DNA of 64,000 nt from the IMG/VR virus record IMGVR_UViG_3300042514_000542, positions 124,001-188,000 of that record, one strand, 5' to 3'. Of this stretch, positions 1 through 64,000 are shown piece by piece. How positions within the stretch are numbered: the stretch's first letter is position 1; each line of letters starts with the position of its first letter. A program made the position numbers and the translations under genes. The notes beneath the pieces are model-generated. The model was not told the DNA's origin. It ran no database searches and saw only the letters and a list, made by a program, of their open reading frames with translations.

Positions 1-433
1 TTGGTGGTGGAAACGAGTAGTCATTAGTTTTCCAATCAAATATCAAACCACCAACACCATACTTATCTTTCGCACCTTTAAAAATTATAGGAGATAAAAA
101 TTTCAAAGCTGTCTCTTCCAAACTTTTTGCGTAACCCACTTCTGGTTCTTTTTTTGGAATTTCTCTACCCAATAATTCACTAATAGCTATTCCTTTCACT
201 GCCACGATACCAAATCCATCATCAGCTACTATATAATTAGCATTATGACCTATTTCACCATTTAATCCTACCCAATAATCAATAAACTTTTTAGCTTGTT
301 CTCTTGCGGTTGGACCACTATAAGTTTCAACCGTATCATCAGAATCCCCGCTATGATTTCTATAAGTAACCGTAATTTGTTCAGGTTTACTTAATTCTTG
401 ATTGTTTTCAAAAAATGTTTTAAATGTTATCAT
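1..433 (-). CDS. Hypothetical virion-internal protein with capsid-targeting-like N-terminus (partial, runs off window)
   Basis: Not in ORF track. Manual translation from ATG 433 gives MITFKTFFENNQELSKPEQ..., open to the window edge; TAAATA at 440-445, 6 nt upstream. Confidence 0.75.
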   Translation of the reverse strand, partial: MITFKTFFENNQELSKPEQITVTYRNHSGDSDDTVETYSGPTAREQAKKFIDYWVGLNGEIGHNANYIVADDGFGIVAVKGIAISELLGREIPKKEPEVGYAKSLEETALKFLSPIIFKGAKDKYGVGGLIFDWKTNDYSFPPP

Positions 434-442
434 TGCTGTTAT

Positions 443-2227
443 TTATCCAAATAGTCTCTCATATGCTCCCCACTGTTCATCCGTGAATGTTCTACTAGGA
501 TCTACGTGTGGCATACTACCACCAAGAAGATGCCAACCATCGGCTTGAAGTTGTGATATTTCATTCATTTGTTCAGTTTGTCCACCAAAAGCTATCGGTG
601 CTAGTCTCGATTGCTCAATTCTATGAACCTGTTCATTGGTATATATACTAGTAGCACTTTCGAAATACTGAATACCATAATCCAAGGGTGATATTTTGGA
701 TGGTTTACCACAGTTATCAAACTCTTCAATAGTGAACCATCTTTCACATAAATCTTTATCTAGAATCATCAATGCCCAAATCGTAGCCATGGTTCTGTCA
801 TCATGCTTACCGGAAACCGCACCCCAAGTATCATTTGGCAGTTTTACAAAGTCTTTAAAGATTTCCTCAAGGGATTGATCATTTCTAAAAACAACAACAC
901 CCCTATCGCTATAATAATAGCGAGCATTGGCACACGCATAGTATTTGGTGTTTCTGCTTGATATCATACCAAATAATTCCAAACTCTTTCTTCCAGCCAG
1001 TTTGGAACCCCAGTTAACTATCTTAGGGTATCCATAATCCATACCTAATCTATCAGCAACTTGACCACCTTGGTTATTTCTCTCAATACATACCAATGGA
1101 TTTCCCCAATGTTGTAATATCTCATATAACTTGTTGGAGAATTCTGCTACTGGAATTGTATTATCATAATATTCACCAACTTCAATGATTTCATTGAGAT
1201 CTGTAATATCTAATATCTTAATAACTGAATAGTCACCCCCAACACCCTCGGATACATCAACACCAGCGACATATAACTTATCTGGACTTGGTAATTCCCA
1301 TATCTTATACTTACCATCCATTAAAATCTCTACTGGTTCTCTAACTTCCTTTAATAAATTCTTATATAAAGTTTCATTTAAAGATGATGTTCCTGTATTA
1401 ATGAAAACACATTCATATTCCTGTTGCCACTTTTCTTCAGATGCAAGACCACTTTTAATTTTATCAGCCCATGTCTGGGTTCTACCTGGTACTTCATTCC
1501 ATAAAATTTTATCATGAACCCACCCATTCTTACCTTCCACTGCACCTGAATATAATGTATGGAAAAGATTACCCGTACCATTAGCAGTAGAACAAATGAA
1601 AACTTTTGATGTATTGGATGCTGAAACGATGGGGAATACAGATGCCCAGAATGGGTCCATTAAATGTTCTTCGATGAAAGCACACTCATCAATAACCAGT
1701 ATAGATACTGCCTGACCACGGGCAGCAGTTCCAGTTGTTGTTGAAATCTGAATTCTACTTCCATTTTCTAAATCCATTCCCGTCTTACCATAAGTTTCAG
1801 CGATTGGGGATTTTAACCAGTTTGGCATTAATTCATACGCCATTCTAATTCTACCAAAAATTTCAATAGCGGTTGCCTCTTTGTTAGCTACTAGAAGAAT
1901 ACGCTCATCGTTGAAGAATAATGCAACCCATAATAGATAGATTGTCATAAGGGTGGATTTACCGATCTGACGACTTGCTAAAAGAATAAAGAATCTATCA
2001 TTTCTCATCTTCTTCAAAATTCTCTTTTGAGCCTTATAAAGTTTAATTGTCTCTTTACCTTTACCGGGAATAAGAATGAAGAAATAATTTTCAGCGAAAT
2101 ATAAAATATCATTTTTACACTTCTCCATTTCCTTAACCATCTCAGGTGTGTATTCAAATTCAGCACCTCTAGCTGGGACATTTGGATTTCCCATGTAAAA
2201 TTTATCCTTTTTATCTCTATTTGCCAT
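443..2227 (-). CDS. 17: Terminase large subunit (T4 gp17-like)
   Basis: ASRQIGKS Walker A, ILVIDECAF Walker B, STANG, GVDVSEG and HDD nuclease motifs; start moved to ATG 2227 (MANRD), 8 nt after TAAATA. Confidence 0.95.
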   Translation of the reverse strand: MANRDKKDKFYMGNPNVPARGAEFEYTPEMVKEMEKCKNDILYFAENYFFILIPGKGKETIKLYKAQKRILKKMRNDRFFILLASRQIGKSTLMTIYLLWVALFFNDERILLVANKEATAIEIFGRIRMAYELMPNWLKSPIAETYGKTGMDLENGSRIQISTTTGTAARGQAVSILVIDECAFIEEHLMDPFWASVFPIVSASNTSKVFICSTANGTGNLFHTLYSGAVEGKNGWVHDKILWNEVPGRTQTWADKIKSGLASEEKWQQEYECVFINTGTSSLNETLYKNLLKEVREPVEILMDGKYKIWELPSPDKLYVAGVDVSEGVGGDYSVIKILDITDLNEIIEVGEYYDNTIPVAEFSNKLYEILQHWGNPLVCIERNNQGGQVADRLGMDYGYPKIVNWGSKLAGRKSLELFGMISSRNTKYYACANARYYYSDRGVVVFRNDQSLEEIFKDFVKLPNDTWGAVSGKHDDRTMATIWALMILDKDLCERWFTIEEFDNCGKPSKISPLDYGIQYFESATSIYTNEQVHRIEQSRLAPIAFGGQTEQMNEISQLQADGWHLLGGSMPHVDPSRTFTDEQWGAYERLFG

Positions 2228-2235
2228 ATCATATA

Positions 2236-2250
2236 TATTTACACTAAATA
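2236..2250. promoter_or_regulatory. Back-to-back divergent late promoters TATTTA-cac-TAAATA
   Basis: TAAATA on each strand, 8 and 7 nt before the ATGs at 2227 (-) and 2258 (+). Confidence 0.8.
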
Positions 2251-2257
2251 ACTGTAT

Positions 2258-3181
2258 ATGAGACACAACGATGCCGTAACTATTGGTGATATGTATGGGA
2301 AAATGTTAAATCCCTTGAGATATACACTAAAGGAATCAAATAAGAATGCATTTGGTAATCAACCAGAAATCGTTGGGGATGGTCCAAAAACCGATGGGTA
2401 TAATGAGGCACTTAATGATGAGATGCCCAAACCCACAAAACGTCAAGCTATTGTTAAAAAATTAGATTCTAAACTTAAAGATAGTAAATTGACTGATGCC
2501 CAAAAGAAAAAAATTAGAAAACATAGAGATGCAATGACTGCGGAAGAAGCAGAAGAGGAATTATTTGTTAAAGAAAATAGAAAAAATATTCGTGTAATGG
2601 TAAATAATAACATGAGCAAATCAGTGTTCGACAAACTATACAATAAAGTCCTTAAGGAAAACTTCGGCCAAGAAGATCAAGATATTGATGCCCTTGGGTT
2701 AGATGACTCAACACCAGACTCCGATTTTGGAGATGATTTTGGTGATGATGAATTTGGAGATGAAGGTGGAGACGAGGTTACATTCACACTTCCAAAAGAT
2801 GTAGCACAACAATTAATCGACGTTCTACAAGCATCCATTGGTGGTGAAGAAGAAGGTTTCGATGATGAAGGTGATGATCTAGATTTCGGTGACGAAGGTG
2901 GAGATGATGATCTAGATTTCGGTGGAGATGATGATGGAATGGACTTTGATGAAGATGAAGAAACTCAAGGAACCAAACCTGCTGTCGATAAAAAGAAAGC
3001 ATTCCAAGGAAAATCTAATAAGGTTTCTGGACCACCATCCCCAAAGAGTGGTAAGGCCAAGACTGATGTGACCGACGAATGTGGAACCAAAGATGGTGCG
3101 CCAAGCTTCTCAGCACTACAAGGTAAGAACAACCAAGTTCCCGGTTCAACCCTAAAGAAAGCTACTGATTACTTCCGTTAA
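2258..3181 (+). CDS. Acidic prohead core/scaffold-like protein, with probable second in-frame start at 2612
   Basis: D/E/G/F-rich low complexity (DDLDFG repeats), LKE/VKE sites, adjacent to terminase. Confidence 0.55.
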   Translation: MRHNDAVTIGDMYGKMLNPLRYTLKESNKNAFGNQPEIVGDGPKTDGYNEALNDEMPKPTKRQAIVKKLDSKLKDSKLTDAQKKKIRKHRDAMTAEEAEEELFVKENRKNIRVMVNNNMSKSVFDKLYNKVLKENFGQEDQDIDALGLDDSTPDSDFGDDFGDDEFGDEGGDEVTFTLPKDVAQQLIDVLQASIGGEEEGFDDEGDDLDFGDEGGDDDLDFGGDDDGMDFDEDEETQGTKPAVDKKKAFQGKSNKVSGPPSPKSGKAKTDVTDECGTKDGAPSFSALQGKNNQVPGSTLKKATDYFR

Positions 3182-3206
3182 TCTTAGTTAATAAATAATC
3201 AACCAA

Positions 3207-3237
3207 CAAAAGCCTATCCTAATCGATAGGCTTTTTT
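3207..3237 (+). terminator. Intrinsic terminator
   Basis: aaaa-gcctatc-ctaatc-gataggc-tttttt hairpin with T-tract after stop 3181. Confidence 0.85.
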
Positions 3238-3250
3238 GTTAAATAGTATT

Positions 3251-4063
3251 ATGATACCCTTCAAACAGTTTTTCTTAGAGAATTTCACCAACTCGATAGA
3301 TAATGAATACTTTGAAGCAATCCATAATGATGACTTATCCAAAGTTCAGAATATGGTAGATATAAAAGCCAAAAATATGGGGTATAATGTTAAAGCTTGG
3401 CATGGGACACCTATTGGAGAGTTCGACACCTTTAAATTGAGTAAATCCTTCGGATCTTTATATTTTTTTGCTAAGACCGAAGAATACGCAAAGTATTACG
3501 CCAATAGATTTAAAGGATCACCTAACCCGACAGTTATGGGAGTTTTTTTAAAAATCGAAAATCCGTTAAAGGTTGATAAATTTGAACCAGAGGGTGTTAA
3601 AACGGCATATGAGTTAAGGAAAAAAGGATACGATTCGGTAGAGACACCTAATGCATATATAGTATTTCTACCAGATCAAATAAAATCTGCAAACCCAATC
3701 ACCAAAAAGGGTGATAAAATCATCCCACTATCTAAAAGGTTTAATGTAGAATCTAATCTACTGTCTGAATATCGTCACAATCTTGCTGATGGAACACCAT
3801 CACAATCTATTCAAGCGCATAATGGTAAAGATCCCAACCGTCTAGATAAAAAGATTCTACACACTGTAGGTGATTATAAGAAAGAGAATCCTAAGATGAA
3901 TATTCCGGGTAGTGTTCTAACACCAATGGAATTAGCCGATATGGGAATCACATACGAACATGGTAAAATTTTTCAAAATGTTAAGAATAGTGGATTCGGA
4001 ATTGAGATGACCTCTATTAATGGCAAACCAATGGGTCGAGTATTCAAGTCTCGTATTAAATAA
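3251..4063 (+). CDS. Capsid-targeted protein with ADP-ribosyltransferase-like (ART-PolyVal type) domain
   Basis: MIPFKQFFLE N-terminus; AWHGT...LYFF...VFLKIENPL...KGYDSV...YIVFLPDQIKS pattern; TAAATA 5 nt before ATG 3251. Confidence 0.6.
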   Translation: MIPFKQFFLENFTNSIDNEYFEAIHNDDLSKVQNMVDIKAKNMGYNVKAWHGTPIGEFDTFKLSKSFGSLYFFAKTEEYAKYYANRFKGSPNPTVMGVFLKIENPLKVDKFEPEGVKTAYELRKKGYDSVETPNAYIVFLPDQIKSANPITKKGDKIIPLSKRFNVESNLLSEYRHNLADGTPSQSIQAHNGKDPNRLDKKILHTVGDYKKENPKMNIPGSVLTPMELADMGITYEHGKIFQNVKNSGFGIEMTSINGKPMGRVFKSRIK

Positions 4064-4068
4064 CTTAT

Positions 4069-4851
4069 ATGGCTTGCCCAACAACACCACTCTCCTGCTT
4101 AGAACCTGTTAATATATTCGCAGGTGTTTATAATCCTCGTTGCGGTGGATTTGCAGACCCCTCAAACTTTCAAGCTGAAAAGGCTGTATTTGCTAGTGGA
4201 TATCAGGAATTGATTAATAACTATGGTGTGGATGTTAATTATTATGTGAATGGGTTTAATTTATCTGCAATGAACCTATTGTATGGTGAACAGCCAACAC
4301 AAGAATATGCTGGACCATTTGTTATTAAGTCTTATCTAGAATTGGAAGAAATGGTATCCTTATCACAGTTCGGTATGTCATCAGACGACGAATTGAAAGC
4401 TTATATAGCTATTAAAGATTTCACAAATTTATTCGCACTGTCTGCTAACGTTTTTTCCAATAATGGTCAAAGAGTCGAACCTAAATCTGATGATTTGATG
4501 GAAATTACAGCACTTGGTTGTGATAGACCCGGAGATAGAGGTTCTAAGATATTTCGAATAACTGAAGTATTAGATCAAAGTGTTCAGGATGGAATTAATC
4601 CAATTATGGGTCATTATATCTGGAAAATCACAGCGAAACGCTATGAGACATCTATGGAAACCAATGCGCCACAAGAATCTGGCAATGATCAGGTGTATGA
4701 TAATACATTCAGTGGTAAATTATCATCTACACTATTCCCAACACTAACTAGCGATGAGAAGGTGTATGATTTCAATATTGATACCATAAGTCAAGAGACT
4801 GTGTATGATATGGATAATACATCAAATAACATCTACGGAGACTATTATTAA
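4069..4851 (+). CDS. 14: Neck/head-closure protein (T4 gp14-like)
   Basis: ELINNYGVDVNYY, LYGE, LSQFGM..DEL, EPKSDDL, IFRITEV, YIWKITAKRYE pattern. Confidence 0.75.
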   Translation: MACPTTPLSCLEPVNIFAGVYNPRCGGFADPSNFQAEKAVFASGYQELINNYGVDVNYYVNGFNLSAMNLLYGEQPTQEYAGPFVIKSYLELEEMVSLSQFGMSSDDELKAYIAIKDFTNLFALSANVFSNNGQRVEPKSDDLMEITALGCDRPGDRGSKIFRITEVLDQSVQDGINPIMGHYIWKITAKRYETSMETNAPQESGNDQVYDNTFSGKLSSTLFPTLTSDEKVYDFNIDTISQETVYDMDNTSNNIYGDYY

Positions 4852-6887
4852 ATCATAGATAATGATTGATATAAGGTATCCAAAATGATATGTTCAAACA
4901 CCCCATTCGTATTGAATAGTGTGGAACTCGTTGAAGATGATAGAATTGATGTTTTTGTGTTATTGAAGTCAACAATACCACCAATTGGAGTATTGTCATA
5001 TACATCGACATAATCAAAGAATAGATAGTATTTTTCAATATCGGAGAAATTAAAAGTTGTGGGTAGGATCAAAGCCCAACCCCAATCAGACGAGTATGTT
5101 GAGAGAGGATATGTATGACTACCCAAAGCTGATACTGGTTGATATGTATTAAGTAATGAATATGTATTACTAAATTTCTCAAGCGCAACAATCGGTCTAT
5201 TGGAACTAACCGTATATGTCACTGTGTCGATCACATTCCCAATATTTACCCCAAATTTATCTTTAGTTGTTCTTCCACGAACGTCAAAATTCTCCCTAAA
5301 TTTATTAAGTTCTCCTATGAGTTTTGATCTATCCATCGACATTAAACCCATTATACGTTTGATTTTATTTGGATATACATAATTCTCTTCTCCATAATTA
5401 TTATAACCAATAGATTCCGCTAGAGAATTTAAAAAATCAATCTCAGAATAATCTAAGTCTTGAGTATTATTAACCATATTTGCAATCTTCTCATACATTT
5501 GCACACCAATAGCATCGTGGTCAGAGTTTTCATCCCCAAATATATCCTTAAAGAACGTCTCAAACAGAACAGTCTTATCCTGAAGAGTTTCTTGAAATCT
5601 TAGATCCATAAGAGTTTGAGTGGGATTAAAATCTTCATTAATCTTCCATAAATCGTAATAATTTTTATTATATACATTGAATTCCGTAGAAATACCACTC
5701 AATGTGTAAGAGGATAATTGATCATTTACGAGTGTCGATGAAACTAGAAGTTGAATTGTTTCCAGTTTATCGAAATTCGTATATGGGAATGTAATATAAC
5801 CCCTAAATGCACCGCCATGGTTCTGTGCAGAGAGAGTATAATTAATAGATGATATACTATATTGAGTGGGATCTAGGATATTTCCTGATGATAAAATAGT
5901 AAAAACTATATCAGACTTTTCAACCGGATTAAAGTTTTTAATTGTGAAGTTATATTGATCCTTAACTTTAACAACAAATGGTATCCTAGTATTGAAGAAT
6001 TTAATAGGATTAATATCAAAAGATGTTATATGTGTTCCGTCACCATCCAAACCATTGGATGTTACTGAAAGATATGCTGGAATGTTGTCAACAATATTTG
6101 CAGATAGGGAAATTTTAAGAAGATTCTGATAATTTGTCGTAGTTGCGTTTTTGATTGCTACATTAGACTTATCGAACCAAGTATCTATAACTACTAAATC
6201 GGATATAGAATCATCTTTATAGTATACATCCTTAGTTCCCGACATCCCAACAAAACATGAACCTGAATCATTATCAGAACAATACTCGATTGTATTATTA
6301 ACCACCCTAGCGTAAATAGAAACCTTTGATGGGACTATCTTATCAATTTCAACATATTGATATGCAGAAATGGAATAATTGTATGTTTTTTCATAAAATG
6401 TATGAAAATTCTCAAGATGTTTAAATTTAAAATTCAAGTTCCAATAATTATCGCTATTATTTCCAATTGATGAATAAAATATATTAGTGTGTTGTTGATA
6501 TGGTGGATAGAAACAATCAATAGTCCACGGTCCATATATCTCACCACACTTAATTTCCGACCCGGTTAAAGTTATAGTGTGGGTAAATGTTATAAAGTCG
6601 TATATCGAAACACTTTTAACGACCGTTGATATCATTGCGTTGTTGTTACAGTCATAAACTATAAGAGATACATTGTATATACCCGGATACTCATAATATT
6701 TTGTGGCTGATATCGAAGTTGATGTCGTACCATCACCAAAATCCCAGACCACCCTACGATGTCTATCTAATTCATTTGAATCTGATATAAATATCATTGG
6801 TGTTATGGGTAACGCAAATGATGAGAGCGCATCCACACCTTTATAATCAATAGAACTGAATCCTATATATGTTGTTGTATTATTCAT
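4848..6887 (-). CDS. PKD-domain baseplate/structural protein
   Basis: WDFGDGTTS...YEYPGIYNVSL PKD motif; coupled to gp6-like gene. Confidence 0.7.
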   Translation of the reverse strand: MNNTTTYIGFSSIDYKGVDALSSFALPITPMIFISDSNELDRHRRVVWDFGDGTTSTSISATKYYEYPGIYNVSLIVYDCNNNAMISTVVKSVSIYDFITFTHTITLTGSEIKCGEIYGPWTIDCFYPPYQQHTNIFYSSIGNNSDNYWNLNFKFKHLENFHTFYEKTYNYSISAYQYVEIDKIVPSKVSIYARVVNNTIEYCSDNDSGSCFVGMSGTKDVYYKDDSISDLVVIDTWFDKSNVAIKNATTTNYQNLLKISLSANIVDNIPAYLSVTSNGLDGDGTHITSFDINPIKFFNTRIPFVVKVKDQYNFTIKNFNPVEKSDIVFTILSSGNILDPTQYSISSINYTLSAQNHGGAFRGYITFPYTNFDKLETIQLLVSSTLVNDQLSSYTLSGISTEFNVYNKNYYDLWKINEDFNPTQTLMDLRFQETLQDKTVLFETFFKDIFGDENSDHDAIGVQMYEKIANMVNNTQDLDYSEIDFLNSLAESIGYNNYGEENYVYPNKIKRIMGLMSMDRSKLIGELNKFRENFDVRGRTTKDKFGVNIGNVIDTVTYTVSSNRPIVALEKFSNTYSLLNTYQPVSALGSHTYPLSTYSSDWGWALILPTTFNFSDIEKYYLFFDYVDVYDNTPIGGIVDFNNTKTSILSSSTSSTLFNTNGVFEHIILDTLYQSLSMI

Positions 6888-8694
6888 CTATAACGTCGAT
6901 TCGGTTTGCCATAGAATTTGGCCTATATAAATATGGAAATTTAAAAAATGGAAGGGTGGTTGTTTGGTTGATGAATTCCTCATCAACACCTTCAAATAAT
7001 GGTGTCCAAGCGATGAATGACAATCCATTGAATGACACATTCTGAGATGAATTGACGGTTCTAATACCCTTCACTCCACGTATACTTAAAATTTGTGAGG
7101 TGATGTCTGACATGTCAATCTTTTGACCCAATTTTATATTAGAATTTGAAAAATATTCGGTTAACACAGATAACACCCTAGTTTTCAAATTCTCTGCATT
7201 TAATTTCTCATTCTTCTCTCTAATTATAACAAGTCTAGTATCCAGATATACATTTTTTGATGGATCGGTATTACCAAATCCAAAATCCAATGCGACATAA
7301 ATAGGATCTCTAGGTACGACTTCATTACTAATAATCTTCTTATCATTAGTAATAGTCTTAATTAGAGTTTTAAAATTATCACTAAGGTAATCGGGGTGGT
7401 CGCCATCCGTAGTTAATTCAAAAGTCGGAACACAAAAAACATTAATATTATTAAAATCACATGAATCTGCGAAATTCACCTGATTTAGAATCACTCTATT
7501 CACCTTATTAGGATCTACACATATTTTATAAAAGTAGTCGATATATTCAGATATAAAGGTATTATTATCAACCACTTTAACATCGGATAAAATGTTCGGG
7601 ATTGTTTTCTTGAGATATTTTTCGTAATCCGATTCTGTCACCAATCTCAATTGTGAAGCAAGAAATATGGGAGCATTTTCCCTTATTTGTTCAACATTCT
7701 CCGCATCGTGTATGAGTGTCGAATTCGAGGGATTACTGAATGTTAGGTATGTACCTTCAATATCTGTCAATTGGGATTCATATATATTTGTGGAAATATC
7801 ATCATATATTTCGTTAAATCTCAAACTATTGTAAGTGAAAAGTTTATTACCATTTATAGCATTTTTAGATATCTGCCCCCTTTGTCCATCACTTAGGATA
7901 TAGAATACTGCGACCTGATAACCAGACTGTAGACTCTTACCAAATATACCATTACCAAATTTAACTTCATAATGACCATTTTCATTTAATCTAAGATCAA
8001 ATACTCTATCTAGAGGTGACGATAAAAATAAGCTATCGACCTCTTCATATTCAAACCAAGTATCAGTATCCGACTCTTTAACATATACTGATATTGAGCC
8101 ATGTGATATAAATCGAGTATCCGTTGTGGATACTATATTATCTACAACAATAGTGAAATTTTCATATTCAAGACCTTCCGCCACATAAATCGGATATTCA
8201 CCCACGACCCCTTGATATAAGGATACATTTTTATTGATACTTTCGATAGATTCGACACCACTTGTCGTTTTTTCGAAAGATTCATTACTTGGAAATGTGT
8301 ATTGAATATTATCAATTAAGAAATAGCTATATTTTCTGATTAGGTAATTACCAACACTCAAATTGGAATTAGCCACACAATTTATAGGAACTAGAGATGT
8401 CTGTTTACCTGTAGGTTTATATCCTATAAGCTTAACAATCTTATTCATGTTCTCATATATAGTAGCCTGAGAAAACATTGTTTCAGACGATGTTTGGTTC
8501 AAATAGAACATTAAAACATGTGTGTAATAAGCCAATATATCCATGATACTGGATATATTGCTACCTTCATAATTTTGATCGGTAAACGTCCCACCTTTGT
8601 TTAATTGATCAATCATGAATGATTTCAATGATTGAGCATCAAAGTTTAAATATGCATTTTGCGGGAGGTTGAACTCTAGATTTTGATTATCCAC
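6880..8694 (-). CDS. 6: Baseplate wedge subunit (T4 gp6-like)
   Basis: FTDQNYEGSNISSIMDILAYYTH, IGYKP, YEVKFGNGIFGK, QLRLVTESDY; GTG start. Confidence 0.9.
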   Translation of the reverse strand: MDNQNLEFNLPQNAYLNFDAQSLKSFMIDQLNKGGTFTDQNYEGSNISSIMDILAYYTHVLMFYLNQTSSETMFSQATIYENMNKIVKLIGYKPTGKQTSLVPINCVANSNLSVGNYLIRKYSYFLIDNIQYTFPSNESFEKTTSGVESIESINKNVSLYQGVVGEYPIYVAEGLEYENFTIVVDNIVSTTDTRFISHGSISVYVKESDTDTWFEYEEVDSLFLSSPLDRVFDLRLNENGHYEVKFGNGIFGKSLQSGYQVAVFYILSDGQRGQISKNAINGNKLFTYNSLRFNEIYDDISTNIYESQLTDIEGTYLTFSNPSNSTLIHDAENVEQIRENAPIFLASQLRLVTESDYEKYLKKTIPNILSDVKVVDNNTFISEYIDYFYKICVDPNKVNRVILNQVNFADSCDFNNINVFCVPTFELTTDGDHPDYLSDNFKTLIKTITNDKKIISNEVVPRDPIYVALDFGFGNTDPSKNVYLDTRLVIIREKNEKLNAENLKTRVLSVLTEYFSNSNIKLGQKIDMSDITSQILSIRGVKGIRTVNSSQNVSFNGLSFIAWTPLFEGVDEEFINQTTTLPFFKFPYLYRPNSMANRIDVIDE

Positions 8695-8707
8695 TATACT
8701 ATTTATG

Positions 8708-9193
8708 TTAAAGTATAGAGTATCCCGTAGAATTTAATTGAGATTTTATAGACACGCCATATATACCCAAAGATGGAACATTTATTTGCATATTAATGAA
8801 TATGGTATTTATATCTTCATCACCTGAAACCTCAACATCTACAAGTTCAATCCTTGGCTCAGATCTAGGCAATTTACTCTCAATATCATCTTTTATAATA
8901 TCTAAAGTGAAATCATCTAATGGTTCAAATAAATATTGTCTCAAATCAACACCATAAGTGGGAGATAGTATTTTATCTCCCGGTGTCGTTAGAAATGCCG
9001 TAGCGATACTATTTTTAACTGCCTCTATGTCATATATCGCAGCGACATCATTAAGGGATTCCTTTTTGTTTAATTGGGAATTGAAATATACAGAACTCTC
9101 TAAGTCCAAAGATAAATCTTTATATAGATAATTTTTATCTAAGCTTTTCTTAGATATCTCTGGAACCTTTAATGTCTTGATCTTAATATTCAC
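8708..9193 (-). CDS. 25: Baseplate wedge protein (T4 gp25-like)
   Basis: YKDLSLD, AVKNSI...TTPGDK..PTYGVDLRQYLFEP, EPRI. Confidence 0.9.
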   Translation of the reverse strand: MNIKIKTLKVPEISKKSLDKNYLYKDLSLDLESSVYFNSQLNKKESLNDVAAIYDIEAVKNSIATAFLTTPGDKILSPTYGVDLRQYLFEPLDDFTLDIIKDDIESKLPRSEPRIELVDVEVSGDEDINTIFINMQINVPSLGIYGVSIKSQLNSTGYSIL

Positions 9194-9198
9194 TACTA

Positions 9199-11151
9199 TT
9201 ATTTATAGTAAGAAAGAACTTCCATGGTATCAAGTTTAAAATCATCATCATCCCAGACTTTCTCGTTGATAAGTTTTTCAAACATTTTGTCGAAGGATTC
9301 CTTTACCTTAACCTTTGTCCCATCTATATCAGTTTTTATAGCCGCATATAATCGCATAAATGAATTATATCTATTACCTCCGCTAATATCCATCGGTTTA
9401 GGACTTGCAAGTACCAATATATGACGCATCTTAAATGATTCGGGTAAGCCTAATTCGTTGATAAGTTCTCTAATCAAATCTTTACTAAGTTTATTAATCC
9501 ATACATCTCTAACCTTTAATCCGGTTAATGATGGAACTATCTCCAACAGTCTCGGTGACTTAAATTTCGCAGCGACACTATCAAATAACTCATCACCCTT
9601 CATACCCTTAAACGCTAACAAATATTCACTTAAAGTATCCCAAACATCACTCTTACTTTCGTCATATTCCTTACTCTTCAATTGAATGGGTTTAGTGGAA
9701 ACCCCTTTAAATACATTAAGTATAATGGAGAATGGTAACTTCTCAAAATCTCTAACTGATGTTATATTAGCATTTCTGTCGAGTTGTAAACTCGTCACAT
9801 ATTCTCTATTATCATACGCTCTTTGGAATCTCTCAAGATATCCTATGAATGGGTTAATATTAGGATCTTCTGATGTTAAGCATAGAAGTTTATCAATTTT
9901 ATCATTGTTACTTGACGGCATACCAGACCAACTAATTTGAGAAAAATCTTTGACTGTTTTTTCTTTAGGAACTTGTAGGTCTTTGATTATACGCCTAGCT
10001 GAAGAATTAACCTCGTCTATAAATTGAATTTGTGTTTCTTTATCTACTTTTTCGTTAATCGCATTGATTTGATTTATATGGTCTTCAACATTTTTCAAAT
10101 CGTTTACAACATCTCGATATTTTTCTTCCATTACTTCAATCTCTTCAATCAAATCTAAGATTTTAGCCTTTTCTCGAACAATAGCCGAACTACTTAAATT
10201 AGCATTTGTGTGCTTATCTTCCAGATTAATCTTTCGTCTAACCGCAGATCTATATCGTTTAACTTCAGGTAATGCTTTTTCGTATTTTTTACTATTAATT
10301 TTCTTCGTTAGGGATGATATATTATCACTAATAGTGGATATATTACTATTCAAATTTTTTACTTTAGTTACATCCTTCGTTAAAAGAATTTCATGATTCA
10401 AATTCTTCAAAAGTTTTGTTTTGGTTTCAATTTCACGATACATGTCATATATATCAAAGAAATGTGTGTTTTTACTTTTCTTATTGTTATCCTCTATCGC
10501 CTTGACTCTCGCAGATATTTCAGCATATAATTCCCTAAGTTGATTGAATTTAGTTGGTGAGGAATTATACTTTTCATAATCGTTTACCCTGACACGATAA
10601 TGTCGCAGTCGAGTTTGTAATTCTGTGACCTCTTCAGCCCTTTTAACCTTCATGAAATTGAGATTGTCTAATTTCTTCTCATAATCATACGCTTCTTTGA
10701 CTTCTCTACCTCTAAAATCTTCAACGGTTCTAGATAGCCCATACGATGCCCTCTGTTTACCAAAACTTGTAGCAAGTTTGTTAAAATTTGTAATGAATGT
10801 TGGATCATTAGCCAATAACCCAAAGCTGGTTGTGAAACTTGCGTACATCATAGATCCAGCAGCAGCACCTATATCACCACGCTTTTTAATATCCAATTTA
10901 CCATCCTTTGAAATATTATATTCGTATGGATTGAATTCCCATCTAGAAATCGGAACAACCGCTTCAGGGTTATCATTTCTACCAACTGAACTCGATCCAA
11001 CCTTACCTACAAATTTACCATCTCCTGCATTCACCATCTGAGTTGGGTCTGACTCCATAGCATTATGGATTCTAGCACCACCCATATTCTTAGGGGCTGA
11101 TGGTCTAAATCCCGCTTCGGTGACTAAATTGAACAGTTTTTCGAACTTCAT
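9199..11151 (-). CDS. Large coiled-coil putative internal head protein
   Basis: MKFEKLFNLVTE N-terminus, central coiled coil, KESFDKMFEKLINE C-terminal motif; late promoter. Confidence 0.6.
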   Translation of the reverse strand: MKFEKLFNLVTEAGFRPSAPKNMGGARIHNAMESDPTQMVNAGDGKFVGKVGSSSVGRNDNPEAVVPISRWEFNPYEYNISKDGKLDIKKRGDIGAAAGSMMYASFTTSFGLLANDPTFITNFNKLATSFGKQRASYGLSRTVEDFRGREVKEAYDYEKKLDNLNFMKVKRAEEVTELQTRLRHYRVRVNDYEKYNSSPTKFNQLRELYAEISARVKAIEDNNKKSKNTHFFDIYDMYREIETKTKLLKNLNHEILLTKDVTKVKNLNSNISTISDNISSLTKKINSKKYEKALPEVKRYRSAVRRKINLEDKHTNANLSSSAIVREKAKILDLIEEIEVMEEKYRDVVNDLKNVEDHINQINAINEKVDKETQIQFIDEVNSSARRIIKDLQVPKEKTVKDFSQISWSGMPSSNNDKIDKLLCLTSEDPNINPFIGYLERFQRAYDNREYVTSLQLDRNANITSVRDFEKLPFSIILNVFKGVSTKPIQLKSKEYDESKSDVWDTLSEYLLAFKGMKGDELFDSVAAKFKSPRLLEIVPSLTGLKVRDVWINKLSKDLIRELINELGLPESFKMRHILVLASPKPMDISGGNRYNSFMRLYAAIKTDIDGTKVKVKESFDKMFEKLINEKVWDDDDFKLDTMEVLSYYK

Positions 11152-11156
11152 ATAGT

Positions 11157-11180
11157 TATTTATCTCTAAAATGTTAAATA
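11157..11180. promoter_or_regulatory. Divergent pair of late promoters
   Basis: TAAATA 5 nt before ATG 11151 (-) and 5 nt before ATG 11186 (+). Confidence 0.8.
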
Positions 11181-11185
11181 AGTCT

Positions 11186-11743
11186 ATGGGAAAGAAATTT
11201 GACGCAATTTTTGAAGCAGTAGTATCAAGGTATCAGATTGGCGGGTATTTGCCGGGAGATATCGTGAAGTTTCGACCAAATTATAAATCAACACCAACAT
11301 ATAAAGCTATGCATTCTGAAATGCAGAGAGAGCTTGACGAATTGGTAAAAAGTGGACTTAATATCAAAGTTACTCAAGTCGGTTCAAAGACCTACAACCA
11401 ATCTTCCGCAAATGATCACAAAACCGCCGATAATGTAGTTATTACAATTGCTGGGGATCATGGTGGTGGTCGCCATTTCGGATCTATTACAGTTTCCCCA
11501 GAAATGATTGATATTGTTGGTGCTGGAGATCCCACACCACCTGTTGCATCTCAATTCTATAGAGACGATGAGAAGTATCTCAATGGTAAGACCGAAGAAT
11601 GGAAGGCAGACCAACAAAACATTACTAGAGTCACTGATAAAGGAAATGGTAAGAACACTCCAACCGATCTTAAATTAGCGGGAGAAGGAACTCGCCTTAA
11701 GAGGGATAATGATAATATGGCGATGCTCTATGAAGGACTTTGA
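11186..11743 (+). CDS. Hypothetical virion protein
   Basis: MGKKFDAIFE start after TAAATA-N5. Confidence 0.65.
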   Translation: MGKKFDAIFEAVVSRYQIGGYLPGDIVKFRPNYKSTPTYKAMHSEMQRELDELVKSGLNIKVTQVGSKTYNQSSANDHKTADNVVITIAGDHGGGRHFGSITVSPEMIDIVGAGDPTPPVASQFYRDDEKYLNGKTEEWKADQQNITRVTDKGNGKNTPTDLKLAGEGTRLKRDNDNMAMLYEGL

Positions 11744-12857
11744 TAAAAATAATATAGCGAAACTATATTTAGAAAATGTCAATCCAAACATCTCAGAAGA
11801 GGATCAGAAGAAACTTGCTGATTTTTTCGTTCAATTAGTTGTAAAAATTGAACAAGGTGATCAGGAAGCTCAACAATTACTAAACCTACCACCTGATCAA
11901 CTATTACAACATATTCAAAACTCTCAACAAGTCCAACAGGAAGCATTTGAAAATATTAGAAGTAGGATTGGTGGAGCATTTAAAGGAACTGGGCCAGCAC
12001 AGCAAAGATATGGAATTCTGCTCAAGAATGTTCAAAAGAAGTTGTGGGAGTTGGGACAAGATATCCAATCGACACAAGATCAGAATAATATAGCGTCATA
12101 TCAAGATCTTATATCCCAAGTTCAAGCAGTTGAACCAACAATGGTTCCCACACCGGGATCTCTTCAACAATTGGGATATAATATTGGGAAGGGTGTTGGG
12201 GCTGTAGGTAAGATAGCGGGAACAGTGGCAGGTGCAGGATTAATAGCCAGCACATTATCCACGGTGGGTCTTCCCATTGCTGCGGTTGGTGCTGTTGTTG
12301 GTGGTGGTATCAGCACACTCAAAAACCTATCAAACACCAACATGACTCCGGGTGAAAAGATTAAAAAAGCTTTGATAAGCGCAGGACTCGGTGCTGTTAC
12401 GGCATATGCTCTTAGTGAATTGAGAGATGCTATGTCCGACACATCAATGGATGCGGCAAGAGCAGAAGCGGATAGAATAGACCTAAATGGGGAAACGCTT
12501 AGAAGTTCTGAAGAATTAATAGATCAAGGCGTTGAAGGTGTCCCAGAAACGGGAGTTGCTCAAGGCGTTGAAGGTGTCCCAGAAACGGGAGTTGCTCAAA
12601 ACGCATCCGGTGGGATAGATTCTACCGCAAAAGTACGTATTGCGGCTCCAGATCTTCCGAATTCCGAACGAATTGCATTCACTAGAGGTAAAATACAAGC
12701 ATTGCGACAATTGACCGCACATTTAGGGACTGATACAATACGGGGTGTCACATATGATCAAGTTATTGGTGCAGATGGTAATATGTATGTTACCGCTAAA
12801 TGGTCACAGGCAATGTCGGATACTGCTGCTAAAATTTCTAGACAGATGGGAAATTAA
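11730..12857 (+). CDS. Putative ejected/membrane-active head protein with Gly/Ala-rich hydrophobic hairpin
   Basis: Start MKDFDKNNIAKLYLE at 11730; GKGVGAVGKIAGTVAGAGLIA...AVGAVVGGGI segment. Confidence 0.55.
   Translation: MKDFDKNNIAKLYLENVNPNISEEDQKKLADFFVQLVVKIEQGDQEAQQLLNLPPDQLLQHIQNSQQVQQEAFENIRSRIGGAFKGTGPAQQRYGILLKNVQKKLWELGQDIQSTQDQNNIASYQDLISQVQAVEPTMVPTPGSLQQLGYNIGKGVGAVGKIAGTVAGAGLIASTLSTVGLPIAAVGAVVGGGISTLKNLSNTNMTPGEKIKKALISAGLGAVTAYALSELRDAMSDTSMDAARAEADRIDLNGETLRSSEELIDQGVEGVPETGVAQGVEGVPETGVAQNASGGIDSTAKVRIAAPDLPNSERIAFTRGKIQALRQLTAHLGTDTIRGVTYDQVIGADGNMYVTAKWSQAMSDTAAKISRQMGN
12524..12599 (+). repeat. Perfect 36-bp tandem duplication (QGVEGVPETGVA x2)
   Basis: caaggcgttgaaggtgtcccagaaacgggagttgct at 12525-12560 and 12561-12596. 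Confidence 0.95.
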
Positions 12858-12860
12858 ACA

Positions 12861-13163
12861 ATGAATAAACAAGATCAAATAAATATAGCGCAACTCTACG
12901 AAGAAGGGTTATGGGATAGGATGAAAGCATCGGCTTCCGGTGTATCTGCTGGAGTCAAAGGGTTCTTGGGTGGTAATGGTTATGCTAAATCGGCACAATC
13001 GGCAAAAAAATCCAGCTTAATGAGGGGTAAACTTTCATCAATATTGCAAGATATTCAAAAATTTGAAACTGACATGGGAAGATATAAAAATGATCCGTCT
13101 GCATCGACATTCTCACAAAAAACATCTCAAATTAAACAAATAATTAACAATTTCAATAAATAA
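12861..13163 (+). CDS. Small putative head protein
   Basis: MNKQDQINIAQLYEE-GLWDRMKA. Confidence 0.65.
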   Translation: MNKQDQINIAQLYEEGLWDRMKASASGVSAGVKGFLGGNGYAKSAQSAKKSSLMRGKLSSILQDIQKFETDMGRYKNDPSASTFSQKTSQIKQIINNFNK

Positions 13164-13167
13164 TATT

Positions 13168-13821
13168 ATGTCAGCATACAATCGCAGCGATATGAAACTT
13201 CTTGAAGAAGCCTATAACCTTAGACTCCTTAAAGAACAAGCCCCACACATGACAATCAATGATGTAAAGAACCGTTTACATCTGATGAATGAATCAGAAC
13301 TGGAATATATTAACACTGTTAACGAAAGAATTCTTAATGAATTCTGGGGTGGACTTAAAAGTGTCGGTCAAGGAATTAAAAATGCTGGTGGTGCGGCTTT
13401 ACAAGCTGGTAAGAATGCTGGGAATGCTGCTCTACAGGCTGGAAAGGCTGCTGCTGGGAATGTAGCCAATGCTGCTTCTGCGGCTGGACAGGGCGCACTT
13501 GCCGCTGGCAAACAAGTCGTAGATAATGCTAAGGACATGTATAGTGCTGGTAATGTCGCATCACAATCCGATGAAGCAATTACTAAGGCTCAGACATCAA
13601 TGCAACAACTTATCGACCTTGTAACACAAGCACAAGCAAATGGTCTTATTAAGGCTCAAGGTGATGTTACAGACATGACATTAGCTGATATCATCGATGA
13701 ACTTACAACTGCACAACAATCAGCACAAACATTCAAGCAAGGGGCGCAAACTAAAGGATTTACTGGTGGTGCTGGACAAGCAGCTAAAGCTGCATATCAA
13801 GGAGCGAGACAACCAATTTAA
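13168..13821 (+). CDS. Ala/Gly/Gln-rich putative head protein
   Basis: KNAGxAALQAG repeats, ILNE-FWGGLK motif, TAAATA-N5-ATG. Confidence 0.65.
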   Translation: MSAYNRSDMKLLEEAYNLRLLKEQAPHMTINDVKNRLHLMNESELEYINTVNERILNEFWGGLKSVGQGIKNAGGAALQAGKNAGNAALQAGKAAAGNVANAASAAGQGALAAGKQVVDNAKDMYSAGNVASQSDEAITKAQTSMQQLIDLVTQAQANGLIKAQGDVTDMTLADIIDELTTAQQSAQTFKQGAQTKGFTGGAGQAAKAAYQGARQPI

Positions 13822-14735
13822 ACGTCCTCTAAATTCAACAAACATGCAAAGAAATTAATCTCTTTGTCATTAACACGGGTAGCTTTATCCAAATGGTCGG
13901 CAATGGTAATAATCATTGCCTTCTTTTTTGAATCATCTATGGATTGATCGTAAATATAATTCAATAGATCTACTAAAAGTTGCTCCCAATCAGAGTTGAA
14001 CTGTGCATCGTTTGCAATTAGATGCTTTCTAGTCTCCAAGGACTTCTTAGACACTACATTCTTGAAGACCATATCACATAATTGTGAATTGTTGATAGAT
14101 TCTCCAATAGTTAGAACTCCATTCACACAATGCTTCTGTAGTTCACCAATACACTTTCTTAAATCTGGAAATGATTGCTTAACTAGACGAATTACCTGTT
14201 TCTTCTGATCCTGATCAATTTCAACACCTTCAGACTTGAGAATGTTTAAACATCTAATGACTGTATCTCTCAATGTGGATCTTATGTCAAAACTTTGACA
14301 ACGAGATTGGACGGCAACACTAATTTTATGTCTTGAGTTACCAGTTAGAATGAATCTAGCTGAATTAGCATAAGATTCCATAAGATTTCTCAAACATTTT
14401 TGACCATCTATCGTCAAACCATCCGCTTCATCTAAAATGACAAGCTTCAAATTACCATCCAGACTTTTGGTTTGAACGAATCCGGTGACTTTGTTTCGGA
14501 TAGTATCGATACCATTCTCATCGGATGCATTGATATAAAGATAGTCACAATCCAATATAGTCTGAGCTAAAATTCTAGCTAATGTGGTTTTACCCGATCC
14601 GGGTTTACCTATAAATAATAAGTGAGGAATTTCATTACCCCAACTTAAAATTATCTCTCGTAATTCATCTGATATACAGAGATCATCAAGAGTCTGTGGG
14701 CGGTATTTTTCAATCCAAAGGTTGTCGTATCTCAT
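13818..14735 (-). CDS. 44: Clamp loader ATPase subunit (gp44/RFC small subunit-like)
   Basis: LWIEKYRPQ, GKPGSGKTT, INASDENG, ILDEAD, SRC. Confidence 0.95.
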   Translation of the reverse strand: MRYDNLWIEKYRPQTLDDLCISDELREIILSWGNEIPHLLFIGKPGSGKTTLARILAQTILDCDYLYINASDENGIDTIRNKVTGFVQTKSLDGNLKLVILDEADGLTIDGQKCLRNLMESYANSARFILTGNSRHKISVAVQSRCQSFDIRSTLRDTVIRCLNILKSEGVEIDQDQKKQVIRLVKQSFPDLRKCIGELQKHCVNGVLTIGESINNSQLCDMVFKNVVSKKSLETRKHLIANDAQFNSDWEQLLVDLLNYIYDQSIDDSKKKAMIITIADHLDKATRVNDKEINFFACLLNLEDV

Positions 14736-15466
14736 ATCTCTTTCAGAAAGATATCACGATTGGTTCTTTTGTCAAGAGCGCGAACAAATTCGGCACACTC
14801 CAATAGATCGTCATGTGTGCCACAATCAAACCAAACCCCGTCAAATTCATCAACCCCAACACCCTCTTCCAAATCCATAGCACGAATAAGATCAACTATT
14901 TCCAATTCCCCTCTATGTGATGGTCTGATAGTCTTAGCTAGTTCTACAGCTTTATTGGTGAATACATATAATCCTATAACAGCATCATTACTGACAAATG
15001 TTGAAGGTTTTTCAACTAAATGTGAAATACATCCAAATTCATCACATTTAACCACACCATACGCTGATGGATCTTTAACTTTATATGTGAAAATGGTGTT
15101 TGGTTGGGAATTTAATGGACTACCACCCAAAAATACATTATCACCCAATATCAAAGTAACATCATCATCACCAATAAATTCCTCACCTAGAATAAATGCT
15201 TCAGCTAATCCATTAGCCTCTCCTTGTATCACATATTGGATATTGACACCATATTTTTTACCATAATACAAATATCCTAGAAATATATCTAATTGTTCTT
15301 CTGAAGAAACTATAATTAAAATGTCCTTAATACCCATGTCGATCAAAGTCTTCAATGGGTAAAATATCATTGGTTGTTTATACACTGGTAGTAATTGCTT
15401 ACTAATACCATATGTTAATGGATATAGTCTACTACCCTTACCTCCAGCTAAAATTATTCCTTTCAT
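14732..15466 (-). CDS. rmlA: Glucose-1-phosphate thymidylyltransferase
   Basis: KGIILAGGKGSRLYPLT, SKQLLPVY, LGDN, EKP, RGELEI, WFDCGT. Confidence 0.93.
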   Translation of the reverse strand: MKGIILAGGKGSRLYPLTYGISKQLLPVYKQPMIFYPLKTLIDMGIKDILIIVSSEEQLDIFLGYLYYGKKYGVNIQYVIQGEANGLAEAFILGEEFIGDDDVTLILGDNVFLGGSPLNSQPNTIFTYKVKDPSAYGVVKCDEFGCISHLVEKPSTFVSNDAVIGLYVFTNKAVELAKTIRPSHRGELEIVDLIRAMDLEEGVGVDEFDGVWFDCGTHDDLLECAEFVRALDKRTNRDIFLKEI

Positions 15467-16371
15467 ACTCCTCGAACCCCGTTTATACCATTACAAACCA
15501 TATTCAAAATTTCATCTTCTGTGTGTAGTTTACAAATCTTCGATGCCTTAGTATTATTCAATACACAATTACTTCTAGGTGCTGCTATATTGAGTTCATC
15601 GACAGACACCCAATTCGGGTCGAGTTTTCTCCAATTACCCCCATTCATATAATTCAACTTATCTATCACATTATATGTATCCATTGGCTCCGAATTAACC
15701 ACATTGTAAATGTCTTGCCCTAACCAATCCAAACATTTGGTGATGAGAGCTTCTATAAAATTACACAGATCTGGAATATATGTCTTAGAATTTGTGTAAT
15801 TAACAAGATTTGGATATTTCATGATCTTATTAAGATAATTTCTGGGATTATCTAGATCATTACAGATGGGCATCCTAACTCGAACAATCTTATTGTGTAG
15901 GTGGGATGACCCTAACTCAAATGCATGTTTACTTTTACTATAGAAACTGCTATAGTCGAAAAGACCAAAATCTGGAGTGTCTTTTTCGGTATATTCCTTC
16001 AAATATCCACTATATATACATCCTGAAGAGATGTGGATATATCTAATCCCCAATCTATTACATAATGAATTTATCCTAAGCGGCGATAGAACGTTCAACT
16101 CCCAACACTCTGGTTTACGTGATTCAGCTTCATCTACATTTGGCTTTCCAGTAAACCCAGAACAATTAACCACATAATCAATATTGTGATTTAAAAGGTA
16201 TTTCGAAAGTTCCGATAAATCGTGGTAGTTGATGTGTTTACTACTAATAATCTCCACATTAAATTTACCACTATTCGTAAGATAGTGATGTAGGGCTGAT
16301 CCGATATATCCCGAACCCAAAATACAAATTTTATCCTTCAATGGACTCTTCAATAAATTCTCTGATGTCAT
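15463..16371 (-). CDS. NDP-4-keto-6-deoxyhexose epimerase/reductase (RmlD/NRS-ER-like SDR)
   Basis: LGSGYIG, GFTGKPNVD, SSGCIY, YSKSK catalytic motif; start uncertain. Confidence 0.8.
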   Translation of the reverse strand: MTSENLLKSPLKDKICILGSGYIGSALHHYLTNSGKFNVEIISSKHINYHDLSELSKYLLNHNIDYVVNCSGFTGKPNVDEAESRKPECWELNVLSPLRINSLCNRLGIRYIHISSGCIYSGYLKEYTEKDTPDFGLFDYSSFYSKSKHAFELGSSHLHNKIVRVRMPICNDLDNPRNYLNKIMKYPNLVNYTNSKTYIPDLCNFIEALITKCLDWLGQDIYNVVNSEPMDTYNVIDKLNYMNGGNWRKLDPNWVSVDELNIAAPRSNCVLNNTKASKICKLHTEDEILNMVCNGINGVRGV

Positions 16372-16546
16372 TTAGAGACATCGTATCATTTGATTGAATG
16401 ATGTCAAGCATCATTTCCGAAAATTGATCACCCATTGAGCTTAGTTCTGAATCTTCAGTGGAATCGAGCAATTCCTGAATTTCATAAATAGCATCTAACA
16501 GTTTATCTTCCTTATCCTTCAGTTTTTTTAGCAATTTTCTAGTCAT
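16331..16546 (-). CDS. Small acidic hypothetical protein
   Basis: TATAAATA-N6-ATG; heads the sugar-enzyme/clamp-loader operon. Confidence 0.7.
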   Translation of the reverse strand: MTRKLLKKLKDKEDKLLDAIYEIQELLDSTEDSELSSMGDQFSEMMLDIIQSNDTMSLNDIREFIEESIEG

Positions 16547-16621
16547 TTGTTGTATTTATACTCCACGCAAGAATATCAAGCATATAATTGTATAATGATG
16601 TTAAATCTCTAAATAATTAGG

Positions 16622-19294
16622 ATGGCACTATCAATTCAACTTGGATATCCAGATGTCCCTAAGTCAATAACAAATCCGAACGTTAAATTACATGACGCTT
16701 TGGATGTTGACGGACCGATATCATTTTTGGAGTTCATCAAAACAATTAATACATCATTTGAACCCGACACCCTACAAAAATATTATAATTTTTATTTGAC
16801 GACTTGGAGTAATAAAAATTCTAATAAGAATACTGACGCTCAAGATCTAATTGTAGAGAATTATAGGACATTTATAAAAGAGGTCGCCATAAACTATACA
16901 ACCAACGAAGAGAAACAATTCCTTAAGTCTATTGATTTCGATGATGAGTTTGATATGGATGTGATTTTAGGTTTCTATAGCAAAAAACTATTGGAATTAT
17001 CATCACTGTATAATAAGAAGAGAACGGATGTTAAGTTTGGCATAACTAGGAATAAACTTAGAGGAACAAATATCGGAATCAGTAAGGAAATTATTGAAAC
17101 CACACTATCGTATCTAAAAAACTTAGAGGGTGGTAAAATTTTATTCGACTATGATTTGATAAAATCTAGATTAGAGGTTGAAATAAGTGAATTATACGAC
17201 GGATATGCCTATTACTTCAATCAAATTCCAAATACGGCAATTTACGACAATAAAGACTTGGATTATGGTTATGATATTTTCTTAAAGGATAATACCACCC
17301 TAATTTCAGAAATTTTTAGTGGATTGTCTGAAGAAATGAGAGATCTGAAAGAGGTTAATGACCTATTTGATAATAAAAGGAAACTCACAGAAAAATACAT
17401 ATCTACAGATTTTTATTACTTATCGACTGGAAATACCACTTCGGAATTTCTATCAGGTAAATTATTTTCATCAGATAATCAATCAGCCAATTTTAAAAAT
17501 CGCAAATTTCCAACTACTGCATCGACACCCAGAACTGAAAACTTAGTAGATAAGAGAGATGTTGGGTTCTTTAAGCCTTGTAAACACGCTATTATAACTC
17601 TTGATGGAACTTCCAAGGGGTTCGCATTCAATTTTGAAAATCTAGAACCAAACTCTCTATATTATTTTCCAGATCCCACAATAACAGGGGATAATGGAGA
17701 TGTAATAACATTTATTATAGATGATAGTCAAATTAAAAAGAACTACTCTTCAGGAATCGCAGCGAATCAACCGAATAGTTCAGATAGAGACACTCAATAT
17801 TTCGGATATGTCACAAAGACACCACCAGTGCCTCAAAAATATCTCGACTATGTGTTCAACTCAGGGTTTGTTCAAGACTTAAAGTATGATATTTTTGGTA
17901 ACACATTTGGTTTATTTAAAGATGATCATAGACATAAGAAAACTATAAAATTTTTACCGGACACCGATATCTACAATGTAGTGTTTAATGGGTATCAATT
18001 TTACGATGGTCTATATAATGAATATCTATCATTCAACTATCAAACAAGTGATAGTGTAACTTATAATGAAACCATTAGAAGTGGATTATCTTCCAATACA
18101 TCAGGATTTACGAACTTCCAATCGGATGTAGTGGCATCATTCGGAGTATTCTCACCTTATAATGAGATAGTAGAATCAACTGAAAATGTAACTACATATA
18201 GAATACTTGAAGGCGCATTTATATCTAAAGATGATTTTTCACTATACCCAGAAGTATCGTCAGATTTATCGGCTTTTGAAATATCAACAACTCCAATGTA
18301 TTACACTGTCTTGATTGAAGGTGGTATAGCGGATATCAACCCTCTTCAACGAGCATTAAACGACCCCCTATACCCAAATCTGAGTGCTGATTTAACAGAA
18401 TTCATACAAACATCGGCTATATCTATCGTTGATGGTGGGTTTTTCGAAGACGGTTCGGATTTCAATATATCTATAACACCCAACGACTATGTATTTTTTC
18501 CCGATGTTGAAAATACCACAACATATACCCTAACCACAACGCCATACGATTCGGATTATGATTTAAATGGTCAAATTTACGTTAAAAATTACTCAAATAA
18601 GACCATTTATACATTATCTGAAATGCTTCCATATTTATCCAATAAATACTCCTCTGGTGTATTGGATGAATTGAATACTAATGTGATTAGGTTCGATATT
18701 GCCAACGATGTAATGTTTTTCGAAACCCCATCATACCTTATAATTGATAGGGTACTTATGAATGATGGAGTGTTTGTAGACCCCAGAACTGCTCCGATAA
18801 CGATAGTTACGGGTGATGAATATAGTAAAATATCCAATAGATTCAGAGTCAACCAAACAGTCTATTACTGTAATACTAAAACTCAAACACCCGCCATATC
18901 ATCTAATAATTTTATAGTATATCCAGAGATATACGCATTCGATCTAGTTAATTTTAGAAATAATAAAATATTCCCACTCGATGAAGCCGATATAACTACC
19001 TTCTTTAGTATATCTGGTGATGGTGTTAGATATACCTATCTGGATAGTCCAATACTGACCTATAGTAGTAAAAACAATATCTTTAACCTCTCATTTTTAA
19101 TGAAAGACCAAAACGATATGCCTAGATTGCATCAGTTGGATTTCTATCTTAACCCAAACATATCATTTAGTTCCCATACTATTCACAATTTTTCACCCTT
19201 CTCAAAGTCATACACCCTATCGTCTATAAACAATCTATCCCTATACTTATCTGGGGGTAATATAACATATGTTGGGGAAGAACTTATACTATGA
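16622..19294 (+). CDS. Large baseplate/tail structural protein
   Basis: 890 aa, late promoter, N/S/T/Y-rich, first gene of the tail cluster. Confidence 0.6.
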   Translation: MALSIQLGYPDVPKSITNPNVKLHDALDVDGPISFLEFIKTINTSFEPDTLQKYYNFYLTTWSNKNSNKNTDAQDLIVENYRTFIKEVAINYTTNEEKQFLKSIDFDDEFDMDVILGFYSKKLLELSSLYNKKRTDVKFGITRNKLRGTNIGISKEIIETTLSYLKNLEGGKILFDYDLIKSRLEVEISELYDGYAYYFNQIPNTAIYDNKDLDYGYDIFLKDNTTLISEIFSGLSEEMRDLKEVNDLFDNKRKLTEKYISTDFYYLSTGNTTSEFLSGKLFSSDNQSANFKNRKFPTTASTPRTENLVDKRDVGFFKPCKHAIITLDGTSKGFAFNFENLEPNSLYYFPDPTITGDNGDVITFIIDDSQIKKNYSSGIAANQPNSSDRDTQYFGYVTKTPPVPQKYLDYVFNSGFVQDLKYDIFGNTFGLFKDDHRHKKTIKFLPDTDIYNVVFNGYQFYDGLYNEYLSFNYQTSDSVTYNETIRSGLSSNTSGFTNFQSDVVASFGVFSPYNEIVESTENVTTYRILEGAFISKDDFSLYPEVSSDLSAFEISTTPMYYTVLIEGGIADINPLQRALNDPLYPNLSADLTEFIQTSAISIVDGGFFEDGSDFNISITPNDYVFFPDVENTTTYTLTTTPYDSDYDLNGQIYVKNYSNKTIYTLSEMLPYLSNKYSSGVLDELNTNVIRFDIANDVMFFETPSYLIIDRVLMNDGVFVDPRTAPITIVTGDEYSKISNRFRVNQTVYYCNTKTQTPAISSNNFIVYPEIYAFDLVNFRNNKIFPLDEADITTFFSISGDGVRYTYLDSPILTYSSKNNIFNLSFLMKDQNDMPRLHQLDFYLNPNISFSSHTIHNFSPFSKSYTLSSINNLSLYLSGGNITYVGEELIL

Positions 19295-19785
19295 ATACAT
19301 ATACGATAAATTTATCCTCGAATTCATCCAATTATAGTCAAAAACTATCAACCACACATTTTGATGATATTTCGAAACTTGAAATAATCCCCCATAATCT
19401 TTTTAGTGGGTCAATTCCACTATATATAGTGATTGATTGGGGTGACGGTGTATCTGAGACTATAAATAATTCTATAGAATCTGATAGATTGGCTGCAACA
19501 GTGTCCACCACTCATGATATGTTTTATAAAACATATAGCCATGAATATTATCCATCGACTAATTCACTATACAAACAATTAAGCGCACAAATACTGGTCT
19601 TCTATATGAATGGTGAGTTTTCTTTTTTTGTAATACCTATTCAAATCAGAACATACGATTATTTCGAATCGATGTATGACATACATCTGAAACACACGAA
19701 TATTCTACCCCTTGAATACAATCCAAAGGAACATTATTTCTCAACTGAGAGAGATGGTTACTTAATAGAACTACGAGGTAATTAA
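19291..19785 (+). CDS. PKD-like structural protein
   Basis: IDWGDG motif; ATGA coupling. Confidence 0.6.
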   Translation: MNTYTINLSSNSSNYSQKLSTTHFDDISKLEIIPHNLFSGSIPLYIVIDWGDGVSETINNSIESDRLAATVSTTHDMFYKTYSHEYYPSTNSLYKQLSAQILVFYMNGEFSFFVIPIQIRTYDYFESMYDIHLKHTNILPLEYNPKEHYFSTERDGYLIELRGN

Positions 19786-19793
19786 ATAATATT

Positions 19794-22163
19794 GTGGTAT
19801 CTGTAGTCAACATATCTGCGATGAATTCCAATAGTTTAAGTTCTAACTTAAACGGATTTACATTTAAGCAATTTAAAAGAAACTATCCGGGAAATTATAC
19901 TATAAATTTTGCCCATAGTTTATCGTCGTTTAATGATTTCCAAATTAAAAACTATACTAATTTCTACCTAACCAACGATTATAAAATTAGTGATATATTT
20001 GATTTCGATACAACTCCCCTAAAAGCATCTTCTATTCACACGCCCATATTATGGGGAAGTGGGTATTTATCATTTTCAGGTATAGACTCGGAAGCATATG
20101 CCTTAGCCAACAGATACCATGAGAGTAAGAATTACGGTGTTGCCATTATCGGTGAAACCGAATCTTCGCTCTCCATAGATATACTTGATAATAATATATG
20201 TAATATTTATCACACCAAAAATTATCAAAAGTTTTTTCTTGTAGTTGATGATACAAATTCTTTGGTTTTTGTGAAACAGAATTTGTTATCAACTGACCCA
20301 ATGGTGGTTAAACCTCAAGATTTTCATTATCTATTTTCTGAAAATGGTAATTTATTCTATCTGTTTAAAAAAACCTCAACTGGGACAAATATTGTGACCG
20401 TTGTTGATGGAGAACCGTTAGTCACTCCTGTTCTCAACAATAATACATCCTATATTAATTGGTTTTTTAAAATCGAAAAAAGTATCTACTCATACCCCAC
20501 CAAAAATCTAAACACATCATTCATAACCTATGATACGAATAATATGTTGGATAAGGATAAGAGTGATTTCGAATTATCAAATAACCTACTATTACATAAA
20601 AAAATATCTAGCGATGTTACAGACGTTATCATTCTAAAAAATCAATTATTACAGAATAATATATATTCATCTTCAAACAATCTATTATCTGGATTTAATA
20701 AGAATATATTTGTAAATGAGTTGAGAGAATATACCTCTATTGGAAATTCTATAGATTCAGAGACATCTGAGGCATTAGATTTGAATTATGTATTTTACAA
20801 TAAACCTTATAAAATTGTAACTGGTAGTAATATATTTTATAGTTCGTCAAGCATAGAACCATTCACACAGTTGAATATAAATGATACAAAATTTATAGAG
20901 GCTGGTGCATTTCCATACCTAACACCGGAATTTTCAGATAGAGTCTATCATCTATCAAATGATACCAATAACTATGATAATGGTCAACATTTACTATGTA
21001 CTTGGCTTTCTGGTTCACCCTTCCTCAATAATAGTGTATGGGTTGATAGGTATTATTATCCGAATCTAATCGAGAAATCCGAAGCATTAGCTGGATCGTC
21101 CACTCTATCTATAACGTATGATGATTATATTGAGGTTCTGGTGAATAGTAATTCACAGAAAAAGGAAAATATAAAAATACAGAAATTTTTTGACAAGAAA
21201 AGCGATCTAGTCTTTACCCCAAATCAAAAATACAACTATGAGAGAATCTCACAAATAGGTGTCGAATCGTTGTCGTCAAATTATTCATATTGTCAGACAA
21301 CTTTGAGTGCATACCCAACAAACTATTTCAAAGATATAAACACCAGTGGTGAAGTGAGTGTTGCATTTACGTTCTTTGGCGATGATTCAAGTTGGACAAT
21401 TCAAAGTGATAGAGGATATATAGACTCTGGAATATCTATAATCAAAACTAATAACAAGATTACAATAACTTGTAAATTCTATGATGCCACAACAAGAGAT
21501 TTTAGCGGAGAATGGTTTTCCTTTAGTAAGACCCTAGATATCAAGAGCTTAAAGACTAATAATTTATGCGTATCGGTAGATGTTAAGTTGGGTATTGGAT
21601 ATTTCTTCTTTAATAATGAAATTGTCTACAATTTTACGCTACCCCAATATCAATTACTAGGTAAAGATATCATTCATGGAGACTTTAAATATATTAAAGA
21701 ACAAACTTATGATTTATTATATGATGAAATAAATGGAATTTCAAATGTTTTTATAAATGATCTATACATAACCCCCGAACGAGCATTTTTAATTTTTACT
21801 CTTAATAGTAACGGGATTGACGATATTTATATAACACTACCATGTGGAATGAGGAACAGTGTTGATGATATAGCATACCTGAACAGTGTATGTGGAACAT
21901 CAACATTTAAATCAAACTATATTGATATTGAACTAAAAAATATTGGTATAACCGATGACTCAATCATAAATGATTTAAAATTAATTATCTCAGATATTGG
22001 TGAGAAGAATCTACCAGCATCAACGACCATCAATGATATAAAATTCAATGATTATAGGAAAATGAAACCCAATGCTGATACTATTACGGTTCCACCATAT
22101 GCACTAGTGTATAATGGAAACCTTATTACATATAATGGTATTGTCATTATATCAACACCTTAA
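19794..22163 (+). CDS. Tail/baseplate structural protein
   Basis: GTG start after TAAATA-N5; CTWLSG, WVDRYYYP. Confidence 0.6.
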   Translation: MVSVVNISAMNSNSLSSNLNGFTFKQFKRNYPGNYTINFAHSLSSFNDFQIKNYTNFYLTNDYKISDIFDFDTTPLKASSIHTPILWGSGYLSFSGIDSEAYALANRYHESKNYGVAIIGETESSLSIDILDNNICNIYHTKNYQKFFLVVDDTNSLVFVKQNLLSTDPMVVKPQDFHYLFSENGNLFYLFKKTSTGTNIVTVVDGEPLVTPVLNNNTSYINWFFKIEKSIYSYPTKNLNTSFITYDTNNMLDKDKSDFELSNNLLLHKKISSDVTDVIILKNQLLQNNIYSSSNNLLSGFNKNIFVNELREYTSIGNSIDSETSEALDLNYVFYNKPYKIVTGSNIFYSSSSIEPFTQLNINDTKFIEAGAFPYLTPEFSDRVYHLSNDTNNYDNGQHLLCTWLSGSPFLNNSVWVDRYYYPNLIEKSEALAGSSTLSITYDDYIEVLVNSNSQKKENIKIQKFFDKKSDLVFTPNQKYNYERISQIGVESLSSNYSYCQTTLSAYPTNYFKDINTSGEVSVAFTFFGDDSSWTIQSDRGYIDSGISIIKTNNKITITCKFYDATTRDFSGEWFSFSKTLDIKSLKTNNLCVSVDVKLGIGYFFFNNEIVYNFTLPQYQLLGKDIIHGDFKYIKEQTYDLLYDEINGISNVFINDLYITPERAFLIFTLNSNGIDDIYITLPCGMRNSVDDIAYLNSVCGTSTFKSNYIDIELKNIGITDDSIINDLKLIISDIGEKNLPASTTINDIKFNDYRKMKPNADTITVPPYALVYNGNLITYNGIVIISTP

Positions 22164-22232
22164 ATAAATAATATCATATCGAATATATCTAGGTCAGGTA
22201 AGCACCGCCAACTAATAATGAAAAGAATTTAA

Positions 22233-23999
22233 ATGAGCTACTTAAAATATACATCAGGTGAGTCTTTCACTCTAAATTCCGAAGATTATTCTGGTTATTT
22301 TAGAGTAGTTGGTGATACTGCATTTTCCGGTAGAATTGGTGGGCTTGAACTAACACCAAAAGATACTTTTATGTCTAAATTATATATTGATTTATATAAT
22401 TTAGATACTACCTATAAAAATATACAAAATCTCAATAATGTATATGCAAATACCCTAGACACTCTAGATAAGTTGGGTATAGATAGAATATTAGAATCCC
22501 TTCATAATAATAATAAAATTTGTTATAAATCATTAGTATTATCAAATCCAACGGTATTCAAATACGATGAAACTGGGGGATTCTTCTATGGTTTATCTGC
22601 GACTGATGAATATAATGATAAAATATATCCGAAAAGGGGTGTTGTTAATATCAATACGTTGTCTGACTCTGATTATTGGTCGTTTTTAGATAAAATTACA
22701 ACAGGACACCATTTAGTTGATACATATGAAAACTTTAAATATATTTGCACTGATGGATTTGTCACGTATACTCTATCCGGTAATTTTAATGGGAATATTC
22801 CTCTAACAAAAATTTCAGAATACCCCAACGTTCCATATTACGATAAAATTTACCATATTCATCACGATATCGATGATGGTAGAATGTTTTTCGTGAAAAA
22901 TGATTATATTGAAATTTATGACGCATCTAATTTTGAATTATGCGATAATCTAATACTAGTTGATAGAATTAGTCTTATTCCGACAACAACAACTGAGCAT
23001 ATTTGGAACACTTTAGACGTTAACTGGAATGATTTCCAACAACTTTGGAATGTTCTATTCGATACTATCAATAATAATACTCCTGAAACTATTAAAATCG
23101 GTAAAAATCTAAGAACTGGTATAAGTAGTGATCTAACAACACTTAACCTGTATAACAAATACTCGAATAAAATTCATAGGCAAATTAGTTTAGCTGAATT
23201 GGATATACAATCCGTGATTGATGTAGATATCAACTCCAATAGTGACGATATTTTGATTCTATACCAGAATAAAAATTCTGATGTAATGATATGCTTTATT
23301 GATATCACCACACCCAATGTGAAAAAACTATCTAAGTTGGAATCACTTTTTGGAACTACTTATAATATTAAATTCACAGAGTTTGATTCCAATGTATTCT
23401 ATATTTGGAATAGTAATGGATATCAAACTAGAAATATATCGAATTCTACATACCCATCCGGTAGATTGGAGTTAAATGATTTAAAATATCCAAAGGATTA
23501 CATCTGGAACACCACCGATGAAATTTGGAATTTCCTAAATCTTAGATGGGATGTTAATGGATCTCTGGCGAACAGATACAATAATTTAAATACATCGGTG
23601 ACTATATCAAATAATAAAATGTATATGTTACTGCACAATATTGGCAGATTATATGTTATGAATCAAACAATGGATGATAGATTCTACTCCAATATACCCC
23701 TAAATTTACAATCATTCTTCACAGAATCTACATGTTCTGAATCATCCATTGGTATATATCTAAATACAAATATTGCGAATATCGCAAAAGATACATTGAA
23801 CATACTGAGCAAATCTAATGGGAGTTTCGATATATACGAGAGATCCGTATTCTTGAAACAAATTGATGACTTTATTCTGGACACTAATAACTTATACCTA
23901 AATGGTAATGAAAACATCAATATCACAAGCATTCAAAGGATTTTACTCTCTATCCTAAATATACAGAGTAAAATCTTACCCGTATCTATTGAAAATTAA
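22233..23999 (+). CDS. Tail/baseplate structural protein with two Trp-periodic segments
   Basis: 588 aa ORF within the tail cluster. Confidence 0.6.
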   Translation: MSYLKYTSGESFTLNSEDYSGYFRVVGDTAFSGRIGGLELTPKDTFMSKLYIDLYNLDTTYKNIQNLNNVYANTLDTLDKLGIDRILESLHNNNKICYKSLVLSNPTVFKYDETGGFFYGLSATDEYNDKIYPKRGVVNINTLSDSDYWSFLDKITTGHHLVDTYENFKYICTDGFVTYTLSGNFNGNIPLTKISEYPNVPYYDKIYHIHHDIDDGRMFFVKNDYIEIYDASNFELCDNLILVDRISLIPTTTTEHIWNTLDVNWNDFQQLWNVLFDTINNNTPETIKIGKNLRTGISSDLTTLNLYNKYSNKIHRQISLAELDIQSVIDVDINSNSDDILILYQNKNSDVMICFIDITTPNVKKLSKLESLFGTTYNIKFTEFDSNVFYIWNSNGYQTRNISNSTYPSGRLELNDLKYPKDYIWNTTDEIWNFLNLRWDVNGSLANRYNNLNTSVTISNNKMYMLLHNIGRLYVMNQTMDDRFYSNIPLNLQSFFTESTCSESSIGIYLNTNIANIAKDTLNILSKSNGSFDIYERSVFLKQIDDFILDTNNLYLNGNENINITSIQRILLSILNIQSKILPVSIEN

Positions 24000-24021
24000 A
24001 CAATCACGTTAAATAAACATA

Positions 24022-24843
24022 ATGAGTACTTTCACTAATCAATTCATTTTAAACACATACGGTGGTATATTACACTCAGATGGAGAGTTGAATATTTCCC
24101 AGAAATCGATCATGTATGACGGATTCGGTAACGAATCCGCATTAACATTGGGTCGAAAAAATAATGGGGCTAGTGTTAGTGGTAATTTATCATCAACATC
24201 TTTAAATGTCGGACAATTAACTTTCCCGTCTCTTTCAAGTGATGTCAATAACGTGTTGATACAAAAGGCCGATGGAATTGTGGATTTTTCTGACACCATA
24301 CCATCATCTCTACTCGCAGATCTAAACCCAAATCCAGAAAATGTATATAATACTATAAAGTCCATTACTGTAAATTCTAAAGGTCTTACGACAAAAGTTG
24401 ATACTTGGGGGAGTTCAAATAATACCATAACATCCACAACCTATAAAGAAAATGCTGGAACACCATTTTCAGTAGTCACCGTAACTGCCGATGTATGGAC
24501 AAAGGTGTTTTTAACGGACGCTATACCACCAGAAGATGTTTCTAGCGTTAAAGCTGTTATACTATACGTTGAACCTACAGGTAATTTAGCCGCATATAGA
24601 AAATCATATACGCTAGTTGCATCTCCAAATCAAAGTGATGTGTATCCAATATATCAAGTCATTGGTGGTGAAGATGCGGGGGGTGGAAACGATACTTACG
24701 GTATAGGTGTTCAATGTTCCGTCCGTATTGGAGGAATTGGAACAAATTCAATATACATATACCTTAAAAACCCCATCACAAAAAGTAACTCCGATAATGC
24801 GACTTACTCATTTAATGTTCATTTAATAGCTTATCAACGATAA
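24022..24843 (+). CDS. Tail fibre-like protein
   Basis: DGFGNESALTL; ITVNSKGLTT fibre-shaft motif. Confidence 0.6.
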   Translation: MSTFTNQFILNTYGGILHSDGELNISQKSIMYDGFGNESALTLGRKNNGASVSGNLSSTSLNVGQLTFPSLSSDVNNVLIQKADGIVDFSDTIPSSLLADLNPNPENVYNTIKSITVNSKGLTTKVDTWGSSNNTITSTTYKENAGTPFSVVTVTADVWTKVFLTDAIPPEDVSSVKAVILYVEPTGNLAAYRKSYTLVASPNQSDVYPIYQVIGGEDAGGGNDTYGIGVQCSVRIGGIGTNSIYIYLKNPITKSNSDNATYSFNVHLIAYQR

Positions 24844-24844
24844 T

Positions 24845-25867
24845 ATGCCAAATATAGAAATAGCTAAGTTAAAAACAAGAAGAGGCACGAATAATCAAAG
24901 AAAACGTGTCATCTTTGACCAAGGGGAAATTGTATCTACCGTTGATACTAATAGATTATTCCTTGGAACCGGAACGTTGAGTGGCGGTGTTGTGATAGGT
25001 TCGAAAGTTCATCAACCTATCACTAATTATTCATCATTATCAAATATCGCAGCCGAAGTTGGTGATTTAGCATATGCTAATAATATATTTTACCAGTTAA
25101 CGGCATCACCACCATCAAATATCAACAATTGGATGTCTACTGGAATTAAACTAGACAGTGGATTATTCTCGTATGATTCAGATAATACACTTAGATTAAA
25201 TCTATCCTCTCTATCGGCAGTGCATATCAATCCACTAACCGTATCGAATGGAATTAAGATATCTGGTGGGATTCTTCAAAGCAATTTTAATACAAAATCT
25301 TTAGAAATTTCATCATATCAATTATCCCTAAAGGCTAATGGTATAGATGAAAGAGAGCTAAACTCGACAACTTTTGGTTACGGAATTAGTGGGGGATCAG
25401 GAACTAAAGTAGTTCTGGACGTAAATCCATCACAGTTTCGTTTCAATGGTGATACCCTAAATCTCACGAATTCTACATCCATATCCGCAGTAGATAATTC
25501 ATCATTAATTCTAAGCTCTGGTGTAATATCAGTAAATAATAATGGGGCTTCTGGTAGTTATCAATGGCCAAGAATTGTAGTGGATACTTTCGGTAGAGTG
25601 ACTACAGCAGAATCATCAATATTAGATGTTTTAACAGGTAATGCATCTCTATCAAGCTATAACCGTAATAATTCACTCTCCGCAATATATAATGGTGATT
25701 CTATGGGATTATCATCTATAGCAATAACGAGATTTACTGCACTATCATCCGATGGAACAAGCATTATACATCTTTCATCTGCTGGGTTTATAACATTCGA
25801 AGGAGGGACCACAACAAGGAGTGGAACTTCCGTTGGAAGATTCGCAATCCCAATTTATAGATATTAA
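24845..25867 (+). CDS. Tail fibre protein with Mtd_N-like N-terminal domain
   Basis: RRGT..R....DQGEI....DTNRLFLGTG; VDTFGRVTTA shaft motif. Confidence 0.7.
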   Translation: MPNIEIAKLKTRRGTNNQRKRVIFDQGEIVSTVDTNRLFLGTGTLSGGVVIGSKVHQPITNYSSLSNIAAEVGDLAYANNIFYQLTASPPSNINNWMSTGIKLDSGLFSYDSDNTLRLNLSSLSAVHINPLTVSNGIKISGGILQSNFNTKSLEISSYQLSLKANGIDERELNSTTFGYGISGGSGTKVVLDVNPSQFRFNGDTLNLTNSTSISAVDNSSLILSSGVISVNNNGASGSYQWPRIVVDTFGRVTTAESSILDVLTGNASLSSYNRNNSLSAIYNGDSMGLSSIAITRFTALSSDGTSIIHLSSAGFITFEGGTTTRSGTSVGRFAIPIYRY

Positions 25868-25870
25868 TAT

Positions 25871-26731
25871 ATGGAAATTCTCAACAATACAATTATTAAA
25901 TTAATAGTCCGTCAAGGTGCAAATACTGATCGAAAGTATATTCTTTTGAATTCTGGCGAACCCGCATTTACGACAGATACTCATAGATTTTATGTAGGGA
26001 CTGGTATATTGAGTGGTGGTGTTGTTGTTGGAAATAAATACCAAGGGTCTTCCACAGATGTTACTGGATTTACATCTGCTGTAAATGGAGATGATGCATA
26101 TGATTCCGATAAACACAAACTTTATAAAGTAATTAATGATACTGACACCACTCAACTCTCGAATTGGGAGTATGTTGGGGGTGTTTACTCTTCTGGTGAT
26201 AATTATATTGAAATAAGTAGCGATAATCAGATATCTCTGAATGCGTTATCCGCCAATGCCTTATCTAATGACTTAGTGAAAGGTCCAATTATCTTAGATT
26301 CTGGAAGAATCTCATTATCTGCGACAATTCCTTATCAATCAGTATCTACAAAAACTATAACTATATCTAATGGTTTAAAAGCCACTATTAATGGATTAAG
26401 TGTTACTGGAAACGCAGTTAATGTGTTATCATCCAATCTAGTAGTATCAACCAAGCAATTATTTGCGAGATATAATGGTGTAACCCAAACACTGACAAAC
26501 TATCAGAATATTTCTTCTGTTAACTGGTTATCAGCAGGTCATTATGTGTTCAATTTCGAACCAGTTCTCAGTAATTCCAATTATGTCCCCTTAACGCAAA
26601 TAATTGGAATTAACGGTCTAGGATATCATTCTAGAGTTATATCAACAACCATTTCATCATGTCATGTGGTGATATTGAGTACTAATGAGGCAAAAACCGA
26701 TGTAGATTTATCTCTATTGATTAATTATTAA
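25871..26731 (+). CDS. Tail fibre protein with Mtd_N-like N-terminal domain (paralog of preceding gene)
   Basis: RQGANTDR...GEPAFTTDTHRFYVGTG.LSGGVVVGNK; C-terminal SAGHYVFNF. Confidence 0.7.
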   Translation: MEILNNTIIKLIVRQGANTDRKYILLNSGEPAFTTDTHRFYVGTGILSGGVVVGNKYQGSSTDVTGFTSAVNGDDAYDSDKHKLYKVINDTDTTQLSNWEYVGGVYSSGDNYIEISSDNQISLNALSANALSNDLVKGPIILDSGRISLSATIPYQSVSTKTITISNGLKATINGLSVTGNAVNVLSSNLVVSTKQLFARYNGVTQTLTNYQNISSVNWLSAGHYVFNFEPVLSNSNYVPLTQIIGINGLGYHSRVISTTISSCHVVILSTNEAKTDVDLSLLINY

Positions 26732-26732
26732 T

Positions 26733-27452
26733 ATGTCATTCCCTTCCGATGTTTTATTACCAGTAAATGCGAAATATTTTGGAATTATAGAACCTGATTA
26801 CGCATTCAACCCACATTGGGACTTAACTTGGAGTTTTTCATATGCATTGACTGGAACTGAGCATGGTATCTGTACTTTTCTCTGTGATAATTCAACTGTA
26901 ACATCACCACCCGGACACTATATTGGTTATGGTGGGCTAAGTGCGTCTAAATTTGTATTAGGTGTTGCGTTGGATTCAACTGGGCTTTTCGCATTATCTA
27001 CTAATTACTCTTCAGGTGTCCCCCGTTCGCAAATAAAAAGAGATAGTCTCATTATAAGAGATCAAACCAATAATGTAATTTTTAATCAGTCGCTTTCTAC
27101 ACTGGACTCAACCTTTAACATAGCTACATCAGCGAAAGAATATAAGACAATTCGAATTCGCTACTCCAATGTGGGTAGGAAGATCTATATAGACTATAAA
27201 ATTGGCGATACTAAGTATATAAATCTCACTAGTATTAGTCATATTTCACTAGACACATCAACATACGAAAATCTTTATGTTGGTTTATCATATTCGTCAC
27301 CTATTTCAAGTAGTTCCATAACACCATCAAAAATATGGGTCAAGAACTTCCACATTCAAGGTAATATCGAAAACCCTACATATAATACATTGGCATACAC
27401 ACCGATTTCATCAAATGTAGTTAATTCATTCTCGTCAATTAACATATTCTAA
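26733..27452 (+). CDS. Putative ConA/L-type lectin-fold receptor-binding protein
   Basis: GICTFL...IGYGG...LGVALDSTG...TIRIRY...IYIDY...LYVGLSYS beta-sandwich pattern. Confidence 0.55.
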   Translation: MSFPSDVLLPVNAKYFGIIEPDYAFNPHWDLTWSFSYALTGTEHGICTFLCDNSTVTSPPGHYIGYGGLSASKFVLGVALDSTGLFALSTNYSSGVPRSQIKRDSLIIRDQTNNVIFNQSLSTLDSTFNIATSAKEYKTIRIRYSNVGRKIYIDYKIGDTKYINLTSISHISLDTSTYENLYVGLSYSSPISSSSITPSKIWVKNFHIQGNIENPTYNTLAYTPISSNVVNSFSSINIF

Positions 27453-27551
27453 CACTTTCGGGATTTGTTCAAGGTATAACTAGTCAATCATTTTATAATA
27501 ATTTAATTCACTCTGATGCTTTCGTCACTAGACAAGCATTAAATAACAGAA

Positions 27552-27899
27552 ATGTCTTCTTCTTCTTCTTCGTCTTCCAGTTCTTCCACACCTCCAGTAA
27601 CATTACCACCACCGGTAACACCACCACCGGTAAATTTTGAGTGTACTCCGTGTTATCCACCTATTCCATCCACACCAGAATTCCCACCGAATTTTACACT
27701 ACCGACAACCAAAACAGCACAGCCAGAATTTATTATAACAACACCACCCCCACCAGTTAACCCTCTAACTATAAGTATAAACATAACTACTACTTCAACT
27801 ACAACAACTCAAATAGTGACACCACCAGTGACACTACCACCACTGATAACCCCATCAGTGAAAGAATGTAATGATGGTTGCAATGCTCTAAATTTTTAG
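27552..27899 (+). CDS. Mucin-like Ser/Thr/Pro-rich protein
   Basis: Poly-Ser N-terminus, TPPVTLPP twice, TTTSTTTT, 4 Cys; TAAATA-N6-ATG. Confidence 0.75.
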   Translation: MSSSSSSSSSSSTPPVTLPPPVTPPPVNFECTPCYPPIPSTPEFPPNFTLPTTKTAQPEFIITTPPPPVNPLTISINITTTSTTTTQIVTPPVTLPPLITPSVKECNDGCNALNF

Positions 27900-27909
27900 T
27901 AATTACTCC

Positions 27910-28740
27910 ATGAGGAATCTAACAATTGGAATGGCAACGCATGATGATTTCGATGGGTTGTATTTCACAATTCAAAATATACGTTTGAATCATAAAGAAA
28001 TCTTAGATAAGATAGAATTTGTTATTATTGATAATAATCCAAATAGTAAACATGGTAAGAGTATTCGAAACTTTATGCAATGGATAAAGGAACCCGTCCA
28101 ATATCTTCCCTTCACTAAGTTTCAATCCACTACAGTTAAAAACAAAGTATTCGAACTGGCAGATACGCCATATGTTCTATGTATAGATTCCCATGTTCTA
28201 TTAGAACAAGGTTCTTTGAAAAAACTCATAAATTTCTACGAAAGTGGTAAAGATTATGGTAATTTACTACAAGGTCCATTAGTATATGATGATATGGAAA
28301 ATATTAGCAGTCACTTCGATCTAACTAAATGGGGTGGCAATATGTGGGGTCAATGGGGGTCAGATGATAGGGCTAAAAATCCAAATAATGAACCCTTTGA
28401 AATCCCAGCACAAGGTATGGGTCTTTTTTCCTGCCGTAAAGATGCTTGGTTAGGTTTTAATAAGGAATTTAGAGGATTTGGTGGTGAAGAAGGTTATATT
28501 CACGAAAAATATCGTAAAAATGGTAAAAAAGTTATATGTTTACCCTTTTTACGATGGGTTCATAGGTTTGATCGACCAAATGGAACCACGTATCCAAACA
28601 TTTTGGAGGATAGGTTTCGAAATTATTACATAGGGTTTAAAGAACTTGGTCTTGATACCACAGAACTCTTTGAAAACTTTCCAGAGTTTTCTAATACCGA
28701 AAATCTCAATAAATTAGACTTAGAAATATCCAAATTTTAG
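27910..28740 (+). CDS. GT-A glycosyltransferase with polypeptide GalNAc-transferase-like motifs
   Basis: VIIDN, LCIDSH (DxH), MGLFS, GFGGEE, WVHRF. Confidence 0.8.
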   Translation: MRNLTIGMATHDDFDGLYFTIQNIRLNHKEILDKIEFVIIDNNPNSKHGKSIRNFMQWIKEPVQYLPFTKFQSTTVKNKVFELADTPYVLCIDSHVLLEQGSLKKLINFYESGKDYGNLLQGPLVYDDMENISSHFDLTKWGGNMWGQWGSDDRAKNPNNEPFEIPAQGMGLFSCRKDAWLGFNKEFRGFGGEEGYIHEKYRKNGKKVICLPFLRWVHRFDRPNGTTYPNILEDRFRNYYIGFKELGLDTTELFENFPEFSNTENLNKLDLEISKF

Positions 28741-28967
28741 ATATTTCCCAAGGAAGCTTCACACTCTACATCGTGTAACATAGCTGGAAATCTATCTTTG
28801 ATGTATGATTCGATGGCTAATGGCTTAATCATATCAATAGGATCGACATTTAGATCCTTCGCCTTCTCTTCAATGAAGTGAAATGCCTCAACCAAACACA
28901 TCCATCTGGTAAATTCACCAGTTGTCATTTCTTCCACTATCCCATCACCTCGTTTTATTGTAATCAT
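28737..28967 (-). CDS. Hypothetical protein
   Basis: 76 aa ORF filling the gap, convergent with the GT. Confidence 0.65.
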   Translation of the reverse strand: MITIKRGDGIVEEMTTGEFTRWMCLVEAFHFIEEKAKDLNVDPIDMIKPLAIESYIKDRFPAMLHDVECEASLGNI

Positions 28968-28993
28968 AAGTCCCTATTGTAGTTCGGTTTTAA

Positions 28994-29467
28994 TTAATTA
29001 TTTTTACCAACTAATTCATCAAAGGTCTGCTCAATATTCAATGGTTCCGAAACCAAAACAGTGTTATAGTTGATGTCAACCTTATAATACTGTTTACATT
29101 TTTCACACTGGACTACGTTATCGGTATTTGGTGAAAATAAGCCTTGGAACGTATTACCACCACATACACAAGGAAGTTCTACTAGCAAAGAATCGAAAAT
29201 GTCCTCATAATCGAGGATAACTTTCCTCTGTTCTTCGTCTTTCAGAGAGTGTTCAGCGATAATTAGATCTTGCGTCTTAATAATCTCTTGAGATTCTAAA
29301 TCTGGGCTGTTTTTCTTAAGTAAGAAAGCGCAAACACCCCAAGATATAGGCAAAACAATTGATAATGATCTAACGTAATCATCCAGACCAATTCCATAAG
29401 AGATTAATACCGAAATTGCCGTAGCGATGACAAAATATTGCCAGTTTTGTTTAAGATACTCTGTCAT
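28994..29467 (-). CDS. Two-TM membrane protein with C-terminal Zn ribbon
   Basis: Start MTEYLK after early promoter; two hydrophobic helices; CVC...CEKC. Confidence 0.7.
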   Translation of the reverse strand: MTEYLKQNWQYFVIATAISVLISYGIGLDDYVRSLSIVLPISWGVCAFLLKKNSPDLESQEIIKTQDLIIAEHSLKDEEQRKVILDYEDIFDSLLVELPCVCGGNTFQGLFSPNTDNVVQCEKCKQYYKVDINYNTVLVSEPLNIEQTFDELVGKNN

Positions 29468-29474
29468 TTGAATG

Positions 29475-29502
29475 AGTCTATCAGATTTTCTAAGATTGTC
29501 AA
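29475..29502 (-). promoter_or_regulatory. Sigma70-type early promoter
   Basis: TTGACA-N16-TAGACT, 7 nt before ATG 29467. Confidence 0.75.
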
Positions 29503-29876
29503 TCCATTTCTTCGAAATCGAGGTCACGATCACCTAAATGTCTCGCTCCAATGGTATATTTTTCCAATGTGGAGTCCACGTTTTGTAAAAGATATACGAC
29601 CATCTTCTCTGTATTCTTCTTAAGCTTTAGTAATTGCTTCTTATTCTTAAATTCTTTGGTTTTTAAAGCAACTTCAATGGCCTTACAAGCCTGAATACCA
29701 TTATCTACCATATTTCCATAATATTCTGGAATTTCTGCCATTTCATATGGTAAAACATTCGGACCATAATGGGTTTCTTTTTCTTCAGCTTTCCATTTTC
29801 TCATCTGGGTTCTTGGATCGTGATCGTGATCGATCTCTCCAGATGCAAATTTTGTGGAATATGGTGACTCAGGCAT
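29499..29876 (-). CDS. Hypothetical protein
   Basis: True start MPESPY at 29876 (TAAATA-N5); the longer ORF call overlaps the opposite-strand gene. Confidence 0.7.
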   Translation of the reverse strand: MPESPYSTKFASGEIDHDHDPRTQMRKWKAEEKETHYGPNVLPYEMAEIPEYYGNMVDNGIQACKAIEVALKTKEFKNKKQLLKLKKNTEKMVVYLLQNVDSTLEKYTIGARHLGDRDLDFEEMD

Positions 29877-29913
29877 ACATATATTTAGTTGCCAATGACT
29901 AAATATATAAAGT

Positions 29914-30354
29914 ATGAGTAAATTCGCAAAAAACTTCCTTGAAGTATTAAAAGAAGCAGATCTTGATAGAGATCTTGAGAGACAAGCTATGGAAGGTTCT
30001 CTTGATGACGGTATCGATCCTTCTGAATTCGATACCGATATGGAGATGTCCCCTGAAGAAGCACAAGCCACTGATGAAGTTGCCGATGCTATGTCGAAAC
30101 GTAACCAACAAATCATTTCAGAACTCCAAGGTTGGATTGATCAAGTCGAAGAGTTCCTTAGCTTTCTTAACAGTGAAGATCCTAATAGTGTCCAATCACG
30201 TTTGGCTGCTGCTGAACCAGATACCGTTATGGATAAGATGAAACAGTCTCAACAAACTAAAATTAGTCGTGTTGCATCTGACTTAGCGAGTTTACATCAA
30301 AACTTCCTTGGATTCATGGCTCAAACTTCCAACGCAAGATTTAAATATGTGTGA
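29914..30354 (+). CDS. Acidic putative prohead/internal protein
   Basis: MSKFAKNFLEVLKE; late promoter. Confidence 0.7.
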   Translation: MSKFAKNFLEVLKEADLDRDLERQAMEGSLDDGIDPSEFDTDMEMSPEEAQATDEVADAMSKRNQQIISELQGWIDQVEEFLSFLNSEDPNSVQSRLAAAEPDTVMDKMKQSQQTKISRVASDLASLHQNFLGFMAQTSNARFKYV

Positions 30355-30430
30355 TTTTTGTTGATAATCAACGAGTTATAACTTTCATTAAGAAAACTTC
30401 AACACTTTAGATAAATAATAGTATAATTTT

Positions 30431-30766
30431 ATGAAAAAGAAAGATCAAGAAGCAATTACCAAGTTATATACAGAGGGAGATCATTCCAATGACTATAGAT
30501 GAATGGATGATGATTCTTCGGAGTATGATTCATCCAATTTATATTATCCCTCGGATGAGGAAGAACAATTAAAACGTGGATTGATACCAGTTGGAGGGAT
30601 AATTAGAGCTTTGAAAGCTGCGAACTTACCTAACAAAAATATTTTGAATTATTTTATAGATATTACATCCGATGATTATGATGATGGTATGATTAATAGA
30701 ATAGCAGAGGTTATCCTATCAACTGGGAAGTTCAATTTATCCATTGAAGATCTTGAAAATTTTTAA
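30431..30766 (+). pseudogene. Head-protein-like gene interrupted by an in-frame TGA (30500-30502)
   Basis: MKKKDQEAITKLYTEGDHSNDYR*MDDD... in one frame. Confidence 0.6.
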
Positions 30767-30767
30767 C

Positions 30768-31844
30768 TCATAACTTTCCAAACAAAATCTTAAATTTAAC
30801 AATAGCACCTTTACCACAGGTGCTATTTGCTTTTAGAAACCCATGTTTAATCTCATCAAGTCCACAATGAATACACAATTCATTAAAGTCTTTAAACTCT
30901 TTAAACTTCTCGGGCCAAATAAAGACACACTCTCCCATCTCTAGAAGAACTTGAGTCTTTAATCGAGATGCTTTATCAATCCATTGGTTATCTAATACCC
31001 AAATCTTATTAAAAAGCTTCAGTTCTTCTAGTTGATCTAACTGAATTGGTGTGAACTTGTGGTGTCCTTCATTGATACCTGCCACAGCCACTCCATTTCG
31101 CACAAAACAGGCATCTAGGGGGCCTTCAAAGATGAAAACGTCATCTAGTGCTGAATCGATCCTATCTATCCCAAAAATCGATTTGTCGGAGTTGAATTTA
31201 GATATGTAATTGGGTTTCTCATCCCATTCAAACAATCTTCTCGACTGATAGTGAATAAAATTACCGGAAGTGTCTAAAAATGGTATCGTTAACCTATTCT
31301 TATGACTATAATCCTTAAGAGATATGTAAAAATTACATCTATTGATTGCCGTATCTAATCTACGACTCTTAATATAAGTCAAAGCTGTCTGAACTATGTG
31401 ATTATCCTTATAAAACTCCCTCTGAGTGGGATCACTAAGGTTAATACTATCGTCAGGTAGAGATGGCTGCTTCTTTCGTTGAATTGGCTCATCAAAATTC
31501 AATTCAACTGACACTTCATTGTTACCAACGTCCTTACGGATCTGTTCATCTGTCATTCCAGAGACTTTTCGTATCCAATTATAGGGTTTTAGACTTGAAC
31601 CGCAGTTATGACAGAAAATATTGTCATCTTTGGGAATATAGAAACATCTTTTCTTATTCCCCCAACTCTTACCCTCTTTACAGATGGGACAACAAGAGTT
31701 ATATACGTTCGTATAGTTATTATAGGATACTTTATACCCCAATTCGTAAAATTTAGCTACAACATAATCATTCGGAAGATCGAACGACTTCTTTGTTGTG
31801 GATGAATTGAGCTTTGGAAGTTTTTTTAACAGGCTTGGGTGCAT
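30768..31844 (-). CDS. 61: DNA primase (T4 gp61-like)
   Basis: CPIC...CHNCG zinc finger, FEGPLD TOPRIM, KDFNEL. Confidence 0.92.
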   Translation of the reverse strand: MHPSLLKKLPKLNSSTTKKSFDLPNDYVVAKFYELGYKVSYNNYTNVYNSCCPICKEGKSWGNKKRCFYIPKDDNIFCHNCGSSLKPYNWIRKVSGMTDEQIRKDVGNNEVSVELNFDEPIQRKKQPSLPDDSINLSDPTQREFYKDNHIVQTALTYIKSRRLDTAINRCNFYISLKDYSHKNRLTIPFLDTSGNFIHYQSRRLFEWDEKPNYISKFNSDKSIFGIDRIDSALDDVFIFEGPLDACFVRNGVAVAGINEGHHKFTPIQLDQLEELKLFNKIWVLDNQWIDKASRLKTQVLLEMGECVFIWPEKFKEFKDFNELCIHCGLDEIKHGFLKANSTCGKGAIVKFKILFGKL

Positions 31845-32046
31845 TTTCTACAAATTCTAAAATATCATTCGTCAATCCAAAGTCAAACTCATCTTTCGGA
31901 ACCCATAAATTCTCCATAACGGGAATAGCTAAAAATCCATGCTGAGAAGAATTGGATTCAATATATACCAACATTTTACCTGCATGTTTTCCTGTAGTGC
32001 AAGCGTATATATTACCAAACTTTATTTTATTCTTGAAAAATAGCAT
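31768..32046 (-). CDS. Hypothetical protein
   Basis: ORF in operon upstream of primase. Confidence 0.65.
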   Translation of the reverse strand: MLFFKNKIKFGNIYACTTGKHAGKMLVYIESNSSQHGFLAIPVMENLWVPKDEFDFGLTNDILEFVENAPKPVKKTSKAQFIHNKEVVRSSE

Positions 32047-32047
32047 A

Positions 32048-32350
32048 TTAATTTATACGTGAATTCATAAAGCGACCAATTTCTTCCATGAAAGCGTTAT
32101 CCAGAGCAGATTTTTCAATCTTTTCTTTGTATACTGTCATATTAATCGGATTACCATCTAGATCATAACCTATGAGCTTGAAGCATGATAGAAATTCTCC
32201 TATAGTTCCAATCAAGGCATTGTTCAGTATATTCTTTTTAGGAATCTTTCTTTTATCTTTTAACTGTAAGGATAAAGCTTCCTTAAGAATATTTTTTATC
32301 TCGTCATCACTAAACTCTTTAAAGTCTGGTTGTTCTGGAGTATCTTCCAT
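32048..32350 (-). CDS. Hypothetical protein
   Basis: TAAATA-N5-ATG. Confidence 0.7.
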   Translation of the reverse strand: MEDTPEQPDFKEFSDDEIKNILKEALSLQLKDKRKIPKKNILNNALIGTIGEFLSCFKLIGYDLDGNPINMTVYKEKIEKSALDNAFMEEIGRFMNSRIN

Positions 32351-32358
32351 GAAGATAT

Positions 32359-32865
32359 TTAACTATCAACTTCAACTTTACTAGTGTATTGATTATCTTC
32401 GGTTTTTTGAGGGACACCCTTCTCGATTAGAGTAGTGATAATGATTTCCATTGATTGTGTTTTAAGGGAATAGTTCTTAAACCTGTTACCACCATCATTA
32501 AATTCAAAGTGAACTTCACCCGGAGATTCTTTATTTACATAACATGTAATAATTAAACAATGACCACCTGGATCTACCATGATAGTCCATTTACGTGGAT
32601 CTGAAATTGGATAATCTTTAAATAAACGAATCGCAATGAATCCACTGTCCCTCAATCTATTTAAAAAATAGCCACCTGTTGTAATCGAATTTTTTTTCTT
32701 GTTCATTGGTTTAAATTTGTATTGGAAGTAGTCTTTAGTTATTCCCATCTTTTCATAATCTATTGTAAGTGATCTACCGGTGTAATCTGGTGCAGGTATG
32801 TCCACAGATATAAGTTCTGGAAACTCAAATGGTTGTTCTTGGTTTATATTGAATCCACTTAACAT
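32359..32865 (-). CDS. Hypothetical protein
   Basis: Starts 1 nt after the clamp stop codon. Confidence 0.6.
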   Translation of the reverse strand: MLSGFNINQEQPFEFPELISVDIPAPDYTGRSLTIDYEKMGITKDYFQYKFKPMNKKKNSITTGGYFLNRLRDSGFIAIRLFKDYPISDPRKWTIMVDPGGHCLIITCYVNKESPGEVHFEFNDGGNRFKNYSLKTQSMEIIITTLIEKGVPQKTEDNQYTSKVEVDS

Positions 32866-32866
32866 A

Positions 32867-33583
32867 TTACTTACTAAGGCTGCTTAGGATATAATTTAGT
32901 TCAACATTACCATTTTTCAAGCTAATGCTACCGATTCCCATCTTATTAATTCTAAGAGTGAATACTTTTGAATCACCGAATGATAATAGACGAATGTTAT
33001 CAAGATTTAAAATGAATTCATCCATTTCAAAATCGACATCATCTCCTTCAATGGTTAGAACATCGGTGTTCATCATTGTTCTATCACCCAATGACCAATA
33101 TAACTTCTCATCTTCTGTAAAGATGTATAATTTATTAGTGTCTTTGAAAATTGAGGACTGTTTAATAACAGTGTCCAGAAAAGATTTACTTACATCGAAT
33201 TCATATTCGTATTGCAGACTCTCAATCTTTGAAAGAGTCAATTTAGGGGCGACCAAAATTCCATCACCATAAAGATGGTATTTGAATTTGATTTTCTTAC
33301 CTTTATATTCTAAATTATTTGAATTTAGAATGAACTCTACCTCCTTATCTGGTATAAGATCCAAGGACTTGGATAACTTCTTAACAGATGGTAGATTTAA
33401 AACTTGTGGATCATCATAATCACTGTCTAACGTAGACCATAGAAACATGCTTCGATCTTCGGATGAAGAGATTGCATATATTCTATCTGTTTCTACATTG
33501 AGGATCGAGGAATCACTTACTTTGGACAATCCTTCGAGAAAATTCTTAAAATCGTCCTTATTAAACTTAATTGTTTTTTGCAT
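32867..33583 (-). CDS. 45: Sliding clamp (gp45/PCNA-like)
   Basis: 238 aa acidic protein with duplicated clamp-like helix/strand pattern, in the replication block. Confidence 0.7.
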   Translation of the reverse strand: MQKTIKFNKDDFKNFLEGLSKVSDSSILNVETDRIYAISSSEDRSMFLWSTLDSDYDDPQVLNLPSVKKLSKSLDLIPDKEVEFILNSNNLEYKGKKIKFKYHLYGDGILVAPKLTLSKIESLQYEYEFDVSKSFLDTVIKQSSIFKDTNKLYIFTEDEKLYWSLGDRTMMNTDVLTIEGDDVDFEMDEFILNLDNIRLLSFGDSKVFTLRINKMGIGSISLKNGNVELNYILSSLSK

Positions 33584-34061
33584 TTTGTTTCAACTTTGGG
33601 ACAATTGTATCTTCCTTTGTTGATTTTTCAAGCAACGAAATAACTTTTGTCAACTTTTTCGAAATATCTCTCAAAAGGTCATTAGTAATTGTTTGCTCGG
33701 ATGTATTGAAAGAAAACTCCAACTGATCACCAGGATCGGGTGTTGGTAATTGCGGGTTATGTTGCGGTTGCACATATGGCGTGTATGACGCAGTTCCCAT
33801 AATTGGATCTGGTTGATCCAAGGGTATTGCTGGTGGTACATACATGGGTTGTGGACGAACAACAGAGTTCAGAGCAAGATTTTGCGCTTGCTCTAAACCC
33901 TGTTTAATAGACATACTACCATTATCCTTATGTGTTCCCGGCATGGGATTATTCGAGATAAAAGATTCGACAACTCTCGACTCTTGATATAAGGGTCCAG
34001 CAAATGCCGCCAAAGCAGCAAAATCATCGGGTGTCATTGGTGGTATGTATCCGTCGTCCAT
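33567..34061 (-). CDS. Pro/Gln-rich hypothetical protein
   Basis: ORF between gp32 and the clamp; contains a QLEFSF motif. Confidence 0.65.
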   Translation of the reverse strand: MDDGYIPPMTPDDFAALAAFAGPLYQESRVVESFISNNPMPGTHKDNGSMSIKQGLEQAQNLALNSVVRPQPMYVPPAIPLDQPDPIMGTASYTPYVQPQHNPQLPTPDPGDQLEFSFNTSEQTITNDLLRDISKKLTKVISLLEKSTKEDTIVPKLKQNAKNN

Positions 34062-34086
34062 ATGATTAATTAATCATTGGTTTCGT

Positions 34087-35004
34087 TTAGTCAATATCTA
34101 ATTCTTTAAGTAGATCATCTACATCAGTATCAGCACTGCTACGAAGACTATCGGTGTCAAAATCCATAGGAATCTCATCCTCTGGTTCTTCGCTAACCTT
34201 TTTATCAGCCTTTGGTTTGGTTTCCTTCTTAGGAATAGACTTACGTTCTTCCTTTTTAGGTTCAACTACACCATCAGTATCGAAATGTTCTTCAAGTAGT
34301 GCTTGAAGTTCTTCGACTGTCTTCACAGGATAGACTTGGGTAAGATCATGCACGCTCGCATAAACTTCATCGATTTCCTTATCAGTAAGGTCTAACTTAG
34401 TCTTAGAAGAGAATCTTGAAGATTTATAAGTTGTATAAATTCCTTGTTCCTCTGCTTTGATTTTGAAATCGCAACCATCTTTTGATAAATCAAAGATAGC
34501 AGCACCGAATTCATCGGCATCCTCACCTGTCATTGCAGCATCTACAATCGTCTTAAGTTGTGGACCCATGTTAAGAATCTTAACGGTTCCATTATTTTCT
34601 GGATTTGCAGGATCATCGATAACATAAACGTTAACGAACCATGCTTCCTTCTCCTTAATCGGATTTTCAAACTTCTCATCCTTAGCGGGTTCAGTATCTT
34701 TCCAACCCTTATAGAGTTTCCAACGGACTTCATTGATAGGATCTCTTTCCCCAAAAGACTTTAGGGAAATTGCATTAACAAATGATCCATCTTTCTTAGA
34801 AGTCCACTGATTTAAATAGTGATGGAAGAATGTCTTGTCATCACCACTTTCAAGTCCATCAACGTCTGGAATCAACCTAAGTGTATAGGTATGTCCTGCT
34901 GGGAACTTGATGATATTTGCGAAAGATCCACTAGGGGTTCTTTCCGTCTTTTTAAGAGCATCTTTGATCTTGTCAAACATACTCGCATTGTATTTTTTTG
35001 CCAT
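34087..35004 (-). CDS. 32: Single-stranded DNA-binding protein (T4 gp32-like)
   Basis: NVYVIDDPANPENNGTVKIL, FDLSKDGCDFKIK, TYKSSRF, acidic tail DVDDLLKELD. Confidence 0.92.
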   Translation of the reverse strand: MAKKYNASMFDKIKDALKKTERTPSGSFANIIKFPAGHTYTLRLIPDVDGLESGDDKTFFHHYLNQWTSKKDGSFVNAISLKSFGERDPINEVRWKLYKGWKDTEPAKDEKFENPIKEKEAWFVNVYVIDDPANPENNGTVKILNMGPQLKTIVDAAMTGEDADEFGAAIFDLSKDGCDFKIKAEEQGIYTTYKSSRFSSKTKLDLTDKEIDEVYASVHDLTQVYPVKTVEELQALLEEHFDTDGVVEPKKEERKSIPKKETKPKADKKVSEEPEDEIPMDFDTDSLRSSADTDVDDLLKELDID

Positions 35005-35079
35005 ATTCTTATTATTGTTTTAGTTTATTTTCTAGTTTTGTTTGTTTTGTTTGAAGGTTTTCACCTTCAAAAGTATTTA
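35005..35079 (-). promoter_or_regulatory. Gene 32 leader: promoter, GAAA-tetraloop hairpin and unstructured A-rich tract
   Basis: TAAATA 35074-35079; stem 35050-35071; A/C-rich 45 nt up to the ATG. Confidence 0.6.
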
Positions 35080-35770
35080 ACGTAAGTTTTAAATTATTCA
35101 ATCTCGCTTCTCTCATTTTTTGTTTTGTCTCTTCAGAATGCTTATAACCTAATCTGGCAGTTCTTGCATTTTCTTTATGCTCTTCCGACAAAGGTTTTCC
35201 TATTTTCGATTCTCTAATTTTAATCTTTGTTTCTTCCGACATTTGTTTTCCCATTTTCGAGATTCTCATCTTTTCTTTCGACTCTTCGGTATGTTTCCGT
35301 CTTCGACACTTTTCTTTGAAAGAATCAGATTTTGGTTTTTTCATTTTATTTTTTGTATATTCCGAATGTTTCTTACCCCTTTGACCTTCACTCATTCTTT
35401 TCCGAACTTCTTCAGAGCATTTATATCCAGTTCTATCAGTTGAATATTTACAGATATTATATCCTATATTTCTATCGGTGGAATTATAGATTCCAATATA
35501 ATGAGCCTCTCTATCAAAAAGTTTTTCTTTATCTAAATTTTTATTAAAATTTTCAAATATTTCTAGTATATCTATTTCAAAATTTTCCCACCCATATTTA
35601 ATCAATGCATTTTCAAAATGAAATCGTCCAAATTTTCTATTACAACACGATTTATGATACGACAATCTATTATAGATATTTACGGATTTACCTATATATA
35701 TTTTACCACTTACTATACAGACAAGTTTATATATTCCCGCCTTCTTTGGTATTTCCATTGTTTGATTCAT
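35012..35770 (-). mobile_element. GIY-YIG homing endonuclease with NUMOD3 repeats (Seg-like)
   Basis: GIYKL...IYIGKS, GYN, HSEETKQKM repeats. Confidence 0.92.
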
Positions 35771-36410
35771 TTATATATTTAATCAAATTATTAGAAATTT
35801 TTGTTTTTGCTTGTTTTGCAAATTCTTTCATCTTTTTGGATGTGTAGAACTTGTTTTTTGTTTGTTGAAACACCAAGTAAAAATCAGGGAATATGAATTC
35901 CAATATTTCTGATTCTATCTGGGGTTTTTTGAAAGTCAATGCCTGAAGCGTGTAATAATTGATCTTGTGATCTTTTAAATGTTGCACGAAACATGGCATT
36001 GTTCCTTCTATATTTAGTTCATAATCAGATAATTGCAAAGACTGCTCCTTACAATATTTCGCTACAAACTTAAGACTTTCTGCCAGTCTTCTAAGGCTAT
36101 CGGAAGAGTCTGGATCTTGTAATTCCAGTTGCTTCATATAATCACTATAACACTTAATTGCTTTAGGTTTAGTGTAAAAATCCAGAGGATAGTAATCATC
36201 ATCTGAATAAATTTTGTGGGGGGCTAAAAAGAAATCTTCTTGAATGAGATTGGGATATGAATTGAAAAGTCTGGATAGTTTTTGAAGAACCATCACTTGA
36301 TCTTCATCAAGTTTAGAAAAATCCTTTTTGAGTTTGAATGGTTCATTCTTAGCCTTTCTTGAAGCAACCAAATGGTTGTTATAGATCTGCTTTTCAAATT
36401 CAGTTATCAT
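35727..36410 (-). CDS. Probable helicase loader (gp59-like)
   Basis: Size, basic helical composition, T4 synteny 59-seg-32, KINYYTLQAL segment. Confidence 0.45.
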   Translation of the reverse strand: MITEFEKQIYNNHLVASRKAKNEPFKLKKDFSKLDEDQVMVLQKLSRLFNSYPNLIQEDFFLAPHKIYSDDDYYPLDFYTKPKAIKCYSDYMKQLELQDPDSSDSLRRLAESLKFVAKYCKEQSLQLSDYELNIEGTMPCFVQHLKDHKINYYTLQALTFKKPQIESEILEFIFPDFYLVFQQTKNKFYTSKKMKEFAKQAKTKISNNLIKYINESNNGNTKEGGNI

Positions 36411-36679
36411 TTCTTATTACTATTCAAAAATTTTGTGACGTATTTGCTTTTTGCAATCGTCGGATCGAAATCTAAGAACACCCTAACAAGCTCATAGTCA
36501 GTGTCAAGGTTTAGAATCTCCTTTAAAATTGTTTTTAACTTTTCACTTGAGAGTGTTTGAATGAAAACGTTCTGAATAGAAAGCTTTTTACCTTTCAAGT
36601 TCATGACGAATGTGCAAAAACATAAGAAAAGGTGAGTTGATTCCTCATCCTCGATATTTTGTGAAGGATCAGTTATCAT
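36407..36679 (-). CDS. Hypothetical protein
   Basis: Likely start MITDPSQ at 36679, overlapping the HEG end. Confidence 0.6.
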   Translation of the reverse strand: MITDPSQNIEDEESTHLFLCFCTFVMNLKGKKLSIQNVFIQTLSSEKLKTILKEILNLDTDYELVRVFLDFDPTIAKSKYVTKFLNSNKK

Positions 36680-37517
36680 TTTTAATTTCCAACCTTTCTC
36701 TTTTAGATTGTCTAATTTTCTCTTTGGTTTCTTCCGAACATTTTTTTCCAGTATTAGCGATTGAAATCTTCGCCTTTGCTTCCTCTGAACACGGAACACC
36801 TTTTTTAAGATTACTCATATTTGATTTCCATTCATCTGTTCTTTTTTTACCTTTATTTTTCATACTAATTTTTTTTCTGGTTTCTTCAGAACAAAGTCTA
36901 CCTAGTCTAGCCGCACTCATTTTTTTCCTAGTTTCTTCGGATACTATATGAGTAGTTATTCTACCTTTTCTCTGTATACTCATTTTTTCCTTCGAATTTT
37001 CTGAATGTTTTTTACCCAATCTATGATTTCTTATTTTTTCCTTTGCATCGTCGGACATTTTCTTACCTAATCTACATTGTCTAAGTTGTTCTCGTTTCTC
37101 GTCGTCAAAAATCCTTATTACTTTTTTCTGTGCTTGACTCATTTTCAGTTTAGATTCTTCTGAACAAATATGTCCAGTTCTATCCGTTGAATGTTTACAA
37201 ATATTATAACCCTTTTCATTATTAGTGGTATCAAACATCTCAATAAATTTGGTTTCCGTGTCGAGAAGTTGTTGATTATGTTCTGGATTTGATTTAATAA
37301 AATTTTCAAAAACATCTAAAATTTCAACGGTAAATGAATCCCATCCATATTTTACAATGGCGTGTGCTATTTTATATTTTTTATTGGGTATAATCTTAGA
37401 TTTTCTATGATCATTTATTCTACGTTTAATGTTGATGGTCTTTCCTATGTATACTTTATTGTTTGTCAAACATGTCAATTTATAAATTCCTGCCGCTTTT
37501 GGATATTCTAATATCAT
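36669..37517 (-). mobile_element. GIY-YIG homing endonuclease with NUMOD3 repeats
   Basis: GIYKL...VYIGKT, many SEETRKK repeats; start 37517 after TAAATA-N5. Confidence 0.92.
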
Positions 37518-37598
37518 GTATATATTTAGTAATCCGAGTCGTTTCTTCTTCAATTAAATTTGTTAATAGGTCAATAAGATCTGATGACGGGTCGTAAT

Positions 37599-37823
37599 TC
37601 ATAAACTAAAAATTTCATCTAACCATAACCCCTCAACATAAAAACATGTTCCTGAATGCATTTGAATCATTGATAAATCATGGTCATTCTTTCTAATCAT
37701 AAATGCTATTGACTTTTTATTCACATATAATTTTTCTTTATGTAAATCATATTGAAAATTTTTACCCAAAGTGTAATAATAGTCAAATTCAATAAGTTTG
37801 TTTTTCCATCTATTTGCGCTCAT
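37599..37823 (-). CDS. Hypothetical protein
   Basis: ATGA-coupled to upstream gene. Confidence 0.55.
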   Translation of the reverse strand: MSANRWKNKLIEFDYYYTLGKNFQYDLHKEKLYVNKKSIAFMIRKNDHDLSMIQMHSGTCFYVEGLWLDEIFSL

Positions 37824-38686
37824 ATCTGTATAAGTTTTTGTGTAAAGTCCAAGAACTTTTGGGATATCTTCCCACCACTAGCCCATTCTCCACCCCCTCC
37901 ATTACAAAGATTTTCAGCCATGAATGTGATGTTCGCTATTGATCCTTCGGGTTTTCTAAAGGAAACGAACTGAGTATCTGGATTCACAACGATAATGACA
38001 TCCTTTTTGTGATTGTCAATCAGCTTTTTGGCGATTTCGTTCACGGAGAACTTGGAAAACACCGCTACAACTGACCATTCTTTAAAAGTTCCTTCGTAAA
38101 GTTCTAAATTTTTATATTCTGTATCAATAGCATCGAAGAATGATTCAGCTAATACCATTTCCTTATCAGTAAGACCATCATAACCATTCCAGAACCTATT
38201 AACGAACACTTTGAAACGATTGAAGCGTGTATTCCTGAATAATCCATTCAAATACTCCGATTCTTTGTGTTTTAGAGAGTATACGTTGTAATCATCGACA
38301 TAAAGTATTAGTTTCTTAAGATCGTTTGGTATATCGAACTTATCCTTGAACTTTTTATACAATAACTTACAACAAGATGATGTTTCTTCGGAAATCATAG
38401 TGGAATCAAAGACGTTTAACTTCTCACCACGATCAGAAACGAATACTACCTTATAATCATCGATCTTATTGATCAGAGATTGATCCAAAACCATTCCAAT
38501 TATGAATACTTTGTCATAATTCTCAAGATTATGCTCCCATTCAGCATATTGATTGGCGAAATCACCAAAGAATGCTGATTTATACTCCATATCTGGAAAT
38601 ATATTACCCAAAAGGATGGTGGAACACGCCCCATCTAGATCAGAATTAGCCCATACAAAAATCTTACTCACGTTATAATTACTCAT
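37820..38686 (-). CDS. DHH/DHHA1 phosphoesterase-like protein with degenerate motifs
   Basis: SDLDG, VSFRK, NGGGGEWASGG; next to the helicase. Confidence 0.7.
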   Translation of the reverse strand: MSNYNVSKIFVWANSDLDGACSTILLGNIFPDMEYKSAFFGDFANQYAEWEHNLENYDKVFIIGMVLDQSLINKIDDYKVVFVSDRGEKLNVFDSTMISEETSSCCKLLYKKFKDKFDIPNDLKKLILYVDDYNVYSLKHKESEYLNGLFRNTRFNRFKVFVNRFWNGYDGLTDKEMVLAESFFDAIDTEYKNLELYEGTFKEWSVVAVFSKFSVNEIAKKLIDNHKKDVIIVVNPDTQFVSFRKPEGSIANITFMAENLCNGGGGEWASGGKISQKFLDFTQKLIQI

Positions 38687-40003
38687 TTACGATGCTTTTG
38701 CAAGTCTTTCTAAAAAGTTTAAATCTTCCTCACCCATACATTCCTCTTCTTCGTCACTCTGGACAATAGTGAGTGTCGTATATGTAATTTTCATAGCCTG
38801 AACGATTTTTTTAGGTCCATATCTATTCTTAGCTAGACCAAATCTAATTATTCCCATCTCTTGATCTTCTTCTTCTTGGAAAAGTGATATAATTACATCG
38901 GCTACAGCCGCAATTGCTATACTTTCCCCAATACTATCCATTCCGGGGGCTGTTTGCTTACCATAAGCTGAACGTGTAAACTGAACTGCTGAAATAAATG
39001 GAATCTTAAAGACATATGACAATGCCCTCACTTGCTCACAGATGTATTTCCCACGCTCGTAGGAGTTAGTTCCTCTATCAGTGTGTAGAAGCGTTAGATA
39101 ATCGATTACAACGGCATCTAAATGGACACCACCATCAATAAGTTTCTTAATAAATGCCGAAATTTGATTCGGAGACATCGTGGAAGGTGGAAATTCCTTG
39201 ATATAAATCTTTCCACTTTTCTTTTCTTCCTCTTCTAGAGCAAATCTTAGTGTGTGAACATCTTCCTTGAAATTACTTAAGGGAATTTTGGTCACATTGG
39301 ATGCAATTCTCTTAGCATACAACATTTCAGACATTTCCAAGGTAATAACAAGAACATTCTTACCTTGTTCAGCTATATTCTTGGCTGCATTTCCAAGAAC
39401 TATACTTTTACCAATATTTGCCTCGCCACCATAGATATATAAGGCTTTTCCATCTCTTCTATATCCACCACCAAGGTTTTTATCCACCCACTCCCATCCA
39501 GAAGAGATGTGAATGTCTTCATTTAGAACATCTTCGATGATTTTCTCTTTATCACCAAATAATTCGATACCTCTATCAGAATCTAGGCAAATTTTACATA
39601 TATCCTCAAATGCTTCTAATACTTCAGAAGGATTCTTAACTTTCTTCTCCGAATTCTCTGCAATATCTAGAATATTGCACCAAGTAGCACGTTCTTTAAG
39701 GAATCTTTCAGTATTTTCATACAATTCATCCTTATCATAGAGCTTATCCATCGTTTTGAATGACTCTACAAGCTTTTTAAAGTCATTTCTTTGCCCCTCG
39801 GTCGTCAAATAGGGCTTTATTTCGGTTATTGTTGGTAATTTTTGACGTTTATCGTAAAAATCCTTAACAATTTGGAAATAATTAGCAATATTTGGCTGCT
39901 CAAAGTATTCAGGTTTGACATAATCAGCAATAGAAGTCAAATATGTGGAGTCCGTCATAGCTTTATAGGCTATGATTTGCTCATATTCAGTTAGGTCGAT
40001 CAT
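38687..40003 (-). CDS. 41: Replicative helicase (T4 gp41/DnaB-like)
   Basis: GEANIGKS, ITLEMSE, IKEFP, VIDYL, KNRYG. Confidence 0.95.
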   Translation of the reverse strand: MIDLTEYEQIIAYKAMTDSTYLTSIADYVKPEYFEQPNIANYFQIVKDFYDKRQKLPTITEIKPYLTTEGQRNDFKKLVESFKTMDKLYDKDELYENTERFLKERATWCNILDIAENSEKKVKNPSEVLEAFEDICKICLDSDRGIELFGDKEKIIEDVLNEDIHISSGWEWVDKNLGGGYRRDGKALYIYGGEANIGKSIVLGNAAKNIAEQGKNVLVITLEMSEMLYAKRIASNVTKIPLSNFKEDVHTLRFALEEEEKKSGKIYIKEFPPSTMSPNQISAFIKKLIDGGVHLDAVVIDYLTLLHTDRGTNSYERGKYICEQVRALSYVFKIPFISAVQFTRSAYGKQTAPGMDSIGESIAIAAVADVIISLFQEEEDQEMGIIRFGLAKNRYGPKKIVQAMKITYTTLTIVQSDEEEECMGEEDLNFLERLAKAS

Positions 40004-40200
40004 TTACGAACAGCTAATATAATTTTACCACCTCTAGTCAACTCAATTGCTATATGTTTTATATCTTTACTATAATAATTAGGATGGATTAATATCATTT
40101 TATCGTTATAAATTACATATTGATAACCCACCTCTTCGATAATCTCATATTCTTTTATCATTTGTATTTTTCTAAAAAGTATTTTTCTCCAGCTTTCCAC
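40000..40200 (-). CDS. Small hypothetical protein (start uncertain)
   Basis: Fills the gap between GT and helicase, ATGA-coupled. Confidence 0.45.
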   Translation of the reverse strand: MESWRKILFRKIQMIKEYEIIEEVGYQYVIYNDKMILIHPNYYSKDIKHIAIELTRGGKIILAVRK

Positions 40201-40856
40201 TCATCGGTGAACTCTCGCAACCCCGGAGACTCATGTGTGATCAAAATATCACCAACGCCAACTCTACCACCCTTTAAATGGAAGTCAAGCGATGCCAGCA
40301 AGTCATAAAAATGGAATTTTGATGGACAATCCTCATCAAACCTCATTTCTTCCATAGCCTTTCTATTAAGTGCCATGAAAACACCATCAATCATAACAAC
40401 TTTGTGTGGATATTTTCCAAAAGTTGATGCAGGTTTTACCACTTCTTCATATTGACATCCATAAAAAGCAGTATCGTTTTTAACTAAATGTTGAACACAT
40501 CCATGTAAGTGACCACCTTGGAATCCTCCACCCATCAAATGCCACAAAGCAGGACTCTTAAGTTCAATTTTGGATGCTCCAGCAACCCCAACCAAATCAT
40601 AATCATCAAATAACTTCTCAAGTTTTGGAATTGGGTCTTCCTCAAGGATAACATCGTCGTGAACTAGAATTAAACAGTCTCTATTCTCTTCCAATGCTTC
40701 GTCAATAGCCTGATTATATCTTTTAGCTAAGGATTCTGTATTATTTAAATGTGTCTGGCAAAGTAATTCATATCTCCAAATACTTTCATTCAATGTATAG
40801 TCTTTAAATTTGGATTTTTGAGTGCAACACACCACTTTTGCGTTTTTGATCTCCAT
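40158..40856 (-). CDS. GT-A (GT2-like/StrF-type) glycosyltransferase
   Basis: SLAKRYN, LVHDDV, GVAG, IDGVFMA, FDE..FHFYD, HESPG; start 40856 after early promoter. Confidence 0.8.
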   Translation of the reverse strand: MEIKNAKVVCCTQKSKFKDYTLNESIWRYELLCQTHLNNTESLAKRYNQAIDEALEENRDCLILVHDDVILEEDPIPKLEKLFDDYDLVGVAGASKIELKSPALWHLMGGGFQGGHLHGCVQHLVKNDTAFYGCQYEEVVKPASTFGKYPHKVVMIDGVFMALNRKAMEEMRFDEDCPSKFHFYDLLASLDFHLKGGRVGVGDILITHESPGLREFTDEWKAGEKYFLEKYK

Positions 40857-40861
40857 ATCTG

Positions 40862-40899
40862 ACAGTATCACAGATAAATCCACAGTCAACAGATAAATA
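40862..40899. promoter_or_regulatory. Divergent early (-) and late (+) promoters
   Basis: TTGACT-N16-TACTGT-N5-ATG on -; TAAATA-N5-ATG on +. Confidence 0.75.
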
Positions 40900-40904
40900 T
40901 AGTT

Positions 40905-42896
40905 ATGACTAAATATGGATTTGACTATTTTACCAAACGTGCAGAACTCTTAACAGAGATGGCTAGAACGACTACCCGCTATAATGGGTTGAATGTTGGA
41001 GGTGAATATGATTATGATTTCGTTGCTCTTAGAGCGAAAGTGTTGAATGCTATTAAAAGTGGAATGTCCCCGCATAATGCGTCAGATCCGTTGGTAGATG
41101 AAGACGGGAAAACTGCAACAGGTGTGGTTGATGGATCTCAATATAGATCATTGATATACATGTTTTCTAAAGTGTATAATACGATATTAGATAATGAAGA
41201 GTTTGATATCGATGCCGATGTTGAATTTGAAAATGCTAAGGGTTTACTATCATCGGACATATCCAAACTGCCAGTTAGCGAAGATGTTCACGCGATTATA
41301 TATGAAATACAAAATCAAATCAAGGAAAATGGTATTAAATTAGATAAACCTACATTAGATAATGTAACTAGAGAAATTATATCAAAATACGTTCCAAATA
41401 TTGCGGAAATTTTAAAGGCTCATGATAGTGGAGATAAGAATTCGGGAATAGAAGAGCTTCCTGTAATTCCCGTTGATATTTATCGAGATCCCTCAAGGTT
41501 CTTATCATCTTTATTTGAAATCCGTAATTCTAAAACCACTAGTGGTAGAAAAGTAGTCGATGACCCCAATAAAAAACCCGGAAAACAACCCACTCTTATA
41601 GAAGAATATACTAAAAAAATGCAATCTTTGGCAAGGAAAATATATAAACAATATGTCGAAAACCCCAAAAAAGCACCAAGCGGTCCAGAAATTTTTGAAG
41701 CTGCCACTATCGTCCTCATAAAAAAGCATCCGGAATTAATTTTCGATAAATCATTTGTAAATTCCGTATTAGATCCTGTAAATATTGCCACTTTTATCAA
41801 TAAAGGGGAGTCAGGTGAGGGGATTGTCGTACTGGATCATGAAACATCAAAACTGGCAGCAAGAAATATTGGTGAAATGTATGGTATAAACGCTAAATCT
41901 TATAATGAGTTGATGTCGAAGTCTAGAAAGGTCAGAACACAATTAAGTTATCTATCTCGCGCAGATGCAAAGAGAAAAGTGAAAACTTCCCCGACTGTAG
42001 AAAAAAAATCAAGTCCCGATAAATTAGATAATTTACATACCCAAAACGTAGATAACATTCTTACTATATTACTAGCTTTAAAAGAAGACAAGATCGACTT
42101 GGATGAACAGATTGAAATTAAGAGTGAATTATTTAAGGACCCTTACGATGTGATCCTAACAATACATGACGAAACAGACGTTCCAATAAAGTGGATAACA
42201 TCAATGATGAAGCTCAAGGGTACACAAGTTATCGACAGATTATACGATGTTTTTCTTACATTAGAAAATGTAGGAATTGATATTGACACTTTTAATGAAA
42301 ATATGGAGGAGTTAAAATCAAAAAAACCAGAATTGGTGGGGTTTATCGATATTTTCACTAAAGACGTTTCACTAAAAATAAAAGCAGATACTCCAAAGTC
42401 GAATGTCCTTAGTTTTCCGGGATTCGCCCAAGAACATATTGAAAAAGTTCTCGATACTCCAGAAAAGAAAAACATCTTCTCCACTTATTATAATTATATC
42501 TATGTTAAAGATTTGAAGCGAGCAGCCGCAGAAGTTCAGCAAAAATTAGACGTTGATGCAGGTAAAGAAGTTGTGGGAAAACCAGTTACCCTATATGCTA
42601 TGCGTCAAGCTGAAAAGAATTTCCAAAAGAGTAGTGGTAAGTTTGGTAATAGGGGTGAAAATATGGAACGTGAGGCAGAACTAGCTAAACGTGAGAAGGA
42701 CAAAGAATTTAAAAAGGATCAAAATAAACTAAGCAAGGGGATACAAGATATAATCGGTAAACCTCTACGCAACGAATCATATGTTATGAATTATATGACA
42801 GAACAATTCCAAAAAGATAGGTTCAAAACCAAAGGTGAATTTAAAGATCGTGGATACAAAAAACCAACCAATTACTGGCAAGGTAGAAACCTATGA
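40905..42896 (+). CDS. Large putative internal head protein
   Basis: Late promoter, LLTE-MAR site; inserted antisense in the replication block. Confidence 0.65.
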   Translation: MTKYGFDYFTKRAELLTEMARTTTRYNGLNVGGEYDYDFVALRAKVLNAIKSGMSPHNASDPLVDEDGKTATGVVDGSQYRSLIYMFSKVYNTILDNEEFDIDADVEFENAKGLLSSDISKLPVSEDVHAIIYEIQNQIKENGIKLDKPTLDNVTREIISKYVPNIAEILKAHDSGDKNSGIEELPVIPVDIYRDPSRFLSSLFEIRNSKTTSGRKVVDDPNKKPGKQPTLIEEYTKKMQSLARKIYKQYVENPKKAPSGPEIFEAATIVLIKKHPELIFDKSFVNSVLDPVNIATFINKGESGEGIVVLDHETSKLAARNIGEMYGINAKSYNELMSKSRKVRTQLSYLSRADAKRKVKTSPTVEKKSSPDKLDNLHTQNVDNILTILLALKEDKIDLDEQIEIKSELFKDPYDVILTIHDETDVPIKWITSMMKLKGTQVIDRLYDVFLTLENVGIDIDTFNENMEELKSKKPELVGFIDIFTKDVSLKIKADTPKSNVLSFPGFAQEHIEKVLDTPEKKNIFSTYYNYIYVKDLKRAAAEVQQKLDVDAGKEVVGKPVTLYAMRQAEKNFQKSSGKFGNRGENMEREAELAKREKDKEFKKDQNKLSKGIQDIIGKPLRNESYVMNYMTEQFQKDRFKTKGEFKDRGYKKPTNYWQGRNL

Positions 42897-43660
42897 ACGA
42901 ATTCATAAATTTATATAAATCTCTAATGTTGGAGATGGCTAGACCCTCATCACTTGGGCCAAAAATGTTGGGTGATGAATTATTCAAAAAATTCAACACA
43001 TTATTAGCTGAAGTTAATGATAGGTTCAAGTATGGCGTTCACAAATATCCAGAACTAGTAGACTTTAAAGGGGAAGAAGCATATGGTCTACACGATAAAG
43101 TTTTACAAGAGAGGAAACTTAGATATTTCTTTTTTTGTTTAAACAAAAACTATAAAAATTTAGATTATAAAGAAGAAATTACCATGGATAATGAGAGAGC
43201 TAGATCCATAGGCGAAATGACACAATACTGTAAACAAAAAGGAATACATTATAGTCTCGGATCAATTAGAATGACCACTTCTGCTATTTTTGAAAAAATA
43301 AAAGACGATGAGAAGTGGTTTTTGTCAAAAAACTTCCAAAAGATATTATTAGATCCTAAACTTATGGCTAGTTATATGAATGCTTCGAGGGAGACATTTA
43401 ACCAATCATCTATAAATGCCGCAGCAAAACGTGAGAAAGAGGGTGGAATGGGTATACGAGATCTAGATAAATTCAGGGCAGAATACCGTGATGTAGATAA
43501 AGCATTAAGTTACAAGGAGAGGGGTACGGGTCTTAAACAAAAAGCCGCAGAAAAAAGAGAAAAGATTGAAACTCTTCGTAAGAAAAAAGAGATGGCTAAT
43601 GCGAAGCGTAAACAGACATGGGCTAATAAGAAACTAAACAAAAAAACCCAAGGAATTTAA
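42893..43660 (+). CDS. Putative internal head protein, partial paralog of preceding gene
   Basis: LMLE-MAR; shared F...LDP...A.(F/Y).N and LSY..R segments. Confidence 0.65.
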   Translation: MNEFINLYKSLMLEMARPSSLGPKMLGDELFKKFNTLLAEVNDRFKYGVHKYPELVDFKGEEAYGLHDKVLQERKLRYFFFCLNKNYKNLDYKEEITMDNERARSIGEMTQYCKQKGIHYSLGSIRMTTSAIFEKIKDDEKWFLSKNFQKILLDPKLMASYMNASRETFNQSSINAAAKREKEGGMGIRDLDKFRAEYRDVDKALSYKERGTGLKQKAAEKREKIETLRKKKEMANAKRKQTWANKKLNKKTQGI

Positions 43661-43672
43661 TCCTTGGGTTTT
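43641..43672. terminator. Bidirectional intrinsic terminator
   Basis: aaaacccaagga-atttaa-tccttgggtttt between convergent genes. Confidence 0.85.
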
Positions 43673-43686
43673 CTCTATTTTAAAGA

Positions 43687-44895
43687 TTAAGACTCATCGT
43701 CATCTTCTTCCTCGATCTCATCAATCTTCTTAGAAACCTTTTTCTTAAGATTTTTTAAAGCATCCAAAGGGTTGTCACATTGAACTTCTTCATCAGGGGA
43801 ATCCTCTTCGTCATCATCTTCGGGTGGTGCTTCCTCATTGGAATACTTCCACTCATCCTGAATACGGTTCTCAAGTTCTGGTAGAAGTTTTTTCCAGACA
43901 GCTTTATCCTTTCTCCAAGACTTATAATATCCAAGAGATTCACCGTTCCAATCCTTATATGTTTTACCATCAAGAACAACAACACCAAGACCTCTCATAA
44001 TCTCAAGAAGACCATAATACTTATCTAGTCCAGTCGCAAAGGATAGGTATAGTTCAGCTTCAAGGAATTGTTTGATGAAGCGATTCTTAACAGTTAAGCA
44101 TCGTAGGATAACACCAGAGAAACTTTTCTGACCAGCAGCAAGAGTATTATCTACTGTTTTACCATCATCATCCTTCATAGGCTTCCTAGCCAATTGAACA
44201 GTTACAGACGGTTTGTAAATTGCAGCACGACCTCCAGGCATGTTCTTCTCAAGAGAAGGATACATCGCACTAGGATCATCATATACCTCATTGGTTAGAA
44301 CAATAGTAGTCTTGGTGATTTTACCCCAGTTAACACATGTCTTAAGGAATGACTTAATAGACTTAGCAAATGTCCCCATGTCGGCAGCAGTAGAATCTTT
44401 TTCCATTCTAGCTTCTCCAAGTTCTGATTCCATTTGCGCCATTGAATCAACCACGATAAGGAATTCACCTTGTCTACCAGTTTCGGCAACTTTCTTAAGA
44501 AACTTATTGATGGCATTTCGAGTGTTCTCAATAGTGGTTGTTGGAACATACTTAACTTTAGTTGGATCAATTCCAAACCCAATAGCACCTTCCGCATCAA
44601 TAGCATTCTCACTATCAAAAACCACAACATACTTACCCATCTTTTGAGCAGATGCGATTATCTTCTGAATAAAGAATGTTTTACCAGTCATAGATGGTCC
44701 AGCAAATTGAATCACTCGACCACAAGGCACACCCTTATACATAGAACCGGAAATAATAGCATTGAGTGCTAGTGATCCAGTGTCAATCCATTCATCAACA
44801 TTAGAAAATGTTGACTCGCTCAAGTAAGTCGAATAGGGATTGACCGAATCGATCTCATCCATCAGCTTACGCATATCTTTTTCGTTTTTATTCAT
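43687..44895 (-). CDS. uvsX: RecA-like recombinase
   Basis: IDTGSLALNAIISGS, GPSMTGKT, FDSE, VDS, ADMG, PGGR, VKNRF; start at MNKNE. Confidence 0.93.
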   Translation of the reverse strand: MNKNEKDMRKLMDEIDSVNPYSTYLSESTFSNVDEWIDTGSLALNAIISGSMYKGVPCGRVIQFAGPSMTGKTFFIQKIIASAQKMGKYVVVFDSENAIDAEGAIGFGIDPTKVKYVPTTTIENTRNAINKFLKKVAETGRQGEFLIVVDSMAQMESELGEARMEKDSTAADMGTFAKSIKSFLKTCVNWGKITKTTIVLTNEVYDDPSAMYPSLEKNMPGGRAAIYKPSVTVQLARKPMKDDDGKTVDNTLAAGQKSFSGVILRCLTVKNRFIKQFLEAELYLSFATGLDKYYGLLEIMRGLGVVVLDGKTYKDWNGESLGYYKSWRKDKAVWKKLLPELENRIQDEWKYSNEEAPPEDDDEEDSPDEEVQCDNPLDALKNLKKKVSKKIDEIEEEDDDES

Positions 44896-44900
44896 AAATT

Positions 44901-45104
44901 TTAGCAAAGGTATTGTGAGTGTGTTGAAAGTCCTGTGAATTTGGTATCTAGAAATTGCCACCCCAAATCTACATTGGGTGTAACTTTTTTCATAACTAAG
45001 CCAATATGTTGTTTAATAACTATTACCTGTTCTTCCGTTAAAGTATCGCTATGGGTCAGTTCGAAATAGCCTTGTAACCAGTATACAAAATTTTCAGGTG
45101 TCAT
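44901..45104 (-). CDS. Small phage hypothetical protein
   Basis: MTPENFVYWLQGYFEL. Confidence 0.7.
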   Translation of the reverse strand: MTPENFVYWLQGYFELTHSDTLTEEQVIVIKQHIGLVMKKVTPNVDLGWQFLDTKFTGLSTHSQYLC

Positions 45105-45400
45105 AATACAATTGTTGCAATGATTGTTTCAAGTTTTTGATTACGTCCTATAACTCTATTCTCAATCTCAGACAATGCACCACATAGCTCGGTTCTATAT
45201 CCCACTGGTTGGGCTATTTTAGCATTACAATCGGTAGATATAGGTAGGGATTCCAAAATTGGTCCAAGTTTATATTCGAGTTTCGTCAAAAGATCTTCAT
45301 TGCGAGCCAATAGCTCATAGATAATTTCAATTTTATAAAAGACTTCGGACTCGGATTTGGGGATGCCTTTCGCACACTCATCATAAGTATAATCTTTCAT
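45101..45400 (-). CDS. Hypothetical protein
   Basis: Coupled ORF. Confidence 0.6.
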   Translation of the reverse strand: MKDYTYDECAKGIPKSESEVFYKIEIIYELLARNEDLLTKLEYKLGPILESLPISTDCNAKIAQPVGYRTELCGALSEIENRVIGRNQKLETIIATIVL

Positions 45401-45401
45401 A

Positions 45402-45755
45402 TTAAAGGTCGTTGATTGAAATTACTTTAGGGTTGTTTTGAACCTCTACTTTAGGTTCAGGTGGTGTGTTAATAGCAGCATATCTACTAAGAATATCCGC
45501 ATTTAGCTCAATATTACTAACCGTGATAGCCGACTTATTATAAGTCCAAGAATTTTTCTCTCTACTACCCTTTTCTAATAGTTCGAAGAAGAACAGAGGG
45601 TATAGTTGTAGTTCCAACTGACCAGTCTGAGAAGGTTGGAAATGGACAATAATTGGATTATCCAATGTGAGTTCGGCTGAAGTGTTGGAGGTTTCAATTC
45701 CAAGAATGGTTCTACCGATTTGATCGATGATTACAGTGTGTTTTACGTCTTGCAT
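45402..45755 (-). CDS. Hypothetical protein (small beta-rich)
   Basis: Start MQDVK, 8 nt after TTGACA-N16-TAAATT. Confidence 0.7.
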   Translation of the reverse strand: MQDVKHTVIIDQIGRTILGIETSNTSAELTLDNPIIVHFQPSQTGQLELQLYPLFFFELLEKGSREKNSWTYNKSAITVSNIELNADILSRYAAINTPPEPKVEVQNNPKVISINDL

Positions 45756-45759
45756 ACAG

Positions 45760-46137
45760 TTATAATTTATCATCATATGAGATAATGTCAACCTTTAAAT
45801 TCCTTAAAAATTCCTTAGCCTTCTTTGCAATTCTACTTCTAGCCTTCGCACCAACTAGCCCTTTGTTGAACTCCACTATCTCCAAAATGGATTTATCAAT
45901 TTCTGTCATAGACTCAATATCCACTTCGTCTCCTCTCAAGAAATCTAAAACGAAATCATAATTTCTAGATGTTGTAATTGGTGTCGATTGAATTGTCAAA
46001 ATCCTTTGTCTAATTTCTTCCATTGCTGGATTATTAAATGGTGGTGTGTCATTACCATCCAATGCACTGGTTAGTTTTTCGATTGCTTCTTTCTCCGCAA
46101 CATCCAACCCTTTAATATAAGCCTCCTGTATATTCAT
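45760..46137 (-). CDS. Hypothetical protein
   Basis: Starts 2 nt after the polymerase stop codon. Confidence 0.65.
   Translation of the reverse strand: MNIQEAYIKGLDVAEKEAIEKLTSALDGNDTPPFNNPAMEEIRQRILTIQSTPITTSRNYDFVLDFLRGDEVDIESMTEIDKSILEIVEFNKGLVGAKARSRIAKKAKEFLRNLKVDIISYDDKL
45764..45791 (-). promoter_or_regulatory. Sigma70-type early promoter
   Basis: TTGACA-N16-TAAATT with TG extension. Confidence 0.75.
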
Positions 46138-46139
46138 AA

Positions 46140-48710
46140 TTAACTAAAAAAATCTTCAAGTTCAATCTTTACATTCTCATTAGGTTTGCGTAACTTCCAA
46201 TTAACAGCTTTATAAAAAACCTCAATCGATTTATACAATAGATTACCAAACATTTTCTCATAGTCAATCTCAAATATTTCGGAGAATTCGTGTGGATATT
46301 TACCCTTAAATCCGATAACACTTATCCCATATTTATTTGGCGTTTTCAAATAAAGCCTTTTAACTTTATCACCAGATTTAAATTTTTCATACTTATTAGA
46401 TATACCCAATTCATCCACTAAGGTATCGTGAAAATGTGCAGCCCCAACATGGTTTGGAACTGATGGTTTACCTTTGGTGAGGACATATCCATTCATTCTA
46501 GGTTTATGTTTATCATAATCACTCATGGAACAGTTCATATAAATTGAATCAATATCAAGACCTTTGAAAATCTCATAGGCATCCATGAATTTAGCATTAG
46601 TGGTGGCCATTGATTGAGACATTACCATAGTCTCCATGATCGCTTTGACATATGGTTTAATTGCCTTGGGCATGGTTGTCTTAACAACCGACACACCTTT
46701 ATATTTGAACTTGTTGACTGCCATACCTTCATCATCAAGAATATGTAGCACATAATTCTTACCACTCACGAAAATAACATTATCACAAATCGATTCGCGC
46801 TTGAATACAAATCGAGAATCCTTACTTAATAAAGATTTCACCGACCACAAATTCATACCATCATTCAGATAATTTTCGAACTTATCACACAACTGAAAGA
46901 AATCGTCTGATATTTTCTCACCATCCTTTAGGACAATTCCAGCATCCTCAAATAATTTCATAGAGATGTAGATGGAATCAGTATCATTATAAATCAATGC
47001 ATTATCACATTTACCAGATAAATCTGGATAAAATTCCCCAACAAACCTCTCAAATAATTCATTACTCTTTTTGATGACAGCTTGACCCGTTAATGTTACT
47101 GAGCTACCAATTTCATCATCACCCAATGGTGCATACTTATTAGCACAATAGCCATAAGTGGAGTTGAGAGTAATTTTATAGGCATTTTGGAATGTATCGA
47201 ACTTCTTAACTTGTGTTTTAAGTTCGGATATTTCTTTTTTGGAAAGCTTAGGATTTTCTAGGGCTTTCTTAGCTTGGAACATTTTACCCTTCATTTCTTT
47301 TCTCTTAGTATATAAGAAATCCAAGAATTCTGGCATAATTCCAACTTTCTTTTGTGAGAATAATACATTGGCTTTGGATAAGGATGCCTTTTCTTCCTTT
47401 AGAAAAGTTACAAAATTCTCCTTCGATAAATCAAAAGTTTTTCCTGATACATGTTTGATACTATAGATATCTCCAATTTTCTCCAAAGAGCCAAGTTTGG
47501 TTTCTGGTGACATGTTTAAAGATATCATAACACTTGGATACAGAGAGTTGGCATCAAAGCTCACTACATTTTGAGAAAATCCCAACTTGGGTTTAGCAAC
47601 GTATCCACCGGGAATCTTTCCTTCGGTTTTTGGTCTAACAAAAGTTGGAATCTTCTCATCTCTATGTCTCGCACGTATCGCAACAGCACCATTAATAACT
47701 GGAACTGTTTTAATGGCATTCTCAAGATTACATAACCCAAGGTATGCAATGAATCGTAATAGATCCAGATACTTCAACTCTTCATCCAAATCGACAACTA
47801 GTTTAACGTCCTGAATGTTATAATCCACATAAGTTTCCCAATCCTTAACAGATAAATCCCAAAGTGACCCCTCATAAGAAACTTTCTGATCATCCAATTC
47901 AACTTCACCAATATAATCAAGTTTATATGACTCTTGTGGTTCAAGTGCGAATTTTTTATAAAGAACCATGTAATCGATACATGAAATTCCTTCAATTACA
48001 TACTCTGTAGTTGGCATTCCAAACTTTCCCGTAGAATTAACCTTTTCATAAATTCTCTCAATCGGAGATAACTTATCAGCCCACTCTTTTCCCAATTGAA
48101 AAGTAATTCTATTAACTAGATATGGTATATCGAACCCACTCGTATTCCATCCAACCAAACAGTCGGGAAAATCTGAAGAAAAGTGATTAATAAATCTCTT
48201 TAGAAGATCTTCTTCTGACTTACAGTGATGATATTTTACGTTTTTTTCCTTCGGTTCGTAATTCTTTAACCCAAAAACTGTATATTTTTTAGATAATGAG
48301 TCATAACATGTCAATAAATTTATAACATTTTCTGCAAGTTTGGGTTCTGGAAACGCACCAACACCCGGACACTCAATGTCAAAATACATAATCTTGAGAG
48401 GATGGGCAGCGAAGTCTTCATCTTCATTACAGTGATAGTAATTATCAATTAGGAATTGTTGGTATGGTGGAAGATTCTCAAAAATTCTTCTAATACCACT
48501 CTCATTAACGAATTTATCACGATCCCACTTAGTATTGAACTCGCGTTTGAGAATTGCGGTTCCATAAATGGATGTAGCATCCCCAACCTTGCTCTCCAAA
48601 TACAAATATGGAAGGAAGTCCAACTCTTGAAAGACCCTGTTTCCAGAGGCATCCCAAGTCCAAAGATGCACACTTTTGGTTTTGTTGTTATAGACGCAGT
48701 TACGATACAT
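46140..48710 (-). CDS. 43: Family B DNA polymerase (T4 gp43-like)
   Basis: FDIE exonuclease, SFDANSLYPS, KITLNSTYG, YNDTDS. Confidence 0.97.
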   Translation of the reverse strand: MYRNCVYNNKTKSVHLWTWDASGNRVFQELDFLPYLYLESKVGDATSIYGTAILKREFNTKWDRDKFVNESGIRRIFENLPPYQQFLIDNYYHCNEDEDFAAHPLKIMYFDIECPGVGAFPEPKLAENVINLLTCYDSLSKKYTVFGLKNYEPKEKNVKYHHCKSEEDLLKRFINHFSSDFPDCLVGWNTSGFDIPYLVNRITFQLGKEWADKLSPIERIYEKVNSTGKFGMPTTEYVIEGISCIDYMVLYKKFALEPQESYKLDYIGEVELDDQKVSYEGSLWDLSVKDWETYVDYNIQDVKLVVDLDEELKYLDLLRFIAYLGLCNLENAIKTVPVINGAVAIRARHRDEKIPTFVRPKTEGKIPGGYVAKPKLGFSQNVVSFDANSLYPSVMISLNMSPETKLGSLEKIGDIYSIKHVSGKTFDLSKENFVTFLKEEKASLSKANVLFSQKKVGIMPEFLDFLYTKRKEMKGKMFQAKKALENPKLSKKEISELKTQVKKFDTFQNAYKITLNSTYGYCANKYAPLGDDEIGSSVTLTGQAVIKKSNELFERFVGEFYPDLSGKCDNALIYNDTDSIYISMKLFEDAGIVLKDGEKISDDFFQLCDKFENYLNDGMNLWSVKSLLSKDSRFVFKRESICDNVIFVSGKNYVLHILDDEGMAVNKFKYKGVSVVKTTMPKAIKPYVKAIMETMVMSQSMATTNAKFMDAYEIFKGLDIDSIYMNCSMSDYDKHKPRMNGYVLTKGKPSVPNHVGAAHFHDTLVDELGISNKYEKFKSGDKVKRLYLKTPNKYGISVIGFKGKYPHEFSEIFEIDYEKMFGNLLYKSIEVFYKAVNWKLRKPNENVKIELEDFFS

Positions 48711-48719
48711 TACGAATTG

Positions 48720-48747
48720 AGAATATCACCACCAAGCAGGATGTCAA
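48720..48747 (-). promoter_or_regulatory. Sigma70-type early promoter of the DNA polymerase gene
   Basis: TTGACA-N16-TATTCT, 9 nt before ATG. Confidence 0.8.
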
Positions 48748-48989
48748 CCAACCTGATCCTGAATATAGCTTAAATGTGCTGTGTCTCCATTAACTCTACA
48801 GTTTAATTTCATACTACCTCTAATTCCTCGATCAACTTCGGCTACATTTTCACCAATAATTAATTTATACCCACGGTGAGTCGCTATATGTTCCCCATTC
48901 GGTAATACCCCATTAACTATTTTAACTTCCCACTCACCACTATACATTTCAAGTAATAGGTTTTGAATATTCGCAACATCCTTTTTCAT
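48744..48989 (-). CDS. Small late protein
   Basis: TAAATA-N5-ATG; LLLE site. Confidence 0.65.
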   Translation of the reverse strand: MKKDVANIQNLLLEMYSGEWEVKIVNGVLPNGEHIATHRGYKLIIGENVAEVDRGIRGSMKLNCRVNGDTAHLSYIQDQVG

Positions 48990-49021
48990 AACATTATTTA
49001 TTCCACTTTTTCAAATAATGT

Positions 49022-49195
49022 TTATTTAATTGTCTGATTTGGTAAAAGCTCGATAATTGCTTTAAAGTCTTCTTTAAAATTTGGCAAATGTGCATATCCC
49101 TTTAATTCTCTATTATCGAATTCTTCATCCATTATACGTTGACCAATCTCAGCACGATCATCCATCTCTTTTAACAATTTCTCTATTTCAGTCAT
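49022..49195 (-). CDS. Small late protein
   Basis: Start MTEIEKLLKE after TAAATA-N5. Confidence 0.6.
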   Translation of the reverse strand: MTEIEKLLKEMDDRAEIGQRIMDEEFDNRELKGYAHLPNFKEDFKAIIELLPNQTIK

Positions 49196-49206
49196 AATGA
49201 TATTTA

Positions 49207-50415
49207 TTAAGGGTTCCACTTTTTCAAAAATGGTCGTTTATCAGATCCCCATTCCGTATTGAACGCTTCAAGATAACATCCAATGTTCTGTGGATGTTCT
49301 AGGAATCGTGTTTCTCCAAGTTTTCTAAGTTCTGGAACCAGACTATAATATTTAGAACGGTTTTTCCAATTAGTCATCATCTCGATTTTATGTTCTAATT
49401 CGTCAGCAGTCTTAAACCTAAGCATATCGGGAGCGGAACTATATGTAACCATGTCTTGGCATAGACATGGGATTCCAAGTTGTGCCGCTTCGATAAATTT
49501 GATGTCGGATTTACTACGATTGAATGGAATATCCATCAATGGGGCAATAAACAGTTGTGCATTTAATGATGCTAGGAAATTAGGATAGTTTAAGAATGAT
49601 TGCCATCCATGAACCTCGATTTCCTTGGAATCAACGTAAGGTTTTAGTGCTGGTGGATATGCACCAATAAATACAAACTGGTATTTGTGTCGATTGTCAA
49701 TGATAAATTCATTAACGTGGGTAAAATCATCCTGACCACCAGCTAAGTTCTTAACATCAAAGTGTGCGCCAGATCCAGCATAGATAATACGAGGCTTTTT
49801 CTTGAATGTTTCAAAATTATTACAGATTTTTCTATAATCATATTGATGACCACTCCACCAATGAGGCATAAAGTTAGGAACCACTGTTATTTTTTGTTGT
49901 CCAGTCTTCTCAATATATAAATCTTTCATATATTGGCATGTAACTGTAACCTCATCAACCATATTGATCATATCGATACAGTTTTGGCGAATCTCTTCGG
50001 TGTCGAATCCATGTTTTGAAGCATTGTGATCAGGAATTTCCTCGCGAAACACAACGTCATCCACCTCATAAATCAATTTAAATCCCATTTCTGGTTGAAT
50101 TGATTTCAGATAAGCAATAAAATCTTTTTGATGGGATGCTGCTTGCCTTTGCAGAGTTACACTTTTAATATTATGGTAGAAACCCTTCTCTAAGACCATC
50201 TTAGTGATGTCAACAGAATCACCATAACCACTCATATTGATGTGATTTGTGATAAAAGATCTACGGAACTGTGCGCAGCCATCCCTTCCTGCAAGAAAAT
50301 TGATATAACGATTTTCTAGTTGTGGAGGCATTTCCACTCTAGGTTGCTTTACATAAGTATTGCCACCATAAGGAGATTTTGGAAATGGGCTTGCGAACGG
50401 ACTATTCTGAAACAT
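49207..50415 (-). CDS. GT-B glycosyltransferase (GT4-like)
   Basis: YEVDD, VTVT, VVPN, IAPLMDIPFNRSKSDIKFIEAAQLGIP. Confidence 0.8.
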   Translation of the reverse strand: MFQNSPFASPFPKSPYGGNTYVKQPRVEMPPQLENRYINFLAGRDGCAQFRRSFITNHINMSGYGDSVDITKMVLEKGFYHNIKSVTLQRQAASHQKDFIAYLKSIQPEMGFKLIYEVDDVVFREEIPDHNASKHGFDTEEIRQNCIDMINMVDEVTVTCQYMKDLYIEKTGQQKITVVPNFMPHWWSGHQYDYRKICNNFETFKKKPRIIYAGSGAHFDVKNLAGGQDDFTHVNEFIIDNRHKYQFVFIGAYPPALKPYVDSKEIEVHGWQSFLNYPNFLASLNAQLFIAPLMDIPFNRSKSDIKFIEAAQLGIPCLCQDMVTYSSAPDMLRFKTADELEHKIEMMTNWKNRSKYYSLVPELRKLGETRFLEHPQNIGCYLEAFNTEWGSDKRPFLKKWNP

Positions 50416-50442
50416 ACAATAATTAGTATGTTTTTTGACAAG

Positions 50443-52239
50443 TCAACTCACAATTCTTCTAGTAATCTTATTTTCTTTCTCAAGATTAACTGTTTCTCCA
50501 TCAATATGCTTTAATGTCTCCTGTCTATGAGAAATTGCATAACATGATAATGAATGTTTATCAATTCTTTCCTTCAAAACTTCTATCAGTTTATCAAATC
50601 CGACAGGATCGAAGGCCGCATCGAAAATCTCATCAAAAAATTCAACATTGGATGATACCCCAGAAATCTTTCTCTTAATATCCTTGAATGCCCATGAACA
50701 AGCAATATCAACAGTTCTACGTTCCCCACCAGAGAAATTCCAATAAGTAGTAGCCTTTCCTGTATCAGTCGTTATATGTTCATCAAAATATTCATCAAAC
50801 TTACATCTCATGGTCATACCCAAAGAAATAATATATTTCTGAATAGACGCATTCAACATATCCAAAAGTCTCTTAATGATGAATGACTTAATACCTTCTT
50901 CTCCAAGAATAAACTTACACATCTCCAAATCACTTTGGGACTGTTGTAATTCTTCGACAATTTTTGATTCCTTCTCAAGCCTATCCTGAACTTCTTTGAT
51001 CTTCTCTTCAAAAGAAATATTATCGAGTTCCTCAACAACCATATTTTTTAATATGTCCTTCTGAAGTTCTATCGTTGATAAAATGGTATCCTTATCATAT
51101 TCGATTTGTTTCGCATCCTTCAAAATTCTAGAATTCTCCCATATTTTAGTTTGGATCTTGGACTTCTTATCTATCCAACTAACCTCCTCATCATTTAATT
51201 TTTCGATGTTATTTTCCAATTGGTTTATGATATTCACCATTTCAACCTTCATGGACTTAATATGTTCTATATGAGTTTCTGGAATGTTCTGTAAACACTT
51301 ATCACATGTAGATCCATCAACACCATCGGCTTTGGACAACTTACCCTTCTCTACTTTTAATGCAGCAGACTCCTCTGATCTTTTGAAAACAATTCTACTA
51401 AGTTTACCGTCAATATTTTCCCACACCTTATGTAATTTAACATTTTCTTCTTCTATTCCATCAATTGGAATAGATTTCATGGAATCATATCTGACTTGAA
51501 GAAGGTCTATCTTATCCTGTAACTCTTTACGGGCTTTCTTTTCACGTTCACCCCTTTCGTCGTTTTTCTTCCTTTGTTCTTCGGATAATCTAATCAGTGG
51601 GTCGATTGAATTGGATATTTCCGAAACTTTAGTCAAACCAATTGTTAATTCAGCCTTATTATCCTTAATCTGTTCCTTCAGATCCTTCAACATCTTACCA
51701 AAAATTTCCAATGCAAAGATATCCTCAATAAACTTGCGTTTTTCTTCTGGCTTTTTCGCCATGAATGGTGTGTTATCACTCAACGAAAGGATGTCACATG
51801 ATTTACATATGACTGGATTAGATCCAATCAGATCACAAATATATTTGTTGGTATTTGCTATGGAATCTTTGGAAATATCTTCATCTTGATCGCCAAGTTT
51901 CCACAATTCTACTGTTGATGGCTTTAGTTGTCTAACAACTTTATAAGAACTTGTTCCAGTATCAGTCTGAACATCAAACCATAAAGTAATACAACCCTTA
52001 CCTTTCGTAACATTATTAACTACGAACTCTTTTTTAATCTCTCTGATGGTAGTTCCAAACAGAGCATAATAGAACGATTCAATGATAACAGATTTTCCTG
52101 CACCATTTCTACGTTCTGGATTATCAATATCGACACCAGTTATGAGATTCAGACCATTCTGAAAATCAATAACCAAAGTATCGTTTCCAACACTTAGGAA
52201 ATTCTGAACAGACAATCTGGAGTATTTAATTTTTCTCAT
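50443..52239 (-). CDS. 46: Recombination endonuclease ATPase subunit (gp46/Rad50-like)
   Basis: NFLSVGN, NGAGKS, CDKC hook, FSGGE, FFDE, ISH. Confidence 0.95.
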   Translation of the reverse strand: MRKIKYSRLSVQNFLSVGNDTLVIDFQNGLNLITGVDIDNPERRNGAGKSVIIESFYYALFGTTIREIKKEFVVNNVTKGKGCITLWFDVQTDTGTSSYKVVRQLKPSTVELWKLGDQDEDISKDSIANTNKYICDLIGSNPVICKSCDILSLSDNTPFMAKKPEEKRKFIEDIFALEIFGKMLKDLKEQIKDNKAELTIGLTKVSEISNSIDPLIRLSEEQRKKNDERGEREKKARKELQDKIDLLQVRYDSMKSIPIDGIEEENVKLHKVWENIDGKLSRIVFKRSEESAALKVEKGKLSKADGVDGSTCDKCLQNIPETHIEHIKSMKVEMVNIINQLENNIEKLNDEEVSWIDKKSKIQTKIWENSRILKDAKQIEYDKDTILSTIELQKDILKNMVVEELDNISFEEKIKEVQDRLEKESKIVEELQQSQSDLEMCKFILGEEGIKSFIIKRLLDMLNASIQKYIISLGMTMRCKFDEYFDEHITTDTGKATTYWNFSGGERRTVDIACSWAFKDIKRKISGVSSNVEFFDEIFDAAFDPVGFDKLIEVLKERIDKHSLSCYAISHRQETLKHIDGETVNLEKENKITRRIVS

Positions 52240-52525
52240 TCAAGTCTTCCCTTTCAGTTTTACATATAGCAAAGACACGATCAAGCATCCTATTGGCATT
52301 AGCAAGCATCTTACATGTTTTAAACGCACTTAATAAATCATATAATTTAGACATTCGGATATACTCACCGTCAGATTTTTCATCATTTAAACGAATTATG
52401 AAATCTTCAACAGATTCCAATTTTCCCCAATCTAATGAGTATGGAATTTGTGTAAATTTGGATTGGTGTCGTATCCAATGTTCAACTCTATCCTTTTTAA
52501 TTACGAAAATTGGCTGTTTTTTCAT
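52226..52525 (-). CDS. Hypothetical protein
   Basis: ORF between gp47 and gp46. Confidence 0.6.
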   Translation of the reverse strand: MKKQPIFVIKKDRVEHWIRHQSKFTQIPYSLDWGKLESVEDFIIRLNDEKSDGEYIRMSKLYDLLSAFKTCKMLANANRMLDRVFAICKTEREDLNEKN

Positions 52526-52531
52526 ATAATA

Positions 52532-52699
52532 TTATTGCGCCCATTCCGGTAAGAGTTCACATTGAGATTTAGGAAAAAGGAATCCAAAAGTCATATTACC
52601 TAAATATTCACCGTCTTCGAAATTACATTTGAAGAAACCAATTTTTCCATCTGTGAAAAATACCTTAAAATTTTTACCTATATTATTTGTGTCGTTCAT
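52532..52699 (-). CDS. Small hypothetical protein (55 aa, below track cutoff)
   Basis: MNDTNNIGKNFKVFFTDGKIGFFKCNFEDGEY...PEWAQ fills the gap. Confidence 0.55.
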   Translation of the reverse strand: MNDTNNIGKNFKVFFTDGKIGFFKCNFEDGEYLGNMTFGFLFPKSQCELLPEWAQ

Positions 52700-53702
52700 A
52701 TAATTCTTTCATTATTTTTTCCACACGTTTTTCTTTTTCATCTTCCATTTTCAACTGCTCAATAAACTCATCAATCGAATCCAGAAGATCCACACTATCA
52801 AGTTCTTCAACATCATCAACTGTTTTAGTGGATGTGTTATATTCGGTATGGAATTGAAATGGTTTGTATTTGGAAATGTAGGTTTGAATCTTTTCAACTT
52901 GCTTTTCCGTAGCCTCAACGTCAACAATGAGTTTAACAATGTTATTTTCAAAGTCAACCTTTGTATATGACTTCAATTTCGACAATGTGATCTTCTTAAA
53001 CTTCGGTGAAACCGTATTTTCAAAGAATTCCAATGATCCGTCTTCAATATCCAAAATATGATAACCTTTAATATTACCAGCATCGGCAAAATCCATTGGA
53101 AACGTGTTACCAATATAATGAATTGAACCCTCATTATACTTCTTGGTGTTTCTATGGTGGAAATGACCAGAGAATACGGTATCGGTTCTTGATGCTAGAA
53201 AGTCCATCGATGATAATCCATGATCACAAACCTTAAAGTTATTCATCTTGAAGTTCTGGATTTCAAAGTGACCAAAAATATAGTCAAATTTCCCTTCTGG
53301 TAATTCACTATTCCATGGAACGAATAACAAATCCTTATCGAATGCGTTTATTTCAATGTTTTGATCAACGATTGTTAGGTTTTTATGACCACGTAGTAAT
53401 CCAAGACTATGAACATCTGCTCTATTCTTGTAAAAAGCATCGTGATTTCCAACAATGATTATCATATTGAATTCTGAGAACATATCTAGAATTTCAGATG
53501 CAACGTGGATAGTTTGAACACTGATTTCAGAACGATTATGAAAAAAGTCACCAAGGAATAATATATCCTTAATCTTCTTTTTCTTCAATTCTTTCACCAT
53601 CCACCTAGCCCACACTTTAGCGACTTCGTGCCAAGATTCAGAGTTTCCATAAAGACCTAAATGTAGGTCAGAAAATAGTGCTACTTTTGATTTCTTAATC
53701 AT
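52683..53702 (-). CDS. 47: Recombination endonuclease nuclease subunit (gp47/Mre11-like)
   Basis: SDLHLG, LGDFF, GNHD, GHFE, SGHFH. Confidence 0.95.
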   Translation of the reverse strand: MIKKSKVALFSDLHLGLYGNSESWHEVAKVWARWMVKELKKKKIKDILFLGDFFHNRSEISVQTIHVASEILDMFSEFNMIIIVGNHDAFYKNRADVHSLGLLRGHKNLTIVDQNIEINAFDKDLLFVPWNSELPEGKFDYIFGHFEIQNFKMNNFKVCDHGLSSMDFLASRTDTVFSGHFHHRNTKKYNEGSIHYIGNTFPMDFADAGNIKGYHILDIEDGSLEFFENTVSPKFKKITLSKLKSYTKVDFENNIVKLIVDVEATEKQVEKIQTYISKYKPFQFHTEYNTSTKTVDDVEELDSVDLLDSIDEFIEQLKMEDEKEKRVEKIMKELYERHK

Positions 53703-53967
53703 GTTTCCAATTTCGATCTAAAAATTTAGACATCTCAGCTAATGCAGGTTTGAATAAATTATTATATGAATAATCCGAGTAGTTAGCGCATTTATATTCG
53801 AATACATCTTCAGAATATCCATTAAGATGGCATCGGATAATCCACTTACCATCTTCATATCTACCATCTATTTTATCAACTCTCCTATGTTTCATATTAG
53901 TCATAACATCCGTCCTCTGAATCATGTTCCAACATCGGTCTAACATAAACCGACCCTTGTGATGCAT
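53695..53967 (-). CDS. Hypothetical protein (true start probably near 53900)
   Basis: Fills the gap between gp55 and gp47. Confidence 0.5.
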   Translation of the reverse strand: MHHKGRFMLDRCWNMIQRTDVMTNMKHRRVDKIDGRYEDGKWIIRCHLNGYSEDVFEYKCANYSDYSYNNLFKPALAEMSKFLDRNWKHD

Positions 53968-54343
53968 CGCTCATTTCATTTTCATAAACCATCTGTTTAT
54001 ATTCTTCCAGACCTTCGTGTTGTCTATTCTCTTTCTTGATACGATTGGAAAATGCATTCCATGCAATCTGATTGAAGTATGAGAATGGATTGAATTCTGA
54101 TTCAATCTTAAATTTCTTATCTTCCAATGCTGAATACATCTTCAAAATGGCATCACCCACCATCTCATCTTTCCATGTGTAATTGATAAACCTATAATTA
54201 TAACTAAGACCTTCAGCAATCTTAACTATGTTCAAGGCTAGTTCATTCGACATTACATCATCCTCGTAGTATTTCTCCAATTGCTGGCGAAATAGTTTTG
54301 ATGACACATAATACTTCTCTTTAACGTCTTTATTTGTTATCAT
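53897..54343 (-). CDS. 55: Late transcription sigma factor (gp55)
   Basis: KIAEGLS...FINYTWKDEMVGDA, NPFSYFNQIAWNAF..RIKKE. Confidence 0.93.
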   Translation of the reverse strand: MITNKDVKEKYYVSSKLFRQQLEKYYEDDVMSNELALNIVKIAEGLSYNYRFINYTWKDEMVGDAILKMYSALEDKKFKIESEFNPFSYFNQIAWNAFSNRIKKENRQHEGLEEYKQMVYENEMSDASQGSVYVRPMLEHDSEDGCYD

Positions 54344-55077
54344 AATTCTTTATTCTTTCTTGGTCGTTTACTTCCACTATTTCTTAACCTGCTCGCCTCA
54401 CCTATTCTTTTTCTAGTTTCTTCTGAATGGGTGTATGTAGAATTTTTTCTTGATTCTCTCATCTTTTCCTTTGTCTCTTCTGATAGAGGGATTCCCACCT
54501 TAAGTTGTCTCAATTTTTCTTTAGTTTCTTCACTCGTCTTATACCCCAATCTTACATTTCTCATTTTTTCCTTGGTTTCATCCGATACTTTCCTCCCCAA
54601 ATTAGACTTTCTATTTTTTTCATTAGATTCTTTTGAATGGTGTTTACCTATTCTCGAAAGCCTTATTTTTTCTCTAGTTTCTTCGGATTTTGGTTTCCTC
54701 ATTTTTTCTTTAGATTCTTCTGAATGATAATATCCGGTTCTATCTCGGGAATATTTGCATATATTATAACCTATATCATTATTTGTAGAATCTAGTAGTG
54801 ATATATAATGAGATTCTAGTTCTAATAGATCCGTATTATCTTTAAATTTATCAAAATTTTCATAGATCTCTAATATCTCAATAGTGAATGAATTCCATCC
54901 ATATTTTTTAATAACGTGTTGTAAATAACACTTGCCTTGCTTTTTATTTTCACAATATTTATGAGATATAAATCTATTTTTCAGGTTTATCGATTTTCCC
55001 ACATATATCTTATTTGTCACACCACATGTTAATTTATATACTCCAGCAACATTTTTATATTCAGAATAATTATTCAT
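54340..55077 (-). mobile_element. GIY-YIG homing endonuclease with NUMOD3 repeats
   Basis: GVYKL...IYVGKS, GYNICKYS, SEETKEK repeats. Confidence 0.92.
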
Positions 55078-55081
55078 ATAA

Positions 55082-56530
55082 TTATTTAGATGAAAGGTTT
55101 AGTTCAGTCTCCTTCCACGGTATCTGTTCGTCGTCATAAAATGTCTTTCTAAGATCTGCATGTTCAGTGGATGATTTCATATTATCATACAAATCGAAAA
55201 TTGTAAGTAAATCTTTACTATGATGTAATCTTAATCCACGACCGATTGACTGAACTATTCGAACGAATGATTTACCATTACCAGCGAACATGACATAATG
55301 TAAATTCTTAACATTGATACCAGTTGAGAAAATGGATGCCATGGCAACACATACGATATTATCCTGCGATTCCATTCTCTCGATTATAGCCATTCTCTCT
55401 AATACGGGCATCGCACCACTAACAAAATAAAATTCCTTGTCGTCAAATTTTAGATGTTCTGATAAATGCTCACCATGTTCCAGTCTATTGACTAGTATAA
55501 GAATATTCTTATTCAATTTAGATACTATTTTTCGTATGGTATTATTACGAGTCTCATCAGTATGAATAAATTCCAATTCTTTCTTATATCCTCTTGGTGG
55601 ATGTTTATGGATTAGTTTTATAACTCTGATCGTAGCATGGGCTAAAAACTTAGCATCCCTAAGTTCCTTTGAATTTTTCTCGTATATAATCGGACCGAAT
55701 GTTCCTATGATTTTCCACACATCAATTTTCTCTTTCGGTAAAGTTCCAGTAAACCCGAACTTGTTGGGAGTTTTTATCTTGGATAGGATTTTTGTCATCA
55801 CATTTCCAAGTTTGGTCTGGTGACACTCATCCCTCAATACCAGATCGACATCCAATAAATTTGTAAAGTTCCCGAATTGGGAACACAAACATTCAGTATT
55901 GACTATAATGACTTCCGTATCCGTTAAAGGTAACTTATAATTTCCCTTGGTATCAGTCTCGCCTGTCCATCCAGAGAAAGTAAACGAAACTTCGTATTCC
56001 TTAAAGTCATTCAACAACTGATGAACCAATCCTGTGCCGGGAACAACGAGTAAACATTTCACATTCCCTTTGATTTTTTTCCAATTCTCGATAAGAGATG
56101 CTTGAATCAAAGACTTACCACCACCTGTTGCCACCACAACAGTCCCACGACCCACTTTTAGGCAAGTTTCAACTGTTTCCACCTGATAGTCCCTCAAAGG
56201 ATACTTAAGCCCGTCAAATAGCTCATAGTCCTTAAAACCGCACATCAGACATTCCTTAAAATTATCTGTATAAGTTATTTCTGATATAGATTCGGATATA
56301 AGAAATTTTCGAATATCAACAAACAATCCAAAATCAAATAATCCACTGGCTTGAATAGCATACTTTCTATCAGGAATTTTGGATTTCTTACCAAGACTCT
56401 TAGCTTTATGATTTACAAAAGAGGCAGATGCATCCTTTTCTGAGAAATGGTTACGAACAAACGTCAAGATTGAATCATCACAGATCAATCTTCCTTTTCT
56501 ATAGGATTTGTCGTAGTCGAATGTGATCAT
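55082..56530 (-). CDS. uvsW: SF2 DNA helicase
   Basis: LRDYQ, ATGGGKS, DECH, GFTGT, STGIN, QSIGRGLR. Confidence 0.93.
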   Translation of the reverse strand: MITFDYDKSYRKGRLICDDSILTFVRNHFSEKDASASFVNHKAKSLGKKSKIPDRKYAIQASGLFDFGLFVDIRKFLISESISEITYTDNFKECLMCGFKDYELFDGLKYPLRDYQVETVETCLKVGRGTVVVATGGGKSLIQASLIENWKKIKGNVKCLLVVPGTGLVHQLLNDFKEYEVSFTFSGWTGETDTKGNYKLPLTDTEVIIVNTECLCSQFGNFTNLLDVDLVLRDECHQTKLGNVMTKILSKIKTPNKFGFTGTLPKEKIDVWKIIGTFGPIIYEKNSKELRDAKFLAHATIRVIKLIHKHPPRGYKKELEFIHTDETRNNTIRKIVSKLNKNILILVNRLEHGEHLSEHLKFDDKEFYFVSGAMPVLERMAIIERMESQDNIVCVAMASIFSTGINVKNLHYVMFAGNGKSFVRIVQSIGRGLRLHHSKDLLTIFDLYDNMKSSTEHADLRKTFYDDEQIPWKETELNLSSK

Positions 56531-56919
56531 TCCATTTCTAATTTTTTATGATCAATTCGATTTTTCATATCTTGATGAATCCAAGAAATCATATTCACTA
56601 CACGATCCAGATATTCTATCAGGAATTCCAGTTCAGCAAGTCTTTCGTTGATATCTTCCAACTTGGAATCATTCTCAATGCCATCCAATGTAGTTTTTGA
56701 TAAGTTGACAACACCTGACGCAACTCGACTTTCGATAAGAGCGTCTTTAATCTTCTTCTTAGCCTTGATAAGTTTTGATTTATCAATCTTTGCTAAGATC
56801 AAACGATAAATCCATGAATGTTTTACCGCTGGAATTCTTCTCAAGCGATCATCCATGTTAAAATCATCAAATTTTAGGAACTCGATTATCTCCTGTTGGT
56901 ATTCTTCAAGTTTACTCAT
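56527..56919 (-). CDS. uvsY: Recombination mediator UvsY-like
   Basis: 130 aa helical protein, IPAVKHSW, DMKNRID, directly upstream of uvsW. Confidence 0.75.
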   Translation of the reverse strand: MSKLEEYQQEIIEFLKFDDFNMDDRLRRIPAVKHSWIYRLILAKIDKSKLIKAKKKIKDALIESRVASGVVNLSKTTLDGIENDSKLEDINERLAELEFLIEYLDRVVNMISWIHQDMKNRIDHKKLEME

Positions 56920-56932
56920 CTCGTATCTTGAT

Positions 56933-56960
56933 AGTATAAATACATATATGAGATTGTCAA
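56933..56960. promoter_or_regulatory. Overlapping divergent early (-) and late (+) promoters
   Basis: TTGACA-N16-TATACT on - overlaps TATAAATA (56935-56942) on +. Confidence 0.75.
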
Positions 56961-57196
56961 TAGAAGAACAAACAAAACTTGCAAATATTTACGAAACTAA
57001 GGTGTTAGTTGAAATGGATGTAGCGGGAATTATGGGTGGTGCGCCAACTTCTGGTGGTAGTCTTGAGAATGTTGATGGTTATGCCGCTGGGGATAATAGG
57101 ATTCCTAAAATCTTAGGTGGTATTCAGACTCGTAGGGGTCTTGCGAAGAAAAATGGTAAGAAAAAGAGGAAAGTTGGCACGAAATCTGCGTCCTAA
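56948..57196 (+). CDS. Small late protein with basic tail
   Basis: Start MRLSIEE after TATAAATA-N5. Confidence 0.7.
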   Translation: MRLSIEEQTKLANIYETKVLVEMDVAGIMGGAPTSGGSLENVDGYAAGDNRIPKILGGIQTRRGLAKKNGKKKRKVGTKSAS

Positions 57197-57438
57197 TAAG
57201 TTATTATAATTGTTATAACTACTTTATAACTATTTCTTATTCTTTATTGTACATTAATATATAATAACTATAACTATATTAATAGTACCTAGCCCGCCCA
57301 CCACCCCTTAAGTATAACTACAATAACAGAAAGTCAATAGGGTAAATTGAAAATAGTTGAAAAAAGAAAATTTACTACTAATTAGTAGTAGTTAGTATAG
57401 TAAGTTATAGTTATTGTACAATAATAGAAAGAAACAAA
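57197..57438. other. Candidate replication origin / structured non-coding region
   Basis: Longest intergenic region; ATAACTA repeats, 18-bp and 14-bp palindromes, isolated G-rich tract. Confidence 0.5.
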
Positions 57439-57882
57439 ATGGACAACACAACATGGAAAAACCTACCAGAAGATTACAGTGACATTTTCGGCTTCGTTTA
57501 CATAATTAAAAATCATCACCCAGAAGCGATTAAAAAATACTACATAGGTTGTAAACAGTGTCAGAAAAGAGTGAAGAAGAAACCATTAAAGGGTAAAACA
57601 AGGAATAGAATACAGTTCAAGGATAATGATGTTCTAAAGTATTGGGGATCGTCAAAAGAATTACTAGCAGACATTGAGAATTATGGTATAGAACATTTCA
57701 CAAGAGAAGTTATACAACTATGTGATTCAAAGTTTGATATGAAGTATTCTGAACTTCATTGGCAGTTACTCACAAATGCTTTATTGGATAGTAGGTTTTA
57801 CAATGGGATCATTAACATTCGTCTAGTAGCACCGAAAAATTACGTTGACAAACCAAGAAGTCTCGATACACTCAATTTATGA
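57439..57882 (+). CDS. Short GIY-YIG-family nuclease
   Basis: GFVYII...YYIGCKQ, YWGSS, FTREVI, FYNG. Confidence 0.75.
   Translation: MDNTTWKNLPEDYSDIFGFVYIIKNHHPEAIKKYYIGCKQCQKRVKKKPLKGKTRNRIQFKDNDVLKYWGSSKELLADIENYGIEHFTREVIQLCDSKFDMKYSELHWQLLTNALLDSRFYNGIINIRLVAPKNYVDKPRSLDTLNL
57845..57872 (+). promoter_or_regulatory. Sigma70-type early promoter
   Basis: TTGACA-N16-TACACT-N6-ATG. Confidence 0.75.
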
Positions 57883-58373
57883 TTTTCATAAAAGAGTATA
57901 ACGGTGTTGTTTTTGAAGACTTGGAATCCGTTTTTAAAAAAACCAATATAGATTTTTACAATTATATAACAGAAATGGGTATAGAAATAGATCTTTCCAA
58001 AAAGGATCAACAAAAAATATATCTACATCATTTTATAATTTATCTATGTAATGTTTTAAAGACCCATAATGATAAAATAATATTCCATATTAATTCATTT
58101 AATATTTGCGATATTCAGAAAAAAATAATTAAAAAGATTAAGAGAATATTTGGAATACGCATATGGGTGTCTCCCTATACTATTGATACGTTTTTGGAAA
58201 ATTTGAAGAATCGTGATGTTACCATAACGGATTCTTTCGAATTATACTTAAACATCAAATCTAAACCAAAATCATTTAGACATATTAAAAAATATTTAGA
58301 TAAGGAAGGCTTTACCAGTCTTTCAGATAGTTATTTCCAAGACATAGCAAACAAAATGGTTATTCTTTGTTAA
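57879..58373 (+). CDS. Hypothetical protein
   Basis: 164 aa ORF after early promoter. Confidence 0.7.
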   Translation: MIFIKEYNGVVFEDLESVFKKTNIDFYNYITEMGIEIDLSKKDQQKIYLHHFIIYLCNVLKTHNDKIIFHINSFNICDIQKKIIKKIKRIFGIRIWVSPYTIDTFLENLKNRDVTITDSFELYLNIKSKPKSFRHIKKYLDKEGFTSLSDSYFQDIANKMVILC

Positions 58374-58382
58374 ATAATCAAT

Positions 58383-58823
58383 ATGAGTAAATTCCTTAAT
58401 CTTATAGAACAGTTCGATCCACAAAACACTGAAGATCCCAAGTGGAAACTGATTGATTATCTTAAATCCAAAGGTGTTCATGTAGAACTTGTAAGGGATA
58501 CCGATATGGTTCATATCCATACAGATGGTGATGTCATTGCGGTTAATGTTTCCATTCCAGAAGAAGAGGCTGAAAGTATTAATGCTGGAACTGGAACCTA
58601 TGAAGTAGATCAAGAGGTTGAAAATCTTGGAAATAAGGCTAATAGCGGATTAAGAGGATTGGCAGCAAAAGCTTGGGGAACTCCAGCACAAAAAGCTAAA
58701 ACAGCGGTGAAAGAGCGTCAACAAGTTGCTGGACAAGCTGTAGATGCATATAAAAAAGGAACCGAAAGAATCCAAAAAGGATTACAAGCGGTTAAAAAAT
58801 CAGCAATCGGCAGAACATACTAA
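58383..58823 (+). CDS. Putative head/internal protein
   Basis: MSKFLNLIE; TAAATA-N6. Confidence 0.65.
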   Translation: MSKFLNLIEQFDPQNTEDPKWKLIDYLKSKGVHVELVRDTDMVHIHTDGDVIAVNVSIPEEEAESINAGTGTYEVDQEVENLGNKANSGLRGLAAKAWGTPAQKAKTAVKERQQVAGQAVDAYKKGTERIQKGLQAVKKSAIGRTY

Positions 58824-59197
58824 TGAAATCTAAAACTTTACAACTAATCAATCGTTATCACCGTCTTATTAGAGAGCAAGGTGAAGACCCATCTATGGAA
58901 CAAGACCCTAATGCTATGGAACAACCACAAGATGCTGTTGATCCAAATGCTGGAGGTGCTGGAGAAGAGGAATTACCATTAACGTCTCAAGGTGAAGATA
59001 AGTATATTGCTGATCTTATTGATGCAGCATTATTCGAGCCATCAGCAGAAGACGCTAGAACACTTTTAAATCTCCAAAACGTAATGCAAATGAAGCGTTA
59101 CAAAAATGCTAGAGAAGAAGTTCTACCATTAGTATTATCTCTTATTAGTTCTGAAACCCAAGGTGGGGATCTTAAAAAGAGCTTGAATTCAATTTAA
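58823..59197 (+). CDS. Putative head/internal protein
   Basis: LIRE-QGED site; TAATG coupling. Confidence 0.65.
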   Translation: MKSKTLQLINRYHRLIREQGEDPSMEQDPNAMEQPQDAVDPNAGGAGEEELPLTSQGEDKYIADLIDAALFEPSAEDARTLLNLQNVMQMKRYKNAREEVLPLVLSLISSETQGGDLKKSLNSI

Positions 59198-59222
59198 CCT
59201 AAACATTTTAATAAATAATACT

Positions 59223-59621
59223 ATGAAGTTCCGCGATAGAGAAAATGCTTTAATTTGGGAGAGATATGTTGATCCATACACCCAATTAGAAATGGATGGA
59301 GATGAATCATTGAATGATCCTACAGTTGAAGACCCTATGATGGGTGAAGAGGATCTTGAGGTTCTGGCATTTGAACCAGAAATGGATATTGAAACCGAAG
59401 AACATGAAGCGTGTAATGAAGTTATATATTCTGATATCAAAAAACTTGCCGAATATTCAAAAAGAATTCTTGGAATTTGTCAAGAAAAAGAAATGGAACC
59501 TTGGATGCAAGCAAAACTTATAAAAGCTTCTGATTATGTTTCTGAAGTATGGCATAGACTTGATTCGGAAGCAGATTTTGCAAATACTGGATTTGAACAG
59601 TCCGACAACATTAGTTTCTAA
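59223..59621 (+). CDS. Acidic putative head protein
   Basis: RENALIWE; EPWMQAKLIKASDY motif; TAAATA-N5. Confidence 0.65.
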   Translation: MKFRDRENALIWERYVDPYTQLEMDGDESLNDPTVEDPMMGEEDLEVLAFEPEMDIETEEHEACNEVIYSDIKKLAEYSKRILGICQEKEMEPWMQAKLIKASDYVSEVWHRLDSEADFANTGFEQSDNISF

Positions 59622-59622
59622 T

Positions 59623-59898
59623 ATGAGTAAGTTTTTGACGAAGAGCGAGGAATATCAATTGATGTGGGAAAAAACCCAAATCAAAGAGTCCAATGTTCAA
59701 CCAATAAATGTATTATTGGAATCAAAACATATGTTAGAAAACATAGTAAAAACTATTAATATCAACTCTGGTTCGATGAAACCTATAAAAGAGAATAAAA
59801 ATCAACCATCGGTTGATGATGTGGTGAAAGTATATGATACATTACTCAAAATAACCAAACAGATGGGTGTTGATACAACACTTCAACCAGTGATTTAA
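59623..59898 (+). CDS. Putative head/internal protein
   Basis: Start MSKFLTK 1 nt after the upstream stop; IKE and LLE sites. Confidence 0.6.
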   Translation: MSKFLTKSEEYQLMWEKTQIKESNVQPINVLLESKHMLENIVKTININSGSMKPIKENKNQPSVDDVVKVYDTLLKITKQMGVDTTLQPVI

Positions 59899-59901
59899 TG
59901 A

Positions 59902-60342
59902 ATGAGAAGTTTCAAGCAATATTTTGTAGAGAAAACCGTTTTAGGTTTGGAAGAAACTATCTACGTTGATGGTGTTGGACAACTACGTGCGAAATTAGAC
60001 ACGGGAAATGGAGCGTTTAATGTTCTACATGGACAGAAAATTCAAATAGATGGTGATATGGTTAGGTTCACCACTGAAAATGGTGTGGTATTAGAGAAAC
60101 CTATTTCAGATCATATAACAATTAACTTGGGTGCTGGTAATACCGAAGATCGTCCAGTGGTATTATTAAATATAAAAATGGGTGATAAGATTTTCAAGGA
60201 TATCCCATTCTCAATCGGAAACAGATCACAAAATACCCATAAAGTTTTAATTGGTAAGAGCTTCATACAAAATGAATTAGATGCATTAATTGATGTGGGT
60301 CTTGTAGATGTAGCTAAAAGAAATATAGAAGTTAATATATGA
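59902..60342 (+). CDS. Retropepsin-like (RimK-associated type) aspartic peptidase with capsid-targeting-like N-terminus
   Basis: AKLDTG, EDRPVV, FSIGNRS, VLIG; MRSFKQYFVE. Confidence 0.8.
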   Translation: MRSFKQYFVEKTVLGLEETIYVDGVGQLRAKLDTGNGAFNVLHGQKIQIDGDMVRFTTENGVVLEKPISDHITINLGAGNTEDRPVVLLNIKMGDKIFKDIPFSIGNRSQNTHKVLIGKSFIQNELDALIDVGLVDVAKRNIEVNI

Positions 60343-60839
60343 AAAAGTTTACTCAAAAAGAATTGTTGAATGAGGGGTTTTGGGACAGTTTTCCAGCTAG
60401 AGTTCTTAAGGGTGCTGCTGTTGTTGGTAAATTTGCGACTAAGACACTCGCACCTGAAATATACAACCCTATCTCCAGTGTGGTGTCGGGAATTAAAGAT
60501 CTAAATCAACAATTGATTAAAGCTACCACACCAGAGGCTTCATATATAATAAATAAATTGGCGAATCAAGGATATTCAATAGTTGGTGATATTGGTAAGA
60601 TTAAAATGAGACAAGGGGATGATAAACAATTGTATAAAGTATCAGTTGTAATAAGACAAAATTTTATCAGTTCTGGAGAACCCAATCCTCAAAAAATATT
60701 CTTAGTGGACAAAGATGGTAATATAGTAAGAGATTTAAGTGCTAAAAACGCCGCAAAGGGTGGGAAAAAACCACAAAAACAAAGAGTTTCACCAGTTGTA
60801 ACAAATCCACAAACCAAAAAAGTTCCACCGAAACCTTGA
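60339..60839 (+). CDS. Putative head/internal protein
   Basis: LLNE-GFWDS motif. Confidence 0.65.
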   Translation: MKKFTQKELLNEGFWDSFPARVLKGAAVVGKFATKTLAPEIYNPISSVVSGIKDLNQQLIKATTPEASYIINKLANQGYSIVGDIGKIKMRQGDDKQLYKVSVVIRQNFISSGEPNPQKIFLVDKDGNIVRDLSAKNAAKGGKKPQKQRVSPVVTNPQTKKVPPKP

Positions 60840-60873
60840 CATAATAGACCTGTCTGATATTGTTCTAGTTGTT

Positions 60874-61122
60874 ATGAACAAAATTGAAGCTAAAAAGTTT
60901 GGTGAAGTGTATGTTGCTACCGATGGTGAGAGATCTGCAATTGGTAAGACCGAGGAAGACGCAATTAAAGCTATTGAGGATATGCAAGCACTAGCACAGG
61001 CCGCTATTGATGAGCAAACATCTAAGAGCAATGCCGCCCCCCTAGAAAATTCTAAGGAGGGACATCCGTTCGATCCATTTGGTGGAACTTCTTGGTCTGG
61101 AAAACGTAATAGTTTTGACTAA
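60874..61122 (+). CDS. Small hypothetical early protein
   Basis: After TTGACA-N16-TATTGT (60836-60863). Confidence 0.65.
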   Translation: MNKIEAKKFGEVYVATDGERSAIGKTEEDAIKAIEDMQALAQAAIDEQTSKSNAAPLENSKEGHPFDPFGGTSWSGKRNSFD

Positions 61123-61856
61123 ACGCCCAAAACTTGGGTGATATGTTTGAGCAACGGTGATCTAACAATATCTGTCACATCAAATTCGACACAATGGATG
61201 TTATTTTTTCTTGAAAACTCTGTATCGAATAAATCGAAGACATCCGAGAAACCTGAATCTCTAATATCCTTTTGCTTACCATCACCACAAATAATATATT
61301 TGGTTCCTCTACCAAATCTTGTTAAGATTGTGGTTAATTCAGATCTGGTGGCATTTTGAGCTTCATCAAATATGACAATAGAATTGTTGAATGTTAAACC
61401 ACGGGCAAAGTTAACAGGTATAGCTTTGATATATTCCTGTTCAATCATAGCATTGTAAGATGCTTTATCAGTGGTTTCCAAACATTTTTCATTTAGAACC
61501 ATTGTATATGCTGCAAACTTTTCGTTTTCATCACCCTTTAGATATCCCATAGAACGGGAAGCACTCTCAATGACAGTTCTGATATAAATGATCTTATCAG
61601 CCTTACGTTCCTTTAACATTTCCAAGGCAGAAAACACGGCACAATATGATTTTGCGGAACCTGCTGGTCCATCTAGAAGAACCATATTCGTCTTATCATT
61701 TTTCACCAAATCTATAAAAGATTTTTGACGATCTGTTAGGGGAAATTGCTTTTTAATAGTTATATTAGAACAATCAAAGTTCTGTTTATAGTTTTTATTG
61801 AATTCATCGGTTATATCCACTTCCTTCCTCTTGCGAGGTGCGCTTTTCTTTTGCAT
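61119..61856 (-). CDS. phoH: PhoH-family ATPase
   Basis: GPAGSAKS, GYLKG, RGLTF, DEAQN, TRFG, GDGKQKD, DIVRS. Confidence 0.93.
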   Translation of the reverse strand: MQKKSAPRKRKEVDITDEFNKNYKQNFDCSNITIKKQFPLTDRQKSFIDLVKNDKTNMVLLDGPAGSAKSYCAVFSALEMLKERKADKIIYIRTVIESASRSMGYLKGDENEKFAAYTMVLNEKCLETTDKASYNAMIEQEYIKAIPVNFARGLTFNNSIVIFDEAQNATRSELTTILTRFGRGTKYIICGDGKQKDIRDSGFSDVFDLFDTEFSRKNNIHCVEFDVTDIVRSPLLKHITQVLGV

Positions 61857-61863
61857 TCATTAT

Positions 61864-61912
61864 TATTTAATATATTTTAGTGAATTGACAAATTAAAAAT
61901 AAATGTTAAATT
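61864..61912. promoter_or_regulatory. Divergent late (-) and early (+) promoters
   Basis: TAAATA-N7-ATG for phoH; TTGACA-N16-TAAATT-N6-ATG for the kinase. Confidence 0.75.
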
Positions 61913-61918
61913 ATTAAC

Positions 61919-62647
61919 ATGAGGATAGCAATATCAGGCACGGCAAATTCCGGTAAAACTACATTAATCGATGCATTTAAAAATCGATGGCCGATGTATA
62001 CAACACCATCGAAGACATATAGAGATGTAATTAAGGAGAATAATTTAGAACATTCATCCAATACAAATGACGATTCACAATTGTTAATTCTAAATTGGAT
62101 GATGGAGGAGCAGAAAAAGTATAATAAAGATTCGTATGTCATCTATGATAGATGTCCATGGGATAATTTAGCATATACATTACAGGGAAATGCATTAGAT
62201 AAAATTTCAGATACAGTTACAGCCGCAACTATTTCCTTTGTTAAGGAATCCATGAAGGATCTTGATATTATTTTCTGGCTGAAGTATAATCCAGCTATTA
62301 AAGTCGTAGAAGATGGGCTTAGAGATGCTAATGAAGCATATATCAAACAAACAGATCAGGTATTCCAAGGATTATTTGATCAGTATATGGATAATCTTGA
62401 AGAGGACGTATTCTACCCGAAAGATGACTGCCCTGCAATCGTTTGTATCGATGAACACTTTTCTACAGTTGATGATAGATTAATGTTTATTGGTGAATTT
62501 TTAGACCGTAAAGGTGATTTGATTGATGGGGAGAGTATGCTATCCGAAGAAAACCTGTCGATCTTAGAAGGAATTTTAGGTGATCAAGGTCGTGAAAAGG
62601 AAAACGAAGATAGAATTAATAAAATCATTAAAGAATTTAAGAAATGA
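61919..62647 (+). CDS. P-loop nucleotide kinase-like protein (AAA_28/dNMP kinase-like)
   Basis: IAISGTANSGKTT, YDRCPWD, EDGLR. Confidence 0.75.
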   Translation: MRIAISGTANSGKTTLIDAFKNRWPMYTTPSKTYRDVIKENNLEHSSNTNDDSQLLILNWMMEEQKKYNKDSYVIYDRCPWDNLAYTLQGNALDKISDTVTAATISFVKESMKDLDIIFWLKYNPAIKVVEDGLRDANEAYIKQTDQVFQGLFDQYMDNLEEDVFYPKDDCPAIVCIDEHFSTVDDRLMFIGEFLDRKGDLIDGESMLSEENLSILEGILGDQGREKENEDRINKIIKEFKK

Positions 62648-63471
62648 TTAACAAAAAAGAAACCATTGGTGTTGGTATTATAACCAAAGACCGTCAACAC
62701 CTTTTAAAAACTCTCATAAAAAGTCTCAAAGAGTGCGATTGGGATGAAATTGTCATTATAAACGATGGAAATAAAATTGAAGTAGATGGGTGGAATCATT
62801 GGTGTTATCATTATATTCAGAGAAATGATACAAATTTGGGGGTTGGTATATCAAAAAATAAAGCATTGAAATATCTTCTAGATATGGGATGTGATCATAT
62901 CTTTTTAATTGAAGATGACATCTTTATTAAAGATGGATCAGTTTTTGAAAAATATATTGAGACATCTAAAAAGACTGGTATTCAACATTTAAATTTCTCT
63001 CAACATGGGAGAATGAACAAAAAATGGCCAAATACAACACCAAATCCAAGAGTAGTCATAGATTATGGTGATGTTAAATTACCACTATACCCTCATTGTG
63101 TTGGTGCATTCTCATATTATTCTAGAAAATGTTTGGAGATTGCTGGACTTATGGACGAGCGATATTTCAATGCTTGTGAACACGTTGATCACACTTTAGA
63201 AATTATCAAAGCTGGGATACATCCACCATTTTGGTATTTTGCCGATATTGAAAATTCTTGGGAATATTTGGGTGATGAGGAATGGTCTATTGAAAAATCA
63301 ACCATATCATCTAATCCAAATCATAAACAAATGATGAAAGATGCCGATGTAATTTTTAGAGAGAAACATGGTTGCGTTCCGGGTGAGATTAAACTACTTG
63401 GAATTGATGAGGTTGGTAAAACTTTAAAACGTATTAAAAATGGGTATGGATCTGACAATAGTAACATGTAA
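62644..63471 (+). CDS. GT2-like glycosyltransferase
   Basis: VGIITKDR, IINDG, NLGVGISKN, LIEDD, MDERY..ACEH. Confidence 0.85.
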   Translation: MINKKETIGVGIITKDRQHLLKTLIKSLKECDWDEIVIINDGNKIEVDGWNHWCYHYIQRNDTNLGVGISKNKALKYLLDMGCDHIFLIEDDIFIKDGSVFEKYIETSKKTGIQHLNFSQHGRMNKKWPNTTPNPRVVIDYGDVKLPLYPHCVGAFSYYSRKCLEIAGLMDERYFNACEHVDHTLEIIKAGIHPPFWYFADIENSWEYLGDEEWSIEKSTISSNPNHKQMMKDADVIFREKHGCVPGEIKLLGIDEVGKTLKRIKNGYGSDNSNM

Positions 63472-64000
63472 TTATGATACACCTGATTTAATTACCAATT
63501 TAATGGTGTCTCTCGCTAATACTTGTGATGATATTCCTTATATGTTGGTTATAAGCACAGGAAAATATCCGCTTTTAAACCCAATGAAACCGTTATGGCA
63601 CAACCATAACATTCCACACACATCTCATGGAGATGCTGTTAATGAGGCTTTCAGTTTAGTAAAAACTAGATATATGTTGTTGGTCGATTCTGATGTTTTA
63701 TTTCTCAAGGACTTCTATGAGCCATATGAAAAATTCAAAGAGGGTAGATTTGCATTGATGGGTGAAGTTGTTGGTGATCGTGGCGGAAAGTTAATATATC
63801 CTAGAGTTAATCCATGGTTCTGTTTTATTGATTTGGAGCAACTCAAAGAACACAACATTAAATTCTATGACCATTACCGAACCAAAGAAATCAAATCTGA
63901 AAAGATATATGATATTGGATCTACAATGTTTGAGGATGTTATAAACGCTGGACTAACAATCGGCAATGCCAATATGGAAAATAAATATTTTAAACACTAT
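63446..64000 (+). CDS. GT2-like glycosyltransferase (partial, runs off window)
   Basis: Manual translation MDLTIVTCNYDTPDLI...HGDAVN...LLVDSDV...YDIGS. Confidence 0.8.
   Translation, partial: MDLTIVTCNYDTPDLITNLMVSLANTCDDIPYMLVISTGKYPLLNPMKPLWHNHNIPHTSHGDAVNEAFSLVKTRYMLLVDSDVLFLKDFYEPYEKFKEGRFALMGEVVGDRGGKLIYPRVNPWFCFIDLEQLKEHNIKFYDHYRTKEIKSEKIYDIGSTMFEDVINAGLTIGNANMENKYFKHY

What the first reader, a model, noticed from the sequence alone, without database searches (positions are those of the whole stretch)
24022..27452. Recurrent [LI]-S-[AGS] tripeptide in tail fibres: possible glycosylation sequon
Seen in sequence: 24845-25867 alone has LSGG, LSSLSAV, ISGG twice, ISSY, ISAV, LSSG, LSSY, LSAI, LSSI, LSSD and LSSA. 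The motif is also dense in 25871, 26733, 24022 and 4848, and looks rare in the replication proteins. Inference: a selected acceptor motif on exposed virion proteins for one of the phage GTs.
Basis: inference. Interest (0 to 1): 0.6.

Follow-up and report, generated by a model that had tools for sequence, protein, structure and literature searches.

The report
Leu-Ser-small motif in phage tail proteins
The outer tail and fibre proteins of this uncultured marine T4-like phage use the tripeptide Leu/Ile-Ser-Ala/Gly/Ser three to five times more often than chance; it most likely marks where short beta-strands end and the chain turns, and a sugar-attachment role is possible but unproven.

Summary
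[LI]-S-[AGS] is enriched in 24845-25867 (13 seen, 2.8 expected) and 25871-26731 (8 vs 1.5). It is also enriched in 4848-6887, 16622-19294 and 19794-22163. It is not enriched in 24022-24843 or 26733-27452. The bias is directional (the reversed motif is about 1x), Ser-specific, acts at the amino-acid level and survives local-composition shuffles. It is absent from T4 fibres and weak in cyanophage baseplate giants. It recurs in proteins with no detectable sequence similarity to each other, and in every relative examined. Orthologues keep the motif 43% of the time, against 7-28% for control tripeptides.

The cause is not settled. The structural reading fits best: a buried Leu/Ile ends a strand, and Ser plus a small residue start a turn or a one-turn helix. 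The excess sits in columns shared between genomes. The sequon idea gains a candidate enzyme: the conserved neighbour 27910-28740 folds most like polypeptide GalNAc-transferases. However, enrichment is equally strong in relatives with no such gene nearby (3.45x vs 3.78x). Mass spectrometry is needed.

The parts
24022..24843 (+). 273-aa distal tail protein. Its N-terminal ~100 aa are shared with a counterpart in a related phage that ends in a T4 gp10 C-terminal domain. The C-terminal part is different here. Not motif-enriched (2 vs 1.2).
   Evidence: weak ESM Atlas lead to the T4 gp9/10 N-terminal family
24845..25867 (+). 340-aa fibre protein. It has an Mtd_N-like N-terminus, a middle of short beta-hairpin repeats and a conserved C-terminal domain. 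It carries 13 [LI]S[AGS] sites.
   Evidence: Pfam Mtd_N 19.7 bits, below cut-off; 223 metagenomic homologues, most carrying PF18454; AF2 pLDDT 75 with hairpin repeats; weak Foldseek hits to reovirus sigma1, Mtd and adenovirus shaft
25871..26731 (+). 286-aa paralogue of the previous fibre (31% identity over 226 aa), with an Mtd_N-like N-terminus and 8 motif sites.
26733..27452 (+). 239-aa protein resembling L-type (legume) lectins; a likely carbohydrate-binding tip or accessory protein. Not significantly enriched here (3 vs 1.6).
   Evidence: ESM Atlas feature score 0.95 with 190 shared features, structure TM 0.69-0.79
27552..27899 (+). 115-aa ORF of unknown function between the lectin-like gene and the glycosyltransferase. 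It has no motif sites.
27910..28740 (+). 276-aa soluble GT-A glycosyltransferase. It has an invariant D93-S-H95 directly after strand 88-93. Its closest solved folds are polypeptide GalNAc-transferases. It is a conserved neighbour of the fibre genes.
   Evidence: Pfam PF00535; A2 alignment invariants; AF2 pLDDT 91.8; Foldseek top 50 all ppGalNAc-T, E 4.6e-14; VIA-align Z 22.8 and 22.0 vs 18.4 for the next family; 65-73% identity across 5 phages
16622..19294 (+). 890-aa tail or baseplate protein of unknown family, motif-enriched (9 vs 2.2). BLASTP finds no similarity to the fibres.
19794..22163 (+). 789-aa tail or baseplate protein of unknown family, motif-enriched (8 vs 2.75).
4848..6887 (-). 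679-aa PKD-domain virion protein next to the gp6-like baseplate wedge gene, motif-enriched (10 vs 2.0).
14732..16371 (-). Two overlapping genes: RmlA-like glucose-1-phosphate thymidylyltransferase (14732-15466) and RmlD-like reductase/epimerase (15463-16371). They make nucleotide-sugars and lie just upstream of the tail module.
62644..64000 (+). Start of a cluster of GT2-like genes that runs beyond the window, to genome position ~193.4 kb.

Best explanation
[LI]-S-[AGS] is a local chain-reversal signature that these proteins use very often. An inward-facing Leu/Ile is the last buried residue of a short beta-strand. The Ser hydroxyl caps the backbone at the strand end. The small residue that follows lets the chain turn, either into the second strand of a hairpin or into a one-turn helix. 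The second case resembles a Ser N-cap with a hydrophobic staple between position 0 and position +5.

The distal tail proteins of this phage lineage are built from many such short strands, so the tripeptide piles up and is kept by purifying selection. Shown: the enrichment, its direction, its conservation, and its placement in one predicted model. Inferred: the capping role of Ser.
For: - In the AF2 model of 24845-25867, four sites (139, 155, 223, 300) place the Leu/Ile or Ser as the last strand residue before a turn. Two more (123, 269) sit directly before short helical turns.
- The middle of that protein is a run of strand-turn-strand units, with weak fold matches to triple beta-spiral fibres and Mtd.
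- Around 219 sites, position -1 is depleted of hydrophobic residues (0.21 vs 0.36). Position +5 is enriched for them (0.47 vs 0.36, z 3.3).
- Chance predicts about 66 sites across 5 genomes, and about 67 sites are singletons. The excess of about 155 therefore sits in columns shared by 2-5 genomes.
- In 54 family members, 8 conserved columns hold 57% of all instances, and L310-S311-S312 is invariant.
- Enrichment does not depend on the neighbouring glycosyltransferase: 3.78x with it, 3.45x without.
Against: - T4 fibres and baseplate proteins are equally beta-rich and show no enrichment, roughly 16 sites seen and expected, my tally of the per-protein figures. Cyanophage baseplate giants show only 1.2-1.7x. 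'Fibres are like that' is therefore not enough.
- The bias appears in at least five proteins with no BLASTP similarity to each other.
- Val is not favoured at the first position. N or D at the centre are not enriched in the window proteins, although a pure turn cap should tolerate them.
- About a third of sites carry Thr exactly at -5 (71 of 211, against 8% background). Sites with Thr at the centre share this, but sites with N or D at the centre do not. This looks more like a linear motif with a hydroxyl requirement.
- The structural context rests on one monomer model of pLDDT 75. No coordinates were available, so exposure and hydrogen bonds could not be measured.
Confidence: 0.5

Rival explanations
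1. The motif, possibly in the longer form T-x4-[LI]-[ST]-[AGS], is an O-glycosylation acceptor. A phage-encoded cytoplasmic glycosyltransferase modifies the Ser on distal tail proteins. The prime candidate is the ppGalNAc-T-like enzyme at 27910-28740, fed by the phage's nucleotide-sugar genes and perhaps extended by the GT2 cluster.
For: - The bias is directional, Ser-specific and at the amino-acid level, in several proteins with no detectable similarity to each other. It is absent from T4.
- The motif is kept in orthologues 43% of the time, against 7-28% for control tripeptides, and Thr is the commonest replacement for Ser.
- The GT next to the fibres is 65-73% identical across phages whose fibres are only 23-58% identical.
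- Its best solved folds are protein O-GalNAc transferases, covering the whole chain, with a DxH at the canonical metal site.
- It is found in 41 of 79 related loci.
- The genome also has RmlA-, RmlD- and dehydratase-like genes and 6-8 GT2-like ORFs.
- All genes from 16622 to 28740 lie on one strand with small gaps.
Against: - Enrichment is the same in fibre homologues with and without the GT in the locus.
- The whole tail module stays enriched in four loci with no GT within 6-10 kb.
- A 150-kb record (73% complete) has no homologue of this GT, and two 70-80-kb fragments have no GT2 at all.
- The excess lies in columns shared between genomes, including a site inside a long predicted strand.
- No Pro enrichment appears near the sites. 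ppGalNAc-T acceptors usually have nearby Pro (general knowledge).
- Fold similarity does not show substrate, and HMMER finds no sequence link to solved GalNAc-Ts.
- The only documented phage virion glycosylation is on C-terminal tails of capsid and tail tube subunits (as summarised in PMC12619734).
- GTs beside tail fibres in pelagimyophages have been read as host-surface modifiers (PMC7029224).
Confidence: 0.2
2. The motif is a short linear recognition element for some other partner, for example a fibre or baseplate assembly chaperone, or another Ser/Thr modification. It would be read on the unfolded or partly folded chain.
For: - Thr sits at an exact spacing of -5, while the four residues between it and the Leu/Ile have no consistent pattern.
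- The motif is shared by tail proteins with no detectable similarity to each other but is at chance level in the rest of the proteome.
- It is independent of the GT.
Against: No candidate partner was identified. No known chaperone or modification motif of this form is known to me. Positional conservation and strand-end placement are explained more simply by structure.
Confidence: 0.1
3. The signal is an artefact of composition, local low complexity, a DNA-level repeat or shared ancestry.
For: The proteins are Ser-rich (10-16% Ser). Homologues are not independent samples.
Against: - The reversed motif is at 1.0-1.2x in the same proteins.
- Shuffles within 15-residue windows still give p <= 0.001 for four of the five enriched proteins (0.012 for 19794-22163).
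- The 54 sites use 48 distinct 9-mers, and all Ser codon families appear in background proportions.
- The enriched proteins share no BLASTP similarity apart from the two paralogues.
Confidence: 0.03

Closest known systems
Bordetella phage BPP-1 Mtd and other fibres with the Mtd_N N-terminal domain (PF18454)
   Same: An N-terminal segment of about 35 residues matches Mtd_N. The gene sits at the distal end of the tail module. Foldseek finds Mtd variants with probability 0.93-0.96.
   Different: Pfam scores are below the gathering threshold in the window copies (19.7 and 21.6 vs 26.3 bits). TM-scores are low. No C-type-lectin variable domain or diversity-generating retroelement was seen or looked for.
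Triple beta-spiral shafts of the adenovirus fibre and reovirus sigma1
   Same: There is a run of short strand-turn-strand units with small or Gly residues in the turns. These shafts are the top, though weak, Foldseek matches. One homologue has a faint avian adenovirus fibre Pfam hit.
   Different: Best E-value is 1.8e-3 and TM about 0.13 on a monomer model. The trimer was not modelled. The Ser preference is not a described feature of those repeats.
Helix N-cap with hydrophobic staple, and beta-hairpin turn caps (general protein-structure motifs)
   Same: A hydrophobic residue is followed by Ser and then a small residue, with a second hydrophobic residue five positions after the first. Sites fall at strand ends or before helical turns.
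   Different: Such motifs give only about 1.3x enrichment in the rest of this proteome. They do not explain the Thr at -5 or the absence of the bias from T4.
Polypeptide N-acetylgalactosaminyltransferases (CAZy GT27)
   Same: They are the best structural match over the whole 276 residues: Z 22.8, rmsd 3.1 A, 259 residues aligned. There is a DxH at the GT-A metal site.
   Different: There is no ricin-type lectin domain, no membrane anchor and no detectable sequence similarity. Donor and acceptor are unknown.
Mycobacteriophage virion glycosylation (Freeman et al. 2023, as summarised in PMC12619734)
   Same: Phage-encoded glycosyltransferases act on the phage's own structural proteins.
   Different: There the glycans sit on C-terminal tails of capsid and tail tube subunits. 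Here the motif is spread through folded regions of distal tail proteins, and no modification has been shown.
Host recognition cluster of pelagimyophages (PMC7029224)
   Same: These are marine T4-like phages in which tail-fibre genes, proteins with Mtd and concanavalin-like domains, and glycosyltransferases lie together.
   Different: That paper proposes the GTs modify the host O-chain. It reports GT8 as the commonest family and describes no sequence motif. Neither the fibre nor the GT of this window matches any record in the phage collection searched.

Membership tests
Mtd_N-type phage fibre (PF18454) | N-terminal Mtd_N domain above Pfam's gathering score | tested here: inconclusive
   19.7 and 21.6 bits against a cut-off of 26.3 in the two window proteins. 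Most of the 120 listed homologues carry a precomputed PF18454 hit.
Mtd_N-type phage fibre (PF18454) | Position in the distal tail module | tested here: met
   The order PKD protein, ~890 aa, ~164 aa, ~750 aa, ~590 aa, adaptor, fibre, fibre recurs in four related phages, partly in one. gp6- and gp25-like genes lie nearby.
Triple beta-spiral fibre shaft | Trimeric shaft of repeating strand-turn-strand units with Gly/Pro turns | tested here: inconclusive
   Hairpin repeats appear in the monomer model. Foldseek matches to sigma1 and the adenovirus shaft are weak. Trimer not modelled.
Protein O-glycosylation sequon | Sugar demonstrated on the motif Ser | not testable with these tools
   Needs glycoproteomics.
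Protein O-glycosylation sequon | Motif density follows the presence of the modifying enzyme | tested here: not met
   3.78x with the GT in the locus and 3.45x without. The module stays enriched in loci without the GT. No GT homologue in a 150-kb, 73%-complete relative. Caveat: the records are incomplete.
Protein O-glycosylation sequon | Acceptor residues are solvent-exposed | not tested
   No model coordinates were available. Only DSSP strings were returned.
GT27 polypeptide GalNAc-transferase | GT-A catalytic fold most similar to ppGalNAc-T | tested here: met
   Foldseek top 50 hits are all ppGalNAc-T. Against 48,161 cluster representatives, Z is 22.8 and 22.0, against 18.4 for the next family.
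GT27 polypeptide GalNAc-transferase | DxH metal-binding motif at the end of strand beta4 | tested here: met
   D93 and H95 are invariant in 38 sequences, directly after strand 88-93. That DxH typifies GT27 is from general knowledge.
GT27 polypeptide GalNAc-transferase | Detectable sequence membership | tested here: not met
   phmmer and hmmsearch against PDB sequences find no GalNAc-T, even at E up to 10 for residues 150-240. Pfam gives only PF00535.
GT27 polypeptide GalNAc-transferase | C-terminal ricin-type lectin domain and type II membrane anchor | tested here: not met
   The protein is 276 aa, the catalytic fold spans residues 1-276, and it starts directly with strand 4-10.
Mycobacteriophage-type virion glycosylation | Acceptor sites on C-terminal tails of capsid and tail tube subunits | tested here: not met
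   Sites are dispersed through the proteins. No capsid, sheath or tube protein is among the genome's significantly enriched genes.

The most novel reading that the evidence does not exclude
A widespread uncultured lineage of marine T4-like phages O-glycosylates its own baseplate and fibre proteins in the cytoplasm. The acceptor would be a defined sequon, T-x4-[LI]-[ST]-[AGS] or its LS[AGS] core. The enzyme would be a compact phage glycosyltransferase with a polypeptide-GalNAc-transferase fold. Relatives that lack that gene would use another transferase.
Probability: 0.2. Interest if true: 0.8.

Novelty: new member of a known kind. Interest (0 to 1): 0.45.

Why it matters
If the motif is structural, it is a useful sequence signature for an abundant, uncultured family of marine phage tail proteins. 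It is also a reminder that a strong motif bias need not mean modification.

If it is a sequon, it would be the first defined acceptor motif for phage virion glycosylation and the first case on tail fibres. It would also tie a GalNAc-transferase-like fold to a bacterial virus. That would bear on host recognition, on how phages mask their fibres, and on why marine T4-like phages keep glycosyltransferases beside their fibre genes.

Either way the question can now be tested directly, with one fibre gene and one enzyme gene.

Tried and rejected
- DNA-level motif: rejected. The 54 sites use 48 distinct 9-mers, and Ser codon use matches background.
- Local composition: rejected by 30- and 15-residue window shuffles and by the reversed-motif control.
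- General property of T4-type fibres: rejected. T4 gp34-37, gp7, gp9-12 and wac are at about 1x. P-SSM5 and S-RIM8 baseplate giants are at 1.7x and 1.2x.
- A shared repeat domain among the enriched proteins: no BLASTP similarity apart from the two paralogues.
- An N-x-S/T sequon hidden in the motif: Asn is not enriched at -1.
- T4 late promoter TATAAATA, as a test of co-expression: 9 matches against 13 expected, so uninformative.
- Cultured relatives: none for the fibre region (blastn and tblastn) or for the GT. PHROGs gave nothing for the fibre genes.
- Sequence link between the GT and solved structures: none.
- Co-variation of motif density with the adjacent GT: tested and not found.
- Literature search for GT27-like enzymes or O-glycosylated tail fibres in phages: nothing relevant.

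Not used: reads tools, another genetic code, complex prediction and the large representative search. No contig looked human.
Full report
**Setting.** The window is positions 124001-188000 of a 206,590-bp IMG/VR virus record. The record has about 30-41% G+C in 2-kb windows. It is a distant T4-like myovirus. It has a gp6-like baseplate wedge (phrog_219, E 4.7e-45), gp25-like, T4-type terminase, gp32, gp44 and DnaB-like genes. Its DNA polymerase is only about 30% identical to those of cyanomyophages. Neither the finding region nor its proteins match any of 50,697 phage records in the collection searched.

**The genes in the finding.** Four co-directional genes fill 24022-27452.
- 24845-25867 (340 aa) and 25871-26731 (286 aa) are paralogues, 31% identical over 226 residues. 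Both have an Mtd_N-like N-terminus that scores below Pfam's cut-off.
- The 340-aa protein belongs to a family of at least 223 metagenomic proteins, all unnamed.
- Its AlphaFold model (54-sequence alignment, pLDDT 75) has a middle section of strand-turn-strand units. It gives only weak Foldseek matches, to reovirus sigma1, Mtd, the adenovirus shaft and other phage fibres.
- 24022-24843 shares only its first ~100 residues with the counterpart in a related phage, which ends in a T4 gp10 C-terminal domain.
- 26733-27452 resembles L-type lectins in the ESM Atlas.
- After a 115-aa ORF comes a 276-aa glycosyltransferase at 27910-28740.

**Is the motif real?** Yes, in part.

| Gene | Seen | Expected | p |
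|---|---|---|---|
| 24845-25867 | 13 | 2.85 | 0.0003 |
| 25871-26731 | 8 | 1.52 | 0.0003 |
| 4848-6887 | 10 | 1.98 | 0.0003 |
| 16622-19294 | 9 | 2.18 | 0.0003 |
| 19794-22163 | 8 | 2.75 | 0.004 |
| 24022-24843 | 2 | 1.2 | 0.33 |
| 26733-27452 | 3 | 1.6 | 0.21 |

These figures are against within-protein shuffles, and the enrichment survives shuffling within 15-residue windows. The tail module 16622-27452 has 48 sites against 14.5 expected. The 34 genes of 28994-56919 have 14 against 15.5.

- A scan with no prior motif ranks LS as the top dipeptide, and LSA and LSS as the top tripeptides, by a wide margin.
- The bias is directional. In the five enriched proteins [LI]S[AGS] is at 4.2x and the reversed [AGS]S[LI] at 1.2x.
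- It is residue-specific. Thr at the centre is at 0.6x, Asn 1.1x and Asp 1.2x, and Val at the first position is at 1.0x.
- It is not a DNA repeat. The 54 sites use 48 distinct 9-mers, and all Ser codons appear in background proportions.
- Apart from the two paralogues, the enriched proteins share no BLASTP similarity.
- A sixth case lies outside the window. A 364-aa protein at genome 197748-198842, which I take from its N-terminal sequence to be gp48/gp54-like (not tested), has six sites in its C-terminal 135 residues.

**Controls from other phages.** T4 long and short fibres, fibritin and baseplate proteins show no enrichment. By my tally of that output, about 16 sites are seen and about 16 expected. 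The first 4,108 and 6,309 residues of the giant baseplate-adjacent proteins of cyanophages P-SSM5 and S-RIM8 are at 1.7x and 1.2x. The bias is therefore not a general property of T4-type fibres.

**Relatives.** Four related phage loci share the gene order of the tail module, at 23-58% identity.
- Over eight orthologous groups in five genomes, the forward motif occurs 221 times against 66 expected. The reversed motif occurs 66 times against 67.
- About 67 sites are unique to one genome, which is what chance predicts. The excess therefore lies in columns shared by two to five genomes.
- In a 54-member alignment of the fibre family the motif is at about 4x (546 vs 134). Eight conserved columns hold 57% of instances, and L310-S311-S312 is invariant.
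- Orthologues keep the motif at an aligned site 43% of the time, against 7-28% for thirteen control tripeptides of the same degeneracy. The Ser is kept 63% of the time, and Thr is its commonest replacement at 10%.
- The motif is therefore under purifying selection and largely fixed in position.

**Local context.**
- In the model, four sites (139, 155, 223, 300) have the Leu/Ile or Ser as the last strand residue before a two-residue turn. Two (123, 269) lie directly before short helical turns. One (310) lies inside a long strand of the conserved C-terminal domain. The rest are in coil or low-confidence loops.
- Around 219 sites, position -1 avoids hydrophobic residues (0.21 vs 0.36), and position +5 favours them (0.47 vs 0.36).
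- Leu outnumbers Ile 167 to 52.
- Unexpectedly, Thr sits exactly at -5 in 71 of 211 sites, against an 8% background. This holds for sites with Thr at the centre (26%). It does not hold for sites with Asn or Asp at the centre (7%), nor for partial motifs (12-13%).
- The four residues between that Thr and the Leu/Ile show no pattern. I cannot explain this coupling.

**The glycosylation idea.** The genome has the machinery. It encodes RmlA- and RmlD-like genes at 14732-16371 and a 4,6-dehydratase-like gene at genome 111041-111829. It has about 6-8 GT2-like ORFs, most of them in a cluster from window 62644 onwards. It has no RmlC or GT1.

The GT beside the fibres stands out.
- It has no paralogue in the genome.
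- It is 65-73% identical across phages whose fibres have diverged to 23-58%.
- It has 2,679 metagenomic homologues and none in the phage collection searched.
- Its model is confident (pLDDT 91.8).
- The 50 best Foldseek matches in the PDB are all polypeptide GalNAc-transferases, best E 4.6e-14.
- A Foldseek-independent comparison with 48,161 cluster representatives puts mouse GalNAc-T1 first (Z 22.8, rmsd 3.1 A, 259 of 276 residues) and Toxoplasma GalNAc-T3 second (Z 22.0). The next family, chondroitin polymerase, is four units lower at 18.4.
- D93 and H95 are invariant directly after strand 88-93, the position of the GT-A metal motif. A DxH there is typical of ppGalNAc-Ts, from general knowledge.
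- It lacks a lectin domain and a membrane anchor. HMMER finds no sequence link to solved GalNAc-Ts.

So it works like a soluble protein-O-GT candidate, but it cannot be filed as a GT27 member.

**Does the motif follow the enzyme?** I fetched 80 IMG/VR loci around fibre homologues of 29-60% identity. I scored each fibre for the motif and each locus for the GT.

| Loci | Distinct fibres | Seen / expected | Ratio |
|---|---|---|---|
| GT in locus | 28 | 273 / 72 | 3.78x |
| At least 6 kb downstream held, no GT | 11 | 81 / 23.5 | 3.45x |

- In four loci without the GT, the other tail-module proteins are enriched too.
- The 150-kb record behind L055 (73% complete) has no homologue of this GT but does have four other GT2 genes. 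Fragments of 70-80 kb behind L065 and L080 have no GT2 at all.
- One apparently GT-less group probably has the gene just beyond the flank, as L082 shows.
- The records are incomplete, so absence is not proven. Still, the prediction that motif density tracks this enzyme was tested and not met.

**Verdict.**
- I give 0.5 to the structural reading: a strand-ending or turn-starting element used very often in this lineage's distal tail proteins.
- I give 0.2 to the sequon.
- I give 0.1 to another recognition role.
- Artefact is essentially excluded.
- The remainder is for mixtures or causes I have not thought of.

The structural and sequon readings do not exclude each other, because exposed strand ends could be both caps and acceptors.

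Published context: glycosyltransferases beside tail-fibre genes are known in pelagimyophages, where they were read as host-surface modifiers (PMC7029224). Phage virion glycosylation is documented for mycobacteriophage capsid and tail tube C-termini (summarised in PMC12619734).

**Limits.**
- No model coordinates were available, so exposure and hydrogen bonds of the motif Ser could not be computed.
- The fibre trimer was not modelled.
- Homologous sequences are not independent samples. The strongest independent evidence is the recurrence of the bias in proteins with no detectable similarity to each other.

Noticed in passing
window 27910-28740: A compact 276-aa phage glycosyltransferase whose confident model matches polypeptide GalNAc-transferases better than any other solved family. 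It has an invariant DxH. It has 2,679 metagenomic homologues and none in the phage collection searched.
   Followed up: yes
window 16622-27452 and loci L007, L008, L010, L011: Thr occurs exactly five residues before the Leu/Ile of the motif in about a third of sites (71 of 211, against an 8% background). This holds for sites with Ser or Thr at the centre but not for Asn or Asp. The intervening residues show no pattern. Unexplained.
   Followed up: partly
window 26733-27452: The last gene of the fibre cluster resembles L-type (legume) lectins in the ESM Atlas by both features and structure. It may be a carbohydrate-binding receptor-recognition protein.
   Followed up: partly
window 24022-24843 vs L007:9374-9997: Counterpart genes share only the N-terminal ~100 residues. 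The L007 protein ends in a T4 gp10 C-terminal domain (E 4.7e-20) and the window protein does not. This looks like a C-terminal module swap.
   Followed up: partly
window 14732-16371; genome 111041-111829: RmlA-like and RmlD-like genes sit between the clamp-loader gene and the tail module. A 4,6-dehydratase-like gene lies elsewhere in the genome. No RmlC was found, so the sugar made may not be rhamnose.
   Followed up: partly
window 62644-64000 and on to genome ~193.4 kb: A cluster of about six GT2-like ORFs. A similar cluster of four lies about 30 kb from the fibres in the record behind L055.
   Followed up: partly
genome 197748-198842 (outside the window): A 364-aa protein that I take from its N-terminal sequence to be gp48/gp54-like (not tested) carries a C-terminal extension with six motif sites in 135 residues.
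   Followed up: no
window 3236-4063: ORF with an ART-PolyVal ADP-ribosyltransferase domain (E 1.5e-12), near the terminase gene.
   Followed up: no
window 35012-35770 and 36669-37553; genome 104456-105469: Two GIY-YIG/NUMOD3 homing-endonuclease-like ORFs lie beside the gp32-like gene. Elsewhere in the genome is an ORF that looks LAGLIDADG-like by eye. It has four motif sites, which shows that a non-virion protein can also score.
   Followed up: no
genome 10474-10923 (outside the window): A 149-aa Leu/Ser/Thr-rich ORF with four motif sites. It may be a spurious frame rather than a gene.
   Followed up: no

Follow-up and report, generated by a model that had tools for sequence, protein, structure and literature searches.

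Linked genes for a glycosyltransferase with a GT27-like predicted fold and a threonine-rich, Cys-tagged protein in a T4-like marine phage: a putative O-glycosylation cassette

The question raised by this locus is whether a short Ser/Thr/Pro-rich protein and the GT-A glycosyltransferase encoded immediately downstream of it constitute a protein O-glycosylation system carried by a phage, as the initial annotation of the sequence proposed. Mucin-type O-glycosylation is regarded as eukaryotic and, to our knowledge, glycosylation of the proteins of the phage particle is documented in very few phages. In the searchable literature, no description of the pairing of such an enzyme with a Thr-rich protein was found, and searches on phage enzymes resembling GT27, on phage glycoproteins of a mucin-like type and on HprK-related kinase systems returned nothing relevant.

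The sequence analysed (the window) is a 64 kb stretch, with a G+C content of approximately 34 %, of the 206.6 kb record IMGVR_UViG_3300042514_000542, an IMG/VR contig from an uncultured phage, and no tRNA genes were found in it. Judged by its gene content, the phage is a distant T4-like marine myovirus. It encodes a T4-type large terminase, a gp6-like baseplate wedge protein (Table 1) and a replication and recombination set that includes a gp44-like clamp loader, a gp32-like protein, a RecA/UvsX-like protein, a DnaB-type helicase and an SbcCD-like nuclease, as well as a family B DNA polymerase that shares only about 30 % identity with cyanomyovirus gp43. Neither a megablast search with positions 24000–31000 nor a tblastn search with the enzyme found a match among 50,697 GenBank phage records and, hence, the phage belongs to a group that has no sequenced isolate among those records. 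The 'moraphage' jumbo lineage (PMC12619734) was weighed as a possible placement and set aside, as the genome carries T4-type replication and packaging genes.

Table 1. Features of the window relevant to the gene pair (positions are those of the window)
Feature	Position	Strand	Basis or remark
gp6-like baseplate wedge gene	6880–8694		
RmlA-like sugar-1-phosphate thymidylyltransferase	14732–15466	-	PF00483, E 4e-53; TIGR01207, E 9e-73 (score below the equivalog cutoff)
RmlD-like reductase/epimerase	15463–16371	-	PF04321/TIGR01214, E 3e-19
Two fibre-like proteins, 340 and 286 aa, with Mtd_N-like N-termini	24845–26731	+	Sub-threshold Pfam PF18454; PHROG
239 aa neighbour with predicted lectin fold	26733–27452	+	AlphaFold2 (pLDDT 79.9); Foldseek; synteny
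TAAATAA motif	27540–27546	+	12 nt before the ATG of the Thr-rich gene
115 aa mucin-like protein, candidate O-glycosylation acceptor	27552–27899	+	ORF and composition
C-terminal tag, CNDGCNALNF	27867–27896	+	Family signature
276 aa soluble GT-A glycosyltransferase, GT27-like predicted fold	27910–28740	+	Pfam; AlphaFold2; Foldseek; invariant residues
Key codons of the enzyme	D93/H95, 28186–28194; GFGGEE, 28474–28491; H218, 28561–28563	+	

Both genes are as the initial annotation described them. The smaller protein, 55 % of which is Ser, Thr or Pro, contains a run of 11 Ser, two copies of TPPVTLPP (at the DNA level, a 39 nt repeat that is 82 % identical), the sequence TTTSTTTT and, at ECTPC and ECNDGC, two Cys pairs; its last residues are CNALNF. 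No signal peptide, membrane segment or leader was found in it, it matched nothing in PHROGs or NCBIfam, and it is the product of the only real ORF of such composition in the window. Its stop codon (27897–27899) is separated by 10 nt from the ATG of the enzyme gene at 27910, and in the enzyme the motifs LCIDSH, IPAQGMGLFS, GFGGEE and LPFLRWVHRF follow one another in that order.

The Thr-rich gene had also been assigned a late promoter, and this stands in part. The T4 late-promoter consensus, TATAAATA, shows no enrichment in the window and is absent upstream of this gene, and scans for sigma-70 promoters and terminators were uninformative. What is found ahead of the gene is a TAAATAA motif, 13 of whose 32 copies in the window are located 11–13 nt before start codons (expected 0.05, P ~2e-28), and the genes behind the positioned copies are mostly structural. 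Its placement indicates a positioned signal that is either late-promoter-like or involved in translation initiation. There is no copy ahead of the glycosyltransferase gene, so that the two genes are probably co-transcribed.

That the Thr-rich gene ends a tail-fibre cluster, as had been stated, is plausible, and the assignment leans on weak matches. The two fibre-like proteins, which form the upstream portion of the + strand structural block, match PF18454 below threshold (E 8e-4 and 2e-4), the PHROG tail-fibre match among them is weak (E 1e-3), and the large ORFs at 16.6–24 kb, candidate fibre or baseplate genes, have no match in PHROGs or Pfam. The AlphaFold2 model of the 239 aa protein encoded between the fibre-like proteins and the gene pair has the fold of a legume-lectin or concanavalin-like beta-sandwich, its Foldseek matches being L-type lectins (E ~2e-7, TM ~0.5), and the gene is conserved and syntenic in relatives. 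The lectin-like fold is consistent with a receptor-binding module, and the model points to a probable fibre-tip or carbohydrate-binding protein belonging to the same module; this protein may even bind its glycosylated neighbour, an idea that we simply raise here. The enzyme gene is the last of the structural block, and the genes downstream of it are on the opposite strand, as are the replication genes.

By sequence, the enzyme belongs with GT2. The Pfam GT2 model PF00535 matches residues 6–165 with 35.6 bits (gathering cutoff 23.3). A search of the PDB with the single sequence returned only noise (e.g. EcfA and flavodoxin), and a profile built from 42 sequences had as its best match TarP (PDB 6h1j, E 3e-7), a prophage-encoded wall-teichoic-acid GlcNAc-transferase, followed by chondroitin synthase and TarS, all of them via the N-terminal, nucleotide-sugar-binding half of the enzyme only. 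GT27 chains were not found in the PDB at E ≤10, whether the query was the single sequence or the profile over the full length, and PHROGs and NCBIfam contained no match. Public annotations describe the protein as 'hypothetical' or as a generic cell-wall glycosyltransferase. The GT2 enzymes TarP, TarS and chondroitin polymerase K4CP resemble it in the sequence of the N-terminal half and in being soluble GT-A proteins. However, enzymes of this type have glycan polymers as acceptors and typically contain a DxD motif, whereas the phage enzyme has DxH and its C-terminal half matches none of them.

The predicted structure leads to a different family. The AlphaFold2 model of the enzyme is of high quality (pLDDT 95.5, pTM 0.92), and its comparison with solved structures had been set beforehand as a check on the proposal. 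All of the 50 PDB matches listed by Foldseek are GT27 chains (E 7e-14 to 3e-11, TM 0.61–0.74), among them GalNAc-T1, T2, T4, T7, T10 and T12, fly PGANT9 and TgGalNAc-T3 from Toxoplasma, and no glycan- or DNA-acting GT2 enzyme, TarP-type enzymes included, is present among these 50. Hence, every non-GT27 chain, including those of GT2, scores worse than E ~3e-11, and the margin over GT2 structures is bounded only by the 50 matches listed. The structural alignments extend over approximately 300 columns with 13–17 % identity, and GT27, e.g. human GalNAc-T2 (PDB 2ffu/4d0t, TM 0.73), is the nearest solved fold among the matches listed. When predicted viral structures were searched, one true relative was recovered (30 % identity, TM 0.86), the other matches being generic GT-A folds with E-values no better than 1e-11.

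Residues D93 and H95 (in D93-S-H95), G191 and E194 (in GFGGEE) and H218 (in WxHRF) are invariant in 42 homologues and, from the alignment, would supply the DxH and the distal His of a GT27-type metal site. A profile of the C-terminal half had GalNAc-T7 as its sole PDB match, which at E 0.53 is not significant alone; in this alignment PFEIPAQGxGLF pairs with PYRSPAMAGGLF, GFGGEE with IWGGEN and LRWxHRF with SRVGHIY, placing H218 opposite the His of VGHIY. The only recurrent weak Pfam match, sub-threshold in 17 of 38 members, is to PF02709 (Glyco_transf_7C), a model that in GT7 and GT27 enzymes spans the WGGEN-type region. The correspondence to GT27 motifs claimed in the initial annotation is reproduced in this alignment with GalNAc-T7, and the resemblance to GT27 is seen in the predicted fold but not in the sequence family, which is GT2. 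CAZy families are sequence-defined and, as significant GT27 sequence similarity, a lectin domain and a membrane anchor are all lacking, GT27 membership is unproven; the enzyme is, on its model, GT27-like in architecture and not a demonstrated member of GT27. The absence of a ricin-type lectin domain had been recognized correctly, and the 276 aa form a single GT-A domain. Type II membrane topology or a signal peptide was likewise not found (the first strand covers residues 4–10 and the N-terminus is not hydrophobic), and Pfam revealed no PqqD/RRE or kinase domain. Compared to GT27 enzymes, the phage-encoded protein is without lectin domain, anchor and stem and would be cytoplasmic rather than located in the Golgi, and the features in common are the identical order of the DxH, the candidate WGGE-type motif and the distal His, together with a presumed acceptor that is a Thr/Pro-rich, mucin-like polypeptide.

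Conservation of the gene pair was examined in related phages. Homologues of the enzyme form more than 2,600 protein clusters in metagenomes, the best 120 of which are 68–87 % identical to it, and those of the phage type stem from large T4-like marine phages, an abundant group. In the sample anchored on the enzyme, a Thr/Ser/Pro-rich ORF carrying a C-terminal tag (see below) is found no more than 60 bp from the enzyme gene in 63 of 82 phage loci, and in two loci (L001 and L002) the enzyme gene is inverted and the tagged gene still abuts it. A second sample, which avoids selecting on the enzyme, was assembled using the conserved 239 aa upstream gene as the alignment query and comprised 80 loci, from which duplicates were then removed; a single-protein locus search with the same neighbour retrieved only the contig of the window itself. 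Both genes are present in 28 of the 37 enzyme-bearing loci of this second sample, and they are at most 60 bp apart in 27. The enzyme occurs without a tagged gene in nine, mostly from one clade with enzymes that are 54–56 % identical (L200–L205), with a variant tag in one, and in a further five loci a tagged gene is present but the next 1.2–4.6 kb contain no enzyme gene. The linkage is, therefore, strong but not absolute.

A Thr run and, after it, C-x(3-9)-C-[N/K]-x-L-x-[F/Y/W]-COOH define the tag, and N or K occupies position -5, which was left free in the search pattern, in 55 of the 59 distinct tagged proteins. These proteins range from 93 to about 2000 aa (the longest is at least 1995 aa) and their bodies are mutually unrelated, with a beta-helix segment in one; the only parts that they have in common are the Thr-rich tract and the C-terminal Cys tag of approximately 12 residues. 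There are one to three tagged paralogues per phage, with up to three in tandem at a locus, and in the window the tag is confined to the 115 aa ORF. The tag is likely to be a docking or recognition element. A reading of the phage protein as a glycocin or other RiPP precursor was discarded, as the family extends to about 2000 aa and is leaderless and the enzyme has no RRE.

An exhaustive homologue search yielded 1,695 representative clusters, many of which share about 50 % identity with the phage enzyme and are domains within proteins of 400–1350 aa. In a scan of reference genomes, such bacterial homologues were present in Alpha-, Gamma- and Deltaproteobacteria, Bacteroidota, Planctomycetota, Acidobacteriota, Chloroflexota and further phyla. 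The fusion partners are PqqD, the element that binds the peptide in RiPP pathways, HprK-related kinase A, TPR, GT25, sulfotransferase, epimerase and cytidylyltransferase, and in two cultured genomes a PF14907 nucleotidyltransferase adjoins the homologue. In 28 of 76 bacterial loci, a small leader-bearing ORF was found near the enzyme domain, usually 1–3 kb upstream and on the same strand. It consists of a twin-arginine-type leader, the sequence LPxxWxKPVVxxVxxPAHA and, mostly, a tail that is Thr-rich to near-pure Thr; NCBIfam had no match for these poly-Thr ORFs. The PqqD and HprK-like kinase fusions and the nearby leader-plus-poly-Thr ORFs add support beyond that available to the initial annotation. 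The tag is missing from the bacterial ORFs and the leader from the phage proteins, leaving the Thr tract as the sole feature common to the neighbours of the enzyme in phages and bacteria and as the strongest indirect argument for a family that acts on Thr-rich polypeptides.

We consider it probable that the two genes form a late-expressed, cytoplasmic O-glycosylation cassette for a hypervariable, mucin-like protein that is itself probably virion-associated. As the pairing recurs across many related phages, and bacteria have it in another form, this is probably an undescribed type of protein-glycosylation cassette. The enzyme would be a soluble, cytoplasmic, Mn-dependent GT-A protein, with a catalytic domain built as in the eukaryotic polypeptide GalNAc-transferases, a metal site made up of DxH and the distal His, and the WGGE-type motif alongside. 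We infer that it would transfer a sugar from a nucleotide-sugar donor to Thr/Ser hydroxyls in the Thr/Pro-rich tract of the upstream gene product. The tag would probably serve to dock the glycoprotein to the tail-fibre or baseplate apparatus, or to flag the protein for the enzyme, and the virion would thereby carry a mucin-like filament coated with glycans. Thr/Pro-rich linkers also exist in unglycosylated form. The original proposal of a protein O-glycosyltransferase beside its mucin-like acceptor is thus supported by the fold and by the linkage, and neither of these two checks set beforehand refuted it, but GalNAc as the donor sugar is unsupported. The RmlA- and RmlD-like genes represent a phage-borne supply of nucleotide sugars, with a possible connection to the enzyme, and suggest that dTDP-sugars may be available. 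As the phage can in this way affect the nucleotide-sugar pool, the donor need not be UDP-GalNAc.

Alternatively, the enzyme may glycosylate proteins but act mainly on other components of the virion (fibres, lectin-fold protein, capsid, tail), as in mycobacteriophages, with the tagged genes being neighbours in the same variable module and not encoding the substrate. The clade that provides most of the nine enzyme-bearing loci with no tagged gene nearby must use another acceptor, Thr runs are present in some of the larger fibre-module proteins, and phage virion glycosylation is reported for capsid and tail-tube C-termini (Freeman et al. 2023, as cited in PMC12619734). However, the sole strongly Thr/Pro-rich protein in the window is the neighbour of the enzyme and the bacterial neighbour is almost pure poly-Thr, and we regard this alternative as unlikely.

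An ordinary GT2 enzyme that modifies a host envelope glycan (teichoic acid, LPS or capsule) in infection, next to a Thr-rich protein serving as an unglycosylated flexible fibre or linker, would be in keeping with the Pfam match, with TarP, chondroitin synthase and TarS as the top profile matches, with RmlA/RmlD-like genes, which are typical of polysaccharide pathways, and with the frequency of envelope-modifying glycosyltransferases in marine phages (PMC12801897). Yet the sequence matches are confined to the nucleotide-binding N-terminal half, the whole-domain fold of the model is nearest to the peptide-acting GT27 enzymes among the matches listed, and the phage is of lytic type, with the gene placed in one of its late structural operons. 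Such an enzyme also leaves unexplained why tagged Thr-rich genes adjoin it so tightly in either orientation, as well as the bacterial pairing with poly-Thr ORFs and the PqqD/kinase fusions, and we find this explanation quite improbable. Glycosylation of modified bases in the phage DNA, a T4-style anti-restriction role suggested by the T4-like nature of the phage and by the hypermodification of DNA by viral glycosyltransferases (Pyle et al. 2024, as cited in PMC12619734), is very improbable, because the gene is in the + strand structural block behind a structural-type motif and away from the replication genes, the predicted fold is nearest to peptide-acting enzymes among the matches listed and the homologues in bacteria have peptide-handling domains as fusion partners. 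All three alternatives account less well than the O-glycosylation cassette for the double linkage to Thr tracts.

Virus-encoded protein glycosylation is known as such, and it is the pairing of an enzyme with a mucin-like protein that was probably not described previously. A glycosyltransferase tied to structural genes is a feature of virion-glycosylation systems that is also seen here. In mycobacteriophages, which are siphoviruses of actinobacteria, presumably O-linked glycans are reported on the C-termini of capsid and tail-tube subunits (Freeman et al. 2023, as cited in PMC12619734 and PMC12801897). The likeness is in phage-encoded glycosyltransferases and the presumed O-linked decoration of virion proteins, and the difference is in the separate, hypervariable, mucin-like and Cys-tagged candidate acceptor, the T4-like marine myovirus background and the GT27-like predicted fold of the enzyme. 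The resemblance to RiPP-type systems (PqqD/RRE-guided enzymes, HprK-like peptide kinases from lasso-peptide clusters and GT2 glycocin S/O-glycosyltransferases such as SunS) is restricted to the bacterial homologues, with their fusions to PqqD or HprK-related kinase A and their small ORFs that have a leader and a Thr-rich core, whereas the phage enzyme has neither RRE nor kinase and its partners reach about 2000 aa and have a C-terminal tag instead of a leader.

More tentatively, the phage genes may be one arm of a widespread and undescribed prokaryotic form of mucin-type O-glycosylation based on a lectin-less relative of GT27, in which bacterial enzymes fused to RRE/PqqD or to HprK-like kinases would modify exported leader-plus-poly-Thr peptides and from which T4-like phages would have taken the bare domain. 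The captured catalytic domain would then coat hypervariable, tagged, poly-Thr virion filaments, whose glycans might be read or held by the lectin-fold protein. If this is true, animal mucin glycosylation would have a catalytic core with prokaryotic or viral relatives that act on the same kind of substrate. The bacterial leader-plus-poly-Thr peptides and the kinase/RRE–glycosyltransferase fusions hint at an uncharacterized class of modified secreted peptides. With a soluble enzyme of 276 aa and a candidate acceptor of 115 aa, the cassette is compact and readily testable, and the enzyme could serve as a tool for producing mucin-like glycopeptides in bacterial expression systems. For the phages themselves, a glycan-coated hypervariable filament would bear on host recognition, on stickiness in marine organic matter and on evasion of hosts or grazers.

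In some related phages (L001, 6001-7463; L002; L199), the glycosyltransferase gene is inverted with respect to the fibre cluster and still adjoins the tagged Thr-rich gene at the latter's 3′ end. The two genes overlap by 28 nt in L001, where a run of N within the Thr-rich gene probably marks a place at which the repeat was left unassembled. In one clade of related phages (L200-L205, L222 and L223) the enzyme, which is 54-64 % identical, lies directly 3′ of the lectin-fold gene, and no tagged Thr-rich gene was found within the fetched region. The acceptor of the enzyme in this clade must be encoded elsewhere or be of a different kind.

Several of the structural matches to the lectin-fold protein of the window (listed with other features in the table below) are lectins solved with bound Tn antigen (GalNAc-Ser/Thr). 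The ligand of the modelled protein might be its glycosylated neighbour or a host glycan, the similarity being at the level of the fold only. RmlA-like and RmlD-like genes are also present in the window and nucleotide-sugar metabolism is, therefore, phage-encoded; neither RmlB nor RmlC was seen in the 64 kb.

Features of the window and of bacterial loci (L-numbers) that carry enzyme homologues
Feature	Location	Strand	Remarks
ART-PolyVal ADP-ribosyltransferase domain protein	window 3236-4063	+	PF18760, E 1.5e-12
RmlA-like glucose-1-phosphate thymidylyltransferase and RmlD-like reductase/epimerase	window 14732-16371	-	adjoin clamp-loader gene
Predicted L-type (legume) lectin/concanavalin-like beta-sandwich	window 26733-27452	+	structure model; conserved gene directly 5′ of Thr-rich gene
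Group I intron-type homing endonuclease	window 35012-35770	-	TIGR01453, E 7e-31
Group I intron-type homing endonuclease	window 54340-55077	-	TIGR01453, E 2e-28
TAAATAA, examples among 13 sites	window 2245, 4057, 16610, 24010, 27540, 58371
Leader + poly-Thr ORF	L088:4064-4561		bacterial genome
Leader + poly-Thr ORF	L102:4514-4906		bacterial genome
Leader + poly-Thr ORF	L143:4519-4902		bacterial genome
Leader + poly-Thr ORF	L145:2174-2593		bacterial genome
Leader + poly-Thr ORF	L163:4579-4998		bacterial genome

Both homing endonuclease genes sit amid replication genes, and the ART-PolyVal gene is flanked by the terminase genes on one side and by those of the baseplate on the other.

The small ORFs in bacterial genomes encode a twin-arginine-type leader followed by a conserved LPxxWxKPVVxxVxxPAHA and then by nearly pure poly-Thr (or poly-Ser-Thr), and none matched an NCBIfam model. 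Downstream of them are multidomain proteins in which the homologous glycosyltransferase domain is joined to HprK-related kinase A or PqqD. Together, these ORFs and fusions look like an undescribed system for leader-guided peptide modification and export.

The short, phage-type enzyme was also found on contigs of two MAGs labelled bacterial, a 3.6 kb Flavobacterium sp. contig (L084, 74 % identical) and a 13.8 kb Nisaea sp. contig (L151), in which a Thr-rich ORF of ~2000 aa is immediately 5′ of the enzyme gene. Both are probably phage contigs that binning placed in bacterial MAGs; as a hint to the phage host, the Flavobacterium assignment is weak at best.

The sequence TAAATAA is found at a fixed 11-13 nt 5′ of start codons, mostly those of structural genes (P ~2e-28), a spacing into which a Shine-Dalgarno sequence would hardly fit. 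The motif may serve as a late promoter that yields near-leaderless mRNAs or, alternatively, as an AT-rich initiation signal of the Bacteroidota style, and in the latter case it would be a hint to the host of the phage.

What the first reader, a model, noticed from the sequence alone, without database searches (positions are those of the whole stretch)
57197..57438. Candidate origin beside uvsY with iterons, palindromes and a promoter-proximal G-tract
Seen in sequence: ATAACTA five times (57215, 57226, 57264, 57270, 57314); a 13-bp inverted repeat (57263-57275 / 57403-57415); perfect palindromes TACTACTAATTAGTAGTA (57373-57390) and TTATTGTACAATAA (57411-57424, near-copy at 57244). On the - strand, TTGACT-N15-TATACT is followed by GGGGTGGTGGGCGGG (about 57293-57307) and then about 90 nt of almost pure AT. 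It lies at the major coding-strand switch. Established: T4 ori(uvsY) is a promoter plus an unwinding element that forms an R-loop. Inference: an R-loop origin, possibly stabilised by a G-quadruplex.
Basis: partly seen in the sequence, partly recalled or inferred. Interest (0 to 1): 0.6.

Follow-up and report, generated by a model that had tools for sequence, protein, structure and literature searches.

The report
Conserved promoter, G-run and AT-rich module
In an uncultured lake-water T4-like phage, the gap beside the recombination genes uvsY and uvsW holds a conserved leftward promoter whose transcript starts in a strictly conserved run of G clusters and enters the easiest-to-melt DNA in the genome. 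This layout fits an RNA-primed (R-loop) replication origin, but origin function is unproven.

Summary
The features that matter are not the ones it stressed.

**What is conserved.** Seven related lineages of uncultured lake-water T4-like phages carry the same module between an 82-aa late gene and a SegE-like gene.
- The minus-strand promoter is TTGACT, then 15 nt, then TATA(C/A)T. The hexamers and the spacer length never change, while the spacer sequence varies freely.
- A G tract, GGG(G)-n-GG-n-GGG-n-GGG, starts 3-4 nt after the -10. Only its three one-base linkers vary.
- An AT-rich stretch follows, 48-324 nt long and 78-92% AT. It holds the least stable duplex of nearly every locus, and the least stable 90 bp of the whole 206.6-kb genome.

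**What is not conserved.** The iterons are only partly conserved. The 18-nt palindrome is specific to this window. The flanking inverted repeats are missing from the more distant lineages.

**GC skew.** The cumulative minimum falls here, but the coding-strand switch explains most of it. It does not locate an origin once gene orientation is removed.

**Verdict.** The best reading is an R-loop origin of the T4 promoter-plus-unwinding-element kind, driven by a sigma-70-type promoter and given a G-cluster or G-quadruplex anchor (confidence about 0.4). The main rival is a regulatory, antisense or small RNA with a 5' G-quadruplex (about 0.33). No RNA or raw-read data exist to decide between them.

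The parts
57311..57337 (-). Promoter P2. The -35 TTGACT is at 57337-57332, followed by a 15-nt spacer and the -10 TATACT at 57316-57311.
   Evidence: Sequence. In alignment A5 the -35 is invariant, the -10 is TATA[C/A]T, the spacer is always 15 nt and its sequence is free in 8 loci of 7 lineages. The tool's own scan misses it because it only allows 16-18 nt spacers.
57293..57307 (-). G-run tract GGGG-T-GG-T-GGG-C-GGG on the non-template strand. It starts 3-4 nt after the -10, so the transcript probably starts inside the first run.
   Evidence: It is identical in 5 lineages. It reads GGG-A-GG-T-GGG-T-GGG in L019/L023 and GGG-T-GG-A-GGG-T-GGG in L021/L022. G4Hunter scores 2.0 (20-nt window), among the top four in the genome. 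ViennaRNA places a two-layer G-quadruplex in the minimum-energy fold of all three variants.
57197..57292 (.). AT-rich, low-stability segment downstream of P2, the candidate DNA unwinding element. It also holds most ATAACTA copies and probably the weak terminator of the late gene.
   Evidence: The 90-bp window starting at 57194 is the least stable of all 206,500 windows in the genome (-85.5 kcal/mol against a mean of -111.2, sd 6.2). The equivalent segment holds the least stable 50-bp window in 7 of 8 loci.
57338..57365 (-). A/T-rich block upstream of the -35, possibly an UP element or a factor-binding site.
   Evidence: Nearly identical in window, L004 and L005, and close to it in L011. A T-rich ...TTTC.AA... 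core is kept in all lineages. It is unique within the window.
57244..57275 (.). Left arm of the inverted repeat that flanks the promoter core.
   Evidence: One search gives 23 nt at 87% and 29 nt at 72% complementarity with 57396-57425. The same arms are 36 nt at 97% in L004 and 26 nt at 85% in L008. They are absent in L019.
57396..57425 (.). Right arm of the inverted repeat. It includes the 14-nt palindrome at 57411-57424.
57373..57390 (.). 18-nt perfect palindrome, specific to this lineage.
   Evidence: One search shows it is unique in the genome. It falls in an insertion that is absent from all relatives.
56933..56960 (-). Proximal early promoter P1 (TTGACA, 16 nt, TATACT), ending 13 nt upstream of the uvsY start codon. 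It overlaps the T4-type late promoter TATAAATA (56935-56942, plus strand) of the small gene.
   Evidence: The same back-to-back promoter pair is present in L005 and L019.
56948..57196 (+). Conserved 82-aa late gene of unknown function. It converges on P2.
   Evidence: Protein alignments A3 and A4 show 47-78% identity across lineages. It has no Pfam, PHROG or GenBank-phage match.
56527..56919 (-). Probable UvsY recombination mediator.
   Evidence: PHROG phrog_231 at E = 2.8e-6. Pfam UvsY at E = 0.009, below the cut-off.
55082..56530 (-). UvsW-type helicase.
   Evidence: PHROG DNA helicase families. About 30% identity to annotated uvsW genes of T4-like phages.
57439..57882 (+). SegE-like protein with a GIY-YIG domain only. 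It is the right-hand neighbour of the module in every lineage.
   Evidence: Pfam PF19835 at E = 1.1e-21. Conserved neighbour.

Best explanation
The module is a transcription-primed (R-loop) replication origin of the same functional kind as T4 oriF/oriG, meaning a promoter plus a downstream AT-rich unwinding element. It is built differently from the T4 examples.

**Proposed mechanism.** All of the following steps are inferred.
1. Early in infection, host sigma-70 RNA polymerase starts at P2 (57337..57311).
2. The first roughly 15 nt of RNA are G clusters copied from a C-rich template. Such an RNA:DNA hybrid is unusually stable. The displaced G-rich strand, alone or together with the RNA, can also fold into a quadruplex.
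3. The nascent RNA therefore stays annealed behind the polymerase.
4. The hybrid spreads into the adjoining 50-300 bp of exceptionally unstable AT-rich DNA.
5. The RNA primes leftward leading-strand synthesis. The open strand lets the phage helicase-primase load for the rightward fork.
6. Both forks would then run in the same direction as the two diverging gene blocks.
7. Firing would stop late in infection, when the polymerase is switched by gp55 and UvsW strips the R-loops.

**Shown:** the conserved promoter architecture, the conserved G-run pattern, the extreme duplex instability, and the genomic position.

**Inferred:** transcription itself, R-loop formation, quadruplex folding, priming, and origin activity.
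For: 1. **Promoter.** The -35, the -10 and the 15-nt spacing are invariant while the spacer sequence varies, across 7 lineages whose neighbouring late protein is down to 47% identical.
2. **G tract.** All 11 G-run positions are invariant and the only 3 variable positions are the 3 linkers. The chance of that placement is 1/364. The set of loci is not biased by the DNA pattern: a search with the small protein found the same contigs, and all of them with enough flank carry the tract.
3. **Quadruplex potential.** A two-layer G-quadruplex is part of the predicted minimum-energy fold in all variants. G4Hunter scores 2.0.
4. **Unwinding element.** The transcribed AT-rich segment is the least stable 90 bp of the genome and holds the least stable 50-bp window in 7 of 8 loci. 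This holds even though its sequence and length (48-324 nt) are not conserved. T4 unwinding elements are likewise defined by this property and not by sequence (PMC3016281).
5. **Position.** The module lies at the main divergent strand switch and the cumulative GC-skew minimum, as T4 oriE, oriF and oriG do (PMC3016281). It lies 1-2 genes from uvsY and uvsW.
6. **Precedents.** G-rich RNA on a C-rich template favours R-loops (PMC4083084). A G tract anchors the primer R-loop at mitochondrial CSB II (PMC3488243; PMC4176368).
7. **Uniqueness.** The module is unique in the genome and absent from 596 Gb of bacterial genomes.
8. **No need for expression.** uvsY has its own promoter P1 directly upstream, so P2 is not needed to express it.
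Against: - There are no experimental data. Only assembled contigs of DNA runs exist, with no RNA runs and no raw reads for coverage.
- GC skew is dominated by gene orientation (coefficient 0.107 against 0.038 for region). An orientation-corrected scan does not localise an origin here.
- AT-rich, unstable DNA is expected between two converging transcription units. Part of this segment looks like the weak terminator of the late gene.
- The 15-nt spacer predicts a weak promoter.
- The tract has one GG run, so it is not a canonical four-by-GGG quadruplex.
- T4 oriF has neither a G tract nor a -35 element.
- In L005 and L006 the G tract can pair with a C-rich insert that is followed by a terminator-like hairpin. 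That looks like a discrete RNA gene.
- No RNase H of the 5'-3' exonuclease family was detected.
Confidence: 0.4

Rival explanations
1. P2 makes a regulatory RNA with no role in replication. It could be a small RNA, an RNA antisense to the 3' end of the 82-aa late gene, or a long leader of the leftward uvsY-uvsW-gp55 operon. In this reading the conserved 5' G runs form an RNA quadruplex that protects the 5' end, binds a factor, or acts as a seed.
For: - The promoter and the transcript's 5' end are the conserved parts, as expected for an RNA gene.
- An RNA G-quadruplex is predicted in all variants.
- In L005 and L011 the 5' G tract pairs with a C-rich insert about 100-190 nt downstream. A short hairpin and a U run follow it (z = -3.3 to -3.8).
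- In every lineage the transcript is antisense to the late gene.
Against: - There is no conserved secondary structure across lineages. Z-scores range from -3.8 to +1.1.
- No terminator is found in the window. The terminator-like hairpin is seen only in the L005/L006 insert.
- There is no Rfam match.
- Everything beyond about +25 is free to vary in sequence and length, including a 9-nt tandem expansion in L011.
- An early antisense RNA against a gene that is only transcribed late has no obvious purpose.
- This reading does not explain why the DNA there is the least stable in the genome.
Confidence: 0.33
2. The module is a protein-operated control region. The ATAACTA/TTATAAC repeats, the TTATTGTACA palindromes and the C-rich block would be binding sites for a phage or host DNA-binding protein. 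That protein would either act as an initiator at an iteron-type origin, as proposed for T4 oriE, or as a repressor that loops the two inverted arms around P2.
For: - The repeats are significantly enriched.
- The inverted arms co-vary between window, L004 and L008.
- T4 oriE combines an early promoter with iterons (PMC3016281).
Against: - The repeats are irregularly spaced, with start-to-start distances of 11, 38, 6 and 44 nt.
- Only 3 of 5 are kept in L004 and none are recognisable in L021/L022.
- The inverted arms are missing in L019.
- No initiator or repressor gene is identifiable nearby.
- The motifs are not used elsewhere in the genome.
Confidence: 0.1
3. The module is an invertible promoter switch. 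The inverted repeats would be recombination sites, and flipping the core of about 90-125 bp would redirect P2 from the leftward genes to the rightward genes.
For: Inverted repeats of 23-36 nt flank a promoter-bearing core in window, L004 and L008.
Against: - The genome encodes no serine or tyrosine recombinase, although the control genomes gave matches.
- All 7 lineages have the core in the same orientation. The contigs laid from 4 runs show no strand-changing joints.
- The arms are absent in L019.
Confidence: 0.02

Closest known systems
T4 oriF (ori(uvsY)) and oriG (ori(34)): R-loop origins made of a promoter and a downstream unwinding element
   Same: - A promoter fires into an AT-rich, easily unwound segment of about 50-100 bp whose sequence is not itself constrained.
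- It lies at a transcriptional divergence and compositional switch next to uvsY and uvsW.
- The transcript runs toward uvsY.
- A UvsW helicase is available to dismantle R-loops late in infection (PMC3016281; T4 annotation).
   Different: - T4 uses a MotA-dependent middle promoter with a MotA box at -30. Here there is a sigma-70 -35 hexamer, and no MotA or AsiA was detected (though that search had no positive control).
- T4 oriF has no G tract.
- T4's primer RNA is the uvsY mRNA itself. Here uvsY has its own promoter P1, and P2 lies about 370 bp further upstream, beyond a late gene.
Mitochondrial light-strand promoter and conserved sequence block II primer site (hybrid G-quadruplex R-loop)
   Same: A promoter is followed by a conserved G-run tract on the non-template strand. 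That tract is thought to lock the nascent RNA to the DNA and so make a replication primer (PMC3488243, PMC4176368).
   Different: - CSB II lies about 100 nt or more downstream of its promoter (from my own knowledge, not checked here) and has long G runs. It works by stopping transcription.
- Here the tract is at the very start of the transcript and is short, with runs of 3-4, 2, 3 and 3 G.
- Termination at the tract is not indicated here.
- The polymerase and the lineage are unrelated.
ColE1 RNA II primer formation
   Same: Host RNA polymerase makes a transcript that forms a persistent hybrid at the origin, helped by a G-rich RNA segment pairing with a C-rich template stretch (my own knowledge of Masukata and Tomizawa, 1990). 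In L005 and L006 the G tract could alternatively be held in an RNA stem, which recalls control by RNA folding.
   Different: - There is no sequence or structural similarity.
- ColE1 RNA II is about 550 nt and highly structured.
- No antisense RNA I counterpart was identified here.
T4 oriE (early promoter plus 12-nt iterons)
   Same: It depends on an early sigma-70-type promoter, has clustered short direct repeats of unknown role, and lies near a strand switch (PMC3016281).
   Different: T4's iterons are evenly spaced and conserved in related phages. The repeats here are irregular and differ between lineages.

Membership tests
T4-type R-loop origin (oriF/oriG class) | A promoter active before late transcription lies within the minimal origin | tested here: met
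   A sigma-70-type promoter is conserved in 7 lineages, with a free spacer sequence. Its activity was not measured.
T4-type R-loop origin (oriF/oriG class) | An A+T-rich unwinding element lies immediately downstream of the promoter | tested here: met
   It holds the least stable 90-bp window of the genome and the least stable 50-bp window in 7 of 8 loci.
T4-type R-loop origin (oriF/oriG class) | The promoter is MotA-dependent (MotA box at -30 instead of a -35 element) | tested here: not met
   A canonical TTGACT -35 is present. MotA and AsiA families were not found, though that search had no positive control. T4 oriF shows the MotA-type promoter.
T4-type R-loop origin (oriF/oriG class) | A persistent R-loop forms, and the segment supports autonomous or early replication | not testable with these tools
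   Only assembled contigs of DNA runs are available, with no RNA runs and no raw reads.
T4-type R-loop origin (oriF/oriG class) | Accessory enzymes are encoded: UvsW helicase and RNase H | tested here: inconclusive
   UvsW is present at 55082-56530. The 5'-3' exonuclease N-terminal domain family (which I take, from memory, to include T4 RNase H) was not detected, and a divergent enzyme is not excluded.
G-quadruplex-anchored primer site (mitochondrial CSB II type) | A G-run tract lies on the non-template strand downstream of the priming promoter, with the runs conserved and the linkers free | tested here: met
   The 11 G positions are invariant and only the 3 linkers vary across 7 lineages.
G-quadruplex-anchored primer site (mitochondrial CSB II type) | A canonical quadruplex motif with four runs of at least three G | tested here: not met
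   One run is GG in every variant. Only a two-layer, bulged or G-vacancy quadruplex is possible. A two-layer form is predicted.
G-quadruplex-anchored primer site (mitochondrial CSB II type) | Quadruplex folding and transcript termination or primer formation at the tract | not testable with these tools
   This needs circular dichroism, melting and in vitro transcription.
Iteron-type origin | Several regularly spaced direct repeats are conserved among relatives, with a cognate initiator gene | tested here: not met
   The spacing is 11, 38, 6 and 44 nt. Only 3 of 5 copies are kept in L004 and none in L021/L022. No initiator gene is recognisable.
Invertible promoter (inverton) | Inverted repeats flank a promoter, a site-specific recombinase is present, and both orientations occur in populations | tested here: not met
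   Inverted repeats are present in some lineages. No recombinase is encoded. Only one orientation is seen in all contigs and runs.
Small RNA gene | A promoter, a terminator and a conserved fold | tested here: inconclusive
   The promoter is present. No terminator is found in the window; a terminator-like hairpin is seen only in L005 and L006. There is no common fold and no Rfam family.

The most novel reading that the evidence does not exclude
The G-run tract (three GGG runs and one GG run, with single-base linkers) forms a quadruplex on the displaced DNA strand, or jointly with the nascent RNA, possibly of the G-vacancy type. This quadruplex locks the P2 transcript into an R-loop that primes phage DNA replication. 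That would make it a bacteriophage counterpart of the mitochondrial CSB II primer site, and the first origin in the T4 superfamily defined by a conserved sequence element.
Probability: 0.22. Interest if true: 0.75.

Novelty: new variant of a known kind. Interest (0 to 1): 0.55.

Why it matters
T4 replication origins share no sequence motif, so they cannot be recognised in the thousands of uncultured T4-like genomes. This module is compact and conserved across seven lineages, and it has three separable parts: a promoter, a G-run tract and an unwinding segment. That makes a precise, testable prediction about where and how a whole group of abundant lake phages starts replication.

If the G runs prove essential, quadruplex-anchored R-loop priming would extend from mitochondria and herpesvirus lytic origins to bacteriophages. 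It would also give a searchable signature for origins in metagenomic phage genomes.

If the module instead encodes a regulatory RNA, it is still a strongly conserved non-coding element with a rare 5' G-quadruplex in a 35% GC genome.

Tried and rejected
- **Close cultured relatives.** Megablast of 4.5 kb against GenBank phages found nothing. tblastn with the 82-aa protein found nothing. UvsW is only about 30% identical to known phages. No cultured relative is available for comparison.
- **RNA families.** Rfam at permissive thresholds gave only one chance-level miRNA hit, outside the element.
- **Promoter and terminator scan.** No terminator was found. P2 itself was missed because the scan only allows 16-18 nt spacers.
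- **GC skew as origin evidence.** A regression and a breakpoint scan show that orientation dominates. The corrected best breakpoints merely isolate an atypical 132-152 kb block, so skew was dropped as a diagnostic.
- **Invertible switch.** There are no recombinases and no strand-changing joints.
- **Expression and coverage.** No RNA run holds the sequence. All holders are Logan contigs, which cannot show starts, ends or copy-number slopes. The metagenome scan returned only contigs already found in the viral collection.
- **Short peptide.** A possible GTG-initiated frame after the G tract was rejected by eye. It lies too close to any ribosome-binding sequence, and an extra base in L005 breaks the frame.
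- **Common RNA fold of the P2 transcript.** None was found.
- **Plus-strand promoter for the SegE-like gene.** No convincing conserved -35/-10 pair was found by inspection. This was left open.

Full report
**Context.** The window is bases 124001-188000 of a single 206,590-bp virus record with 35% GC, rated complete. The genes left of the finding, all on the minus strand, are:
- a late sigma factor, gp55 (53897-54343);
- a GIY-YIG homing endonuclease (54340-55077);
- a UvsW-type helicase (55082-56530);
- a probable UvsY (56527-56919).

UvsW is only about 30% identical to that of any GenBank phage, and megablast finds nothing. The DNA occurs in lake-water and drinking-water metagenomes. This is therefore an uncultured freshwater member of the T4 superfamily.

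**Observation.**
- In 2000 dinucleotide shuffles of the 242-bp region, five copies of ATAACTA never occurred. Any 7-mer present five times had P = 0.007. An 18-nt palindrome had P = 0.0115, and a 14-nt palindrome had P of about 0.1.
- The 94 nt to the left of the G tract are 85% AT.
- The region is at the main strand switch. Genes run mostly on the minus strand from ~45 kb to 180.9 kb and mostly on the plus strand from there round to ~45 kb.
- The cumulative GC skew has its global minimum at ~181 kb, which is window ~57,000.

**Two corrections to the map.**
- The plus-strand frame 56855-57196 is really an 82-aa gene at 56948-57196. It is conserved as a protein in all relatives. A T4-type late promoter, TATAAATA (56935-56942), precedes it.
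- On the opposite strand, overlapping that late promoter, lies a strong early-type promoter, TTGACA-16 nt-TATACT (56960..56933). It ends 13 nt before the uvsY start codon. I call it P1.

So uvsY has its own promoter. The promoter in the finding, P2, is a second and more distal one, and its transcript must run antisense through the late gene.

**Relatives.** Pattern and protein searches of IMG/VR gave seven lineages:
- the window (L003 and L012 are the same phage);
- L001/L004;
- L005;
- L006/L011, part of a 211.7-kb contig;
- L007/L008/L009;
- L019/L023;
- L021/L022.

The search with the small protein does not depend on the DNA motif. It recovered the same contigs, and every one with enough flanking DNA carries the element. 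The pattern has no match in 596 Gb of bacterial and archaeal genomes.

The module always lies between the small late gene and a SegE-like GIY-YIG gene (Pfam PF19835). Its linkage to uvsY is looser, because L005 has four extra genes in between.

**What is conserved (alignment A5).**
- The -35 TTGACT is invariant.
- The -10 is TATACT or TATAAT.
- The spacer is always 15 nt, but most of its positions vary. This is the classic signature of a working promoter.
- The G tract begins 3-4 nt after the -10, so transcription probably starts in its first run.
- Five lineages have GGGG-T-GG-T-GGG-C-GGG. L019 has GGG-A-GG-T-GGG-T-GGG, and L021/L022 have GGG-T-GG-A-GGG-T-GGG.
- All 11 G-run positions are invariant, and the only three variable positions are the three linkers. 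The chance of that placement is 1/364.
- Against L004, overall identity is 0.69, the core (57288-57356) is 0.90 and the AT-rich left part is 0.81. The flanking genes range from 0.59 to 0.79. The core is thus among the best-conserved stretches, though some 60-nt coding windows reach 0.93.

**Quadruplex potential.** G4Hunter gives 2.0 over 20 nt, among the top four in the genome. ViennaRNA with quadruplex energies puts a two-layer quadruplex in the minimum-energy fold of all three variants. One run has only two G, so the motif is not canonical. A bulged or G-vacancy form is conceivable but untested.

**Downstream segment.**
- Nearest-neighbour duplex energies show that the 90-bp window starting at 57194 is the least stable of the whole genome (-85.5 kcal/mol; mean -111.2, sd 6.2). 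At 60 bp it ranks second.
- In 7 of 8 loci the least stable 50-bp window of the whole locus falls between the G tract and the stop codon of the late gene.
- That segment varies from 48 to 324 nt. It is unalignable between distant lineages and contains a 9-nt tandem expansion in L011.
- The conserved feature is therefore a physical property, not a sequence. This is how T4 unwinding elements behave (PMC3016281).
- Part of the segment may also be a weak terminator for the late gene. It has an AU hairpin made by AGTTAT and ATAACT, followed by a T-rich run. This is my reading of the sequence. It would account for the first one or two 'iterons'.

**What is not conserved.**
- Only 3 of the 5 ATAACTA copies persist in L004. 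None persist in L021/L022.
- The 18-nt palindrome lies in an insertion found only in this window.
- The inverted arms flanking the core are striking in L004 (36 nt, 97%). They are present in the window and in L008. They are degenerate in L005 and absent in L019.
- An invertible-promoter reading was tested and rejected. There is no serine or tyrosine recombinase, only one orientation appears in all contigs, and there are no strand-changing joints in four runs.

**GC skew.** Gene orientation explains most of it: the coefficient is 0.107, against 0.038 for the replichore-like region term. After correction for orientation, a scan over all origin and terminus positions does not single out 181 kb. 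The skew minimum is consistent with an origin but is not evidence for one.

**RNA alternatives.**
- The first 120 nt of the P2 transcript show no shared fold. Z-scores range from -3.8 to +1.1.
- Rfam finds nothing, and the window has no terminator.
- L005 and L006 carry a 140-nt insert. A C-rich piece of it pairs with the G tract, and a short hairpin and a U run follow. In that sub-lineage the transcript could be a discrete RNA. A regulatory or antisense RNA therefore remains a serious rival.

**Comparison with T4.**
- T4 oriF is annotated at the start of uvsY, and its primer RNA is the uvsY transcript.
- Its promoter has a MotA box and a TATAAT, and there is no G tract downstream.
- The present module shares the logic of a promoter plus an unwinding element at a strand switch beside uvsY and uvsW. 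It differs in promoter type: sigma-70 here, with no MotA or AsiA detected (which had no positive control). It also differs in exact position, since P1 is the strict counterpart, and in having the G tract.
- The G tract has functional parallels in mitochondrial CSB II (PMC3488243; PMC4176368) and in the general preference of R-loops for G-rich transcripts (PMC4083084).
- A literature search found no description of such an element in phages.

**Verdict.** The origin interpretation is partly supported. The promoter, the G runs and the unwinding-prone DNA are real, conserved and arranged as an R-loop origin would need. Origin activity, the R-loop and the quadruplex are all inferred. I put the R-loop origin at 0.40, a non-replicative RNA function at 0.33, a protein-operated site at 0.10 and an invertible switch at 0.02. 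The remainder is left unassigned.

Noticed in passing
window 56933-56960: An early-type promoter (TTGACA-16 nt-TATACT, minus strand, for uvsY) and a T4-type late promoter (TATAAATA, plus strand, for the 82-aa gene) occupy the same 28 bp back to back. The pair is conserved in L005 and L019. The late start would leave almost no leader before the first ATG.
   Followed up: partly
window 56948-57196: An 82-aa late gene with a basic C-terminus is conserved in all seven lineages. It has no match in Pfam, PHROGs or GenBank phages, and its function is unknown.
   Followed up: partly
window 54340-55077: A GIY-YIG homing endonuclease sits between gp55 and uvsW here. It is absent from the relative L001, where gp55 directly follows uvsW. 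This looks like a presence/absence polymorphism of a mobile endonuclease.
   Followed up: partly
window 57439-57882: A SegE-like protein consists of the GIY-YIG domain only (147 aa). Unlike typical free-standing homing endonucleases, it is fixed at the same locus in all seven lineages, which suggests a domesticated function.
   Followed up: no
L005 3600-3720 and L011 8100-8180: A roughly 140-nt insert is present only in these two lineages. It carries a C-rich piece complementary to the G tract, followed by a terminator-like hairpin. L011 also has a 9-nt unit (TATAGTAAT) repeated many times in tandem within the AT-rich segment.
   Followed up: partly
L021 1216-3663 (oriented coordinates): The UvsW frame is 815 aa in L021, against 469 aa in its close relative L022. 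This suggests an intein or an in-frame insertion.
   Followed up: no
genome 21470-32161 and 23941-24013 (outside the window): Aragorn finds 23 tRNA genes, most of them (21) clustered here. One has the anticodon CTA, which reads the amber codon, so it is a possible suppressor tRNA.
   Followed up: no
genome 48440-48640 (outside the window): An unusually GC-rich patch with a run of nine C and a hairpin lies among tiny alternating frames, near the cumulative GC-skew maximum. Its nature is unknown.
   Followed up: no
genome 104537-104680 (outside the window): This is the second least stable duplex region of the genome. It lies inside a lone plus-strand frame within the minus-strand block. It was not examined for promoter or origin features beyond one promoter-like match that points away from it.
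   Followed up: no
genome 21430, 25787, 28681 (+) and 58051 (-) (outside the window): A family of near-identical promoters, TTGACA/T followed by a conserved spacer (TTAATTAAAACCGA...) and TAnAAT, lies in and near the tRNA cluster. It looks like a dedicated strong early promoter class.
   Followed up: no
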